Made by a program: the position numbers and the translations under genes
Origin: Candidatus Zixiibacteriota bacterium
GTDB taxonomy: Bacteria; Zixibacteria; MSB-5A5; JAUVRN01
Direction of reading: 5' to 3'
NCBI GenBank assembly: GCA_036745245.1
Contig: DAIOGN010000004.1
Coordinates: 1 to 48,471 of the forward strand
DNA length: 48,471 nucleotides
Shown: positions 1 through 48,471 of the stretch, in pieces
How positions within the stretch are numbered: position 1 is the first letter of the stretch
How the letters are laid out: every line of letters begins with the position of its first letter
The notes under the pieces: generated by a model
Told to the model about the DNA's origin: nothing
Seen by the model: the letters and a program-made list of their open reading frames with translations, nothing else
Databases searched by the model: none

Positions 1-1480
1 GCTGGCCCACTACGGCCCCGGTGGGCTTGTCGTTGATGTAGAAGTTGCCGGCAGCGAAACGCAGCGCGCGTTCGGCTTGGGCGATGGCAATACGGTCTTG
101 CGCGAAAATGGCCCCTGTGAGTGCGTAGGGTGAAGTTTCGTCACACACCTTGAGCGTTTTGGCGAAGTCGGCGTCCTTGTACACGTACACCGTGAGCACG
201 GGGCCGAAGATCTCTTCCTCCATCAGCTTGAAGTGCGGATCGGTGGTGAGAACCAGCGTGGGCTCGATGAAGTAGCCCTTGGCTTTGTTGTAACGCCCTC
301 CCGCCAGAATCTTCGCGCGCTTCGCTTTGCGGGCGTAGTCGATGAATCCTGAAATCGAATCGAACGCGCCCGCGTCGATCACCGCGTTCACGAAATTGCG
401 GTGGTCCTCCGGATCGCCTACCGCCAGGCCCTTGATCTGTTGCACCAGCGGCTTCTGGATCTTCTGCCACACCGACTCGGCAATGTAGCAGCGCGAGGCC
501 GCGGAACACTTCTGCCCCTGAAACTCGTAGGCGCCGCGGATCATGGCGGTGACCAGCGCCTCGGCGTCGGCGGAGGGATGAGCCAGGATGAAGTCCTTCC
601 CGCCCGTTTCGCCCACGATGCGCGGGTAGTTCTTGTAGGCGGCGATGCTGGCGCCCACGGTCTTCCACATGTTGTGGAATACCGCCGTGGAGCCTGTAAA
701 GTGTATTCCCGCAAGATTCGGATTCTTCAGCACCAGCTCGCCGATTTGCGCACCCGGGGCCAGGATCAGGTTGATCACCCCCGCCGGCAGTCCGGCCTCC
801 AGCAGGATGCGCATGATGAGATGCGACGTGTACACCGCCGTGGACGCGGGCTTCCACAGGGCCACGTTGCCCATCATGGCAGGTGCGGTGGGCAGATTGC
901 CGTTGATGGAAACGAAATTAAACGGCGTCACCGCAAAGATGAATCCCTCCAGCGGGCGATGCTCGGTGCGGTTCCACATTCCGGGAGAACTCTCCGGCTG
1001 GAAGCTGTAGATCTGCTGCATGAAGTGTGCATTGAACCGCCAGAAGTCCACCAGCTCGCAGACGCTGTCGATTTCCGCCTGGAAGATGTTTTTGGAATGT
1101 GCCAGCATGGTGGCGGCGTTCATGGTGTGGCGGTAGGGGCCGGCCAGGAGATCGGCTGCTTTGAGGAAGATGGCAGCGCGATGTTCCCACGGCATGTCCA
1201 TCCAGGCCCTCTGCGCCTTCAGCGCGGCGGCCACGGCGGCTTTGATTTCGGCGGCGCCTCCCTGGTGGTAGTGCGCCAGCACCAGCTTGTGGTTGTGCGG
1301 CGAAGGTATCGCAATGCGCTTCCCGGTAGCGACCGCCTTGCCCCCAATGACCAGGGGGATTTCCAGCGGCTGCTTCTTTAGGCCCGCCAGGGCTGCTTTG
1401 AGCGCAGCGTGATCGGGCGAGCCGGGCACGTAGCTGCGCACGGGCTCATTCTTCGGGACCGGGACCTTAAACGTACTCAC
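1..1480 (-). CDS. pruA: L-glutamate gamma-semialdehyde (1-pyrroline-5-carboxylate) dehydrogenase, ALDH4A1/PruA type; C-terminus runs off the left edge
   Basis: Minus-strand frame is open from the window edge to GTG at 1478-1480, with GGAGGA 8 nt upstream. Hand translation (VSTFKVPVPKNEPVRSY..WKPAS..FTGS..GETGGKDF..EFQGQKCSAASR..EEIFGPV..GNFYINDKPTGAVVGQ) is collinear with ALDH4A1-type P5C dehydrogenases. Missing from the ORF track because no stop lies in the window. Confidence 0.9.
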   Translation of the reverse strand, partial: MSTFKVPVPKNEPVRSYVPGSPDHAALKAALAGLKKQPLEIPLVIGGKAVATGKRIAIPSPHNHKLVLAHYHQGGAAEIKAAVAAALKAQRAWMDMPWEHRAAIFLKAADLLAGPYRHTMNAATMLAHSKNIFQAEIDSVCELVDFWRFNAHFMQQIYSFQPESSPGMWNRTEHRPLEGFIFAVTPFNFVSINGNLPTAPAMMGNVALWKPASTAVYTSHLIMRILLEAGLPAGVINLILAPGAQIGELVLKNPNLAGIHFTGSTAVFHNMWKTVGASIAAYKNYPRIVGETGGKDFILAHPSADAEALVTAMIRGAYEFQGQKCSAASRCYIAESVWQKIQKPLVQQIKGLAVGDPEDHRNFVNAVIDAGAFDSISGFIDYARKAKRAKILAGGRYNKAKGYFIEPTLVLTTDPHFKLMEEEIFGPVLTVYVYKDADFAKTLKVCDETSPYALTGAIFAQDRIAIAQAERALRFAAGNFYINDKPTGAVVGQ

Positions 1481-1512
1481 AGTTTCATTCCTCCACGCGG
1501 ATCGCCGACGTC

Positions 1513-1980
1513 TCAGCCACCCGGCTTCACCACCATTAGATAGATGATCAGCGCCGTCACCAGGAAGTCGCTCCACGCGTACGCCGCCAGAATACCGGCG
1601 AGCGGCTTCAATTCATCGGTTTCCTTCACCCCAGAGTCGGCCAGTTCCTGCGCTCGCTGCCGGATCTTACGCGTAGCCGGCGCGGCCATCATCATGCCCG
1701 CCAGCACCATGACGAGCGTGGCCACCAGCGCAGTCAGAAGCCATGGCCGCGTGAGCGAGTGCCCCAGCATGTGCGAGAGGCCGATGCCAAAGATGATGGT
1801 AAGTGCGGCGGCCGGCATGAGCACCGCTCGCGCCACCAGCGAGCGGAGGGAAGCCAGCTGCACAATGGCTGCGGTGTTGCGCACGCAGCGCAGTCGAAGG
1901 CTCACGATGTGCGTCGCGCCTGCTCCCGCCATCAGGGCGAAGGCGAAGAGAAAGTGAAAGTATCTCATGACTTCGTGCAT
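1513..1980 (-). CDS. small integral membrane protein (DUF2269-like)
   Basis: ATG at 1980 chosen (MHEVMRYFHFLFAFALMAGAG..). About four hydrophobic helices. The longer track ORF (to 2118) would overlap the upstream peptidase gene. Confidence 0.6.
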   Translation of the reverse strand: MHEVMRYFHFLFAFALMAGAGATHIVSLRLRCVRNTAAIVQLASLRSLVARAVLMPAAALTIIFGIGLSHMLGHSLTRPWLLTALVATLVMVLAGMMMAAPATRKIRQRAQELADSGVKETDELKPLAGILAAYAWSDFLVTALIIYLMVVKPGG

Positions 1981-2029
1981 TTGTTTCTCGTCCTCTCCCT
2001 CGTCGTCTCCGCGCACGCGAGCGACTTGT

Positions 2030-4156
2030 TCACTTGTTGATTCCCACCAGATCCAGAAGGTACGCGTACATAAACGCGTACTCCCGGTACTGTTTGTACC
2101 GCCCCGAGACGCCGCCATGCCCTGCTTCCATCTCGGTTTTCATGAGCAGTCGATGTGAGTCGGTCCTGGTGGCGCGCAGCTTGGCCACCCACTTGGCCGG
2201 TTCCCAGTATTGCACCTGTGAATCGTGCAGGCCGGTGAGCACCAATAGCGGCGGGTAGTTCTTCGCCGCGACATTGTCGTAGGGCGAGTACGACATCATG
2301 TACTCGTAGTACGTCGAGTCCGCCGGATTGCCCCACTCATCCCACTCGTTGGCCGTGAGCGGTATCGACGCGTCGAGCATGGTGTTGATCACGTCCACGT
2401 AGGGAACGTCGGCCACCAGTCCAGCCCACAGATCGGGCCGCAGGTTGTGCACCGCGCCGATGAGAAGCCCGCCGGCCGAACCGCCGTAGCCGAACAGCCC
2501 GTTCGAGCTTGCGTATCCTTCGCTCTTCAAATACTCGCCGCAGTCGATGAAGTCGTAAAACGTGTTCATCTTCTGGAGCTGCCGGCCGTTTTCATACCAC
2601 TCGCGCCCCAGCTCCTGGCCGCCGCGAATATGAGCGATGGCGTACACGAAACCGCGGTCGATCAACGACAGGCGGATGGCGCTGAACGTGGCATCGGTGG
2701 AGAGGCCGTAGGCTCCGTAACCGTAGAGAAGCAGCGGATTGGAGCCGTCCTTCCTGAACTTGTCCTTCCGATACACGAGCGAAATGGGCACACGGGCGCC
2801 GTCGCGCGCCGGGGCGTACAGACGCTCGGTGGTGTAGTTGTTCTTATCGAAGCCGCCCAGCACCTCGGTCACCTTGAGAAGGGTGCTCTCCCGACGGCCC
2901 AGATCGTAGTCGAACACCGAGCGGGGCGTCGTCATGGAGGTGTACGTGTATCGGAAGATTGGCGTATCGTATGTGTAGTTGTCGGTGCGGAACACATCGT
3001 AGGTAGGCTCGCCGAAGTCGATGTAGTAGTCGTCACCCGACGCCTGTCGCACGCGAAACTTGAGCAGACCGTCCTGGCGCTCGATCACCACCGTGTGCTG
3101 CCGGAAGAGTTCATAGCCTTCGAGGTACACCTCGGGACGATGGGCGATTTCCTCTTTCCATTTCGCGGTCTGGCCTGTCTCACCGGGGCCGCACGACATC
3201 AGGCGGAAGTTCTTCGCGTCGAGATTGGTGCGGATGTAGAAGCGATCGCCGTGATCCACTGAGTACTCGTGGCCCGACGTCCGTGGGAGAAACACCTGGA
3301 AGGCGCCCGCCGGGGTGCTCGCATCGAGAAACCGAACTTCATCGGCCAGAGTCTGCTGGCTGTGAATGAAGATGTACTGGCGCGACTTCGACTTTTCCAC
3401 CCAGGTGTAATAGGTTTCGTCGGCCTCGGTGTACAGGAGCTCATCCTTGCTCGCGTCGGTGCCCAGCGTGTGGCGATAGATCCGATCCCAGCGCAATGTG
3501 GCAGTGTCGCGGTCGGAATAGAAAACCGTCTTGTTGTCGGCCGCCCACACGAGGTTTCCGGTGATGTCGGGAATCACATCGGGCAACAACTCGCCTGTGG
3601 TCATGTCCTTGAAGTAGACCGAATACCCTCTGCGACCCACGGTATCCACGCCGTACGCCAACAGCTTGTGATCGGGGCTGGGATCGATCCCCGACACATC
3701 ATAGTAGCCGTGGCTTCCCGCCAGCATGTTCACGTCGAGCAGGATCTGCTCGGGAGCCTCAAGCGTCCCCTGCTTGCGGCAGTAGAGGCTGTACTCCTGG
3801 CCGTCCACCTGGCGGGTGTAATAGAAGTAGTCGTCGTAACGATAGGGCACCGACTGGTCGTCCTGCTTGATGCGGCCCTTGATCTCCTGGAACAGCTCCT
3901 CCTGAAAGGGAACCGTGTGCTTCATCATGGCGTCGGTGTACGCGTTCTCCGCCTCCAGGTAGGCGATCACCTTGGGATTCTCGCGTTCACGCAGCCAGAA
4001 GTAATTGTCGACGCGGGTCTGACCGTGCTCGGTCATGGACTTGGGAATCACCTCGGCCTTCGGAGGCACGGGCACCGACTCGGCCAGTGCGCTTCGCTTC
4101 GGAGCGGCGATCGCCAGTGCGGCGACAAGGATCAGAATGGAACGATTGCAGTTCAT
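2030..4156 (-). CDS. ptrB: S9A serine peptidase, oligopeptidase B / prolyl oligopeptidase family, secreted
   Basis: 708-aa ORF with a signal peptide. N-terminal propeller region (RVDNYFWLRERENP, EAENAYT) and C-terminal alpha/beta-hydrolase with nucleophile elbow GYGGSAGG. Confidence 0.9.
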   Translation of the reverse strand: MNCNRSILILVAALAIAAPKRSALAESVPVPPKAEVIPKSMTEHGQTRVDNYFWLRERENPKVIAYLEAENAYTDAMMKHTVPFQEELFQEIKGRIKQDDQSVPYRYDDYFYYTRQVDGQEYSLYCRKQGTLEAPEQILLDVNMLAGSHGYYDVSGIDPSPDHKLLAYGVDTVGRRGYSVYFKDMTTGELLPDVIPDITGNLVWAADNKTVFYSDRDTATLRWDRIYRHTLGTDASKDELLYTEADETYYTWVEKSKSRQYIFIHSQQTLADEVRFLDASTPAGAFQVFLPRTSGHEYSVDHGDRFYIRTNLDAKNFRLMSCGPGETGQTAKWKEEIAHRPEVYLEGYELFRQHTVVIERQDGLLKFRVRQASGDDYYIDFGEPTYDVFRTDNYTYDTPIFRYTYTSMTTPRSVFDYDLGRRESTLLKVTEVLGGFDKNNYTTERLYAPARDGARVPISLVYRKDKFRKDGSNPLLLYGYGAYGLSTDATFSAIRLSLIDRGFVYAIAHIRGGQELGREWYENGRQLQKMNTFYDFIDCGEYLKSEGYASSNGLFGYGGSAGGLLIGAVHNLRPDLWAGLVADVPYVDVINTMLDASIPLTANEWDEWGNPADSTYYEYMMSYSPYDNVAAKNYPPLLVLTGLHDSQVQYWEPAKWVAKLRATRTDSHRLLMKTEMEAGHGGVSGRYKQYREYAFMYAYLLDLVGINK

Positions 4157-4211
4157 AGCAGGGCTCTTCCTCGACAGGCAGAGTGCAATATCGCGAAGGA
4201 CAGAAGCGGCG

Positions 4212-5774
4212 TCAACGCGGCTCTACAATGGCCCCGTTCACCATTCGGCGGATCGAGAGCGGGTTCCCTTCCTTCAACTCATCGGGCAGGAGAAGATTCG
4301 GAAAGCCCTGGTAACAGACGGGACGTACAAAGCGCAAGATGGAGCGCGTGCCAACCGAAGTGGAACGTCCATCGACGGTGGCGGGGTACGGGCCTCCGTG
4401 CACTATCGCCGGACCCACCTCCACTCCCGTGGGAACGCCGTTGAGGATGAGCCGGCCGGCTCGTGTTTCGAGCACGTGGAGAAGGTCCGCGTGCTGGGCC
4501 CATTCCGTGGCCTCTCCGTGCACCGTCGCGGTGAGCTGACCCTCGAGGCTGCGTGCTATCTTCAGCATGTCCTCACGAGTGTTGCACTCCACGATCAACG
4601 TGCTGGGGCCGAAGACTTCGGCCGCGAGGGCGGGGTCGTGAGTGAACGCCGCACCCGAAACGCGCCAGAGGGCCGCGCCAGAATCCTGCGACGTCAGGCG
4701 CCTGACGCCTGCTTTCGCGGAGAGCCGGTCCAGCCCCTCGCGATAGGCGTGCTCGATTCCGGAGTTCAACATCACGCCTGGCTGCGTGGCTGTCATGCGT
4801 GCGGCGAGCCGCTCGATCAAGCGCTCGAGATCTGGCGAACGAAGTGCAATCACCAATCCGGGGCAGGTGCACATCTGTCCCAGGCTTAGGGTGACCGAGG
4901 CGTGCAGAGATGTGGCGATCTCTGAGGCGCGCGCAGCCAAAGCACTCGGTAGAATGAACACGGGATTGACGCTGCTCATCTCGGCAAACACAGGAATCGG
5001 CTCGGGGCGAGCCGCAGCGATTTTTGCCAGCGCCAGTCCTCCGGCTCGTGAACCGGTGAAGCCAACAGCTTTCACCAGTGGGTGTGCCACCAGAGCGCGG
5101 CCCACTTCGTATCCTGAGTCGAAGAGCAGAGAAAACACACCCTCGTGCAGGCCGCACTCCCGCACGGCTTCGGACACGGCAAGGCCCGCCAGTTCGGAGG
5201 TGCCTGGGTGCGCAGGATGTGCTTTGACAATCACGGGGCAGCCGGCCGCAAGGGCGGAGGCCGTGTCGCCTCCGGCCACCGAATAGGCGAGCGGAAAGTT
5301 GGCGGCGCCGAACACCGCCACGGGGCCGGTAGGGCGAAGCATCGAACGCACGTCGGGTTTGGGTGCGGGTGTGCGCGCCGGATCGCCGGAATCGATGCGT
5401 GCGTCCACCCAGGATCCCTCCTCGACCATTCCCGCGAACAGTCGAAGCTGGCCCGTGGTGCGGGCGGCTTCGGCTCGCACCCGTGCTTCCGGCAAGCCTG
5501 TCTCCAGTGGAGTGCGAGCGACAAAGTCGTCCACAATCGCATCGAGTCGATCTGCAATTGCGCGCAGAAATGCGCCGCGGGCTTTGCCAGGGGAGCTGCC
5601 GAATTCCTGAAACGCGGCGTACGCGGCTTGCACGGCCGCATCCACTTCGGCCGGCCCCACCGAATGGTACGCGGGTTCAATGGACTCGCCGGAATCGGGA
5701 CGCACGGCATGGAACGCGGTGCCGCATCCGGGCGTGGACCGGCCGGCGACGATGGAACAGGCCTTGAGGCTCAT
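4212..5774 (-). CDS. NADP-dependent aldehyde dehydrogenase, alpha-ketoglutarate semialdehyde (2,5-dioxovalerate) dehydrogenase type
   Basis: 520-aa ALDH-superfamily ORF. Length and context match KGSADH. Start overlaps the upstream stop by 4 nt (ATGA at 5771-5774). Confidence 0.8.
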   Translation of the reverse strand: MSLKACSIVAGRSTPGCGTAFHAVRPDSGESIEPAYHSVGPAEVDAAVQAAYAAFQEFGSSPGKARGAFLRAIADRLDAIVDDFVARTPLETGLPEARVRAEAARTTGQLRLFAGMVEEGSWVDARIDSGDPARTPAPKPDVRSMLRPTGPVAVFGAANFPLAYSVAGGDTASALAAGCPVIVKAHPAHPGTSELAGLAVSEAVRECGLHEGVFSLLFDSGYEVGRALVAHPLVKAVGFTGSRAGGLALAKIAAARPEPIPVFAEMSSVNPVFILPSALAARASEIATSLHASVTLSLGQMCTCPGLVIALRSPDLERLIERLAARMTATQPGVMLNSGIEHAYREGLDRLSAKAGVRRLTSQDSGAALWRVSGAAFTHDPALAAEVFGPSTLIVECNTREDMLKIARSLEGQLTATVHGEATEWAQHADLLHVLETRAGRLILNGVPTGVEVGPAIVHGGPYPATVDGRSTSVGTRSILRFVRPVCYQGFPNLLLPDELKEGNPLSIRRMVNGAIVEPR

Positions 5775-6673
5775 GACCGTGCGAGGTCGGGACGGCGGGA
5801 CAACACACCGCGGATCATGGCCTGCGCCTTGGCTAGCTCGCCGCCATCGAGTTGAAGGCGGGGTGCGCGCACCATGGCCGAGCCCATGCCCGCCTCGCGC
5901 TGCATGAGTTTGATCAACTGCACGAATTTGGGCACGGCGTCCATGTTCAGAAGCGGCAGGAGCCAGTCGTAGTAGAGGCGCGTGCGTTCTTCATCGCGTT
6001 TCGTCACGGCCTCGAACAACGCCACGCACTCGCGGGGCAATGCGTTGGCCACGCCGGCAATCCAACCGCGCGCGCCGGAGTGCACGCCCGTAACCACGAG
6101 CGGGTCCAGGCCCACCAGCAGAGTCAGCTTACTCCCCACCTGTGTGCGAAGCGCAGCGATGCGCCGCACGTCGGTGGACGATTCCTTGACGGCCTCCAGT
6201 TGAGGCACTTCCTCGGCCAGTTCGAGCACCTGTTCCGGCAGAAAGTCGGTGGTGTAGGCGACCGGGTTATTATAGAGGAGACACGGCAACGGTGTGGATT
6301 CCATCACCGTCTTCACGTGCGCCTTCATCTCCCTCCAGTCGGTGGAGTACACGTAGGGCGGTAACACCATCAGCCCCTGGCAGCCGGCCTCCACTGCGGC
6401 GTGTGCCACCGCTACGGCTTCCCGGGTCGACAACGCCGACACCGTGGCGATGACGGGCGCCCTGCCCGACACGGCTTCCACGCACGTGCGCAACACCGCA
6501 CGTTTCTCGGAGAGATCGAGCGTGGCGCCCTCTCCCAGTGAGCCCAGGGGCACCACGCCGGTGCACCCGTTGTCCAGAAGCCAGGCGACGTGCCGCGTGA
6601 GGAATTCAAAGTCGACGTCGCCACCCGTTGAAAATGGCGTCGTGACAGCTGGGATGACTCCGGTCCAGTTCAT
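5771..6673 (-). CDS. DapA/DHDPS-family lyase, probable delta1-pyrroline-4-hydroxy-2-carboxylate deaminase
   Basis: 300-aa DapA-family ORF (GVIPAVTTPF.., GVVPLGSLGE). Lies between the FAD oxidase and KGSADH genes, with ATGA overlaps on both sides. Confidence 0.8.
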   Translation of the reverse strand: MNWTGVIPAVTTPFSTGGDVDFEFLTRHVAWLLDNGCTGVVPLGSLGEGATLDLSEKRAVLRTCVEAVSGRAPVIATVSALSTREAVAVAHAAVEAGCQGLMVLPPYVYSTDWREMKAHVKTVMESTPLPCLLYNNPVAYTTDFLPEQVLELAEEVPQLEAVKESSTDVRRIAALRTQVGSKLTLLVGLDPLVVTGVHSGARGWIAGVANALPRECVALFEAVTKRDEERTRLYYDWLLPLLNMDAVPKFVQLIKLMQREAGMGSAMVRAPRLQLDGGELAKAQAMIRGVLSRRPDLARS

Positions 6674-7926
6674 GAGTTGTAACGATCGGGGTTGAGCAGT
6701 GTGAGATCAAGGTCGGGCGTGCGCCCGGAGATCAGTTGGGCCACGATGCGCCCGCTGACGGGCCCCAGGCTGAGCCCCATCATGGCATGCCCGCAGGCGA
6801 TCGTGAGGTTGTCGTAGCGCGCGGCTCGCCCCAGATAAGGGAGGCCATCGGGTGTGCAGGGGCGCAGTCCGCACCAGGGCGTGATTCCCTTGAAGTCCGC
6901 CTCGGTGAACTGAGGGTAGTACCTCATGGCCGTTTTGCGGATGCCGGAAAGGCGTGAGGGATTGATGTGCAGGTTGAGCCCCGCCATTTCCATGGTGCCG
7001 GCGAAGCGGAGCCCTTGGCCCATGGGAGTCACGGCCACGCGGCCCTCCACAAGGATGGCGCCCTTCCGTGGAGACACGCGCGGTTCGTCCAGCGTGAGGT
7101 TGTAGCCTTTGCCCGCCTCGAGAGGCAGCCGCACCGACAGGCCCGTGGTAACGGCCCGGCTCCAGGAGCCGCCACAGAGCACAAACTCGTCCCCTGAAAG
7201 TTCCTCCCCAGGGACGGCCAGGGCCTGCACGCGCCTGCCGTTCGTACTAAAGCCGTTCACCTGTGTGTTCCACTTGAACTTCGCCCCCGCCCCAACGGCA
7301 AGATTCCGCAACGCCGTCATGAAGCGCGCCGGGTCCATGTGTGCATCCTGAAGATAGTGCACCGCGCCCACGATATTCATCTCGAGGCCGGGCTCCTGCG
7401 ACTTCGCCTCGCGGGCATCGAGCACGTTCACTTCAAGCCCGAGGCGTCTGGCCTGCGTAGCCGTGGCGGCTTCTTCGTCCAGTCCCCGCTGGGTGTGGCA
7501 CAGGAGGAGCACGCCTTCCTTCACCAGGCCGAACGCATCACCGGTGCGCTGGGCCAACTCCCCGAAGAGCACGCGGCTGTGCAGATTCAGATCGCGGATG
7601 ATGGGTGCCGCGGCGGCCGCTTGCCGCGCGGACGCGGCGCGATAGAACTTCCAGGCCCAATCGAGAAACTGCAGATCCATGCGCGGCCTGACATAGAACG
7701 GGCTTTCGGGATTCCACATCCAGCGCACCGCACGGCCGATCATCCCCGGAGCTGCGAGGGGCACAATGTGCGAAGGAACCACGAGCCCCGCGTTCCCCCA
7801 CGAACAGCCGTGGTGGTTTTCGCTCTCGCGGTCCACCACCAGCACGTCGTGTCCTTCAAGCGCTGAATAGTAGGCGGTACACAGGCCGATCACGCCTGCG
7901 CCCAGCACGACCACGCGGCGGCTCAT
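6670..7926 (-). CDS. FAD-dependent D-amino-acid/D-hydroxyproline dehydrogenase (DAO family)
   Basis: 418 aa. N-terminal Rossmann motif VVVLGAGVIGLCTAYY..D. Translationally coupled in the hydroxyproline cluster. Confidence 0.8.
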   Translation of the reverse strand: MSRRVVVLGAGVIGLCTAYYSALEGHDVLVVDRESENHHGCSWGNAGLVVPSHIVPLAAPGMIGRAVRWMWNPESPFYVRPRMDLQFLDWAWKFYRAASARQAAAAAPIIRDLNLHSRVLFGELAQRTGDAFGLVKEGVLLLCHTQRGLDEEAATATQARRLGLEVNVLDAREAKSQEPGLEMNIVGAVHYLQDAHMDPARFMTALRNLAVGAGAKFKWNTQVNGFSTNGRRVQALAVPGEELSGDEFVLCGGSWSRAVTTGLSVRLPLEAGKGYNLTLDEPRVSPRKGAILVEGRVAVTPMGQGLRFAGTMEMAGLNLHINPSRLSGIRKTAMRYYPQFTEADFKGITPWCGLRPCTPDGLPYLGRAARYDNLTIACGHAMMGLSLGPVSGRIVAQLISGRTPDLDLTLLNPDRYNS

Positions 7927-8858
7927 GCGCGGGACAATCCGTAACGGTAGGGATCGCGCGGGTCGAGAATCAACGTGGATGTGCCATTCACGTAGGCGCG
8001 GCCGGTAATGGTGGGAAGGAGGCGTGAACCATCACGACGGTACGATGCGGAGAACGCGCTGCCCGTGATGCTCTCCTGGACCCACACTTCGCCTTCGCGC
8101 AGCGAACCTTCCTCCGCCAGGCAGGCGATGCGGGCACATGTGCCCGTTCCACACGGCGAGCGATCGTAGGCGAGCCCGGGGCACAGCACAAAATTCCGGC
8201 TGTTGGCGTCGGGGCGTCGCGGCGGGCCCGACAATTCCACGTGATCCACCTCCGGGAAGCCAGCCGTCTGCACGGCGCGAAGGACGCGCGAGGTGTACTC
8301 GGTGAGCGCGGGCGCGTTGGAGAGTTCGAGCGACTGCCCGTGTTCCTCCATGAGGAAAAACCAGTTTCCCCCCCAGGCGACATCGCCTGTCACCGTTCCC
8401 AGCCCGGGCACGTCCACCGCCACGGCGTGGGCCTTGCGGTACGCCGGCACGTTTTCCACCGACACCTCGCCCGACTCGCGAAGCACCGTGCGTACCACAC
8501 CGGCGGGCGTCTCAATACGGTACGCTCCCGGCACGATCCGGCCCAGGTGCACGAGCGTAACGACCACCCCCATGGTGCCGTGCCCGCACATGTTGAGATA
8601 GCCGGCATTATTGAAGAAAATCACAGCCGTCACGCAGTCGCTGTTCGCAGGCGGGCACAGAAGCGCTCCCACGTATACGTCGGATCCGCGTGGCTCCATC
8701 ACCACGGCGCGTCGCACGTGGTCGAACGAAGTGCGAAAGCGTTCTCGCCGGTCCGTGAGCGGGCCCGGGCCCAGGTCCGGCCCGCCGCGCACGATCACGC
8801 GCGTGGGCTCGCCCTCGGTGTGGGAGTCCACGACGTCGATCGTTTCAACAGAGGGCAT
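7923..8858 (-). CDS. proline racemase family protein, probable 4-hydroxyproline 2-epimerase
   Basis: 311 aa. Both catalytic Cys motifs are present (NMCGHG and DRSPCGTGT), i.e. the Cys/Cys epimerase/racemase class. The Hyp-pathway context favours the epimerase. Confidence 0.85.
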   Translation of the reverse strand: MPSVETIDVVDSHTEGEPTRVIVRGGPDLGPGPLTDRRERFRTSFDHVRRAVVMEPRGSDVYVGALLCPPANSDCVTAVIFFNNAGYLNMCGHGTMGVVVTLVHLGRIVPGAYRIETPAGVVRTVLRESGEVSVENVPAYRKAHAVAVDVPGLGTVTGDVAWGGNWFFLMEEHGQSLELSNAPALTEYTSRVLRAVQTAGFPEVDHVELSGPPRRPDANSRNFVLCPGLAYDRSPCGTGTCARIACLAEEGSLREGEVWVQESITGSAFSASYRRDGSRLLPTITGRAYVNGTSTLILDPRDPYRYGLSRA

Positions 8859-8882
8859 GCGACGGGCTCGCTCGGCGTGGCT

Positions 8883-9305
8883 TCAGGAACTCTCGCCCCA
8901 GGCTCCCGTGGGAATGGGCGTGATGTGCGAACCGGCCTGAATCCAGTGACCGTTCTCCCGGCGATAGATGTCCACCGAGCGCAAAGGCAGCTCATGGTCA
9001 GACCCTGACGCATCACTGTAGTCGTAGCGCGCCACGTAGTATACCACGGCCACATCCCCGTACAGTTGAATTTCGGAATCCAGGATTTCGTAGCCCGTTC
9101 CCGTAAACGTCTCAAGCGATTTCTCGGCGTTGTGCATGTAGTCTTCGATGCCGCGCTCGATTCGTCTGCTGGGGCCCTGAAATCCGGTCCAGTCGGCTGT
9201 GTGCGTATTGCGGATCGTCTTGAGATCGCGGTCTACGTAGGCCTGAAAGATGGAGCGAATGTGCGCGAGAATTTCCTGGCGATCTCGCTGTGTGGCTGGT
9301 GACAT
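8883..9305 (-). CDS. NTF2-like (SnoaL/DUF4440-like) small protein
   Basis: Internal ATG at 9305 chosen (MSPATQRDRQEILAHIRSIFQAYVDRD..). The upstream part of the track ORF is Arg/Pro-rich, low complexity. Lies 24 nt upstream of the epimerase gene. Confidence 0.55.
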   Translation of the reverse strand: MSPATQRDRQEILAHIRSIFQAYVDRDLKTIRNTHTADWTGFQGPSRRIERGIEDYMHNAEKSLETFTGTGYEILDSEIQLYGDVAVVYYVARYDYSDASGSDHELPLRSVDIYRRENGHWIQAGSHITPIPTGAWGESS

Positions 9306-9457
9306 GAGAGCTTCTCCCGATTGAGGTGAGCGCAGTTGCGTCCCGAGTGACAATGTCCGATGAGTCGCGACCTCGGACAAGACCCACTTCCGGGACCGTA
9401 CGGCCATGGGCTGGGCGCTTGCCCGCCGCCTTGCCGGCTTTCTAACTTGCGCCTCAG

Positions 9458-10849
9458 ATGGTGGATACAAGCCGCGACCGACCCGCCGGCGAGTTCCGGC
9501 CGGACACAGAAGAGGTCCCCTGGCTCACCCTGGCCGACCTCATCGATGAGGGGTCGGGCGCCGAGGTGCAGGCCTTCATCGATCGCCTTTCGCCCGCCGA
9601 AACAGCTCTGGCCGTGTCACGGCTGGATCCCGCACGTCAGGAGTCGCTGCTCAAAATCCTCTCGGCCGAGGATGTGGCAGAGATGCTGGTGGATCTGCCG
9701 GACGAGCAGGCGGCCGATCTCCTGGGCGACCTGTCTGCCAAGGATGCCGCCGAAATCGTGGACTTTATGGAGTCCAACGAGCAGGCCGACATTCTCGCCA
9801 ACGTAGGCTCCCGCGAGGTGGAAGCCATCCTGCGCGAGATGCCGCACGAGGAAGCGGCACGCACCCGCGAAATCCTGGCCTACGCCAGGGATACGGCGGG
9901 AGCCCTCATGAACACAGAGTTCGTGGTGTTCGAGGAACAGCGCACGGTGGACGCAGTGCTTTCACACCTGCGCGAGAAGGCCGACACGTATTCCGATTAC
10001 GAAGTGCAGTATGCGTATGTCACGCGGTCGGGACTCCTCACCGGCGTGCTGAGACTGCGAGATTTGCTTCTCTCCCGGGGCCAGACACAGATCCGGGACA
10101 TCATGATCAAGGAACCCGTGCGCGTGCTCACCGGTGCAACGCTATCGGATCTGGTGCAACTCTTCGAATCTCACCCCGGGTTCATCGGCGTGCCGGTGGT
10201 CGAACCGCTCGGTCAGCTGGTGGGTGTGGTGCGGCGCAAGACGGTGCAGGAGGCACAGGGGGAACAAGCGAAGAGTCTGTTCCTCAAGTTCAGCGGTATC
10301 GTGGGCGGCGAGGAGTACCGCTCGCTGCCGGTACATCAGCGGGCCCTGCGGCGGCTGGCATTTCTGGCGCCCAACATCGTGCTCAACATGGTCGCGGCCA
10401 GCGTGATCGCGATGTACCAGGAAACGATCCTGGCGGTGGTGGCTCTGGCGGTGTTTCTCCCAATCATCTCCGACATGAGCGGATGTGCAGGCAACCAGGC
10501 GGTGGCCGTGAGCATTCGCGAACTCTCCCTGGGCCTCATCCGCCCTGGCGAGTATCTGCGTGTGTTCTCCAAGGAAGCCTGGGTGGGCCTGGCCAACGGC
10601 GCGGTTCTGGGTGCGCTTCTGGGGCTGGTGGCGGTGCTGTGGTCGGGCGACGCGATTCTGGGAATGGTGGTGGGTTCGGCTCTGGCGTTGAACACGCTTT
10701 TGTCGGTGCTCATCGGCGGGAGCATGCCCCTGTTGCTGAAGCGTCTTGGGGCCGACCCGGCCCTCGCGTCGATGCCTCTGCTCACCACGGTTACCGATAT
10801 GTGCGGATTCTTCTTCGTTCTCAGCTTCGCCAAGGCCGCTCTGACCTGA
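9458..10849 (+). CDS. mgtE: magnesium transporter MgtE
   Basis: 463 aa. Has the MgtE N-domain (acidic helical repeats), a CBS pair region and a C-terminal 5-TM domain (PIISDMSGCAGNQ.., LLTTVTDMCGFF). Confidence 0.9.
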   Translation: MVDTSRDRPAGEFRPDTEEVPWLTLADLIDEGSGAEVQAFIDRLSPAETALAVSRLDPARQESLLKILSAEDVAEMLVDLPDEQAADLLGDLSAKDAAEIVDFMESNEQADILANVGSREVEAILREMPHEEAARTREILAYARDTAGALMNTEFVVFEEQRTVDAVLSHLREKADTYSDYEVQYAYVTRSGLLTGVLRLRDLLLSRGQTQIRDIMIKEPVRVLTGATLSDLVQLFESHPGFIGVPVVEPLGQLVGVVRRKTVQEAQGEQAKSLFLKFSGIVGGEEYRSLPVHQRALRRLAFLAPNIVLNMVAASVIAMYQETILAVVALAVFLPIISDMSGCAGNQAVAVSIRELSLGLIRPGEYLRVFSKEAWVGLANGAVLGALLGLVAVLWSGDAILGMVVGSALALNTLLSVLIGGSMPLLLKRLGADPALASMPLLTTVTDMCGFFFVLSFAKAALT

Positions 10850-10924
10850 TCATTATAGAGGGCCAGGAGCCCTTTTCGACACGGCCCGCCCCGCCGATAA
10901 TGATGTAGAGGGGAGAATCGGCCC

Positions 10925-11629
10925 ATGGAATTCGCCATCGTAATCGCTGTCATCACCGGCATGGCTCTGCTGTTCAAGTTTCTCTTTGGCCTGCACAAGA
11001 AGCAACAGGCGGAGCTGGCGGCCTCACTCACTCAGGCCGGGTTTCAATCGAATCCGCAGATAGACAGCTCGCTGGCTGAGTCGTTGCAGGGGGTGTCGGC
11101 CCGGCGTGCGGGGAAGGCGGAGACGTTCAAGAACCTCTACAGGTACTCAGGGCTCAACTACGACCTGTATCGATACGACGTGCCCGGAAACGAAAGCGAT
11201 ACCACCCACTACGCAATGGACTTCAGGGCCGACCTGTTCCCGGCCTTCGTTACCGTTCCCAACGTCAAGTTGCCTGGATTTCTGGGCGGCATGGTGAACA
11301 AGTTGTTCCAGCTGGCCATCGGCCGCTCGGATCTGAAGGAAGTGGAAGTGCCGGGAAAGCCGCGCTTTCAGGAAAAGTATCGTCTGTACGGCGGCGCGTC
11401 GCACGAGCTCCTGTCGGCCATCCCGGCACACGTGTGGGAGCGGTTTGCCGAACTGCCGGGGCACCTGTGCCTGTCGGGTCAGGGGCGCGTGCTGCAGCTC
11501 ACCGCGATGGTGCCCTTGCATGAGCGCAAGGTGAACCACCCGAAGAAGGACGTCCGAAGCATGGTGGAAGCCGCCGACGCCCTGTGGCGCGTGTTCAGTG
11601 AAGTGCGCCCTCAGCGCGTGGCGGTGTAG
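10925..11629 (+). CDS. hypothetical membrane-anchored protein
   Basis: 234-aa ORF with high GC3 and an N-terminal TM helix (MEFAIVIAVITGMALLFKFLF). No family recognised. Confidence 0.6.
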   Translation: MEFAIVIAVITGMALLFKFLFGLHKKQQAELAASLTQAGFQSNPQIDSSLAESLQGVSARRAGKAETFKNLYRYSGLNYDLYRYDVPGNESDTTHYAMDFRADLFPAFVTVPNVKLPGFLGGMVNKLFQLAIGRSDLKEVEVPGKPRFQEKYRLYGGASHELLSAIPAHVWERFAELPGHLCLSGQGRVLQLTAMVPLHERKVNHPKKDVRSMVEAADALWRVFSEVRPQRVAV

Positions 11630-11750
11630 AGGTAAATGGGTAAATGGGGTCAGAGGCAAATTAAGCCGGAGTACTTCGCACGTGAAGCAGGGGACCAGGG
11701 TCGGCTTAATTTGCCTCTGACCCCATTTACCTATACCCATTTACCTATCT
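11627..11750. repeat. long inverted repeat filling a convergent intergenic gap
   Basis: Perfect 30-nt arms at 11639-11668 and 11702-11731 with a 33-nt spacer. An outer GGTAAATGGG arm is also repeated. Both flanking stop codons (TAG 11627-11629; TAG on the minus strand at 11745-11747) lie inside the repeat. Confidence 0.85.
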
Positions 11751-12215
11751 CCGCGACATCAGATCCTTCAACTGAAACGAGTGCCGGATGGGGTGCATCA
11801 CGGCGTGTTCCAGCATGGAGTCGATGCTGTACGTGGCACCCCAGCGCGACTTGTATTCTTCTTCGGATCGCTTTTCGGTGAGACCCGCAAGCGGCTCTCG
11901 CCAGCGGGCCAGCAGATGTTCCAGATACAACGCGGCTTGCCCCTCGACCTGGTCTTCGTCCGGCGGTTCCTGAATTCCGGGGTCGGGGAAGCCCAGCTGC
12001 TCGCACATCCACGTCATGTAGCCGCGCGAGGCGCGGAAGGCGTGCCGCAATAATTTCTGCGGCGACGCATAGTCGGGATCCTGGGTGGCCGGAAGCGACT
12101 TGCCCGAAGCCCTGAAAGCGCGCCAGGTCGAGAGGAATTCGCGCATGTTCTGTTCGTGCAAGAGCACCATGGCGCGCGCGCCGCGCCACTGGTACGTTTC
12201 AAGTTCGGATGGCAT
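11745..12215 (-). CDS. DinB-family (DinB_2-like) protein
   Basis: ATG at 12215 with AGGAGA upstream. MPSELETYQW..EHAVMHPIRHSFQLKDLM resembles the DinB/YfiT four-helix metal-binding fold. The longer track ORF overlaps the divergent receptor gene. Confidence 0.65.
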   Translation of the reverse strand: MPSELETYQWRGARAMVLLHEQNMREFLSTWRAFRASGKSLPATQDPDYASPQKLLRHAFRASRGYMTWMCEQLGFPDPGIQEPPDEDQVEGQAALYLEHLLARWREPLAGLTEKRSEEEYKSRWGATYSIDSMLEHAVMHPIRHSFQLKDLMSRR

Positions 12216-12423
12216 CTGTGTTCTCCTGATGGACTGAGATAGTCGAAGACCGCTGAGCCTTCCTATGTATGCACGGATGCGCGGTGCGTCAAGTGGGCCT
12301 CCCCACCATCGTCCCGGGACCGGACCCCAACCATTGACGCGGAACCGGCCATCACGCACTATGGGGCAGTTCGTGCAGGCCGGTACACTGGATGGGGAAG
12401 AAGACGCTCGTGACGGGGACTGA

Positions 12424-14763
12424 ATGCGCTGGGTGGTAAAGGCGGGGCGGACTAGCGTGCTCCTCCTGGCGGGGCTATTCTGGCCGGCCACCGCGTCGGC
12501 GCGCCTGGCCACACTCTCCGGTTTCATCTACGACCAATCCACCGGCGAAGCGCTGATCGGGGCGAGTGCATACCTCGACGGAACCACCACGGGTGCCGCA
12601 TCCAACGAGGGTGGCTACTACGTAATTTCCAACATTCCCTCGGGCGACTACACGCTGGTCGCCAAATACGTGGGCTTTGAAACACTGCGCCTGCCCGTGT
12701 CGCTGGTGGAGGGAGAGAATCGCGACGCCGTATTGAGACTGGCTCCTGTCCCCATCGTTCGCGACACGCTCGTGGTGACCGCCGAGGAGGTGCCCATCGC
12801 GGAACAACTCTTCGAACAACCGGTGTCCAGCATCGAACTCTCGGCCGAACAGATCGCGAACGTGCCCCAGGTGGCGGAGCCGGACTTGCTGCGCACCCTG
12901 CAGTCCTTGCCGGGCATTCTGCCCGTTTCGGATTTTTCCTCGGAGCTGTACATCCGCGGCGGTACGCCGGACCAGAACCTCTACCTCATCGACGGCGCCG
13001 ACGTGTACAACCCGGAACACGCGTTCGGACTGTTCTCCACCTTCAACACGGAGGCCATCAAGCAGGTGGAGCTGTCGAAAGGCGGGTTTGGCGCAGAGTA
13101 TGGCGGCCGGCTTTCGTCGATCATCGACATCACCAACCTCGACGGCAATCGTGAACACGTCGCGGGAACCGCCGCCATCAGCCTGCTTTCGGCCCGGGCC
13201 ACGCTTCAGCCGCCCATTTCGAGCCGGGCGTCGCTCTCGGGCTCGATCCGCCGCACCTATCTCGACCAGACGATCGGCCGGGCCGTGGACGACATCCCCG
13301 ATTACTACTTCATCGACGGCAGCCTCAAAGCGCACATCGATCTGGGCGAGCGTAACAAGCTCACGCTTTCGGGCTTCCGGAGTTTCGACGATCTCGATTT
13401 TACGTTCAACACGTCAGCCTCCGATCCCTCGCAGGTGCGCTACGACTGGGGCAACGGCACGGCAAGCGCGCGCTGGACCACGGTGCTCACGCCCCGATTG
13501 TTCGCCAACGTGTGGGTCACCGCCAGTCGGTACGAGTCGAATCTCGATTTCGGCGACGCCCTGGCGTTTCGGGAAGAGAACGACGTCAAGGACCTCACCT
13601 TCAAAGCGCAGGGCACCTACCATGTCTCACAGCAATTCCGCCTCGGCATGGGAGTAGAACACAAGCGCCTCGAGCTCTCCTACCGGCAGGAGTTTCCCAA
13701 CGGCCGCGTGGACATTCTGGGCCGGCCACTGCACACCGCGTTTTTCCTGCACGAAACATGGCTGCCTTCCACGCGCTGGAACATCGAGGCGGGCGTGCGT
13801 CTCGACTACTTCGACTCGGACACCAACTTTGTGCGAATGGCACCCCGGGGATCGGTGAAGGTCCGGCTCACGCCCACGGTGAGCGTGAAAGCAGCCGGCG
13901 GGGTGTACCACCAGTTCCTGCACCGCGTGCCGCGGCCGTTCGTGGCCGACGTGTGGAGCTTCGCCAATCGTTACCAGGGACCCTCCACCGGCTATCACGC
14001 CATCGTGGGAGTGCAGAAGGAACTGGCCGATCATTTTCAGCTCGAGATCGAGCCCTACTACAAGCGCTACCTCGACATCTACACCTTCGTCGACAACAAC
14101 GCCGTGGATTCCGACCCGGGCTACTACGACGAGAACGGGCCGGTGTACAACAGCACCGACGAGATCTTCTACCGCGGCGACGCCTACACCTACGGCGTGG
14201 ATCTCCTGATCCGCCGCGACCTGGGCGCGGTGACCGGCTGGCTGGGCTACGGCTTCGCGACCACGCGTGGTGCCTACGAGAAGATCAACCAGGAGCGCGC
14301 GTTCGCACCCCGGCACGATCGCCACTCCACCTTCAATGTCACCGGCAACGTGGACATCAAGAACTTCCTCCGGGGACTGCGGGGGGAGCGGCCCATCCAG
14401 CACCGTTCGAACTTCGCCCTCGGATTCACGTTTGTGTACATGACGGGCCAGCCGATCACGCAGCCCACCTCGGGGTACTACATCCGCACGTTTCCCGACC
14501 GCGACACCAACGTGCCGTTCGAGTTTTACCCTTCAGACATCAACAACATTCGCCTCCCGCACTACGCGCGGCTGGACCTCAGCCTGACGTGGGAAAAGCA
14601 CTACAACGGCTGGTCGCTGTACCCGTATCTGCAGTTCTTCAACATCGGCAACCGCGGCAACGTCTGGTTCCTCACCTACGATCTGGAGGGTTCCGCGCAG
14701 ACCGTGGAACCCGAATACATGTTTCCCATTCTTCCCACCCTGGGGGTGCGAGTTGAATTCTAA
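12424..14763 (+). CDS. TonB-dependent receptor with N-terminal carboxypeptidase-regulatory-like domain
   Basis: 779 aa. Has a signal peptide, a CarboxypepD_reg-like segment (GFIYDQSTGEALIGASAYL..GGYYVISNIPSGDYTL), a plug region and a beta-barrel ending in a terminal aromatic residue (..LGVRVEF). Confidence 0.9.
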   Translation: MRWVVKAGRTSVLLLAGLFWPATASARLATLSGFIYDQSTGEALIGASAYLDGTTTGAASNEGGYYVISNIPSGDYTLVAKYVGFETLRLPVSLVEGENRDAVLRLAPVPIVRDTLVVTAEEVPIAEQLFEQPVSSIELSAEQIANVPQVAEPDLLRTLQSLPGILPVSDFSSELYIRGGTPDQNLYLIDGADVYNPEHAFGLFSTFNTEAIKQVELSKGGFGAEYGGRLSSIIDITNLDGNREHVAGTAAISLLSARATLQPPISSRASLSGSIRRTYLDQTIGRAVDDIPDYYFIDGSLKAHIDLGERNKLTLSGFRSFDDLDFTFNTSASDPSQVRYDWGNGTASARWTTVLTPRLFANVWVTASRYESNLDFGDALAFREENDVKDLTFKAQGTYHVSQQFRLGMGVEHKRLELSYRQEFPNGRVDILGRPLHTAFFLHETWLPSTRWNIEAGVRLDYFDSDTNFVRMAPRGSVKVRLTPTVSVKAAGGVYHQFLHRVPRPFVADVWSFANRYQGPSTGYHAIVGVQKELADHFQLEIEPYYKRYLDIYTFVDNNAVDSDPGYYDENGPVYNSTDEIFYRGDAYTYGVDLLIRRDLGAVTGWLGYGFATTRGAYEKINQERAFAPRHDRHSTFNVTGNVDIKNFLRGLRGERPIQHRSNFALGFTFVYMTGQPITQPTSGYYIRTFPDRDTNVPFEFYPSDINNIRLPHYARLDLSLTWEKHYNGWSLYPYLQFFNIGNRGNVWFLTYDLEGSAQTVEPEYMFPILPTLGVRVEF

Positions 14764-15658
14764 GTTCGCCCTGGCACGCCGTGCACTCTTCGGCAGTCTC
14801 CTGCTGCTTGTACTGGGCTGCGGCAAGGGGACCGTGGATCTCACCGGCGTGTCGTACGTACCCAAGATCGTCGTGGACGGCACGCTCATGCCGGGCAAGT
14901 TCGTCAACGACATCTGGATTTCGCGCAGTGTGCCACTGGACGCCCCGGTGGACCCGTCGTCGCTCGTGCTGTCGGGTGCCGTCGTCACCATCACCGACGA
15001 CTCGGGAACCGTGTATCCCCTGGCGTACAATGCCGGCACGCAGGCGTTCCAGAACCTGGCGATCACAGTGCGTGCCGGCGGCACCTATCGCATCGACGTG
15101 GAAGCCAATATCGACGGAAGCACTCTCCGCGCGTGGTCCACCACCACGGTGCCCGACTCGGGGTTTACGCTGGACCTCCCCAACTCGCGACTGGACACGC
15201 TTGCGTATCGCCAGCGCGATGCCGAAGGCAACCTGCTGTCCTTTAACGTCGCTTTTGACCGGACGCCCGGCAACGAATTCTACGCTCTATCGGTGACCGC
15301 ACTCAACGCCGACACCAGCACCTTCATCTACGACAACGCCTTCTACGACTTCGACGCCGACGACGTGATCGAGTTCTTCGACGATCTGGCTTACGGATTC
15401 AACTGGATCCAGAACGCGCCGCCCGGGGCGGGGGAGTCGAACATGGAAGTGTTCTGGTTCCACGTGAACTTTTATGGCAGTTATCGGGGCGTAGTGTATG
15501 CCGGGGACAAGAACTTCCGCGACTTCTTCGTGACGCAGGAGAACGTGCAGGAGATCGACGGCAATTTCCACGAGCCCAGCCTGCACGTGGAGGGCGACGG
15601 GATCGGCGTGTTCGGCTCAGCCCTGGCCGATACGGTGCACTTCTACGTGAGTCGCTGA
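14753..15658 (+). CDS. DUF4249-like lipoprotein
   Basis: TTG start overlaps the receptor stop by 11 nt. Lipobox LLLVLGC. Size and position after a CarboxypepD_reg TonB receptor are typical of DUF4249. Family name assigned from memory, not searched. Confidence 0.65.
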   Translation: MNSKFALARRALFGSLLLLVLGCGKGTVDLTGVSYVPKIVVDGTLMPGKFVNDIWISRSVPLDAPVDPSSLVLSGAVVTITDDSGTVYPLAYNAGTQAFQNLAITVRAGGTYRIDVEANIDGSTLRAWSTTTVPDSGFTLDLPNSRLDTLAYRQRDAEGNLLSFNVAFDRTPGNEFYALSVTALNADTSTFIYDNAFYDFDADDVIEFFDDLAYGFNWIQNAPPGAGESNMEVFWFHVNFYGSYRGVVYAGDKNFRDFFVTQENVQEIDGNFHEPSLHVEGDGIGVFGSALADTVHFYVSR

Positions 15659-15789
15659 AGCCGCCATTCAACGGAGCGGCTTCGGGCCGTGTCCCGGCGG
15701 TCTCGGGTGAGGACTCGGCCCTCCCGGCCCGCCAAAGTTGCCCTTGCGGTTTTCCGGCAGGATCGTAGTTTTCAGGCTCCCGCAAGCCC

Positions 15790-18375
15790 ATGTCCAGGTT
15801 CAATAGAGTCCTCCTGCAGGCCCTGGCGGTGGCGTTCGCCATAGGAGAGTCCCTGGCGGCTCCGCCCCCCGGCCGTTCGAATGAACTGCCCTCGAGGCCG
15901 CCTTTCGGCGTGGCGGAAGTTCCCTACGTCCAGCACCGTGTGCACCGGGTGGGAGCCATGGGGCTCAACGTAACAAACTTCGGCTATCTGGGCGGTCGCA
16001 GGGACGACTGCCTGAAGCTCTTCGCTCCGGCCATCGAGTTCCCCCTCAATTCCAATGTGGAGTACAATTTCGCGGGCGGTCTATGGGTGGGCGCCGTGGT
16101 GAGAGGCGACACGCTGGTGTCCATGGCCATCAACGGCAACTCCGGCGGCGGCGGAGAGTTTTTCCCGCGCAAATACCCGGAGGGCGATTTCATCGAACGT
16201 ACCACGCGTCCGGTGCTGCGACAGCCCGCCAATTCATTCTGCCCAGACGTGATGTTCTCGGAAGACGCAATCTCGGAACAGGACCTGGTCTGCATGTATT
16301 CCGACACCCTGGGGGAGGATCTCGGCGTGGGTGGCGAAGAGACCACCCGGCATCGGCCCATCGGTGTGGAGATCATCCAGAAGACCTATTCGTGGTCCAC
16401 CGAGTTCGCCAGCGACTTCGTGCTCTTTGATCTTCTGGTGAAGAACGTGAACAAGGACACGCTGAAGCAGATGTTCTTCGGGATCTTCATGGATCAGGAC
16501 GTGGCCGGACCCACGGGATCGTTCGACGACGACATTTCAGGCTTCACGCACTCGGTGCCAAGTCTGGTGGGCGAAGGCTACCTCGACACCGTGAACCTGG
16601 CGTGGGTGGCCGACAACGACGGAGACCCGCGCGGCTTCTATACGCCACAATCCCCCACGAGCGTGGTGGGGCTGCGCGTTGTGCAGGCGCCGGGCAATCT
16701 TAGTTTCGCCTACAACTGGTGGATTTCGAAACGCAGTAACGAACCCGATTGGGGCCCCAACAAGGTCGACACCAAGGTGGACTTTCCAGAAGGCATTCTG
16801 GGTACGCCCGGAGGCGACATCCAGCATTATCAACTGATGTCGAACCGCGAGTTCGATTACCCGCAGTGGGAAGCGGCCATCGACCACACGGCTGACGGCT
16901 GGATGCCTCCCACGCCAAACCCGGCCATGGCGGCCAATCTCGCGGACGGATTCGACACTCGCTATGCCCTGTCCTTCGGACCCTTTGACGTGCCGCCCGA
17001 CTCCACGGTACCGCTCACCCTGGCCGTGGTAGGCGGGCGCGACTTCCACACCGATCCAAGAAACTTTACCACGTACTGGGATCCGCTCAATCCGGCCGCC
17101 TGGCTCGAACGCCTCAGCCAGGAGAACTTTGCCCAGAACGCGATCTGGGCAGGCTGGGTGTACGACTCCCCCGGCTTCGACACCGACGGTGATGGCTACA
17201 GAGGAAAGTACCGCATCGTGCAGGGCGACACAGCCTACTACACAGGCGACGGGATCCCCGACTTCCAGGGTCCACCGCCGCCCCCTCCGCCGAACGAACT
17301 CAAGCACACCACGCGGGCCGGCATGATCGCCATTCGGTTCAACGGTCATCGTTCCGAGACACGCAAAGATCCGTTCTCGTTTGTGGAAGACTTCGAAGGC
17401 TACCGCGTGTACATGAGCCGCACGTTGCTGCTCCAGGACTTCGCCCTTCTGGCTTCACGCGACAACATCAACTGGGTGCGGAACAAGTTCAACCGCCTGT
17501 CGGGGCGCTGGAAGGCCGACGGACGGCCGCTCTCCATGGATACGCTCAAGTTCCTGTACGACGATCTGTGCGACTCGGTGTACGGGCACTTCTTCCACCC
17601 CGACAGCTTCAAGGTGTGCACCGAGGAAACCGCGATGCGGGAGATCGTGCTCAGCCCCGTGGATCCTTCGAAGCTCGACACCAACCTGTACTGCTTTGAT
17701 CGCTACGAAGCCAACGCGAAGGTCGACGACACCGCCACCGCCTACCTGGCCGATTCGCTGGGGCACGATGTGGTGGGAGTGGTCCGCAAGGTGTATCCTT
17801 ACAGTGCGGCGGGCGACTCTACGCTCACCCTCGCCGACGGCACCGTGCTGGAGTGGCCGTACTACGAGTACGAGTATGCCATCGACGGCTTGCAGCTGGC
17901 CGAGCCCGTGTATCTGGCGGTCACAGCATTCGACTTCGGCAATCCGGCGGCCAATCTCTCTTCTCTTGAGTCATCGCCCCTCGCCAACGCCACCGAGATC
18001 TGGCCCATCAACGCAGCCGAGGTGGTAAAATCCGAACGCCCCAAGCCGGGCGTGTATCCCAATCCGTACCGCATGGCCGACGAATACTACGATAAGAGAT
18101 GGGAGAATCCGCGGGGGCTGGAAGATGACGCGGAGCGGGCGCGAAAGGTCACCTTCACCAACGTACCCGATACCTGCACCATCTCCATCTGGAGTCTCGA
18201 TGGAGACCTGGTGCGGAGCCTCGATCACGCCGAGCACCCGGGGAGTTCGCAGGCCTCCGTGGTGGTGTGGAATCTGATTACACGGAATACGCAGGCGGTG
18301 AAAACGGGGATCTACTTCTACACCATCGAAAGCCGCTTCGGCACCGACATCGGTAAGCTGGTCGTCATTAAGTAG
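15790..18375 (+). CDS. large secreted protein with T9SS-type (Por/FlgD-Ig-like) C-terminal sorting domain
   Basis: 861 aa. Has a signal peptide, a DTDGDG Ca-binding-like motif and a poly-Pro hinge. C-terminus GVYPNPYR...VTFTNVPDTCTISIWSLDGDLV...GIYFYTIES..GKLVVIK resembles T9SS CTDs. No catalytic motif recognised. Confidence 0.8.
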   Translation: MSRFNRVLLQALAVAFAIGESLAAPPPGRSNELPSRPPFGVAEVPYVQHRVHRVGAMGLNVTNFGYLGGRRDDCLKLFAPAIEFPLNSNVEYNFAGGLWVGAVVRGDTLVSMAINGNSGGGGEFFPRKYPEGDFIERTTRPVLRQPANSFCPDVMFSEDAISEQDLVCMYSDTLGEDLGVGGEETTRHRPIGVEIIQKTYSWSTEFASDFVLFDLLVKNVNKDTLKQMFFGIFMDQDVAGPTGSFDDDISGFTHSVPSLVGEGYLDTVNLAWVADNDGDPRGFYTPQSPTSVVGLRVVQAPGNLSFAYNWWISKRSNEPDWGPNKVDTKVDFPEGILGTPGGDIQHYQLMSNREFDYPQWEAAIDHTADGWMPPTPNPAMAANLADGFDTRYALSFGPFDVPPDSTVPLTLAVVGGRDFHTDPRNFTTYWDPLNPAAWLERLSQENFAQNAIWAGWVYDSPGFDTDGDGYRGKYRIVQGDTAYYTGDGIPDFQGPPPPPPPNELKHTTRAGMIAIRFNGHRSETRKDPFSFVEDFEGYRVYMSRTLLLQDFALLASRDNINWVRNKFNRLSGRWKADGRPLSMDTLKFLYDDLCDSVYGHFFHPDSFKVCTEETAMREIVLSPVDPSKLDTNLYCFDRYEANAKVDDTATAYLADSLGHDVVGVVRKVYPYSAAGDSTLTLADGTVLEWPYYEYEYAIDGLQLAEPVYLAVTAFDFGNPAANLSSLESSPLANATEIWPINAAEVVKSERPKPGVYPNPYRMADEYYDKRWENPRGLEDDAERARKVTFTNVPDTCTISIWSLDGDLVRSLDHAEHPGSSQASVVVWNLITRNTQAVKTGIYFYTIESRFGTDIGKLVVIK

Positions 18376-18376
18376 T

Positions 18377-18423
18377 AAGTAGGGTCAGACTCGACTTTTC
18401 AAAAGTCGAGTCTGACCCTACTT
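18377..18423. repeat. 47-nt near-perfect palindrome between convergent genes
   Basis: AAGTAGGGTCAGACTCGACTTTT (18377-18399), then C, then its exact reverse complement (18401-18423). Starts 2 nt after the stop at 18375 and ends 9 nt before the stop at 18433. Confidence 0.85.
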
Positions 18424-18432
18424 TCCAGGGGC

Positions 18433-19032
18433 TTATTCCTTCAGCACCGCTCCGGGCAGGAGGGCGGCCGCTCCACCGCCGAGCTGCCGCATGCACTTCA
18501 TCACTTTTGGCAGCGGCACATCGAGCGGACGCACGCGATCCTCTGACATGAAAAACACGGACCCCGAGCGGGCGTTGGGCGCCCCCGGGATATACACAGC
18601 CAGATGGCCGGCTTCCAGTCGCTCCACCAGAAACCCGAGCTGCCAGGCGTCTTCGATGCGCGCCAGCACGGGTTTGGCGAGCGATTCATCCTCCTCACCG
18701 GCGGCACTGCGCGCCACGCTCTTGAGGAGCAGGTAGCCAGGGACATGGACGAGGATATTGTCTTCCAGCCATTGCGTGGCCTTCCTGGCTTTGTGCCTTC
18801 CGGCCAACAGGCCCGCCAGAAAGCAGACGAGGATCAGGAACACCACACCCGCCAGCCGGATGGCCACGGGGTAGCTCAGGGCTGCCACGGGAAAGTTCTC
18901 CAAAAGCGGCGTCACGATCTTCATGGCGAGCTGGTGGGCCTTGCCCAGGATGGCCAGCCCGATCACGACGGGGACGAGGAACAGTGCGCCGCCCACCAGA
19001 GTGGCTTTCAGGAATCGGATAGCGCTTTTCAT
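18433..19032 (-). CDS. DUF502-family membrane protein
   Basis: 199 aa with AAGGAG RBS. Two N-terminal TM helices, PGY..LK motif and ..IPGAPNARSG..F.. motif, typical of DUF502. Confidence 0.7.
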   Translation of the reverse strand: MKSAIRFLKATLVGGALFLVPVVIGLAILGKAHQLAMKIVTPLLENFPVAALSYPVAIRLAGVVFLILVCFLAGLLAGRHKARKATQWLEDNILVHVPGYLLLKSVARSAAGEEDESLAKPVLARIEDAWQLGFLVERLEAGHLAVYIPGAPNARSGSVFFMSEDRVRPLDVPLPKVMKCMRQLGGGAAALLPGAVLKE

Positions 19033-19136
19033 GTGTGTCTCCTTGGATGACCCGGATTAGTCAAACGCGAAGCTAGTGCGATGCGAGAAGGCGGGCATCA
19101 GGAGTCGACTCCCGCCAGTGGGCGCGGGAACGACTC

Positions 19137-20648
19137 TTACTCGCCGCCGCTGGCAGTGTCGGGTGCGGTGGCCGTGTCCTGCACGGTCGTGTCCGGCGGC
19201 GGCGCCGGTTCGTAGCGCGGCTCGACTTCTTCCAGGCGGAAGGATGCGATGGCCACCGAATCCAGCCACGAGCCCGCCAGGGCGCGATACACTCCCACCA
19301 CACTCTTGTAGAGCTCGGCCTTGGTGCGCGAGAAGCTCTGCTCCGCGTCGAGATACGAGCGCTCGGCGTCGAGCACTTCCAGGTAGCTGGTCACGCCCTC
19401 GTCGTAGCGCATTCTGGCCAGCTTCACGTAGGTGGACAGAGCATCCGTACGCTGCGTTTCGGCTTCTACCTGAGCTCCGGTGAGCGCGCGATCCGTGAGA
19501 GCATCCTCCGTGTCGCGGAAGGCGCCGCGTACGGTCTGCACGTATGAATAGAGCGCCTGCTTCTTCAGTCCCTCGGAGGCCTTCACTTCGCCCTTGATTT
19601 CGCCCCAGTGGAAGATGGGCTGGAACACTCCGCCGCTCAGATCCCAGATGATGGAATTGGACTCGAACAGTTCATTGAGATCGCCCGAGGCGAAGCCAAA
19701 CAGACCCGACAGCGAAATCGACGGAAAGTAGAGAGACTTCGCCACGCCCACGCGCGCGTTGGCGGCACGCAGCTGCTCTTCGGCGAAGCGCACGTCGGGG
19801 CGCCGCTCCAGGAGGCTGGAGGGGATTCCCACGGGAATCTCGGGCACGATCAGGCTGTCGAGCACGCGGCCGCGCGGCACCGGGCCCGGATTGCGGCCCA
19901 GGAGGAAGTTGATCGTGTTTTCGAGGAACACGATGTTTTTCTCCAGAAGCGGGATCTGCGCCATGGCGAACCAGTATTCCGATTCGGCCTGGCTGAATTC
20001 CAATTCGGAGAGGTCGCCCTTGTCCTTCCGCTGCTGAAACATCTTGACGGTGTGCCCGCGCAGCTCGGCCGTCTGCCTTGTGATCTCGAGCTGACGATCG
20101 AGCGCCAGCAGATCGATGTAGGACGACGCGAGGAGCGAAATGGTGGAGAGCACCACGCCACGCCGCGCTTCTTCCGTGGCCAACAGGTCGGCCTTGGCGG
20201 CTTCGCTGGCGCGGCGGAACTTGCCCCAGATATCGATTTCCCAGCCGGCGGAGAGATTCACCTGGAAGTAGTCGCGCGTGGGCCGCTCCCCCGAAGGGTC
20301 GCCGGGTGCGCCAAACTGGCCTCGCAGTGCGGTGCCTCCCGCGTCGATCTTGGGAAAGAAATCCGACTTGGCCACGCCATAGCGGCCCATGAGCTCTTCC
20401 ACGCGCGCGGCGGCGATGCGCACGTCGAGGTTTTCCATCACGCCCACGGTCACCAGCTGGGTGAGCACCGTGTCGCCGAACAGATCCCACCAGGTGGTGT
20501 CGGAGAGCGTGGCCGCGCTGTCGGCGTAAAACGTGGTGTCGGGATTGAGCCACGCCGGTGGTGGCTCCACCTCCGGGCGGTGATAGTTGGGTCCCACGGA
20601 GCAGGCGGCCACAATCACGAGCACGAGTGGGGCGAACACCTTCTTCAT
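19137..20648 (-). CDS. RND efflux outer-membrane factor lipoprotein (NodT family)
   Basis: MKKVFAPLVLVIVAACSVGPNYHRPEV lipoprotein start. ATG at 20648 preferred over the track's TTG at 20654. Lies 2 nt after the RND pump stop. Confidence 0.9.
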   Translation of the reverse strand: MKKVFAPLVLVIVAACSVGPNYHRPEVEPPPAWLNPDTTFYADSAATLSDTTWWDLFGDTVLTQLVTVGVMENLDVRIAAARVEELMGRYGVAKSDFFPKIDAGGTALRGQFGAPGDPSGERPTRDYFQVNLSAGWEIDIWGKFRRASEAAKADLLATEEARRGVVLSTISLLASSYIDLLALDRQLEITRQTAELRGHTVKMFQQRKDKGDLSELEFSQAESEYWFAMAQIPLLEKNIVFLENTINFLLGRNPGPVPRGRVLDSLIVPEIPVGIPSSLLERRPDVRFAEEQLRAANARVGVAKSLYFPSISLSGLFGFASGDLNELFESNSIIWDLSGGVFQPIFHWGEIKGEVKASEGLKKQALYSYVQTVRGAFRDTEDALTDRALTGAQVEAETQRTDALSTYVKLARMRYDEGVTSYLEVLDAERSYLDAEQSFSRTKAELYKSVVGVYRALAGSWLDSVAIASFRLEEVEPRYEPAPPPDTTVQDTATAPDTASGGE

Positions 20649-20650
20649 GA

Positions 20651-23600
20651 TCAATGCCCCTTCGGCGCAGCGTGACCCGACGATTCACCGGCATCCTTCG
20701 GCGCCGGCGGCCTGGCCCTGGTCAGGTACGTTTCCACCATGACGTACAGCATGGGGATGAGCAGCACGCCCAGGGCAGTGGCCACCAGGAGCCCTGCGAA
20801 TACCGCCAGGCCCATCACCTTGCGCGATTCCGCTCCGGCGCCGGCGGAGGTCACCAACGGCACCACGCCGAGGATGAACGCGAACGAGGTCATGAGAATC
20901 GGGCGCAGTCTCAGCTTGGCGGACTCGAGCGCCGCGTCCACCGCGCTGGCGCCGGCTTCGCGCTTCATTTTGGCGAATTCCACAATCAGAATGGCGTTTT
21001 TGGCCGACAGGCCGATCAACGTCACGAATCCGATCTGCGCAAACACGTTGTTCACGTAGCTGTCGGAGAAGAAACGCATGACCCACAGCCCCAGCATGGC
21101 GCCGAACAGCACGAACGGAGTGGAGAGCAACACGCTCAAAGGCAGGCTCCAGCTCTCGTACTGGGCGGACAGGATCAGGAACACAAACAGCAAGGCCGCC
21201 GCGAACACCACGGCCGCCGTGCCTGCGGCCTTGATCTCCTGGTACGACATGTTGGCCCAGTCATACGACCAGCCGGGCGGCAAGGTCGTGCTCGCTACCG
21301 CCTGCAGGGCTGCAAGCGCCTGCGTTGACGTGTACCCGGCGGCGGGCACCCCCGTGATCTCAGCCGATCGATACAGGTTGAAGCGGTTGGTGAACTCCGG
21401 TCCGGTGATAGGCCGCATGGTGACCAGCGCAGACAGGGGCACCATCGCGCCCGTGTTGCTGCGCACGAAGAACTGGCCCAGGTCCCAGATGTCATTGCGG
21501 TACTCCGCCTCGGCGGAGACGTACACTTTGTACACGCGGCCGAAGCGGTTGAAGTCGTTGATGTAGTTGGCTCCGAGCAACGTGCCGAGCGTGGTGTTCA
21601 CGTCGGCCAGGGAGGCGCCGGTCTTCAGCACCTTGTCGCGGTCTATGTCGGCGAACAACTGCGGCACCCCTGAGCGGTAGAACGACGCGATGCGACCGAT
21701 CTCGGGCCGTTTGCGGGCTTCGGCGATGAAGTTCTCGGTCTGCTCCTGGAGCTGCTGGGGCGTACCGCCGGACTGGTCCTGGATGAACATCGTAAAGCCA
21801 GCGCCTGTGCCCAGACCCTGAATGGCGGGCGGACCGAAGGCGTACACGATGGCCTCCGGGACGTCCTGCGCGAAACGCTTGTTCAACGTCTCGACCAACT
21901 CAAACGAGCGATCCTCGATGTTGGGTCGATCATGCCAGGGCTTCAGCGAAACAAAGAACGTGCAGAAGTTGGAGGCTACCGTGTTGGTCATGATGTTCAA
22001 ACCCACCACGGTGGTGTAATACGCGATCGCCTCCTCTCCGCTCAGGATGGCCTCCACCTGGCGCGAAACTGCGTCGGCTCGCTGCATCCCGCTGGCGTCG
22101 GGAAGCTGCACGCTGATCAGGAAGTAACCGTTGTCCTCCTCCGGCACGAACCCGCCCGGCACGATGCGGAACAGGCACACGATCCCCACCATGAGCACGG
22201 CGATGAAAATGAGGCTGCGTGCCATTTTGCGGATCAGGATGCCGGTGAACCCCACGTACCCGCCCGTGAAGCGGTCGAAATGGCGGTTGAACCATTTGTA
22301 GAAGGGATCCAGAAATGACTTCGACTGCCCCTTGGGCTTGAGCAGCATGGCCGCCAGGGCCGGGCTCAGCGTGAGGGCGTTGAACGCCGAGAAGAGCACC
22401 GAGATGGCGATGGTGATCGCGAACTGCTGGTAGAGTCGCCCCGTGATGCCGCTGATGAACGCCACAGGAACAAACACAGCCGCCAGGATGAGTGCGATGG
22501 CGATCACCGGCCCCGACACTTCCTTCATGGCCTGGAGCGTGGCTTCCTTGGGGTTCATGCCGTGTTCGATGTTGTGCATCACCGCTTCCACCACCACGAT
22601 GGCATCGTCCACCACGATCCCGATGGCGAGCACCATGCCCAAGAGCGACAGCGTGTTCACCGAAAAACCCAGAAGCGGAAACACGATGAACGTGGCCACG
22701 AGCGACACGGGCACGGTGAGCAGCGGAATGAGGGTGGCGCGCCAGTCCTGCAGGAAGATGAACACGACCAGGATCACCAGGAGCACGGCCTCGAAGAGCG
22801 TGTGAATGATCTCGGTGATGCCTTCCTCAATGGCGAGAGTGGTGTCGAGCGAGATCTCCTGCACGACATCGGGAGGAAAGCGCTCCGACAGGCGATGCAT
22901 CGTCTCCTTGATGCTTTCGGCCACCTCGAGGGCGTTGGACCCGGGAAGCTGATAGACCGCGATCACGGCGGCGGGACGGCCGTTGCTGCGGCCCACCTGG
23001 TTGTACAGGAGCGTGCCCAGCTCCGTACGGGCCACGTCGCGCATGCGCACCTGCGATCCGTCGGGATTGGTGCGGATGACGATGCGGCCGAACTCCTCAT
23101 CGTTCATGAGGCGTCCGGAGGTGCGCACCGTATAGGTGAACTCCGTCCCGGGAGGCGCCGGCGGACCGCCCACCTGCCCGGCCGGGGAGATCACGTTCTG
23201 ATCCTGCACCGCCTTGATGATGTCGGGCACCGTGAGGCCGAGGCCGGCCAGCCGATCGGGCTTGAGCCACAACCGCATGGCGTAGTCCGAACCGCCGAAC
23301 AGCTTGACGTCGCCCACGCCCTTGGTGCGTGAGAGCAGGTCGTTGATGTTGATGGCGGCGTAGTTGGAGAGGAAGTTGTTGTCGTAGGTGCCATCGGGTG
23401 AGGTGAGCGTTACCAGAAGCAGTGGGAACACCAGCGACTTCTTCACCGTCACGCCGTAATTCTTCACGGGCGTCGGGAGCGAAGCCTGCGCCTGCGACAC
23501 GCGGTTCTGCGTGAGCACGTTCGACATGTCCAGATTGGACCCCACGTCGAACGACACCTGAAGCGTCAGCGTGCCGTCGTTGGCGTTGATCGACTTCATG

Positions 23601-23830
23601 TAGATCATGTTTTCAACGCCGTTGACCTGCTGCTCCAGCGGCGTGGCCACCGACTGCTCCACGTCCACGGACGAAGCGCCCACGAAGGTGGTGGTCACGT
23701 TGATCATGGGAGGCACGATGTCGGGGAACTGCGCGATCGGCAGTCCCTTCATCACAATGAGGCCGACCAGCACCATGACGATGGAGATCACCATCGCCAC
23801 GATGGGCCGGTTGACGAAAAACTTCGCCAT
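20651..23830 (-). CDS. RND multidrug efflux permease (AcrB/HAE1 family)
   Basis: 1059 aa. MAKFFVNRPIVAMVISIVMVL.. N-terminus and 12-TM AcrB architecture. Confidence 0.95.
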   Translation of the reverse strand: MAKFFVNRPIVAMVISIVMVLVGLIVMKGLPIAQFPDIVPPMINVTTTFVGASSVDVEQSVATPLEQQVNGVENMIYMKSINANDGTLTLQVSFDVGSNLDMSNVLTQNRVSQAQASLPTPVKNYGVTVKKSLVFPLLLVTLTSPDGTYDNNFLSNYAAININDLLSRTKGVGDVKLFGGSDYAMRLWLKPDRLAGLGLTVPDIIKAVQDQNVISPAGQVGGPPAPPGTEFTYTVRTSGRLMNDEEFGRIVIRTNPDGSQVRMRDVARTELGTLLYNQVGRSNGRPAAVIAVYQLPGSNALEVAESIKETMHRLSERFPPDVVQEISLDTTLAIEEGITEIIHTLFEAVLLVILVVFIFLQDWRATLIPLLTVPVSLVATFIVFPLLGFSVNTLSLLGMVLAIGIVVDDAIVVVEAVMHNIEHGMNPKEATLQAMKEVSGPVIAIALILAAVFVPVAFISGITGRLYQQFAITIAISVLFSAFNALTLSPALAAMLLKPKGQSKSFLDPFYKWFNRHFDRFTGGYVGFTGILIRKMARSLIFIAVLMVGIVCLFRIVPGGFVPEEDNGYFLISVQLPDASGMQRADAVSRQVEAILSGEEAIAYYTTVVGLNIMTNTVASNFCTFFVSLKPWHDRPNIEDRSFELVETLNKRFAQDVPEAIVYAFGPPAIQGLGTGAGFTMFIQDQSGGTPQQLQEQTENFIAEARKRPEIGRIASFYRSGVPQLFADIDRDKVLKTGASLADVNTTLGTLLGANYINDFNRFGRVYKVYVSAEAEYRNDIWDLGQFFVRSNTGAMVPLSALVTMRPITGPEFTNRFNLYRSAEITGVPAAGYTSTQALAALQAVASTTLPPGWSYDWANMSYQEIKAAGTAAVVFAAALLFVFLILSAQYESWSLPLSVLLSTPFVLFGAMLGLWVMRFFSDSYVNNVFAQIGFVTLIGLSAKNAILIVEFAKMKREAGASAVDAALESAKLRLRPILMTSFAFILGVVPLVTSAGAGAESRKVMGLAVFAGLLVATALGVLLIPMLYVMVETYLTRARPPAPKDAGESSGHAAPKGH

Positions 23831-23833
23831 GCC

Positions 23834-25042
23834 TTACGTACCCTGGCCCGCGGTGTCGGATGGCGTCGCGGACTTCGTCGTATCGGGAGGCATTACGGAC
23901 TCGGTGGGGTAGGGCACCACGGTCGGCGCGACCAGCATTCCGGGTCGCACGCGCTGAAAGCCTTCCACGATCACCTTCTCGCCTGGCGAGACGCCCTTCT
24001 CCACCACCTGCACCTGGCCGGACTTGGGGCCGGTGACCAGTCCGCGGAACTGCGCCTTGTTCTCGGCGTCCACAGTGTACAGCACAAATTGTCCCTGGAT
24101 TTCGGAGATGGCGCGCTGAGGCACCACCACGGCGCTCTTGCGCCGGTCGAAGATGGCGCGCACGCGGGCGAATTGTCCCGGTCGCAAAACTCCTCCGGCA
24201 TTGGGGAAGGACGCTTCAATGAGCAGGGTGCCCGTGGCCGGGTCGATGCGGCGATCCGCGTACAACGCGAAACCCTTGTGCGGATACGTCGATCCGTCGG
24301 CGAGAATCAACTCCAGCTCGGCCTTGGTGGGGGCGATGCTGTCGTTGCCAGGTTCCGAAAGCCTTCGCGCCAGTTCGAGGTACTCATTCTCGGTGAGCGA
24401 AAAGCGCACGCGCACCGAATCCACGTTGGAGATGGTGTTGAGAATCACCGGATTGGGCGGCTGGCCCACAAAGTCGCCCGCGCGCGCGGCCGAAAGGCCG
24501 ATGGTGCCCGTGATGGGTGCGTGGATCGTGGCATAACTGAGGTCGGTCTGGGCGATCTTGAGCGCCGCGCTGTCGGCCACCACCTGGTCGCGGCGCGCGT
24601 TCCGCTCGGCCACCGCAATCTCCAGTTCGCGCTGACTCACGGCGCCGGCGGCCGCAAGCGGTTCGTACCGGTTGACATCCGCCTGCGAGCGTATCATGAG
24701 CGTGGTGGATTGGGCCACTTTGGCCTTTGCCTGCGCCACCTGCTGCTGGAGTTCTGTAGGGTCGATCGTGTAGAGCAGAGCGCCCTTTTCAATCTTGGCG
24801 CCTTCCTGGAAGTGAAGGCCTTCCACCCATCCCGCCACGCGGGCGCGGATTTCAATGTCCTGGGAGCCGAACATCTGACCCACCCACTCTTTATAGACAG
24901 GCACGTCCTGCAGGACGACCTCCACTACTTTCACGTCCAGCGGAGCGACGGGGGCCTGCTCCTCCGCGCACGCGGCCAACGTGGCGACGAGTGACACGGA
25001 CCAAACTGCACGCAGTCCCGCCTGCAGGACTTGCCTGTTCAT
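23834..25042 (-). CDS. RND efflux periplasmic adaptor (MFP) lipoprotein
   Basis: ATG at 25042 chosen (MNRQVLQ..LVATLAACAEE lipobox). Coiled-coil plus barrel-sandwich hybrid pattern. Stop lies 3 nt before the pump start. Confidence 0.85.
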   Translation of the reverse strand: MNRQVLQAGLRAVWSVSLVATLAACAEEQAPVAPLDVKVVEVVLQDVPVYKEWVGQMFGSQDIEIRARVAGWVEGLHFQEGAKIEKGALLYTIDPTELQQQVAQAKAKVAQSTTLMIRSQADVNRYEPLAAAGAVSQRELEIAVAERNARRDQVVADSAALKIAQTDLSYATIHAPITGTIGLSAARAGDFVGQPPNPVILNTISNVDSVRVRFSLTENEYLELARRLSEPGNDSIAPTKAELELILADGSTYPHKGFALYADRRIDPATGTLLIEASFPNAGGVLRPGQFARVRAIFDRRKSAVVVPQRAISEIQGQFVLYTVDAENKAQFRGLVTGPKSGQVQVVEKGVSPGEKVIVEGFQRVRPGMLVAPTVVPYPTESVMPPDTTKSATPSDTAGQGT

Positions 25043-25350
25043 ACACACTCTCCCTGCCTCTGATTCAGTGTCGCCGGCACAAGCCGTTGCGAAGCGCCGT
25101 TCCCGGGCGCGATTGGGAAATGCAAATCGCTGTCGTTCATATCTCACTTAGGGATGCTGTCTGCATGTGGATCGAACCTGAGGACGTACTCATTCCCACA
25201 CCCACCACTCGCCGCTCCATCCAAGGGCCGTACAGAACTCCGCCGGCTGCCACCAAAATAGCCGAAAGCCTTACAGGCCGAAAGTGTGGATTTGAACCAC
25301 GATTGCAGCTTGCCGCGTATGCCAGCGAGTGTGCAGCTTGAGTTTGGAGC

Positions 25351-26340
25351 ATGGGTATGAAAGCCATCGCGCATAGCCACTACGGCCCTCCCAGCGTGCT
25401 TCGAGTCGAAGAGAGGGATTCCCCTTCCATCGGCAGCGGTGATGTGCTGGTGAGAGTGAAGGCCGTGTCCCTGAATCCTCTCGACTGGCACTTCCTTCGG
25501 GGCGAACCGTTCCCCATTCGGCTTGCATTGGGATTGAGAAAGCCGGGTGCCCAACGCCTCGGTGTAGATTTTGCGGGGACGGTGGAGAAGGTCGGAGCAG
25601 GTGTAACACAATTCAAGCCGGGCGATTCTGTGTACGGAGGGAGACCTGGCGCTCTCGCCGAATACCTGAGCGTTCCCGAACGCATTGTGTTGTCCATGCC
25701 CGCCAATCTCACATTTCAGCAGGCGGCCGCCGTTCCGGTGGCAGCCCTCACGGCGCTGCAAGGATTGCGCGACAAGGGGAGACTGCAAGCCGGGCAGAGC
25801 GTGCTGGTGAACGGCGCTTCAGGAGGGGTGGGAACGTTCGCGATTCCCATAGCCAAACACCTCGGCGCCGAAGTCACCGGAGTGTGCAGCGGCAGGAATG
25901 TGGAGCTGGTCCGCTCCCTCGGCGCGGATTTTGTCGTGGACTACAGCCGTGAGGACTTCACCGTCGGCGGAGGGCGCTACGACGTGTTGCTGGATTGCGT
26001 GGGGAATCGCTCGTTGACCGATTGCAGGCGGGTGCTCAAGCCCACGGGCACGTACGTCATGGTGGGAGGTCCGGGCGGGCGCTGGCTCGGCCCATTGGCT
26101 CGATCCATTCGCATCGTCCTGTGGTCGCCGTTCGTACGTCAGCGGCTGGTCACGTTCATCACCAGCGCACGCAGGGACGACTTACAGTTCATCACAGGGC
26201 TGATCGAGGCCGGAAAGGTCGCGCCCGTGATCGATCGCTGTTACCCGCTGGAGGACGTATCGGATGCGTTCGCGTATCTTGAGGAAGGACATGCCCGGGG
26301 CAAGGTGGTGATCCGCCTCGATCCCGATTCGAGTTCCTGA
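25351..26340 (+). CDS. NAD(P)-dependent medium-chain dehydrogenase/reductase (quinone oxidoreductase-like)
   Basis: 329 aa. VLVRVKAVSLNPLDW.., GQSVLVNGASGGVGTFAI, ..GHARGKVVI. The second ATG at 25357 has better GGAG spacing. Confidence 0.85.
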   Translation: MGMKAIAHSHYGPPSVLRVEERDSPSIGSGDVLVRVKAVSLNPLDWHFLRGEPFPIRLALGLRKPGAQRLGVDFAGTVEKVGAGVTQFKPGDSVYGGRPGALAEYLSVPERIVLSMPANLTFQQAAAVPVAALTALQGLRDKGRLQAGQSVLVNGASGGVGTFAIPIAKHLGAEVTGVCSGRNVELVRSLGADFVVDYSREDFTVGGGRYDVLLDCVGNRSLTDCRRVLKPTGTYVMVGGPGGRWLGPLARSIRIVLWSPFVRQRLVTFITSARRDDLQFITGLIEAGKVAPVIDRCYPLEDVSDAFAYLEEGHARGKVVIRLDPDSSS

Positions 26341-26397
26341 CCCTTCGCGCGAAGAGCGAGAAGACGACGGACGCCTGCAGCCTCGCCCTCACGTGAA

Positions 26398-26458
26398 GAG
26401 CTAAGTCTCTTTTCAATCCTTTGGCCGATTGTACCCGCGGCCCGTCAGGTCGAAGTTG
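26398..26458 (+). promoter_or_regulatory. conserved 61-nt element, copy A (degenerate palindrome; TTGTAC-N17-GAAGTT)
   Basis: Hand-aligned to copies B and C (26/37 identical to C in the 5-prime block, identical 17-nt spacer length). Lies about 147 nt upstream of ATG 26605. Confidence 0.55.
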
Positions 26459-26604
26459 CAGGCATGAAGAAAGAGCATATCGCCTTCTGACTGACTTGAC
26501 CCTGCAAGAGAGGAGCTTGCACTCGGTCGAGTTGTAGAGAACCCAAGAAATCAACCCATGAACCCAATGAGATGCAAATCTCTCTACCAAAGGAAATAGA
26601 AATC

Positions 26605-27675
26605 ATGAGATGTATCAATCCGTTCACGAGGTTACCAGGTGCGGCCGCAGTGGCCGTGCTTTGTTGCACGGCGTTCGTCGCCGGATGTGGAAGCGACGAG
26701 AACGTGGCTGGCCCGAATCCCACTCCCGATACGACGGCCCCCACCGTGTTATCCACCAACCCCATCAATGGCTCCACCGGCGTTGCGGTCATCAACGTGA
26801 CCTTCAGTGAGCCCATGGCGTCCGCCTCCGTTTCGGACGTGTCGTTTACCCTGACGGGCCCCGGGCTGACGCCCGTGGCGGGCGTGGTGACCTACGATGC
26901 CCCCAACAACCGGGCGTCGTTTGTGCCCTCCAGCGCCCTGACGGCGGCCACCTCGTACAAGGCCACCATCATGACCGCTGTCAAAGACCGAGCGGGCAAC
27001 GCTCTGGCCAACAACTATGTGTGGGATTTTGTGACCAATTTAGCTTCGACGATACAACCGCCGGAAGTGCTGGCATCCAGTGGCGGGTTCGCGGTCCTGG
27101 CCGGCGCCTCCATCACCAGCACGGGCATGACGCGGATCACCGGAGGAGTGGGGCTGAGCCCGGGCACATCCCTGACCGGCTTTCCGCCCGGCATCATCGT
27201 CGGCACGAAACACGTGGCCGATCCGGCAGCAGCTCAGGCCAAACTTGATCTGACCACAGCCTACAACGGCTCCGCGGGGAGGACTCTGAGTCCCGTGTCC
27301 GTGGCAGGCAACATCGGCGGGATGACGCTCCCGCCCGGACTTTACAAGTCCACCTCATCGCTCGAGATTTCGTCCGGAGATCTCACTCTCGACGGCATGG
27401 GGAACGCCAATGCGGTGTGGGTATTCCAGATCGCTTCGACCCTCACCACGACCTCCGGCCGCAAGGTGATTCTTGCCGGCGGTGCGAAGGCCAGCAACAT
27501 CTTCTGGCAGGTGGGTACATCGGCCACTCTGGGAACGACGTCTGTTTTCAAGGGGACCATCATGGCGGATCAGTCTATCACCATGAATACCGGTGCGACG
27601 CTGGAAGGACGCGTCCTTGCACGGACTGCATCGGTCACATTGAACGGCAACACCATCGTCGTTCCGGCCATCTAA
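26605..27675 (+). CDS. lipoprotein with Ig-like (SbsA/Big_5-like) domain and DUF3494 ice-binding-like domain
   Basis: Start MRCINPF..FVAGCGSDE (lipobox). DTTAPTVLSTNPINGSTGV.. Ig-like module. Then ..FAVLAGASITSTG.., NIFWQVGTSATLGT.., FKGTIMADQSITMNTGATLEGRVLA, typical of the DUF3494 beta-helix. Confidence 0.8.
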   Translation: MRCINPFTRLPGAAAVAVLCCTAFVAGCGSDENVAGPNPTPDTTAPTVLSTNPINGSTGVAVINVTFSEPMASASVSDVSFTLTGPGLTPVAGVVTYDAPNNRASFVPSSALTAATSYKATIMTAVKDRAGNALANNYVWDFVTNLASTIQPPEVLASSGGFAVLAGASITSTGMTRITGGVGLSPGTSLTGFPPGIIVGTKHVADPAAAQAKLDLTTAYNGSAGRTLSPVSVAGNIGGMTLPPGLYKSTSSLEISSGDLTLDGMGNANAVWVFQIASTLTTTSGRKVILAGGAKASNIFWQVGTSATLGTTSVFKGTIMADQSITMNTGATLEGRVLARTASVTLNGNTIVVPAI

Positions 27676-27738
27676 ACTAAAGGGGAAAGATCGGATCGAT
27701 CGCGGGACCGACACGATCCGATCGAGGTTGGACGCAAG

Positions 27739-27770
27739 GCGCCCGAGAGCTTCTCGGGCGCTTTGCTTTT
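27739..27770 (+). terminator. Rho-independent terminator
   Basis: GCGCCCGAGA / TCTCGGGCGC 10-bp stem with a 3-nt loop, followed by TTTGCTTTT. Confidence 0.75.
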
Positions 27771-27837
27771 ATGGAACAGCGAGACGTCGTGTGCACACCC
27801 TGCGAAGCCAGCGCCAGCACCAGCACACGCCAGACAG

Positions 27838-27898
27838 GGGCTAGTTCTCCTTTCAATCCTTCGACGGATTGACGCGAGCGTCGCTTCGATCGAACTTC
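27838..27898 (+). promoter_or_regulatory. conserved 61-nt element, copy B (TCAATCC-N6-GGATTGA palindrome; TTGACG-N17-GAACTT)
   Basis: 34/37 identical to copy C in the 5-prime block, same 17-nt spacer. Lies about 127 nt upstream of ATG 28025. Confidence 0.6.
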
Positions 27899-28024
27899 AT
27901 ACCGTAGGTGGAGGACTCTCCCTCGGAAGCCCGAGGAGCTTCAGGGCGATCTTCCACTTTTCTCGGGAGCATTCATGGTGAGCGCTTCAGACAACATCGA
28001 CGAATCTCAGAAAAGGGAGTTCAC

Positions 28025-28657
28025 ATGTTAAAGTTAGTAGGCAGTTTGTTCCTGTCCATCGCCGGCGCGATCTGCATTGCGTCCTGTGATACGGGAAGCA
28101 CCACTGAAATAGATGCGACCGTCAGTAACGCCACCGTAAGCAGGCATGTTACCATGGCGGCCAATACGCCCATCGACATCACGCTGGTCGACTCGATCGA
28201 CACCGATGTTCAAGTCACCGGCGATCGTTTTCGTGCCCGGTTGAACCGGCCCATCGTCGTGGACGGCTACACCGTGTTCGTGGACGGCGCAGGCGCCCGA
28301 GGGGTACTGAACAAGGTCGTGGAGTCGGGTCACCTCAAGACCCCGGCGGAATTGAACTTCACGCTGACCGAAATCCAGATCGAAGGCGGCCGTTGGGTCT
28401 CCGTGGGGACCAACACCATACTGGAGAAGAAGGCCTCGCATACGAACCGCGAGGTGGCCATGATCGGCGGCGGTGCGATCGTCGGTGGCATCATCGGCAA
28501 GGTCATTGACAAGCAGGGGAGCACCGAGATCGGTGCAGTCACCGGCGCAGCCGTGGGCTTGGGCCTGGCCGCCGCGACGGGCAAACAGGACATCTTCCAT
28601 GGAGTGGGTACGCAGATCACGTTCTTTTCGAGTCAGTCGACGCGAGTCTCCTTGTGA
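28025..28657 (+). CDS. lipoprotein with C-terminal glycine-zipper segment (paralogue of 36174-36815)
   Basis: AAGGGAG RBS. MLKLVGSLFLSIAGAICIASC lipobox. GGGAIVGGIIGKV..GAVTGAAVGLGLAAATG Gly-zipper. Confidence 0.75.
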   Translation: MLKLVGSLFLSIAGAICIASCDTGSTTEIDATVSNATVSRHVTMAANTPIDITLVDSIDTDVQVTGDRFRARLNRPIVVDGYTVFVDGAGARGVLNKVVESGHLKTPAELNFTLTEIQIEGGRWVSVGTNTILEKKASHTNREVAMIGGGAIVGGIIGKVIDKQGSTEIGAVTGAAVGLGLAAATGKQDIFHGVGTQITFFSSQSTRVSL

Positions 28658-28848
28658 ACACGACGCTGCGGCCCCTTGGGAGAAAGCAAGAGCTGCCTCG
28701 GACACTAGGCGTGATTCTGCTCCTGGTGTGGGCTTTGGCCCTGGCTCTGGCCCCAAGCAAAACGATGAGTGAATTCGTTCACGTACTGATCGTGGGGGCC
28801 GCAGCGGTTGTGCTTTTCAGACTCATCAGCGGCAGGCGATGGGCGTGA
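28654..28848 (+). CDS. lmo0937/DUF5670-like small two-TM membrane protein
   Basis: GTGA start/stop overlap with the upstream gene. ..GVILLLVWALALA..FVHVLIVGAAAVVLFRLISGRR aligns with the paralogue at 35874-36023. Start could also be GTG 28711. Confidence 0.65.
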   Translation: MNTTLRPLGRKQELPRTLGVILLLVWALALALAPSKTMSEFVHVLIVGAAAVVLFRLISGRRWA

Positions 28849-28876
28849 TGCGAAACCCTTTAAGAAAGGAACAGTC

Positions 28877-29107
28877 ATGAATACTATGTCTATAGTCGGC
28901 GTGATTCTCATTGTGCTCGGTGTGGTGGGACTCGTGTACGGAGGCATCACCTACACCACGCAGGAGAACCTGATCGACCTGGGAGATCTTGAGGTGAAAG
29001 TCGATCAGGAGAGAAGAATCCCGTTGCCGCCCATCGGCGGAGCGGCAGCCATGGCGCTCGGGATCGTGTTGCTGTTCGTCGGGCGGCGCCAGCCCGCGCG
29101 CGCGTGA
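28877..29107 (+). CDS. small two-TM membrane protein (DUF3185-like)
   Basis: AAGGAA RBS. MNTMSIVGVILIVLGVVGLVYGG...GGAAAMALGIVLLFVGRRQ. Family name tentative. Confidence 0.6.
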   Translation: MNTMSIVGVILIVLGVVGLVYGGITYTTQENLIDLGDLEVKVDQERRIPLPPIGGAAAMALGIVLLFVGRRQPARA

Positions 29108-30585
29108 ACGGCCCGGGAGCAGGCCGCATGGCGTTGAGCGTATCCGCCTGCGTTGCCCTGCTTGCGCTCTGCCTGGGTGCGGGTCTTGCCGGCTGCGCCG
29201 TCAACCAGGCCACCGGCGAACGGCACCTGGATCTGATCGGGAAGCAGGGTGAAATCGCCATGGGGCAACAAGCGGACACGCAGATTGTCGCAAGTCTTGG
29301 GGTCGTCCCCAGCGCAGACTTGCAACGCTATGCTCAGGATCTGGGCACGAAGCTCGCCGAAACCTCGGAGAGACCCGAGCTCCCCTGGACCTTTCGGGTC
29401 ATCGACGACCCGACGGTCAATGCCTTCGCGGTGCCGGGTGGGTTCATCTACGTCACACGCGGGTTGATGACGTACGTGGATAATGAGGTGCAACTGGCCG
29501 GGATCGTGGGGCACGAGATCGGGCACGTGACTGCGCAGCACTCCGTGCACCGTATGTCTGCCGATCAGTTGACGCAGGTGGGCGTGATGGCCGGGATGAT
29601 CCTCATTCCGGAGCTACAGAAATTCGGGGGGCTGGTCGACGCCGGGCTGGGACTCCTGTACTTGAAGTTCAGTCGCGACGATGAGACCCAGGCCGATCAG
29701 CTGGGGCTCCGTTACATGGTGAAGGCGGGGCAGGATCCACGCCAGTTGATCGAAGTGTTCGACATGCTGGCCCGCGTCGGCCAGACGGCCGGCAGCGGAC
29801 GCCTCCCCGAGTGGCTTGCAACGCACCCAAACCCCGAGAACAGAAGCCAGCGTATCCAGACAGAATTGGATACGTTCACCACGAACCTGAGCGCCCTTTC
29901 CGTACATCGGAACGATTATCTTAGCCTGATCGATGGTATGGTATTTGGTCCGAACCCTCGTGAGGGGTTCTTCCGCGCCCAGCACTTTTATCAGCCCGAG
30001 ATGGAGTTCGAATATGAATTCCCATCAGGCTGGCAGACGGCGAACATGAGGGATGCGGTGGCTGCGGTGAGTCGCGACCAGGATGCCATCGTGCAAATCA
30101 CGCTGGCACAGGGTGTCTCCGGCCTGAAGGCCGCCCAGCAGTTCTTCGGGCAGGAGGGGCTGCAGTCGGAGAGCCTCGAACACAAGACACAGAACGGCCT
30201 CCAGACGTATTCAGCCGGTTTCCGTGCGCAAACAGAAGATGGAGTGCTGCGGGGCAGAGCGTCGTTCGTCGAGTACAAAGGACTCACCTACCGGTTGCTT
30301 GGCTACACCACCGAACCCCTCTGGTCAAAGTATCAGAGCAGCCTGGGGGGGTCCATGGGGACATTCCGGCAACTCACCGATCCTCAGATTCTGCAGGTAC
30401 AGCCCTTGCACCTCAAGATCCTCACGGTGACTGCCCCGTCGACCCTGGCGGCGCTGGCTCAGCAACACGCCTCCCCGGTGCCGCTTTCGACCCTGGCGAT
30501 CATCAACCAGATCGAAGAGACTGCCAGTGTGAAGACGGGCGATCGAATCAAAATGGTGATGGGAGTGCAACTGGCCGTCCGGTGA
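29104..30585 (+). CDS. M48-family zinc metallopeptidase lipoprotein (BepA/LoiP-like)
   Basis: GTGA overlap start, or ATG 29128 (MALSVSACVALLALCLGAGLAGC). HEIGH zinc motif (GHEIGHVTAQH), downstream ..ETQADQLG... Confidence 0.85.
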   Translation: MNGPGAGRMALSVSACVALLALCLGAGLAGCAVNQATGERHLDLIGKQGEIAMGQQADTQIVASLGVVPSADLQRYAQDLGTKLAETSERPELPWTFRVIDDPTVNAFAVPGGFIYVTRGLMTYVDNEVQLAGIVGHEIGHVTAQHSVHRMSADQLTQVGVMAGMILIPELQKFGGLVDAGLGLLYLKFSRDDETQADQLGLRYMVKAGQDPRQLIEVFDMLARVGQTAGSGRLPEWLATHPNPENRSQRIQTELDTFTTNLSALSVHRNDYLSLIDGMVFGPNPREGFFRAQHFYQPEMEFEYEFPSGWQTANMRDAVAAVSRDQDAIVQITLAQGVSGLKAAQQFFGQEGLQSESLEHKTQNGLQTYSAGFRAQTEDGVLRGRASFVEYKGLTYRLLGYTTEPLWSKYQSSLGGSMGTFRQLTDPQILQVQPLHLKILTVTAPSTLAALAQQHASPVPLSTLAIINQIEETASVKTGDRIKMVMGVQLAVR

Positions 30586-30605
30586 CTGCGCAAAGTGAGG
30601 ACGGC

Positions 30606-31556
30606 TTACCCCGCCTGGTCGGAACGTTCAAGCCAGTTCAGCATCGCGGTGATACTCCCCGTGGCCAGGCCGATGCTGGTGTCGGCCGCTCCATAGTACA
30701 GATGCAGGGTGTCGCCATCGGGTAAGATGGTGTAGCCGCAGGGAAACACCACATAGCCCACGTCGCCCTGCAGTTCGTAGGGCGCTTCCGGGCCAAAGAC
30801 CCACTGACTGCCGCGCTTGAGGCACCGATCCGGGTGATTCAAGTCGAACAAGGCGAGCCCGACTCGGTAGAGGGCACCCGCGGCCGTGTGTCGCACTCCG
30901 TGGTAGATGACGAGCCAGCCCTTTGGAGTTTCAATCGGCGGCGGTGAAAGACCAATCTTGTTGGCGTCCCACCACCCTCCGCGTCGAGCTTCCATCATGA
31001 GCTGGGGTCCGCCCCAGTGCGTGAGATCGGGAGAATACGAAATCCACATGTGAGCGCGGGCCGAGCTCACCGGCCGGTGAATCAGCGCCCACCGACCGTC
31101 GATGCGACGTGGCAGGAGGGTCGCGTCTTTGTCGTCTGGAGACATGATGATCCCATGGCGCCTGAAGGTGCGGAAGTCGGCGGTGGTGGCCAGCGCCACG
31201 CCCGGTCCTTCGCGAGTGAAAGCCGTGTACACCACGACGTACTCATTCAGCTCGGGAACGAAGGTGATGCGGGGATCCTCAATGCCCCACAATTCCTCAG
31301 GATAGTTCTCGGGGTCAGGCATCAGAGTGGGTTTCGGATCGATCTGCCACCCGTCCACGCCGTTGGTGGAGCGGGCCGCGCACAGATGCGAGTGCCCTGT
31401 CCGGTCCTCCACGCGGCACAACAAGAGCGTCGTGCCGTCGGCCAGCAGGGTGGCGCCGGGATTGAACACGCTGTGGACGGGATAGGGCCAGCCGGCTGCC
31501 GTGAGGATGGGGTTGTGCCGGTGGCGTTTGAACAGCTCGGGGTGAGTAACATTCAT
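30606..31556 (-). CDS. GH130-family glycoside phosphorylase/hydrolase (DUF377-type)
   Basis: 316 aa. NPILT..VFNPGA.., GIEDPRITF motif. No signal peptide. Confidence 0.8.
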   Translation of the reverse strand: MNVTHPELFKRHRHNPILTAAGWPYPVHSVFNPGATLLADGTTLLLCRVEDRTGHSHLCAARSTNGVDGWQIDPKPTLMPDPENYPEELWGIEDPRITFVPELNEYVVVYTAFTREGPGVALATTADFRTFRRHGIIMSPDDKDATLLPRRIDGRWALIHRPVSSARAHMWISYSPDLTHWGGPQLMMEARRGGWWDANKIGLSPPPIETPKGWLVIYHGVRHTAAGALYRVGLALFDLNHPDRCLKRGSQWVFGPEAPYELQGDVGYVVFPCGYTILPDGDTLHLYYGAADTSIGLATGSITAMLNWLERSDQAG

Positions 31557-33838
31557 CTGGAGAGCGTCTCCGCAGGATAAAACGAGTTTTCTGCCAGTCG
31601 CAATTCCAGCAGGGATTGGAGGAAGGCGAGAGTGGACTCTGCGCCGAGGTTTTCGTTGGGCCGATCGGGGTGCAGACCATCACGACATCCCCCCGTGGTG
31701 GGATCGTAGATGGAGAGGTTCAGATCGTTGCGCCCGAGAAACCACTCGAACGCGCGCTGGGCTTCCTTTCGCCAGCGGTTGTCCCGGGTGATTCGATAGG
31801 CTTCGAGACACGCAGACACCATGGCCTGGCCCTCCACCGGCTGCTGGTCGAAGCGGGCGCGCTCACCCCCTTTTCTGTAGAAGCCGTTTGAGCCGATGGG
31901 AACGAAGTGCCCTCCCTTGCTGGCTCGCTGGATGTCGCTCAGCCAGGCCAGCGATTCCAGTCCGGCTTCCATCATGGCCGTACTTTGAACGGATTGTCCA
32001 CAGATCAGCGATGCATGCGGCAACACGGCGTTGCAATAGGTCAGCCCCTCTTCGTACCAACGCCAGTCGTCGGTGCGACAACGGCGATACAGAGATAAGA
32101 GTCGCTCGGACAATTGCTCCTGGACCTGGCTGGCGCGCCGATCGCCCGCGAAACGTTTCAAGTATTCGTGGATACCCAGGAGCCCGAAGGCCCAGGCCCG
32201 TGGACTGGTGGTATCGACGATGGCAGGCAGAGCCCGCTCGAACAGCCAGCCTGCCATGCTCTGAAGTGCCGGTGTGTGAGAGCGGCCCATTACAGTACCC
32301 AGGGCCCACAAGGCACGTCCATGGCTGTCGTCTGAACCGCTCGTCTCCAGCCAGGTCCGCTGGTAGGTCATGAAATTGCGAAAACGGCCGTTCTCGGAGC
32401 TGTAGGCGTACCAGAGGAACCCGAGGTACCGTGAGGCCAGTTCGACGGCGGCCTCCTGGCCCACATCCTCCAGAAGAGCGCTTACGATGAGAGCACGAGC
32501 ATTGTCGTCGGTCGTGTACCCTTCGTGGTAGTTGGGGATCGTGAAGATGGCGTGCTGCAGAATGCCGGTTTCGTCGGTCATGTGGCGCAGATGATCCAAC
32601 CGCAAGGGCGGTAGTTCCCCCGGATGCTTGTCGAGAGCCTTGACCGTAAATCCCGGGCTGCTGAAGTGCCTGCGTTCCGCCCGGGCGCGTTCGAAGGTTT
32701 CGAAATAGCGGCGCGCCACCTGAGTCCAGACCATGTCCCGGCCGAACAGGTAGGCCCGCTTGCGCATCGCATGGCGCCCGGCTTCGTCATTCAACAGCCC
32801 GATCACTGTCTGTCCCATGGCTACAGAGTCTTTGAATGGCACCAGCACCCCTCTCTCCTGGGCCAGCATCTCTTCGGCGTACCAGTAGGGCGTGGAAACG
32901 ACCGCCTTGCCTGCACCCAGTGTGTACGCCAGGGTGCCCGACGTGATCTGGGCCAAATTGAGGTAGGGAGTGATGTAGATGTCCGCGGCGCCGATGAATT
33001 CAATCAGCTCTTCCAGACTGACAAAACGGTTGTGGAAAATTACGTGGCCCTCCACGCCCCGTTCTCGAGCCAGCCATTGCAAGGACAGTCGGTAGGCCTC
33101 TCCGTCCACTTCCTTTACATGAGGATGGGTTTCGCCCAGGATGATATAGACCACCTGTGGATGAACTTCCAGAATTGCCGGGAGGGCTTCAATTACATGC
33201 TCGATTCCCTTGCTGGACGAGAGCAGCCCGAAGCTGAGCAGGACCATCTTGCCTTCCACCCCAAACAGATCCTTGTGGAAGCTGGGATCCACGAAGGGGA
33301 CATCCGGGATGCCGTGGGGAATCATGTCGACTTTGTTCTCGGGGATCTGGTAGATCTCCTTCAGGAAGACTTTTGCGCGTTCGCTCATGACCACCAGGCG
33401 GTCTGATAGATCCGCAATGTCCTTCAGCACCGATCGCTGATCGGCGTCCGGTTCGGCCAGAATGGTGTGAAGCGTGGTGACCGTGGGCATGCGCAACTCG
33501 CGCAGCAAAGCCAGGATGTGACTTCCAGCCCGGCCGCCGAAAATGCCGTACTCATGTTGCAGACACACCAGATCGACATTGTTGATGTTGAGAAAGTCTG
33601 CCGCCCGGCGATAGGAATTGATGTCTTTCTCTGTGAGCTCAAAGCGGACGCGGGCCGGGTATTCGTAGCCCTCCGCCGTGTCATTCACCGGAAGTGCGAT
33701 GCAGGTGGTGCCCTCACGCTCAGCCGCCACGGCCTCGCACAGGTCGGTGGTGAACGTGGCGATGCCGCACCGGCGCGGCATATAATTGCCGACAAAGGCA
33801 ATGCGCCGGAGGAGGGGCGTGGGTGGGCCGGACTGCAA
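31553..33838 (-). CDS. GT4 glycosyltransferase fused to a C-terminal (alpha/alpha)6-barrel-like domain
   Basis: 761 aa. The N-terminal half is GT1/GT4-like (..EYGIFGG.., ..GTLAYTLGAGKAVVSTP..). The C-terminal ~350 aa is helical-repeat, W/Y-rich. 4-nt overlap with the GH130 gene. Confidence 0.8.
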   Translation of the reverse strand: MQSGPPTPLLRRIAFVGNYMPRRCGIATFTTDLCEAVAAEREGTTCIALPVNDTAEGYEYPARVRFELTEKDINSYRRAADFLNINNVDLVCLQHEYGIFGGRAGSHILALLRELRMPTVTTLHTILAEPDADQRSVLKDIADLSDRLVVMSERAKVFLKEIYQIPENKVDMIPHGIPDVPFVDPSFHKDLFGVEGKMVLLSFGLLSSSKGIEHVIEALPAILEVHPQVVYIILGETHPHVKEVDGEAYRLSLQWLARERGVEGHVIFHNRFVSLEELIEFIGAADIYITPYLNLAQITSGTLAYTLGAGKAVVSTPYWYAEEMLAQERGVLVPFKDSVAMGQTVIGLLNDEAGRHAMRKRAYLFGRDMVWTQVARRYFETFERARAERRHFSSPGFTVKALDKHPGELPPLRLDHLRHMTDETGILQHAIFTIPNYHEGYTTDDNARALIVSALLEDVGQEAAVELASRYLGFLWYAYSSENGRFRNFMTYQRTWLETSGSDDSHGRALWALGTVMGRSHTPALQSMAGWLFERALPAIVDTTSPRAWAFGLLGIHEYLKRFAGDRRASQVQEQLSERLLSLYRRCRTDDWRWYEEGLTYCNAVLPHASLICGQSVQSTAMMEAGLESLAWLSDIQRASKGGHFVPIGSNGFYRKGGERARFDQQPVEGQAMVSACLEAYRITRDNRWRKEAQRAFEWFLGRNDLNLSIYDPTTGGCRDGLHPDRPNENLGAESTLAFLQSLLELRLAENSFYPAETLSR

Positions 33839-34100
33839 AAAGCTGGCTTCCTTTCTATGTGGCGATGGCGAGTCGCCTCAAGCTGTTGCCATGGGTAGAA
33901 CGGATCGCGAGCCGGATCGCTCGAATGTTCGCGGCCACCGAGGGAAACAACCTCTTTCACTCGAAGTATAGCGCACAACGTCGGCACGAACAAAAGCTAA
34001 AGAGTGCCAAGCACTTATTACCAACGAATGCACAGAGCCGTTGGTCGGTTGCGGCTCTGGTCCACGTGGGCCGATTTCGTCCGCGTCGGTCTAATCTGGA

Positions 34101-34129
34101 TTGACGAGGCTGTCCGACTTTCGTAGATT
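34101..34129 (+). promoter_or_regulatory. candidate sigma70-type promoter of the response regulator (TTGACG-N17-TAGATT)
   Basis: Hexamers read directly. Preceded by GGA, giving the same GGATTGACG 9-mer as elements B and C. AGGAGG RBS at 34163-34168. Confidence 0.35.
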
Positions 34130-34177
34130 TAATTCGACTTATGTCGAAAGATCCGATTGCGTAGGAGGCCACCCGTC

Positions 34178-34990
34178 ATGCCGAAGTCCCGAACCGCACT
34201 AAAGACCCGAGGGGTACTAAAGACCCGAACCGCACTAGAGACCCGAACCGCACTAAAGACCCGAGCCGCACTAAAGACCCGAGTCGCACCGACGATCCGG
34301 GTGCTTTTGATAGAGGACAATCGCCTGCTACGCGAAGGCGTCACCGCCATGCTCAATGACCAGCCGGACATCAAGACCGTCTCGTCAGCCGGCAATGGAG
34401 ACGCGATGGAGAAGGCGAGAACGTTTAAGCCTCATGTAGTGTTGCTTGACCTGGGCCTGAGAAGCCAGAACAGCCTGAAGATTGCGGAGCACGTCAAGAG
34501 AGAGTTTCCGAAGTGCGAAGTGGTGCTGATGGACCTGATTCCCATACACAGCGAGGTGGTCGAGTTCGTGAAACTGGGCGTGTCGGGCTTTATCCTGAAG
34601 GACGCCACCATCGACGACTTCTTGCACACGATACGCTCGGTGGCTGAAGGCAAGAAGGTGCTGCCGCCGCTCCTCACCGAGACCCTGTTCTCTCACATCG
34701 TCAAGTACGCGCTTCAGACCGGGAAACACGATACCGTGCTCAGGGCGGTGAAACTGACCAGACGTGAGCAGGAAATCATAGGCCTGATTGCGAGAGGGAT
34801 GAGCAATAAGGAGATTTCCGGCGAGCTCAGCATTGCCGTCCATACCGTGAAGAGCCATGTCCACAACACGCTTGAGAAACTGGCTCTTCACACCCGCCTG
34901 GAATTAGCCAGCTTTGCCCTTAGACCAGATTCCAAGGTCCAGGCCGGTCTGCAGCGCCTCGATTCATCGCTCTCGACCCCTCTCTTGTAA
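34178..34990 (+). CDS. NarL/LuxR-family response regulator (REC + LuxR HTH) with N-terminal hexapeptide repeat extension
   Basis: ATG 34178 lies 9 nt after AGGAGG. REC motifs IEDN, VVLLDLGL, GFILKD. C-terminal LTRREQEIIGLIARGMSNKEISGELSIAVHTVKSHV. No histidine kinase nearby. Confidence 0.85.
   Translation: MPKSRTALKTRGVLKTRTALETRTALKTRAALKTRVAPTIRVLLIEDNRLLREGVTAMLNDQPDIKTVSSAGNGDAMEKARTFKPHVVLLDLGLRSQNSLKIAEHVKREFPKCEVVLMDLIPIHSEVVEFVKLGVSGFILKDATIDDFLHTIRSVAEGKKVLPPLLTETLFSHIVKYALQTGKHDTVLRAVKLTRREQEIIGLIARGMSNKEISGELSIAVHTVKSHVHNTLEKLALHTRLELASFALRPDSKVQAGLQRLDSSLSTPLL
34188..34295 (+). repeat. 18-bp tandem repeat x6 (last copy degenerate), in frame within the regulator N-terminus
   Basis: Units CCCGAACCGCACTAAAGA at 34188, 34206, 34224, 34242, 34260 and 34278. 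They encode (T/S)R(T/G/A)(A/V)L(K/E) x5. Confidence 0.9.
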
Positions 34991-35051
34991 GAGCTAGTTC
35001 TTCTTTCAATCCTCCGACGGATTGACGTTCCCCTGTGTCTCCCCGAAGTTG
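34991..35051 (+). promoter_or_regulatory. conserved 61-nt element, copy C (TCAATCC-N6-GGATTGA; TTGACG-N17-GAAGTT)
   Basis: Begins at the nucleotide after the regulator stop codon (TAA 34988-34990). Confidence 0.6.
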
Positions 35052-35087
35052 GTTTAGAGGCCAGGCCATCCCTGCTTCGAGTCGAAG

Positions 35088-35672
35088 ATGGCCACCTCGG
35101 GGCCGATGGCAGCCCGCATTGGGCGGCCCGGCACCCTCCAGCCGCCCCGGGGCTCATTGGCTCCCGGGGCGGGCGGACCAAACGTAAGACAGGGACAGGG
35201 GTACTGTGAGGCAGGAGCGATGGAGTCAAGGAATCCGACGGCGTGGGGAAGACGGTCACGTCGGGACAAGGACCCGCCACGGGAGCCACCACGAGGTGCT
35301 TCCGTGGCAGAGGACAAGCCGCTCACTCCAAAAGCCCGGAGCCAAACCGAGCAGAGCGCAATTCCGAACGAGGTTGAACGCGATGTCAATTGCAGCGAAT
35401 CCGTTCCGCATCTGCCCGCCGTGTTTCGGTCGGCCATGATCCTGTCCCATCTGGAGGGATTCTCCGCTTCGGAAATCGGTCGGCTGGCCGGCGTTCAACC
35501 TCGAGCCATCGAATCATTGCTCGTTCGCGGTCGCGAGCTGATGCGGGAAGAGTTCAGGGCCTACGTGAAGAGCTTTGACGACGCCAATGAAATCGCGAAT
35601 CGGGCCGAGGATTCGCTCGGGCCGCCGGAGCCGGGTGGTGCGCCAGCCTCCGTGGAATTGGACGAACCATGA
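35088..35672 (+). CDS. sigma-70 region-4 (ECF-type HTH) domain protein lacking a recognisable region 2
   Basis: LPAVFRSAMILSHLEGFSASEIGRLAGVQPRAIESLLVRGRELMREEF matches ECF sigma region 4. The N-terminal ~100 aa is Arg/Pro-rich and low complexity. Start uncertain (ATG 35088, 35106 or 35220). Confidence 0.5.
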   Translation: MATSGPMAARIGRPGTLQPPRGSLAPGAGGPNVRQGQGYCEAGAMESRNPTAWGRRSRRDKDPPREPPRGASVAEDKPLTPKARSQTEQSAIPNEVERDVNCSESVPHLPAVFRSAMILSHLEGFSASEIGRLAGVQPRAIESLLVRGRELMREEFRAYVKSFDDANEIANRAEDSLGPPEPGGAPASVELDEP

Positions 35673-35873
35673 CTTCCTGGTGGGCCGATCGCTTGCCGAT
35701 CGCATGGAGAGGCCCACGACTCCGAAGCATGGTCACGTTGCTGCCGCAGGGAACAGGCATCGCAGAACAAAGGCTTTCAGTTTGAATCGAAACAGGGTGC
35801 CGATGGGCCGCCTTCCAATCACGGCAAGCGCCGGTCGGCATCGCACGTTAGGAAACCAGATGAGGAGAGTCGT

Positions 35874-36023
35874 ATGTTGTGGACACTGGCTGTAATACTA
35901 TTCGTCCTGTGGGCGCTTGGCTTGACGGCGGGCTACGCCCTGGGTGGCTTCATTCACGTACTGATCGTGGTGGCCGTGGTGGCTGTACTCTTCAGGCTCA
36001 TCACCGGACGGCGGATCGCATGA
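35874..36023 (+). CDS. lmo0937/DUF5670-like small two-TM membrane protein (49 aa; below the ORF-track cutoff)
   Basis: GAGGAG RBS 5 nt upstream. MLWTLAVILFVLWALGLTAGYALGGFIHVLIVVAVVAVLFRLITGRRIA. Confidence 0.75.
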   Translation: MLWTLAVILFVLWALGLTAGYALGGFIHVLIVVAVVAVLFRLITGRRIA

Positions 36024-36173
36024 AGCTGGCTGGGTCGAGATGGATGCGTGCCTGAGCATTGTACCTGTCACGTGCGTACGTCTGATCCTGCCTGCCGCAG
36101 TGTGGGTCATTCGCGGAGACATCGCCTGTGCGTCGGCCACTCGCGTGGCCGACGTGAGAACAGAGTTCATACG

Positions 36174-36815
36174 ATGAACACGATTTGGTGGCTGCCCTTT
36201 TGGCCGCTGGTGCTCTTCATCGCATCCTGCAGCGACGGGTACACAGCCGTCCAGCAGGCCAGCACGACACGGGCCGAAGCCATGTGGAACACCACAGCCT
36301 ACGTCACGATGCTGAGGAATACGGCCATCTCCGTGACGCTCGCGGACTCCATCGACACGGATGTTCATCGGACAGGCACGGAGTTTCGAGCCACGCTGAC
36401 ACAGCCCATCGTCGTGGACCTGGACACCGTGTTCGCCGTCGGTGCCGGGGCCAGGGGCATTCTGAGCAGTGTGATCGAGTCCGGCGGACGCAGGTTCCGC
36501 GCCGAATTGCAATTTGGCCTCACGGCCCTCCAGAACTCCAGAGGGCAGTGGATCCGAATCGGTACCCACACGATCCAGGAGAGACGGGCCACAAGCACCA
36601 GCAAGAAGATCATTCTGGTGGGAGGTGGCGGCATCGTCGGTGGCATGGCGGGCACGGCCCCGGACTGGTATGGTAGTGCTGGGAGCGGTGCGAAACCCGG
36701 TGCCACCACCGGCCCGGATGTTCCATCTGCTCGACCCAGGCAGGGGATCTTTCATGGACCCGGTACAGAAATCGTCTTCTTTTCAAACGAATCGACGCGG
36801 ATTGCGCTGAGATAG
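36174..36815 (+). CDS. lipoprotein, paralogue of 28025-28657 with a degenerate Gly-zipper
   Basis: MNTIWWLPFWPLVLFIASC lipobox. The core VTMLRNTAISVTLADSIDTDV..GAGARGILSSVIESG is identical at 40/61 hand-aligned positions to the paralogue. Confidence 0.7.
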   Translation: MNTIWWLPFWPLVLFIASCSDGYTAVQQASTTRAEAMWNTTAYVTMLRNTAISVTLADSIDTDVHRTGTEFRATLTQPIVVDLDTVFAVGAGARGILSSVIESGGRRFRAELQFGLTALQNSRGQWIRIGTHTIQERRATSTSKKIILVGGGGIVGGMAGTAPDWYGSAGSGAKPGATTGPDVPSARPRQGIFHGPGTEIVFFSNESTRIALR

Positions 36816-37246
36816 CGCATGGTCGTGCGGCCCGGTGCTCGGAGTCGCCTGCACACTGCAGTGAGCCCTTGTTGATCCAGGCCGCGGTGGCTATTATCAC
36901 CCGCTACTCAGATCAATCGGCAGCGCCTCCGGTATAAATCCGGCAAAAAAAGTGGATTCAATTCAGCCTGGAGCACAACCGGCTGAATGGCAAGCCGGTA
37001 GCCGGGGCGGCCGGGGCCACGCGGCCCTCCAGCCAGGCAACCGCGATCACCACCGGGCGTAATCTTCATGGGGGGGTGAAACGCAAATGGACCCCTGAAC
37101 CCGACTTACGGGTTGGGCAAGGGGGCCATCGCACCGTATACTCCCGCCAGTTCACTGTGGACCATCACGACGATTCGGCGTCAAACCTGAACCGCATGCT
37201 GCGATGGTCGCGACTTGACAACCTGAACGTCGACAAGGAGTCTGAA

Positions 37247-37357
37247 ATGGGCGACAAGGGCGGCAAGAAAGACAAGCAGAAGGGTCAGAAGCAGAAGGAC
37301 AAAAAGCAGCAGGAAGAGAATAAGAAGAAACAGCAGAAGCAGCAGAAGACGCCGTAA
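37247..37357 (+). CDS. 36-aa highly basic K/Q-rich microprotein
   Basis: AAGGAG RBS 6 nt upstream. MGDKGGKKDKQKGQKQKDKKQQEENKKKQQKQQKTP. Followed directly by a terminator. Confidence 0.5.
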   Translation: MGDKGGKKDKQKGQKQKDKKQQEENKKKQQKQQKTP

Positions 37358-37361
37358 CCCG

Positions 37362-37394
37362 GAGGCCGCCTGAGCGCGGCCTCTCTGATTTCTT
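37362..37394 (+). terminator. Rho-independent terminator
   Basis: GAGGCCGC / GCGGCCTC stem with a 6-nt loop, followed by TCTGATTTCTT. Confidence 0.6.
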
Positions 37395-37499
37395 ACGACT
37401 CAAGTGGCTCATAGCGCTCAGGGAGCGCTATGACGCCGTCGAAGCCAGTGCGACATTCACGGGCCGCACGGCTGCCCTCGCACCAGAGTGCCGACCGCG

Positions 37500-38411
37500 T
37501 TACGCCGGCCGTCGATCGATTCGCAGCGGACGTCCGTCCACCACAGCGCGCAGCGCCCGGATGTGCGCAGGCGTAGTGCCGCAGCAACCGCCCACGATGC
37601 TCACGTCGCAGGCCAGAAGCTGTTGTGCATGACGGGCCATGGTGTCGGGCGTTTCGAGATACACCGCCGTATCGCCCTTCAGCACCGGAAGTCCCGCGTT
37701 GGGCTGCATCATGAGCGGCAAGCGCGTGTGCGTCTGAAACTCGCGTGCTACCGCCACCATCGATTCGCTGCCCAATCCGCAGTTGGAACCCAGAATATCT
37801 GCACCGTTGGCCGAAAGCGCCTGCACGGCCTCCTGCACGCCGGTGCCCATGATCGTGCGGAAGCCGGTGGGCGAGGGCTCGAAGGTTAGCGTCACGGCCA
37901 CCGGCATCGAAGCGTCGATTTCTCTGGCCGCGCGCAGGGCCAAAAGCGCCTCGGCAAGATCGGTCATGGTTTCGATTACGATCAGGTCGACACCTTCCGC
38001 GTACACGGAAGCCAGCTGACGCCGGAACGCCGCCAGTACAGCCTCTGGATCGGTGTCGCCGTATGGCTCCAGCAATCTTCCCGTGGGGCCGATAGAGGCG
38101 GCCACCAGGGTGGATCGCGACACGCCGGCGCGCGCGGCCTGCACCGCTGCGCGGTTAATCTCCTCCGTCCGACGGTCGAGACCCCAGTGAGAGAGTTTGA
38201 GCGGAGACGCACCAAACGTGTTGGCCTGCACGATGTGGGCGCCTGCCTCCGCATACAGCCGGGCAATCTCGGCGGGAACCTCCGGATGCTCTATGTTCAC
38301 CTGCTCCGGGCAGGCCCCCGGTAGAAGCCCGCGCTCCTGGAGCTGGGTGCCCATGGCGCCGTCGGAGATGAGACGCTCGCCTCTGGCCAGTCGCCCGCGG
38401 AGGCCACTCAT
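37500..38411 (-). CDS. stand-alone homocysteine S-methyltransferase domain protein (MetH N-terminal module-like)
   Basis: 303 aa. DGAMGTQL.., ..ANTFGAS.., Zn-ligand motifs ..GSNCG.. and ..GGCCGTTPAHI... Confidence 0.85.
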   Translation of the reverse strand: MSGLRGRLARGERLISDGAMGTQLQERGLLPGACPEQVNIEHPEVPAEIARLYAEAGAHIVQANTFGASPLKLSHWGLDRRTEEINRAAVQAARAGVSRSTLVAASIGPTGRLLEPYGDTDPEAVLAAFRRQLASVYAEGVDLIVIETMTDLAEALLALRAAREIDASMPVAVTLTFEPSPTGFRTIMGTGVQEAVQALSANGADILGSNCGLGSESMVAVAREFQTHTRLPLMMQPNAGLPVLKGDTAVYLETPDTMARHAQQLLACDVSIVGGCCGTTPAHIRALRAVVDGRPLRIDRRPA

Positions 38412-38412
38412 G

Positions 38413-39051
38413 TCAGCTCACGCCAAAGATGGACTTCACACAGTCCACGGCACTGGTGCCATCGAAGCAATAGGCATCGGCACCGATGTCTCGCGCGTAC
38501 TCCCTGGACAGCGGCGCACCACCCACGATGACACGGGTCTTTCCCTGCAGTTGTCGCTCACGAGCCAGCTCCACCACGCGACGCATGCCGGGCATGGTGG
38601 TGGTGAGCAGGGCCGACAACCCGATCACTCCTGCATTCGATTCAATGGCCGCCTGGATGAAACGTTCGGGAGGAACGTCCTTTCCCAGATCCACCACTTC
38701 GAACCCCGCTCCGCGCAGCATGATCGACACCAGGTTCTTGCCGATGTCGTGCATGTCGCCCTGCACGGTGCCCATGACGACGCGACCACGCGAGGGGATT
38801 CCGTCACGGATCATGAGCGGCTTGAGCAGATCCATGCCGGCGTACATGGCTTTGGCGGCCAGGAGCACGTCGGGCAGGTAGATCTCGTGAGACTTGAAGC
38901 GGGCCCCCACCACGTTCATGCCTGCGATCAGACCGGAGTCGAGAATCACTCTGGGCTCCACGCCTTCGGTGATCGCTGCCCGCGTGAGTTGGGCCACTCC
39001 CGGCGCATCGCCCTGTTGTAGTCGTTCTGCCAGTTGTGCCAGTACGGTCAT
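38413..39051 (-). CDS. corrinoid (cobalamin)-binding protein, MtgC/MttC/MetH B12-domain type
   Basis: 212 aa. N-terminal helical cap, then the DxHxxG motif (GDMHDIGKN) and ..SALLTTTM... Confidence 0.9.
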   Translation of the reverse strand: MTVLAQLAERLQQGDAPGVAQLTRAAITEGVEPRVILDSGLIAGMNVVGARFKSHEIYLPDVLLAAKAMYAGMDLLKPLMIRDGIPSRGRVVMGTVQGDMHDIGKNLVSIMLRGAGFEVVDLGKDVPPERFIQAAIESNAGVIGLSALLTTTMPGMRRVVELARERQLQGKTRVIVGGAPLSREYARDIGADAYCFDGTSAVDCVKSIFGVS

Positions 39052-39785
39052 GGCTGCTCCCGCATGTCTTGAGTGTCATGGAGCCCGCCGAATATGGCGG
39101 CTATGCGTTCCCGGCAGGACCGCGTTTGGCAGTCGCCGCAAAACGGAAAATCGTCGGCAAACAGAAACGCGCCGCGCCCTGCTGCCACAATCACGCCGCT
39201 CACCGACTTCAGAGGGTACATCAGGCACGACGCCGAGAGCGAAATGCCGATGTCGGCCGGCTGCAGGTGGGAGAAGAGATTCCGCTGGCCGCATGTCTGC
39301 CAGCCGCAATAGCCCGGGCTGAAGCGCATGACCCCCATGTCGGTGGTGAGCTCGCCTGAGGCGCGCAGATGCTCGACGTATCTCCATTCCAATTCAGAGG
39401 CGGCCAGCTCGGCGCCCTCCGAGGCCGCTGCATCCAGCGCCGCACCCAGCGCGAAGTCGGCCGCTTGAAAGCGAGAGTCGATTTCATCCCGGATCGGTTC
39501 ACCCAGAGTCACGGCGAAAAGCGCAAGCGAGCGGGCACGCGGGTAGATCTGTCCCAGGGGCGTGAACCCTGCGTTCTGGCCGGCGTACAGCTTTTCGAAT
39601 TCGTCCAGGCCAATCGGGTTCCACACTCCCAGAGGCTGGACGCGCTTCCGATAGAGGGCGATGGCCTCCACGGCGAGCCTGAGGTGCCGGCCCGAATTTG
39701 GCGCGCCTGCCGCGCCCAGGGCGGTGAGCACTTGCTCCGGCTCGGGCGTCACCTGGCTCAGTGGAAACTCCACGCGGGTGCTCAC
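39048..39785 (-). CDS. MetH activation (AdoMet-dependent reactivation) domain-like protein with C-terminal CX2CX4C
   Basis: 245 aa, GTG start in a GTGA overlap. ..MRFSPGYCGW.. resembles the RxxPGY motif of the MetH reactivation domain. C-terminal FCGDCQTRSC. Confidence 0.7.
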   Translation of the reverse strand: MSTRVEFPLSQVTPEPEQVLTALGAAGAPNSGRHLRLAVEAIALYRKRVQPLGVWNPIGLDEFEKLYAGQNAGFTPLGQIYPRARSLALFAVTLGEPIRDEIDSRFQAADFALGAALDAAASEGAELAASELEWRYVEHLRASGELTTDMGVMRFSPGYCGWQTCGQRNLFSHLQPADIGISLSASCLMYPLKSVSGVIVAAGRGAFLFADDFPFCGDCQTRSCRERIAAIFGGLHDTQDMREQP

Positions 39786-41329
39786 AGGTCCACTCCGGGT
39801 AATGTGGACAGCCCATGCGTGTGAGCTTCGCTCGTCATGAGCCGGATCAATTCCCTCCGCACATGCTCCGGTAGACGAGGCGGGCTGTGCTGTTCAAGGG
39901 CGCGCCGTACTTCCTCGTGCGCTCGCCGGATGAGCGACCGGCTCCCCTCTTCCTTCCAGCGTGACTGGTTGGCCCGGTCGATGACCGGCCGCGGGAATTG
40001 GATTTCACTCTTCAGGTATTTGCGCGTGTGCTCGGAGATCAGCAGATGTCCCTCGGCCAGCAGCTCCTGGAAGCGCGGCAGCGCCGGAAAATCTTCGTGC
40101 GGCGTGATGCCCTGCGTCATGCGCAGTACGGATCCGCAGATTTCATTGTCGCACACGAGTTTTTCGAGAGAGAAGCAACTCTCGAAATCGAGCATGCCGG
40201 GGCCCGAGATGTGGTTGATTCCTGACAGGGCGGCCAGCACGGCGCCCATGGCCGTCTCCAGCCCGGCCTGCGCATCGAGCGACTTGGCATCGGAGAGCGC
40301 GATGTAGGCCTGCGTGGGGAGCCCCAGCTCCTTGCCGATTTCGTTGCAGGCGCAGTCGATCATCATGGTTTCGATGGCGCCCATGGGCGTGGTTTCGTAC
40401 CGGATGTCGAACACCGCGGGCGAGCCGCCCCACAGCACTGGCGTGCCGGGACGAGCCAGCTGGCTGATCACCAGGCCGCTCAACGTCTCGGCGGTGTGCT
40501 GCACGAGAGATCCCACCAGCGTGACCGGCGCCATGAAGCCCGACAGCGGCATGGAGATGAACTCCACGGGAATACCGTACCGCGCACAGTCCACCACATT
40601 CTGCGACGTGACATGGCTCCACTTGAGCGGCGAAGTGGGACAGCAGGAGAACACCGTGAGCGGCTTTTCGGCAAGCGCCCCCTCCGACCCGCGCACGGCC
40701 ACCTGGAGGTCCTTCATCACCGTGAACGATTCCACGGTGAATGTGCCGGTCACTACGGGCTTTTCGCAGTTGAGCAGCGAAAGAAACAGCCGGTAGCTGT
40801 CGGACATGCGCTCCGGCACATCGGCCGGAATCATGGCTGTGGACTGCGAAGAAATGTTGTCCATGGCCGCCATGAGTCGGGCATACTCGATGTAGTCCGC
40901 CGAGGTGGGACGACGGATCGCCTGAGTCTGACTGTCCAGGATGTTGATCGCGGCCGAGCCTGGCGTGAAATGCACGTTGTAGCCGGACAGATCCTCGGCA
41001 GGCTGGCCTAACGAGTCGTACAGGTGGAAAGAGCGCGGCGCCGACTTCAGGGCCCGATCGATGAGTTGCTCGGTAAAGTGCACACGTCCCGAGGCGCGGT
41101 CGTGCCGGGCGCCGGCATCGGTCAAGAGTGTCAGCACTCCCGGGTTGTGCACTTCCACTCCCAGGGTGCAGATCAGATCGCGGCCTTCGGCGATGATGCG
41201 ATCGCGAAGGTCGTCTGATAGAAATCGCAACGTGGGTCTCACCGGCCAGCCCTTGCGGGATCCAGGCAGACCCGCACTGCGAGAGTGTTCATGGCAGAAA
41301 TGTCCAGCTTGGCAGACGGGAGCGGCCAT
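39782..41329 (-). CDS. MttB-superfamily (trimethylamine methyltransferase family) protein, non-pyrrolysine type
   Basis: 515-aa uninterrupted ORF (no in-frame TAG). ..RFLSDDLRDRIIAEGRDLICTLGVEVHNPGVLTLL.. is a typical MttB N-terminus. Start could be GTG 41242. Confidence 0.85.
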   Translation of the reverse strand: MAAPVCQAGHFCHEHSRSAGLPGSRKGWPVRPTLRFLSDDLRDRIIAEGRDLICTLGVEVHNPGVLTLLTDAGARHDRASGRVHFTEQLIDRALKSAPRSFHLYDSLGQPAEDLSGYNVHFTPGSAAINILDSQTQAIRRPTSADYIEYARLMAAMDNISSQSTAMIPADVPERMSDSYRLFLSLLNCEKPVVTGTFTVESFTVMKDLQVAVRGSEGALAEKPLTVFSCCPTSPLKWSHVTSQNVVDCARYGIPVEFISMPLSGFMAPVTLVGSLVQHTAETLSGLVISQLARPGTPVLWGGSPAVFDIRYETTPMGAIETMMIDCACNEIGKELGLPTQAYIALSDAKSLDAQAGLETAMGAVLAALSGINHISGPGMLDFESCFSLEKLVCDNEICGSVLRMTQGITPHEDFPALPRFQELLAEGHLLISEHTRKYLKSEIQFPRPVIDRANQSRWKEEGSRSLIRRAHEEVRRALEQHSPPRLPEHVRRELIRLMTSEAHTHGLSTLPGVDL

Positions 41330-41516
41330 GGAAGCCGACTCCGCGGCTACTGTACCCTTCTTGACACACGACTACGGACTTGTAATGACCGGGGCAGTAT
41401 AATATCTTACCCATTCATCAAGTATTAGTTTTTTCAGCCTGGGCCTGTAATACAGAAGGGACCCCGTCACCGGTTCGCTGCCGTCAAGCCGCGCCGGGAG
41501 ACCCCACAGGCTCGGA

Positions 41517-42086
41517 GTGTTTCAGCGCATGCGATGCATCTTGAAGTTCGTAGTGCTCGCGATCACGTGGACCACCGCCTGCCCGGTGTGGGGCCAGGTG
41601 GAGCATGTCGATATGTCGAAGTCGGAGGGCACGGCGGCGGCCCTCTCGATACTCGGAACCATCGTTCCGGTGGCCGCCGGGAAACTGATCGCCGGTAATC
41701 CGGAGTCGGGTACAGAACCCCGGGCGCTCGTCGGCGGCTCCATCGCCCTCTGCGGCGCGATCTTTGGTCCAGCCCTGGGCTACATCTACGCAGGGAACGA
41801 ACATGCCATCGGCCTGGGTGCTACGCTGCGCATGACGGGTCTGACAAGCGGCGTCGTGGCCAAGCTGTTGTACGATAACTATCAGACCTCGGGGACGGGC
41901 AGCTGGGTGGACGATGCGCTTGCCGTAAGCGGAGGCGTGCTGTTCGTGGGAGGCACGCTCCTGGACTGGATTCGCGCACCAGCGCTTCTCCGGAGCCAGA
42001 AGGAGTCTGCGCGTCCAGCTCGAGTCCACCGGATCGAGGTGCACCCGACGGTCTCCGGAGTGTGTGTGCTGGTGAGAGTGGGATGA
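41517..42086 (+). CDS. hypothetical membrane protein with signal peptide
   Basis: High GC3 in the plus frame. The plus ORF is preferred over the overlapping minus ORF 41484-42155, which is Arg/His-rich. ..GPALGYIYAGNEH.. plus Gly-rich helices. Probable start ATG 41529. Confidence 0.6.
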   Translation: MFQRMRCILKFVVLAITWTTACPVWGQVEHVDMSKSEGTAAALSILGTIVPVAAGKLIAGNPESGTEPRALVGGSIALCGAIFGPALGYIYAGNEHAIGLGATLRMTGLTSGVVAKLLYDNYQTSGTGSWVDDALAVSGGVLFVGGTLLDWIRAPALLRSQKESARPARVHRIEVHPTVSGVCVLVRVG

Positions 42087-42161
42087 CGGTGCCTCATGAT
42101 GGCGGCCTGGGTGTGAATGTGTCACGACACGACGCCCACGAGGACTGAGCCACAATCGGTC

Positions 42162-42419
42162 TCAGCTCGGCCGTGAGGCACATCTCAAAGAGCAGCGGCA
42201 TAGAGCAAATAGCACCCAAGTCTCGAAGTAGGCTTCGAAGTCTCCGTGACTTTCGAGCTTCAGCCAGGCAGGCAGGTTTACAAAGAAGCCCGACAAATCT
42301 CCCCCGGAATCTTCCACCCATGCCAGGTCGTCCTTCGTTGACGTAAGAAATACCAACGGCGCGTTCAAATGTCTGGACAACTGTGTTGTAGTATTAATCG
42401 CTATCGCATGCCTGGGCAT
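42162..42419 (-). CDS. possible SMI1/KNR4 (SUKH)-like fragment
   Basis: DDLAWVEDSGGDLSGFFVN..SHGDFEAYFETWV resembles the C-terminal half of SUKH immunity proteins. Only 85 aa, intermediate GC3, in an A/T-richer patch. Confidence 0.25.
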   Translation of the reverse strand: MPRHAIAINTTTQLSRHLNAPLVFLTSTKDDLAWVEDSGGDLSGFFVNLPAWLKLESHGDFEAYFETWVLFALCRCSLRCASRPS

Positions 42420-42547
42420 GTAGGCACAGAGTTTTCGGTGTCCGGAGGCACAAAATTATCTGCGCGCATTGGCATGAAGCAGGTCACACCCTATTTTGCA
42501 GTTCGTCTGCTGACAAAACCAAATCACATTGCTCGCGGGGGTGCTCT

Positions 42548-43915
42548 ATGGGGCGCGCATTGGTCGGCTTCTGTGTCAGCCTGGCTCTCACGAGCACGGC
42601 TGCAGCACAGAACCATCTGTTAATTGCCTGGAATGATCTGGGCATGCACTGCAGCAACAAGGACTTTTCCACGCTTGCCGTATTGCCTCCGTACAACAAC
42701 GTGGTGGCACAGGTCATTCGCGTGGGGGATTCGCTTCAGCTGCCGGTCGTGGTGACGGCGGGTCTGCGTGTGACCTACGAGATTCCCGGCAATACGTACT
42801 CGGTGGGGAAAACCAACTTCTGGGACTTCGAAGACAAGCTTTTTGGAGTCACCCTGTCTCCCAATGTGGGCCTCACCGGGCACGGGCTGTCCGGGGAGAT
42901 GACAGCCGTTTCAAACGAGTTCGTGATCACCGGCATTCCCATTACGCCCTTCACCGATGCCGACCTGCTCCATGAAGACCCCTTTCATCTGGGGTGGTTT
43001 TCGGCGTACGACGCGTCGTCGCAATGGCTGGCCGGCACACACGCGGTCGTGCCTGTATCCAACGAAATCAACTGCCTCGGCGCCGGGTGCCACGCGAGTG
43101 AGCAGGGCATTCTTAATCAGCACGCCGAAGAAGCGGGATTCGATCCCGCCAACAAGCCGATCCTGTGCGCCAGCTGTCATGCCTCGGCCGCCCTGGGCGC
43201 TCCCGGTTTACCCGGAGTGCCGTCGCTCTCCGAGGCGGTGCACAAACACCACGCCGAGCGCACGAACGATTGCTACACGTGTCATCCCGGACCCAATACG
43301 CAGTGCCTCCGAGACGTGATGTCGACTGAGCATGGCATGGTCTGTCAGTCGTGCCATGGGTCGGTATTGGAGGTGGGCCAGAGCATCGATGCCGGTCGGA
43401 AGCCGTGGCTGGAAGAGCCCTCATGTGGAGCGGCTGCTTGCCATGGATCCCGCTACGCCGAAGAGCCGGGTCAGCTGTATCGCAACTCCCGTGGGCATGG
43501 AGGACTCTTCTGCAGCGCCTGCCATGGCTCGCCACATGCCATCGTGCCGAGCCGCGAGGATCGCGACAATGTTCAGAATGTATCGTTGCAGGGACACCCG
43601 GGAACCTTGCACGAGTGCGAGGTGTGCCATGGCTTCATTCCGTCTGGCCCGGGTCCACACGGACTGACCGCTTGTCCTGTGCGCGTAGACGGCGATGCCA
43701 ACTCCTCGGGAACGGTCACGTCGGCGGACGTCATTTTGCTTGTGAATTACGTTTTCAAGAGTGGCGCGTCGCCAGAACCGTGCAGCGCCAATGGAAACGT
43801 AAATTGTGACGCCCAGGTAAGCTCAGCTGACATCATCTCCCTGGTGAACTTCGTGTTCAAGGGCGGACCGGCACCGTGTGATATTTGCACCGACAGCCCG
43901 CTCGCGTGCCTGTAG
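42548..43915 (+). CDS. secreted multihaem c-type cytochrome with C-terminal dockerin-like module
   Basis: Signal peptide present. Five CXXCH (CASCH, CYTCH, CQSCH, CSACH, CEVCH) plus two CX4CH (CLGAGCH, CGAAACH). C-terminal duplicated DGDANSSGTVTSADVILLVNYVFKSG / NGNVNCDAQVSSADIISLVNFVFKGG. Confidence 0.8.
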   Translation: MGRALVGFCVSLALTSTAAAQNHLLIAWNDLGMHCSNKDFSTLAVLPPYNNVVAQVIRVGDSLQLPVVVTAGLRVTYEIPGNTYSVGKTNFWDFEDKLFGVTLSPNVGLTGHGLSGEMTAVSNEFVITGIPITPFTDADLLHEDPFHLGWFSAYDASSQWLAGTHAVVPVSNEINCLGAGCHASEQGILNQHAEEAGFDPANKPILCASCHASAALGAPGLPGVPSLSEAVHKHHAERTNDCYTCHPGPNTQCLRDVMSTEHGMVCQSCHGSVLEVGQSIDAGRKPWLEEPSCGAAACHGSRYAEEPGQLYRNSRGHGGLFCSACHGSPHAIVPSREDRDNVQNVSLQGHPGTLHECEVCHGFIPSGPGPHGLTACPVRVDGDANSSGTVTSADVILLVNYVFKSGASPEPCSANGNVNCDAQVSSADIISLVNFVFKGGPAPCDICTDSPLACL

Positions 43916-43925
43916 CTACAATCAT

Positions 43926-43960
43926 GGGACAGCCACGGCATCGAGGCTGTCCCTCTTTCT
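43926..43960 (+). terminator. Rho-independent terminator
   Basis: GGGACAGCC / GGCTGTCCC stem with a 10-nt loop, then TCTTTCT. Confidence 0.65.
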
Positions 43961-44336
43961 AATCCGTCGCGCTCTTCAACACATCCACGCCGGGCGTGAA
44001 CGGACTGTGGTGTTTTTGAGCACGCCGTGATGTCTCACTGTTGCAAAGCGCAATTGTCTGAATCGCCTTTCACCGTGAACGGTCCGCTTTGAGCCACTGA
44101 CCGAAACGGTTCATGCCCGGAATGCCCGCTTTCGCTTGTGTGCCGCCCGCCTGAGTAGAATACTTCACATAACAGCAGCGAGTCGGCGGTCCGGCTGGCC
44201 CCGCTGGTGTGTTCTTCTGTACCGCTTCGGTGGCCGAGCGTGCCGCCTGTCGCAATTGCTGATAGGCACGGCAAGCTAGTTTCTGGCAGAACCAAGAAAT
44301 CACAGCGCTTGTCGATAAAGGGAAGTAGGGGGCGCT

Positions 44337-45641
44337 ATGCGCAGAGCCACGTTGGCTCTATGGGTGGGCACGATGTACGTGCTGGTGATGCAGGTGTCGG
44401 TGATGGATCGTCTCTCCGGTTCGAAGCCGGGCCGGAACTCGACGATCGTGGCTTCGAGTATTTCTTCGGGGTACGCAGCTTTCGCGTTCGACAGGCACAG
44501 CCCGCCGTCCGGCCAGGACGACCCCGATTCTGTGCCTTCCGCTTTCTCCGCACTCCAGGGAACCGCGGATCCATGTGAAAGCGGCATCGCACTCAGCGAT
44601 CACGACGGCGACGAACACGATCCGCTCGGTCCGGGTTTGAATGGCGACGTCTTTGCCCTGACAGAATTCCAGGGGCGCTTGATTGCTGGAGGTGAGTTCA
44701 CGGCGGCAGGAAACGTCACCGTTCGCGGGATCGCTTCGTGGAATGGTCGCTGGTGGTCTCCTCTCGGCACGGGCGTCCATGGCATCGTCCTGGCGCTGAC
44801 CGAGTACGAGGGTCGTCTGATCGTGGGTGGATGGTTCGATTCGGCGGGTGATCGCAGCGCACCCTTCCTTGCCGCCTGGGACGGACAGGAATGGTGGCCG
44901 TTCGGCGCTGACTTTAACGACAAGGTGCTCGCCCTCGCAATGTACGATGACAAACTCGCCGTGGGCGGCACGTTTTGCCGCGCGGAGGGCGAGGGCGCGT
45001 GCGCAGTCGCTACCTGCCGTGATCCCGGTCTTGGCACGACTGACCACCGGGCGAACGGTCCTGTCGCTGCGCTGACTGTGTTCCGCGGACAGCTCATCGC
45101 GGGCGGCTGCTTCGATCACATCGGCGGCGTGGCCGCAAGTTGTGTGGCGGCCTGGGATGGCACCCGCTGGACTCCAGTGGGGGCCGGCCTTGACGGGCTT
45201 GTCACCGCGCTGGTGGTGTATGATGACTGCCTTTTGGCCGGCGGGCAGTTCACTCAGGCGGGAGATCTGCCGGTTGGTTACATCGCCGCCTGGGACGGCA
45301 CCGCATGGTCGAACTTCGGCACCCAAATGAACGACTACGTGTGCGATCTGATTACCTTCGACGGCAGACTGATCGCCGGCGGTCTCTTCACCATGGCGGG
45401 CGACACGCCAGCGGGCTACGTCGCCGAATGGACCGGCTGCGGCTGGTCGCCATTGGGCGCCGGGCTGGACGATTGGGTGCGCTGCCTTGTTGCCTTCGAC
45501 GGGGCGCTGTTCGCGGGCGGCTACTTCCACGAATCGGGCGGCCGAAACGTCAACCACGTTGCGATGTGGAATGGCACCAGCTGGATTGGCCTGGGTGGTG
45601 CGCAGAGGCCGTTGCCGGTTCTGGATATGGAGTCGGGGTAG
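44337..45641 (+). CDS. seven-blade beta-propeller repeat protein
   Basis: Seven ~46-48-aa repeats of the form V.AL..y.g.LiaGG.F..AG.......iAaWDG..W.plG.G. The third repeat is degenerate. Confidence 0.75.
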   Translation: MRRATLALWVGTMYVLVMQVSVMDRLSGSKPGRNSTIVASSISSGYAAFAFDRHSPPSGQDDPDSVPSAFSALQGTADPCESGIALSDHDGDEHDPLGPGLNGDVFALTEFQGRLIAGGEFTAAGNVTVRGIASWNGRWWSPLGTGVHGIVLALTEYEGRLIVGGWFDSAGDRSAPFLAAWDGQEWWPFGADFNDKVLALAMYDDKLAVGGTFCRAEGEGACAVATCRDPGLGTTDHRANGPVAALTVFRGQLIAGGCFDHIGGVAASCVAAWDGTRWTPVGAGLDGLVTALVVYDDCLLAGGQFTQAGDLPVGYIAAWDGTAWSNFGTQMNDYVCDLITFDGRLIAGGLFTMAGDTPAGYVAEWTGCGWSPLGAGLDDWVRCLVAFDGALFAGGYFHESGGRNVNHVAMWNGTSWIGLGGAQRPLPVLDMESG

Positions 45642-45832
45642 AAGTGCGCGTGCGGATCCCCAGGTTGAGGCTCAGAGCCTGCCCGCCGCCGGCGATCCTT
45701 TGCCCGTAAGCGGCGAATCGCATACACTGGCCACCGGTGCCCAGGGTTCTACTCTCGGGACCATTCAATTCGGTCGGGCACCGAATCCCGGCCGGCAGAG
45801 CGAGCAGAAACCATCACGCGGGACATGGAACC

Positions 45833-48471
45833 ATGCGTCAACTGATCAAGCCGCTTCTGACAATCACTCTCCTGTTCCATGCCTTAAATGCATGGCCGGC
45901 GGAGAAGAAAGACGACGATACCACCAAGGCCGAAGACACGTTCTCGGGTCTGAAGCTCAGGAACCTGGGTCCAGCCTTTATGGCGGGTCGAATCTCCGAC
46001 ATCGTCATCCATCCCCATGATGAGAACCAGTGGTACGTGGCCGTCGGCTCGGGCGGCATCTGGAAGACGGAGAATGCAGGCACAACGTGGAAACCGATTT
46101 TCGATGGTGAAGGGTCATACTCCATCGGCTGCATCACCATGGATCCGTCGAGTCCATCGGTGCTCTGGGTGGGCTCAGGTGAAAACGTGGGCGGTAGACA
46201 CGTGGCCTACGGCGACGGTGTGTACCGCAGCCGCGACGCAGGAGGCAGCTGGGAAAACCTGGGGCTGAAACTCTCCGAGCACATTTCCAGAATTGTGGTG
46301 CATCCCACGAACCCGCAGGTGGTGTGGGTGGCCGCGCAGGGGCCTTTGTGGTCGAAGGGCGGCGAGCGCGGGCTGTACAAAACAGCGGATGGCGGCAAGA
46401 CATGGAAGCGCACTCTGGGCGACGACGAATGGACCGGCGCTACGGACCTGGTGATGGATCCGCGCGATCCCAATCGGCTTTACTGTGCCACGTGGCAGCG
46501 GGGCAGGACCATCGCTGCTTACATGGCCGGTGGGCCGGGCTCGGGCATTCACCTGTCCACCGATGGAGGCGAAACCTGGGAGAAACTCAGTGGTGGATTG
46601 CCCGGCTCGAACATGGGAAAGATCGGGCTGGCCATATCGCCGCAGAATCCCGACGTGCTCTATGCGGCCATCGAGTTGGAGCGGCGCAAGGGAGCCGTGT
46701 ATCGGTCAGCCGACAGGGGTGCGTCGTGGCAGAAGGGCGCCGACGCCGTGGCCGGCGGCACGGGCCCGCATTACTACCAGGAACTGTACGCGAGCCCGCA
46801 TGAGTTCGACCGCATCTATCTCGCCGACGTGCGCATGCAGGTGTCGGGAGACGGCGGCAAGACCTTCACGCAGTTGAAAGAGGAGAATAAACACTCCGAC
46901 AATCACGCGATGGCTTTTCGTACATCGGATCCGGACTTTCTGCTGGTGGGCTCCGACGGCGGCATCTACGCGAGCTTCGACCTGGCTGAAACCTGGCGGT
47001 TTTTCCCCAACCTGCCGGTGACCCAGTTCTATAAAGTAGCCGTGGACGACGCCGAACCCTTCTACAACGTCTATGGCGGCACTCAGGATAACGCCACACA
47101 GGGTGGGCCTTCACGCACCGTGTGGACGCGTGGCATTCAGAACTCCGACTGGTGGCTCACCGTGGGCGGCGATGGCCACCAGCCCGCCACGGAGCCTGGA
47201 AACCCGAACATCGTCTACTCGGAATCGCAGGAGGGCTACCTGTCCCGCGTAGATGTAGCCACCGGCGAGCAGGTGTTGATCAGGCCGCAACCAGGAGCCG
47301 GCGAATCGTACGAGCGATACAACTGGGATTCGCCGATCCTGGTGAGCCCTCATTCACCGACCCGGTTGTACTATGCCTCGCATCGAGTGTGGCGATCGGA
47401 CAATCGAGGCGACAGCTGGACCGCCATTTCCGGAGACCTCACCAGGGCGCAGTCGAGGCTGAATTTGCCCATTATGGGACAGACCTGGGGTTGGGATGAA
47501 GGGTGGGATGTAGCAGCCATGTCCATGTACGGCTCTATCACGTCTCTGGCGGAGTCCCCGAAGCAGGAGGGTCTGCTGTACGCCGGAACGGATGATGGGT
47601 TGATTCAGGTGAGCGAGGATGGCGGCGCCCACTGGCGGAGAATCGATGTGACAAGTCTGCCGAAGGTGCCTGCCACGGCCTTCATCAACGACATTAAGGC
47701 TGACCTGCACGATGCGAACGCGGTGTATGTGGTGCTCGACAACCACAAGTCAGGCGACTTCGAACCGTACGTGGTGAAGAGCACCGACCGCGGCAAGAGC
47801 TGGAAGTCGATCCTCGGAAACCTGCCCGCGCGTACGCAGACGTGGCGGCTGGTGCAGGATCACGTCAAGCCCGGCCTGCTGTTTGTGGGGACCGAATTCG
47901 GGATGTACGTCACACTCGATGGTGGTACCAAGTGGAGCAAGTTGTCGGGCGATGTGCCCACCATATCGTTCCGGGACCTGGCCATTCAGAGGCGCGAGAA
48001 CGATCTGGTGGGGGCAACGTTCGGGCGTGGGTTTTACGTGCTCGATGATTACAGCGTGCTCCGCGACGTGTCCGACGCGCAGCTGGCTTCTGCTGCCACA
48101 CTGTTTGCGCCACGCAAAGCCTGGTGGTACATCCAGCGCGACATGGACGAAGCCCAGGGCGCCGATGATTATGCGGCCCCGAACCCGCCCTTTGGCGCCG
48201 TCTTTACGTACTATCTCAAGGAAGCGCTCAAGACCCGAAAGGACATGCGCAAGGAGAAGGAGAAAGATCTGCGCGAAGCCAAACAGCCCCTGTCTTTTCC
48301 GGGCTGGGACAGCCTGGAGACGGAGCGAAGGCAGGATGCGCCGCAGATGTGGCTAACGGTTCGCGACGCCCAGGGCACGGTGGTGCGACGTCTCGAAGGA
48401 ACCAACTCTAAGGGCTTTCAGCGCGTGACGTGGGATCTGCGCTTCCCAGCGGAAGACGCCATTGCCACTCA
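45833..48471 (+). CDS. sortilin/VPS10-like BNR (Asp-box) repeat protein, C-terminus off the right edge
   Basis: Frame open from ATG 45833 to the window end, so not in the ORF track. Has a signal peptide. Repeated S.D.G.TW Asp-boxes (SRDAGGSWE, TADGGKTWK, STDGGETWE, SADRGASWQ, SGDGGKTF, SEDGGAHW, STDRGKSWK, TLDGGTKWS). Confidence 0.85.
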   Translation, partial: MRQLIKPLLTITLLFHALNAWPAEKKDDDTTKAEDTFSGLKLRNLGPAFMAGRISDIVIHPHDENQWYVAVGSGGIWKTENAGTTWKPIFDGEGSYSIGCITMDPSSPSVLWVGSGENVGGRHVAYGDGVYRSRDAGGSWENLGLKLSEHISRIVVHPTNPQVVWVAAQGPLWSKGGERGLYKTADGGKTWKRTLGDDEWTGATDLVMDPRDPNRLYCATWQRGRTIAAYMAGGPGSGIHLSTDGGETWEKLSGGLPGSNMGKIGLAISPQNPDVLYAAIELERRKGAVYRSADRGASWQKGADAVAGGTGPHYYQELYASPHEFDRIYLADVRMQVSGDGGKTFTQLKEENKHSDNHAMAFRTSDPDFLLVGSDGGIYASFDLAETWRFFPNLPVTQFYKVAVDDAEPFYNVYGGTQDNATQGGPSRTVWTRGIQNSDWWLTVGGDGHQPATEPGNPNIVYSESQEGYLSRVDVATGEQVLIRPQPGAGESYERYNWDSPILVSPHSPTRLYYASHRVWRSDNRGDSWTAISGDLTRAQSRLNLPIMGQTWGWDEGWDVAAMSMYGSITSLAESPKQEGLLYAGTDDGLIQVSEDGGAHWRRIDVTSLPKVPATAFINDIKADLHDANAVYVVLDNHKSGDFEPYVVKSTDRGKSWKSILGNLPARTQTWRLVQDHVKPGLLFVGTEFGMYVTLDGGTKWSKLSGDVPTISFRDLAIQRRENDLVGATFGRGFYVLDDYSVLRDVSDAQLASAATLFAPRKAWWYIQRDMDEAQGADDYAAPNPPFGAVFTYYLKEALKTRKDMRKEKEKDLREAKQPLSFPGWDSLETERRQDAPQMWLTVRDAQGTVVRRLEGTNSKGFQRVTWDLRFPAEDAIAT

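Follow-up and report, generated by a model that had tools for sequence, protein, structure and literature searches.

A conserved element of about 65 bp, which combines a predicted promoter with an operator, occurs in three copies in the window, the whole stretch of 48,471 nucleotides of Candidatus Zixiibacteriota DNA that was analysed. The element is found well beyond this genome, adjoining one clade of NarL-type response regulators in many little-studied phyla. It is rather likely to be a sigma70-type promoter that is controlled, and probably activated, by the NarL-type regulator; the binding, the activation, and the start of transcription are all predicted from the sequence.

A first-pass annotation of the window had described the three copies as intergenic elements on the + strand, each located 5' of a + strand gene, and they were all found back in these places:

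26387-26465, + strand: copy A, upstream of the ice-binding-like gene (nhmmer E=1.3e-12); offset 0 (the C of CTA) at 26401, palindrome 1 at 26397-26408, palindrome 2 at 26413-26432, -35 box TTGTAC at 26429-26434, -10 box GAAGTT at 26452-26457, predicted start at about 26464
27827-27905, + strand: copy B, upstream of the operon for a lipoprotein, DUF5670, a small membrane protein, and M48 (nhmmer E=8.4e-12); offset 0 at 27841, palindrome 1 at 27837-27848, palindrome 2 at 27853-27872 (perfect 7-6-7), -35 box TTGACG at 27869-27874, -10 box GAACTT at 27892-27897, predicted start at about 27904
34980-35058, + strand: copy C, upstream of the sigma-region-4 ORF (nhmmer E=2.1e-11); offset 0 at 34994, palindrome 1 at 34990-35001, palindrome 2 at 35006-35025 (perfect), -35 box TTGACG at 35022-35027, -10 box GAAGTT at 35045-35050, predicted start at about 35057

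The numbers of identities that had been counted by hand proved exact (B and C agree at 34/37 positions, A and C at 26/37), as did the positions of the three pairs of boxes around a 17-nt spacer. The palindrome TCAATCC-N6-GGATTGA is perfect in copies B and C and carries two mismatches in copy A, where it reads TCAATCC-N6-CGATTGT. While the boxes and the spacer of the element as first delimited stand, its 5' start does not: conservation reaches upstream to about offset -14, and the 5' part, GGAnCTAGnTCC, forms an imperfect palindrome of its own. The spacers of B and C have only 4 of their 17 positions in common. The -10 boxes of the window (GAAsTT) lie at offsets 51-56 and retain A2, T5, and T6, with G and not T at the first position in all three copies. 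Copy C starts 3 nt past the stop codon of the response-regulator gene. A search of the window with GCTAGTTCTYCTTTCAATCC, allowing at most three mismatches, gave matches on the + strand at 26400, 27840, and 34993 and nowhere else; 100 dinucleotide shuffles gave no match, which puts the chance expectation at 0 vs the three seen. A relaxed HMM scan revealed no fourth copy in the window. Neither did an HMM scan detect a degenerate copy upstream of the divergent GT4 gene of the window, a gene preceded by the element in other genomes.

Outside the window, the pattern CTANNTCNNNTTTCANNCNTNNGNNNGATTG was used to scan one genome per GTDB species. It has 18 specified bases, for which about 17 chance matches were estimated over 1.2e12 positions, and it yielded 79 loci, nearly all of them in FCB-group MAGs. 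Sequence conservation in the matched loci runs past the pattern, and two or three of the 79 matches (e.g., L042 and L090) look like chance. The carriers are Zixibacteria, Ignavibacteria, Melioribacter, Calditrichia, KSB1, Marinimicrobia, Latescibacteria, Krumholzibacteria, Gemmatimonadota, Chitinivibrionia, and MAGs labelled 'Bacteroidetes'. An HMM made from the pattern matches found 140 unique copies in the scanned loci, often two to four per 8 kb. The element occupies orthologous positions in Zixibacteria-like clusters whose proteins share only 60-75 % identity with their counterparts in the window. Homologs of the Gly-zipper lipoprotein of the window are numerous, and the contigs on which they are encoded share a conserved cluster of RR1 (REC-GerE), RR2 (REC-GerE), an ECF-type sigma, the lipoprotein, a 161-aa protein, BON/outer-membrane proteins, DUF5670, a 79-aa protein, M48, and ice-binding-like and OmpA proteins. 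Elements are located in these clusters in the RR1-RR2 gap and in the RR2-sigma gap, and also before SpoVG and OMP genes. A dispersed repeat of the REP or MITE type was rejected, since the copies are co-oriented with the downstream ORF and recur before orthologous RR2, sigma, Ice_binding, and GT4 genes across phyla. The motif scan of relatives that had been proposed as a check on the element thus turned up further copies, at orthologous positions and across phyla. The idea of a compact regulon that matches no known one holds in so far as a description in the literature was not found; the regulon is neither compact nor private, as many FCB-group phyla are involved.

The anatomy of the element is that of a promoter. 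With the C of CTA as offset 0, 94 copies anchored by the pattern give the consensus ..T....c.aa.Ga.CTA..TCcttTTTCAttCcTttG..cGATTGa, followed by a variable stretch and ta..tT. TTG is fixed at offsets 28-30, and TAnnnT begins at offset 51 in 67 of the 140 copies and one position earlier, at offset 50, in 25 more (92/140 jointly), with about three copies for every other offset. This gives the geometry TTGAnn-17-TAnnnT, which is the canonical sigma70 arrangement, and the -35 hexamer, the spacer of 17 +/- 1 nt, and the A2 and T6 of the -10 box that are asked of a sigma70-type promoter are all present. Conserved boxes around a variable spacer of 17 nt with a -10-like box at its end, first noticed in the three window copies, are in this way a property of the whole family. 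Most lineages have TAnnnT as the -10 box, the window has GAAsTT, and another GC-rich lineage, from soil, has nAsCTT or nAGGTT, with CAGGTT, CAACTT, or TAGGTT at the -10 offsets. Transcription is predicted to start near offset 63 (63-64). In L123, which belongs to the soil lineage, the downstream gene has its conserved ATG at offset 64 and, as a possible alternative start codon, an in-frame GTG at offset 58. Should translation truly begin at the ATG, the mRNA would have no leader, and the start assignment would gain some independent support. A same-strand ORF starts within 450 nt downstream in 129/140 copies, at a median distance of 127 nt, and only 16/140 copies lie within a long stop-free stretch.

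The bases upstream of the -35 are the most conserved ones and form two imperfect palindromes. The left one, in the 5' part of the element, is centred at offset 1.5, or about -62 of the predicted start. The right one, TCA(A)yCC-N6-sGAT(T)GA, is centred at offset 21.5, or about -42, and overlaps the -35, which agrees with the lux-box position that had been assigned to it. Given the predicted start, an inverted repeat over the -35 at about -42 with a second one at about -62 occupies class II and class I activator positions, as established for CRP, FNR, LuxR, and TraR. The half-site spacing is about 9 bp in the left palindrome and about 13 bp in the right one, so one protein may not read both. The right palindrome of Ignavibacteria is a hybrid, TCATCC / CGATTGA, which means that strict dimer symmetry is not conserved. 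An assignment of the TCAATCC and TCATCC classes to regulator subtypes was dropped, as both classes occur within one genome.

The best candidate for a protein acting on the element is encoded directly upstream of copy C:

34178-34990, + strand: NarL/FixJ-family response regulator (REC + GerE HTH, Pfam), RR1 ortholog, candidate trans factor
34101-34129, + strand: candidate promoter of the regulator gene, TTGACG-17-TAGATT, of an ordinary sigma70 type, without the element upstream

Response_reg and GerE both score above their Pfam cut-offs in the product, which places it in the NarL/FixJ family, and the regulator alignment displays the acidic pocket (IEDN) and VVLLD. The nearest solved structures are those of VraR, NarL, DesR, and DevR, with VraR and NarL as the best PDB relatives. 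The protein reached no NCBIfam equivalog cut-off and therefore has no named ortholog; it is closer to the RR1 than to the RR2 of relatives. No sensor kinase was seen near the regulator.

Gene and element are physically coupled in both directions, which makes the regulator the best candidate, as the first-pass annotation had it. Seen from the element, 43/140 copies, copy C included, begin some 20-60 nt past a same-strand gene for a NarL-type regulator homolog. This arrangement is present in at least six phylum-level groups (Zixibacteria, Ignavibacteria, Krumholzibacteria, Latescibacteria, Chitinivibrionia, and Gemmatimonadota). The adjoining regulators have 49-78 % identity to the window protein, and their recognition helix, TVKSHVHN(T/I)LEKLAL, is nearly invariant across phyla. 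Seen from the regulator, in a metagenome scan with the window protein as the query, the element was located at most about 80 nt downstream in 18/19 homologs with at least 70 % identity and enough flank, and it was found nowhere in the locus in any of 32 homologs with less than 45 % identity (0/32). Homologs that are 54-57 % identical are accompanied by a variant, CATCC-N7-GGATG, in which both arms are changed together and which the HMM missed. Some 97 of the 140 copies have no adjoining regulator gene; this is expected for members of a regulon, yet it weakens the case for the regulator as the factor. The RR1 genes of relatives also lack the element and have plain promoters, TTGAC(G/A)-17/18-TAnnnT, including TTGACG-17-TATAnT. 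These organisms thus use canonical promoters, and the GGATTGACG at 34101-34129, which had been taken for half of an operator at the regulator's own promoter, is just the -35 hexamer of TTGACG-17-TAGATT. RR1 without the element and RR2 and the sigma gene with it is the pattern expected if RR1 stands at the top of a cascade.

The genes behind the three copies were as follows:

26572-27675, + strand: lipoprotein with Big_5 + Ice_binding (Pfam), downstream of copy A
27734-27766, + strand: intrinsic-terminator-like hairpin, a 15-bp stem followed by TTTTAT, which would end the ice-binding transcript before copy B
28025-30585, + strand: operon downstream of copy B, with the same gene order in relatives
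28025-28657, + strand: Gly-zipper-like lipoprotein (weak Pfam hit)
28654-28848, + strand: DUF5670, called lmo0937-like before
28877-29107, + strand: small membrane protein (weak DUF202 and CD20 hits only)
29104-30585, + strand: M48 peptidase (Pfam)
35088-36815, + strand: genes downstream of copy C
35088-35672, + strand: sigma-like ORF, region 4 only
35874-36023, + strand: second DUF5670
36174-36815, + strand: paralog of the Gly-zipper lipoprotein

As the terminator lies just upstream of copy B, the operon needs a promoter of its own. Most of the earlier gene calls were right by Pfam (Ice_binding + Big_5, DUF5670, M48, and REC + GerE), except that the small membrane protein could not be reproduced as DUF3185-like. 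What had been called a sigma-4 protein does consist of region 4 only, and it can now be seen as what is left of an ECF sigma gene; relatives have this gene intact, and the sigma of one of them (L005) passes the TIGR02937 cut-off. Five related sigmas served as tblastn queries for an intact sigma in the window and matched it over region 4 only, at 35274-35615. Nor did Pfam reveal a sigma among 20 further flanking ORFs, located at 401-11629 and 37500-48356 (the ORFs at 11731-23830 lying outside the scan). The leader of copy B is homologous to the leaders before the sigma gene in relatives and runs straight into the lipoprotein gene here. Together with the region-4-only sigma, this suggests that this genome duplicated and rearranged the module, from which RR2 and the sigma appear to have been lost.

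In the whole family, the first ORF downstream most often specifies a REC + GerE regulator (16-19 cases), a sigma-like protein (14), baeRF_family3 (8), Ice_binding (6), or OMP_b-brl (6). Besides copy A, five other copies precede Ice_binding genes. Others encode OmpA/TSP3, CsbD, YtxH, AI-2E transporters, a large GT4 glycosyltransferase homologous to that of 31553-33838 in the window, and many uncharacterised small proteins. The predicted target set has an envelope and general-stress flavour, in other genomes as in the window, where it was first pointed out. On the whole, the earlier reading is supported, all of its predictions that could be tested in silico having held.

These observations can be combined in a mechanism. 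The 3' half of the element would be a sigma70 core, with TTGAnn at offsets 28-33, an unconstrained spacer of 17 nt, and the -10 box at offsets 51-56, and the 5' half would be an operator with the two imperfect palindromes near -62 and -42. The orphan NarL/FixJ-type regulator of 34178-34990, once phosphorylated, would bind to both palindromes as dimers, possibly together with RR2. The bound regulator could then recruit RNA polymerase to the weak core as a class II plus class I activator. An envelope/stress regulon would thereby be switched on, which in the window would comprise the ice-binding-like lipoprotein, the lipoprotein/DUF5670/M48 operon, and the operon of the sigma remnant, DUF5670, and the lipoprotein. 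In relatives, the element would also drive the paralogous RR2 and the ECF sigma, which would make it part of a regulatory cascade.

Several features of the element allow it to be read in another way. The copies that precede RR2 and the sigma gene, a subset of the family, carry CGTA just before or in the -10 box, 17-18 nt past GATTGA; this resembles the -10 motifs of ECF sigmas, is reminiscent of the SigW-type promoter TGAAAC-N16-CGTA, and counts against the regulator-controlled sigma70 promoter. The element might then be the promoter of an autoregulated ECF-type sigma, with GGATTGA as the -35, CGTA as the -10, and the upstream block as an accessory site. An ECF sigma gene does follow directly upon one copy in relatives, and the box reads CGAA in the window, where region 2 of sigma has been lost. 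This explanation is nevertheless unlikely. CGTA is limited to the said subset, an AAC-type -35 is lacking, and over the 140 copies the family-wide box is TAnnnT at sigma70 spacing from TTGA and not CGT, for which reason an ECF sigma promoter with AAC at -35 and CGT at -10 throughout the regulon was discarded as the general reading. The most conserved bases lie beyond the reach of sigma, a sigma homolog is adjacent at 15/79 genome loci vs a regulator homolog at 37/79, and the window keeps three good copies despite its degenerate sigma gene. A site over the -35 could equally be compatible with repression: in the same promoter, the regulator or another dimeric HTH protein would occlude the -35 and be released under stress. 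The right palindrome covers the -35 hexamer, and many copies elsewhere have respectable TTGAnn-17-TAnnnT cores that might fire unaided. On the other hand, centres at about -42 and about -62 are where class II and class I activators canonically bind, the weak GAAsTT of the window is typical of activator-dependent promoters, and positive autoregulation of a paralog plus a sigma cascade fits activation. None of these points is decisive; we regard repression as quite improbable. The adjacency of the regulator gene and the site is a correlation only, and another DNA-binding protein could read the element, or its left palindrome, with the regulator genes as mere neighbouring members of the regulon. 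The different half-site spacing of the palindromes would fit this, as would the facts that RR2 and the sigma gene are clearly targets and that most copies lie away from a regulator gene. It is very unlikely in view of the strong reciprocal coupling to one regulator clade, the absence of the element beside other NarL-family regulators, and a recognition helix that is conserved in step with the conserved DNA; that RR1 has no element upstream is also what would be expected of the top regulator.

Finally, the element could act as RNA, either as a two-hairpin leader or 3' UTR, the weaker alternative of the first-pass annotation, or as the terminator of the regulator gene, with a GGAACUAGUUCC hairpin followed by a U-run. 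Both palindromes can be drawn as hairpins, and the first one is followed by TTTTT, often just past the stop codon of the regulator gene. The second palindrome of the soil lineage has become shorter in both arms at once (CATCC-N7-GGATG), a single event that fits a symmetric protein dimer and a hairpin alike. However, neither palindrome showed covariation when pairs were counted and mutual information was calculated over 94 copies. The variable symmetric position of the left palindrome forms a Watson-Crick pair in only 38/94 copies, with the G at -3 and the C at +6 conserved, so that the sequence of the arms is kept and not their pairing. In the right one, TCATCC faces CGATTGA in about half of the copies, which leaves two uncompensated mismatches. 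Covariation around CTAG (GGAACTAGTTCC / AGATCTAGATCT) that seemed apparent by eye was gone on counting. An intrinsic terminator was rejected because the left palindrome forms only 4-5 weak pairs and the scanner calls only 27734-27766; copies moreover exist where a real terminator already precedes. The complementarity for a hairpin in the spacer, or for a pseudoknot of it with the N6 region, did not exceed that of permuted controls and was confined to a few orthologous promoters. The whole window gave no relevant Rfam match at the gathering threshold, and 26300-28100 gave only noise at E <= 10. Membership of a structured RNA family was consequently dismissed, as neither a match to a curated covariance model nor compensatory changes were found, and the leader RNA is without support. 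A function as RNA would also leave the fixed -10 box downstream unexplained, and it is hardly credible.

The regulator-controlled sigma70 promoter can be compared with several known systems. The lux box and the tra box are inverted repeats of about 20 bp near -42, over the -35, and some TraR promoters have a second site at a class I position. The element is like the LuxR/TraR promoters in its repeat of about 20 bp over the -35, its possible second site at -62, its weak core, and the GerE/LuxR-type HTH of its candidate reader. It differs from them in that the candidate is a phosphorylation-dependent REC-GerE regulator and not an acyl-homoserine-lactone receptor, in the unrelated sequence of the palindrome, in its extra left palindrome and T-tract, and in its FCB-group hosts. 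DevR/DosR (dormancy) and VraR/LiaR (cell-envelope stress) belong to the same NarL/FixJ regulator family as the candidate. They use palindromic sites, often in tandem, upstream of or over the -35, and have regulator genes and stress or envelope genes as targets. The DosR box is GGGACTTTAGTCCC-like, to which only the left palindrome of the element is faintly similar. In contrast to these systems, that of the element has no adjacent gene for a cognate kinase, its motif has a different sequence, its cascade would include a paralogous regulator and an ECF sigma, and its site is conserved across phyla.

A response regulator beside an ECF sigma is a listed mode of ECF control (ECF reclassification paper, PMC7826278). 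CseBC-SigE of Streptomyces and the ECF39, ECF234, and ECF246 contexts are alike in this respect to the relatives of the window, in which the regulator lies beside an ECF sigma with an element-bearing promoter. Here, however, there are two paralogous regulators and many direct targets other than sigma, and the sigma of the window is reduced to region 4. No published description of the motif or of the envelope/stress regulon was found in the literature, the same paper included. The regulator clade, the composite site, and its conservation across phyla appear to be undescribed, while response-regulator-dependent promoters themselves are well known.

It is conceivable, although doubtful, that the element, the orphan NarL-type regulator pair, and the ECF sigma below it are a master switch of general stress or dormancy in much of the FCB superphylum. 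CsbD, YtxH, BON, DUF883, Gly-zipper lipoproteins, OmpA, and SpoVG are hallmark general-stress proteins, and their presence in the target set here recalls the RpoS, SigB, and PhyR-NepR-EcfG systems. Unlike in those systems, control would apparently be exerted by a DNA-binding regulator at sigma70-type promoters and not by partner-switching or a sigma reserved for stress; neither an anti-sigma nor a PhyR-like protein was seen. If true, the switch would play the part of RpoS, SigB, or EcfG in these bacteria, through a 65-bp composite promoter that has stayed nearly invariant since before the phyla split. Motifs that are near-identical across several phyla are uncommon, examples being LexA boxes, CIRCE, and sigma54 promoters. 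To our knowledge, gene regulation in Zixibacteria, Ignavibacteria, and the uncultured bacteria related to them is almost unexplored, and one regulator clade, one motif, and one predicted start point would provide a testable handle. The pair would also be a compact candidate inducible promoter and regulator for FCB genetic tools. With the element, genes that are switched together can be inferred from sequence alone, and the targets include proteins of unknown function such as the Gly-zipper lipoprotein family, DUF5670, baeRF-3, and the ice-binding-like lipoproteins.

Outside Zixibacteria, the gene found most often directly downstream of the regulator and the element encodes a baeRF_family3 protein, as in the compared loci L024, L025, L027, L028, L036, L055, L074 and others. 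The baeRF_family3 proteins are bacterial homologs of the archaeo-eukaryotic release factors. This predominance suggests, on the basis of gene neighborhood, that the regulon would be connected with the ribosome or with translation rescue.

A variant of the element, CTAAGTCGCTTTTCATCC-GGTCGGA-GGATG, was seen in a GC-rich lineage represented by the metagenome contigs L116, L118-L123, L126, L128, L132, and L138. Its promoter spacer is occupied by a GC-rich hairpin, which is possibly the terminator of the regulator gene. In some of the contigs, an insertion of approximately 45 nt separates the CTAG part from the remainder of the element. The gene located 3' of the variant is conserved in this lineage, and the protein that it specifies begins with M(K/R)SLWAYAYQIVPPQ.

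Further features of the window are as follows:
27898-27975, predicted transcribed leader following copy B of the element, with a hairpin at about 27923-27945
30606-31556, minus strand, GH130-like protein gene, divergent from the regulator gene
31553-33838, minus strand, large GT4 glycosyltransferase gene, divergent from the regulator gene
34184-34289, 5'-terminal tandem repeat within the regulator ORF (18-nt unit, 5.9 copies, 85% matches)
35088-35672, sigma-like ORF 3' of copy C of the element, in which sigma region 4 alone is retained
37076-37357, 93-aa ORF
37500-41329, minus strand, methyltransferase cluster

Leaders homologous to that of copy B precede a sigma gene in at least ten related genomes; unlike these, the leader in the window has no sigma gene downstream. 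The conserved hairpin within it (GGAAG-loop-CTTCC) carries a compensated change at five of its eight pairs, as judged from few sequences only, and may be a separate cis-regulatory RNA. Similarity of the sigma-like ORF after copy C to related ECF-type sigmas begins at 35274. Its N-terminal 60-100 residues or so are rich in Pro, Arg, and Gly and match nothing, and the equivalent position in relatives is taken by a complete sigma with regions 2 and 4. The ORF is either a gene in decay or a free-standing region-4 protein.

The element lies 5' of the orthologous GT4 gene in three of the compared loci (L046, L061, and L063); no copy of it is present upstream of the GT4 gene in the window. The 18-nt repeat encodes an N-terminal extension of the regulator made up of repeated (T/A)ALKTR-like units, which its RR1 orthologs lack.

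The methyltransferase cluster, which is unrelated to the element, specifies a homocysteine S-methyltransferase, a B12-binding corrinoid protein, a Met_synt_B12 activation domain, and an MttB-family methyltransferase, and looks like a quaternary-amine demethylation module. The product of the 93-aa ORF had no match in a Pfam search; it ends in a highly charged, Lys/Gln-rich C-terminal tail (KGGKKDKQKGQKQKDKKQQEENKKKQQKQQKTP), and its gene is followed by a terminator-like hairpin at 37361-37384.

Follow-up and report, generated by a model that had tools for sequence, protein, structure and literature searches.

Four genes lying on the minus strand of a contig of Candidatus Zixiibacteriota bacterium (DAIOGN010000004.1, assembly GCA_036745245.1) probably specify a corrinoid-dependent methionine synthase that is self-contained and made of four subunits, and whose methyl donor would not be a betaine-type quaternary amine, whether carboxylated or phosphorylated. 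Their features are listed in Table 1, where positions refer to the window, i.e., the whole stretch of DNA that was analysed (48,471 nucleotides); the host comes from groundwater and freshwater sediment. In ORF coordinates, the MTTB gene and the reactivation gene share a GTGA overlap (39782-39785), the reactivation and the corrinoid genes an ATGA overlap (39048-39051), and the corrinoid and the homocysteine methyltransferase (Hcy) genes are separated by a 1-nt gap, the single unpaired base 38412. Junctions of 4, 4, and 1 nt imply the co-translation of the four genes, and the ORF coordinates bear out the four coupled minus-strand genes that a preliminary description of this DNA had placed at 37500-41329. 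The four domain assignments made there also hold, MTTB, Met_synt_B12, B12-binding, and S-methyl_trans being all matched in Pfam.

Table 1. Features of the four-gene cassette and their positions in the window.
Feature	Coordinates	Strand	Details
MT1 candidate, MttB superfamily (PF06253), without pyrrolysine	39782..41329	minus	515 aa ORF, ATG 41329
Stand-alone MetH-type (TM0269-like) reactivation protein	39048..39785	minus	245 aa, GTG start
Corrinoid (cobalamin-binding) protein	38413..39051	minus	212 aa
MT2 candidate, MetH-type homocysteine S-methyltransferase	37500..38411	minus	303 aa
Sub-threshold Rfam PYLIS_3 match within the MTTB gene	40198..40297	minus	33.1 bits

Identity of the four proteins

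MT1 matches Pfam MTTB (2e-72, 244 bits, profile positions 29-489 of 500), which places it in the MttB superfamily, and is 61-72% identical to its homologues of other phyla. Its score against TIGR02369 (361.6 bits) falls under the equivalog cut-off of 525, and its PDB matches include MttB 7xcl (189.5 bits) and MtgB 2qne (179 bits). The true start is probably the GTG at 41242, giving a protein of 486 aa, rather than the ATG at 41329, since the homologues are 485-486 aa long and their alignments start near residue 31.

The reactivation protein scores 33.8 bits against Pfam Met_synt_B12 (cut-off 25), the match covering positions 123-249 of the 273-position profile. A profile built from 31 homologues matches 1J6R (TM0269; 1.5e-8) and the activation domain of E. 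coli MetH (1MSK; 0.004); the AlphaFold model has a pLDDT of 89.8, and in Foldseek 1J6R ranks at the top (E 1.9e-11, TM 0.79), followed by MetH reactivation domains. Pfam, homologue profile, and Foldseek therefore agree with the stand-alone MetH-type reactivation domain recognised earlier, and the protein can be regarded as TM0269-like, with the MetH activation fold and a predicted capacity to bind AdoMet; in its R-x-x-P-G-Y AdoMet motif, SPGY is invariant and the preceding Arg is common, not invariant. TM0269, which stands alone in the two-gene form TM0268/TM0269 of Thermotoga, is the closest solved relative; the cassette protein differs from it in four cysteines (SPGYC160GW and C216-x2-C219-x4-C224), three of which are located in a C-terminal tail past the aligned region. 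These cysteines are invariant both in the 31-sequence and in the 77-sequence sets, and the Cys4 motif, as it appears in these alignments, is new in the present analysis.

The third protein consists of a B12-binding_2 cap and a Rossmann-type B12-binding domain (Pfam 5.1e-30 and 6.5e-21). The DxHxxG motif noticed previously is present in the translation as D99-x-H101-x-x-G104, within GDMHDIG, and is invariant across 74 homologues. The top NCBIfam model is MtgC_2 (206 bits, sub-cut-off), and the PDB matches are 1Y80 (187 bits), MttC (142 bits), and the MetH B12 domain (105 bits); judging from these scores, the protein is nearer to methylotrophic corrinoid proteins than to the MetH B12 domain. As for the Hcy protein, it matches Pfam S-methyl_trans (PF02574; 2.5e-67), its translation contains SNCG and GGCCGTTP, and the three Zn-ligand cysteines (C211, C276, and C277) are all present and invariant in 66-68 homologues, as expected of the stand-alone homocysteine S-methyltransferase that had been described. 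The top NCBIfam match is a YitJ-type model, and the PDB scores (166 bits with the Hcy domain of Thermotoga MetH, 75 with BHMT, and 67 with the SAM/SMM-type HMT) assign the protein, at the sequence level, to the MetH type and not to the BHMT or SMM type. It is proposed to be a methyl-corrinoid:homocysteine methyltransferase.

The active site of MT1

Pyl334 of MttB 7xcl aligns to Leu345 of MT1, whose codon is CTC, and no in-frame TAG is present; among 74 cassette homologues, 72 carry Leu and 2 carry Met at this position. It is known that Gly110 and Tyr364 activate Pyl and are, like Pyl itself, fully conserved in real MttB (PMC9842639); they align to Ser125 and Ser375 of MT1, respectively, and Met249 of MttB is kept as M260. 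The replacement of Pyl334, Gly110, and Tyr364, together with the sub-cut-off TIGR02369 score, rules out a pyrrolysine-dependent MttB, in agreement with the earlier recognition of an MttB-superfamily protein without Pyl. The PYLIS_3 match in the MTTB gene (E 4.4e-4; gathering score 38) begins exactly at the Pyl334-equivalent codon, and in 11 of 18 loci with the cassette the same match scores above the gathering value; we interpret it as reflecting the homology of this coding sequence to mttB rather than a pyrrolysine signal.

In MtgB, glycine betaine is bound by Y97 and F356 through cation-pi interactions and by R312 and H348 through its carboxylate, and R312 is reported to be shared by every characterised member, all of them acting on acidic quaternary amines (PMC13080624). 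Y97, R312, H348, and F356 align to S125, Q340, S375, and E383 of MT1, so that the betaine-binding motif is absent and a Glu stands where MtgB has an aromatic residue. Across the 74 cassette homologues, the Gln is invariant, and Ser125, Ser375, and Glu383 are each found in at least 71. These four replacements argue against MT1 being an MtgB-type glycine betaine:corrinoid methyltransferase and against the betaine-like quaternary amine that the preliminary description had proposed as the donor; by the same active-site criteria we infer that neither carboxylated nor phosphorylated betaine-type quaternary amines would be used. The whole pocket signature (S125/Q340/L345/S375/E383/M260) is near-invariant in the 74 homologues and, as far as the alignments can tell, is new in the present analysis and distinct from those of both MttB and MtgB.

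Recurrence and genomic surroundings of the cassette

A gene-neighbourhood census, which had been suggested in the preliminary description, disclosed 80 loci, each from a different GTDB species, of which 10 run off the end of their contig and 6 are incomplete. The same four-gene order and strand were found in 64 of the 70 evaluable loci (64/80 of all loci), a recurrence far beyond chance. The cassette is spread over at least a dozen phylum-level lineages and is present in hundreds of uncultured bacterial species; this breadth is new in the present analysis. The idea that the four proteins act together is supported by the kept order, the translational coupling, and the invariant catalytic motifs (64-77 genomes).

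On long contigs, the cassette has unrelated flanks each time, and this variability from locus to locus indicates that it is self-contained. In the 110 nearest flanking ORFs of the 64 loci, embracing 177 Pfam families, the commonest family, GNAT, occurs only 5 times, and neither Pterin_bind, URO-D, nor a transporter is among the 25 most recurrent families, listed down to 2 members; likewise, no betaine transporter and no dimethylglycine/sarcosine catabolic gene recurs beside the cassette in this survey. Within the 48 kb window, Pterin_bind and URO-D are absent from the four cassette proteins and from the other 29 ORFs scanned, which upholds, at this scale, the earlier statement that no folate or CoM module is co-located. 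Neither an MtgD pterin-binding subunit nor a RamA/DUF1638 reactivation protein was found in the window or recurring in the cassette flanks. No SAM or cobalamin riboswitch was detected upstream of the cassette in the window or in 18 cassette loci, so that nothing ties its regulation to methionine.

Proposed function, known systems, and alternative readings

In the proposed scheme, MT1 would transfer the methyl group of some small methylated compound to the Co(I) of the corrinoid protein, and MT2, a MetH-type Zn enzyme, would hand it from methyl-Co(III) to homocysteine to form methionine, possibly without any involvement of folate. The Co(II) cofactor would be restored by the TM0269-like protein through reductive methylation with S-adenosylmethionine, and its four invariant cysteines might bind a metal or Fe-S centre handling the electron. 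A corrinoid-dependent methionine synthase built from these parts is the best reading, and the MetH-like methionine route suggested previously survives in this form, its betaine-like donor being disfavoured by the replaced pocket residues. The cassette shares with MetH the Hcy(Zn), DxHxxG B12, and SAM-type reactivation modules; however, the pterin-binding module (PF00809) is absent from the locus, where an MttB-family TIM barrel is found instead, every module is a separate polypeptide, and the corrinoid protein belongs to the methylotrophic MtxC type. The latter feature (1Y80 and MttC being its matches) and the closeness of the reactivase to the stand-alone TM0269 speak against a "disassembled MetH" as the evolutionary origin.

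The MtgBCA, MtpBCA, MtcBCA, MtyBCA, and MthBCA systems of Desulfitobacterium and Eubacterium also combine an MttB-superfamily MT1, an MtxC-type corrinoid protein, and an MT2; in these systems, however, the MT2 is a pterin-binding methyl-corrinoid:THF methyltransferase rather than a homocysteine methyltransferase, reactivation relies on RamA-type ATP-dependent activases, and the MT1s keep R312 and the aromatic cage, unlike the cassette pocket. A closer parallel is MtgBCDE, a shared-corrinoid GBT/methionine system characterised genetically in Ruegeria pomeroyi, Phaeobacter inhibens, and Sinorhizobium meliloti (Mausz et al. 2025, PMC12478193), in which methylated-amine demethylation is joined to methionine synthesis and MtgB (MttB family), MtgC (the corrinoid protein), and MtgE (a free-standing PF02574 homocysteine methyltransferase) are proposed to share the corrinoid; genetic evidence from Ruegeria supports such sharing of a corrinoid protein by an MttB-family enzyme and an Hcy methyltransferase. 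In contrast to the tight operon described here, the Ruegeria genes are scattered, with mtgE mostly not adjoining mtgBCD; RamA and DUF1638 proteins perform the reactivation that a PF02965 protein would carry out in the cassette; MtgD has no counterpart in the window; and MtgB acts on glycine betaine, whose binding residues MT1 lacks.

A four-gene cluster from Candidatus Electryoneota MAGs and diverse bacteria was reported by Williams et al. (2022, Environ Microbiol 24:2576; PMC9324843), who reached independently the same hypothesis of a novel corrinoid-dependent methionine synthesis, with the methyl donor not named. According to that report, the cluster comprises a non-Pyl MttB/MtgB homologue, an Hcy S-methyltransferase, a corrinoid protein, and an AdoMet-binding activation protein; on this description, the present locus shows no difference in kind and represents a further instance, from groundwater/freshwater sediment. 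The cluster-bearing Electryoneota MAGs are said there to encode also a full-length MetH, so that the cassette is not required in them as the only methionine synthase. The main text of that paper contains no biochemical test, active-site analysis, or mention of the Cys4 motif, and in the literature searched we found no biochemical or genetic study of the cassette. The novelty suspected in the preliminary description stands, hence, for biochemical characterisation and not for the cluster or the hypothesis.

Regarding the donor, MT1 could be a Pyl-independent methylamine enzyme, acting on TMA, DMA, MMA, or another non-acidic N-methyl compound; this sub-case of the four-subunit methionine synthase, which would name its donor, is rather unlikely. 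We know of no characterised Pyl-free MttB-family enzyme acting on simple methylamines, and the invariant Glu with the small polar residues might hold the protonated amine in the stead of Pyl, a role that for Glu383 is purely conjectural. MT1 is slightly nearer to MttB than to MtgB (189.5 versus 179 bits, and 361 bits with TIGR02369), in most loci the mttB PYLIS_3 model matches the stretch of coding sequence that follows the Pyl-equivalent codon, M260 is retained and Glu383 replaces the MtgB aromatic residue, and in the main text of Williams et al. the clade likewise lies closer to MttB than to MtgB (PMC9324843); Pyl, Gly110, and Tyr364 of MttB (PMC9842639), however, are Leu, Ser, and Ser in MT1. 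It is quite improbable that MT1 demethylates glycine betaine, proline betaine, carnitine, or gamma-butyrobetaine, the cassette being then a cobalamin-dependent betaine:homocysteine methyltransferase: although all the characterised non-Pyl MttB-superfamily enzymes take such substrates (PMC13080624; PMC12155760), MtgC is the top, if sub-cut-off, NCBIfam match of the corrinoid protein, and MtgB, MtgC, and MtgE are linked in Ruegeria and Sinorhizobium, the near-invariant Ser/Gln/Ser/Glu pocket, in particular the Gln at the R312 position, the lack of recurring betaine-related genes in the flanks, and the habitat of the host all disagree with it.

Somewhat less credible still is the use by MT1 of a universal C1 carrier (methyl-tetrahydrofolate or another methyl-pterin), which would turn the cassette into a split MetH in which the folate module is non-homologous. 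To our knowledge, no PF06253 member binds a pterin. A distribution resembling that of housekeeping genes, neither transporter nor catabolic genes being linked to the cassette, the very high conservation of MT1 between phyla, and the structural relatedness of the MttB TIM barrel to MeTr and the MetH folate domains (PMC9842639) would fit such an enzyme, but it would be redundant in the cluster-carrying genomes reported to harbor a complete MetH (PMC9324843). The least probable reading is that the Hcy protein works alone, depending on SAM, S-methylmethionine, or betaine, that the MttB/corrinoid pair feeds an unlinked THF methyltransferase, and that co-location reflects shared regulation. PF02574 does take in corrinoid-independent enzymes (MmuM/YagD, BHMT, and the YitJ N-domain), and the NCBIfam match is of the YitJ type; yet the Hcy protein resembles MetH Hcy domains far more than it does BHMT or the SMM-type HMT, the corrinoid-then-Hcy order is kept in 64 loci, with just one nucleotide between the two genes here, and the MetH-type reactivation protein shares the operon. 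In Ruegeria, the methyl groups from MtgB do go mainly to THF, via the unlinked MtgD (PMC12478193).

If the four-subunit methionine synthase is real, many sediment, groundwater, and marine bacteria, including Zixibacteria, Ignavibacteria, WOR-3, Gemmatimonadota, Acidobacteriota, and Planctomycetota, would make methionine from homocysteine by direct use of a methylated environmental or cellular compound, skipping the folate cycle; the few known methionine synthases (MetH, MetE, core-MetE/Mes families, and BHMT) would be joined by another route, and the known cobalamin demand in anoxic habitats would be widened. More tentatively, it might represent a further major class of methionine synthase, cobalamin-dependent and folate-independent, with a non-betaine donor (e.g., simple methylamines handled without pyrrolysine by the near-invariant Glu/Ser/Gln pocket) and a SAM-dependent reactivase carrying a Cys4 metal/Fe-S centre. 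A widespread mis-annotation would also be corrected, public databases labelling the cassette MT1 as "trimethylamine methyltransferase", under which name these proteins may already enter ecological inference; a Zixibacteria MttB, which may or may not belong to the cassette clade, has been invoked in TMA-driven mercury methylation (PMC12484752). The identity of the donor is directly testable; MT1 is highly similar between phyla, and its near-invariant pocket differs from those of both MttB and MtgB.

Organization of the four genes and of the surrounding window

The four minus-strand genes located at 37500-41329 form a compact cassette and encode, in the order of reading, an MttB-family methyltransferase (MT1), a reactivation protein, a corrinoid protein and a MetH-type homocysteine (Hcy) methyltransferase (MT2). 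The ORF coordinates confirm the junctions given in the preliminary description, namely a GTGA and an ATGA overlap plus a gap of one base, and its domain assignments were likewise recovered, since all four Pfam families were matched; the DxHxxG, NCG and GGCCGTTP motifs can be seen in the translations. The Met_synt_B12 match of the reactivation protein (Pfam cut-off 25 bits) covers profile positions 123-249 of 273 only. When the NCBIfam models were searched, none of the four proteins reached a named equivalog: the MTTB protein scored 361 bits on the pyrrolysine-MttB model (cut-off 525), the top models for the corrinoid protein were those of MtgC, with scores below the cut-offs, and the Hcy protein ranked the YitJ N-domain first, followed by the BHMT and then the MetH models, all of them below cut-off. 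The true start of the MTTB gene is probably GTG 41242 rather than ATG 41329, since its homologues are 485-486 aa long and their alignments to the window ORF begin near residue 31; the sequence AAGGG precedes this GTG.

Main features of the window (positions in nucleotides)
Feature	Position	Strand	Content
Gene run	2030-8858	minus	prolyl oligopeptidase (S9), aldehyde dehydrogenase, DHDPS-family, FAD-dependent DAO and proline-racemase-family genes in a row
TonB-dependent receptor, then DUF4249 protein	12424-15658	plus	CarboxypepD_reg N-domain in the receptor; ordinary gene set
RND efflux operon	19137-25788	minus	OEP, AcrB, HlyD-type adaptor; ordinary gene set
Secreted-type protein	26572-27675	plus	bacterial Ig-like Big_5 and ice-binding-like domain (PF11999, 1.9e-65)
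LuxR/GerE-type response regulator	34157-34990	plus	from the Pfam scan
18-bp tandem repeat	34184-34289	plus	inside the regulator ORF; 5.9 copies, 85% matching
93-aa ORF	37076-37357	plus	convergent with the cassette; lysine/glutamine-rich tail, short tandem repeats
Hairpin, then T-run	37361-37384		just after the 93-aa ORF
Hcy gene (MT2)	37500-38411	minus	303 aa; S-methyl_trans 2.5e-67
Corrinoid gene	38413-39051	minus	212 aa; B12-binding_2 and B12-binding
Reactivation gene	39048-39785	minus	245 aa, GTG start; Met_synt_B12 33.8 bits
MTTB gene (MT1)	39782-41329	minus	ORF 515 aa; MTTB 2e-72
PYLIS_3 match	40198-40297	minus	within the MTTB gene
455-aa protein	42548-43915	plus	several CxxCH-like haem motifs; weak cytochrome c7/c3 matches

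The cassette is isolated, the flanking genes being unrelated and on the opposite strand. The Pfam scan of the remaining plausible ORFs in the 48 kb window disclosed no pterin-binding methyltransferase, UroD-family methyltransferase, RamA-type activase or betaine transporter, in agreement with the earlier claim that no folate or CoM module is co-localised. Further ORFs of the window encode MgtE, an M48 peptidase, a GH130 protein, a glycosyltransferase, a sigma-factor-like protein and a beta-propeller protein. The gene run at the beginning of the window resembles a cluster for the catabolism of hydroxyproline or proline peptides. Translation of the 18-bp repeat gives the regulator an N-terminal series of hexapeptides with the approximate sequence KTRAAL. 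The 93-aa ORF, for which a gene call exists in the matching ENA contig (L001), was assigned to no family. In the 455-aa protein the haem motifs are paired with a C-terminal dockerin-like domain, an unusual combination.

Affinities of the cassette proteins and pocket of MT1

Against solved structures, MT1 scored 189.5 bits with Methanosarcina MttB and 179 bits with Desulfitobacterium MtgB, and thus lies at a similar distance from the two. True MttB proteins all keep Gly110 and Tyr364 (PMC9842639), and in MtgB glycine betaine is bound by Y97, R312, H348 and F356; R312 is kept in every member of known function, the substrates of which are all acidic quaternary amines (PMC13080624), a rule also obeyed by the phosphocholine enzyme MthB (PMC12155760). 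In a MAFFT alignment of MT1 with 74 cassette homologues, the four betaine-binding residues of MtgB correspond, respectively, to Ser125 (Ser in 73/74), Gln340 (Gln in 74/74), Ser375 (Ser in 71/74) and Glu383 (Glu in 73/74). As for MttB, Pyl334 is replaced by Leu345 (Leu in 72 homologues, Met in 2), Gly110 and Tyr364 by the same Ser125 and Ser375, and Met249 is kept as Met260 (Met in 74/74). The cassette clade therefore has a near-invariant pocket of its own, which fits neither betaine nor Pyl-bound trimethylamine.

The other three proteins have different affinities. The corrinoid protein, in which DxHxxG is invariant among homologues, scores 187 bits against Moorella 1Y80 and 142 bits against MttC, both methylotrophic corrinoid proteins, and 105 bits against the B12 domain of MetH, from which it is thus more distant. 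The nearest relatives of MT2, whose three Zn cysteines are invariant, are the Hcy domains of MetH (Thermotoga, 166 bits; others, 144-160 bits), and it is remote from BHMT (75 bits) and from the SAM/SMM-type homocysteine methyltransferase (67 bits). A profile of 31 reactivation-protein homologues matched first Thermotoga TM0269 (1J6R, E 1.5e-8), with the activation domain of E. coli MetH as the next match; likewise, a Foldseek search with the AlphaFold model (pLDDT 89.8) retrieved 1J6R (E 1.9e-11, TM 0.79), followed by MetH reactivation domains only. The parts of the cassette are thus of chimeric origin, the corrinoid protein being of methylotroph type, MT2 of MetH type and the reactivase of TM0269 type. 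In the reactivase the AdoMet motif PGY is invariant, as are four cysteines in both 31 and 77 sequences, i.e., C160, located in SPGYCGW, and the C216-x2-C219-x4-C224 set of a C-terminal tail reaching beyond the part aligned to TM0269. The conservation of these cysteines suggests a putative Zn or Fe-S site; no mention of them was found in the literature.

A pyrrolysine-encoding MTTB gene was considered and rejected, no in-frame TAG being present; in L048, another cassette locus, a stop was seen at a position upstream of the start. The Rfam family PYLIS_3 (mttB pyrrolysine insertion sequence) matches this Pyl-free gene, and the match begins exactly at the codon equivalent to Pyl334. Its score exceeds the gathering score in 11/18 loci, that of the window being just below; loci also matching are L005, L014, L019, L028, L042, L045, L050, L051, L060, L080 and L088. 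Because no in-frame TAG exists, the match looks like coding-sequence homology, which means that PYLIS_3 matches alone lead to false pyrrolysine calls. These were the sole Rfam matches obtained when SAM, cobalamin and other riboswitches were searched for, none of which was detected either at 36500-42600 (permissive thresholds) or in 18 cassette loci (gathering thresholds). A scan for promoters and terminators gave nothing above shuffled expectation. None of the RNA runs contains the MTTB gene; DNA runs indicate groundwater and freshwater sediment as the habitat.

Distribution of the cassette

More than 1,300 relatives of the stand-alone reactivation-like protein were retrieved from a 90%-clustered protein collection at E <= 0.001. 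Scanning one genome per GTDB species, at least 600 stretches matched the pattern and at least 587 of them encode a relative, the best 80 loci of which were compared with the four window proteins by tblastn. This census, proposed in the preliminary description, revealed that 64 of the best 80 loci harbor the MTTB, reactivation, corrinoid and Hcy genes in this order and on one strand (median span 3.7 kb), with 10 others ending at a contig edge and 6 being incomplete. All 80 are MAGs, labelled as Zixibacteria, Ignavibacteria, Bacteroidota, WOR-3, Gemmatimonadota, Acidobacteriota (Thermoanaerobaculia, Aminicenantes, Vicinamibacterales), Planctomycetota/Phycisphaerae, Eisenbacteria, Fidelibacterota, Cloacimonadota, TA06, Stahlbacteria and Armatimonadota. 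The four-gene arrangement is therefore real and strongly non-random. Identity to the window proteins across the compared loci is 61-72% for MTTB, 56-70% for the corrinoid protein, 45-59% for the Hcy protein and 35-50% for the reactivation protein; hence, the putative donor-binding subunit is the most constrained.

In long contigs (a 3.84 Mb contig, an Acidobacteria MAG and a Zixibacteria MAG) the four families occur in identical order, with flanks that differ each time. The 110 ORFs closest to the 64 complete loci on either side hit 177 different Pfam families, the most frequent being GNAT, with 5 occurrences; no pterin, UroD or transporter family is among the 25 most recurrent ones (down to 2 members), and no neighbour recurs that could point to the methyl donor. 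The cassette is a self-contained unit, either mobile or independently retained. In three genomes (L058, 8714-10483; L047, 585-2117; L061, 2416-5735) its reactivation gene is separated from its corrinoid gene by one or two inserted ORFs, 435-625 aa in length, which, except for one weak beta-helix match, belong to no Pfam family; ORFs in and around the atypical loci L047, L054, L057, L058, L061, L068, L076 and L077 contain no informative domains.

Putative methyl transfer and related systems

On the basis of the domains, motifs and linkage of the four genes, we infer a folate-independent route in which MT1 would transfer the methyl group of a donor X-CH3 to the Co(I) of the corrinoid protein, from which MT2 would pass it to Zn-activated homocysteine, and the TM0269-like protein would rescue Co(II) by reductive methylation with AdoMet. 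The best available explanation of the cassette is a MetH-like enzyme whose folate module has been replaced by an MttB-family methyltransferase. This part of the preliminary description stands; the betaine-like donor that it predicted fails the active-site comparison, Y97, R312, H348 and F356 of MtgB being changed to Ser, Gln, Ser and Glu. The lack of a linked transporter or product-catabolism gene and the very high conservation of MT1 suggest one common, widely available donor, which might be a simple protonated methylamine held by the invariant Glu or another non-acidic N-methyl compound; a methyl-pterin appears less likely.

The arrangement had been suspected to be uncharacterised, and indeed no biochemical test of the cassette was found in the literature searched; the cluster and the hypothesis are, however, already in print. 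Williams et al. 2022 (PMC9324843) report precisely this cluster from MAGs of Candidatus Electryoneota, as well as its occurrence in diverse bacteria; they assign its MttB homologue to a clade that is uncharacterised and nearer to MttB, and put forward the MetH-like/MttB-family idea as a hypothesis. The window cassette adds a new member to this cluster type, which has been described but is uncharacterised. The study of folate-independent methionine synthases by Price et al. 2021 does not cover the cassette. Genetic evidence from Ruegeria indicates that one corrinoid protein, MtgC, is shared by a glycine-betaine methyltransferase of the MttB family and a split methionine synthase with MtgE as its Hcy subunit (Mausz et al. 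2025, PMC12478193). The Ruegeria system requires the pterin-binding MtgD and RamA/DUF1638, and its mtgE is usually unlinked (PMC12478193), whereas the window has neither a pterin-binding methyltransferase nor a RamA-type activase, and the cassette Hcy gene is linked. Four results are new here: the near-invariant S/Q/L/S/E pocket of MT1, a Cys4 signature in the reactivase, the chimeric make-up of the cassette and the census, which extends over hundreds of species without conserved neighbours.

In public databases, cassette MT1 proteins (P0124, P0142, P0147 and others) are annotated as "trimethylamine--corrinoid protein Co-methyltransferase", even though Pyl and its partner residues are absent. 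This naming is probably a systematic error of annotation, shared by thousands of metagenomic proteins. A Zixibacteria MttB has been taken as evidence for trimethylamine-driven mercury methylation (PMC12484752); if it corresponds to the cassette protein, that interpretation would rest on a doubtful annotation.
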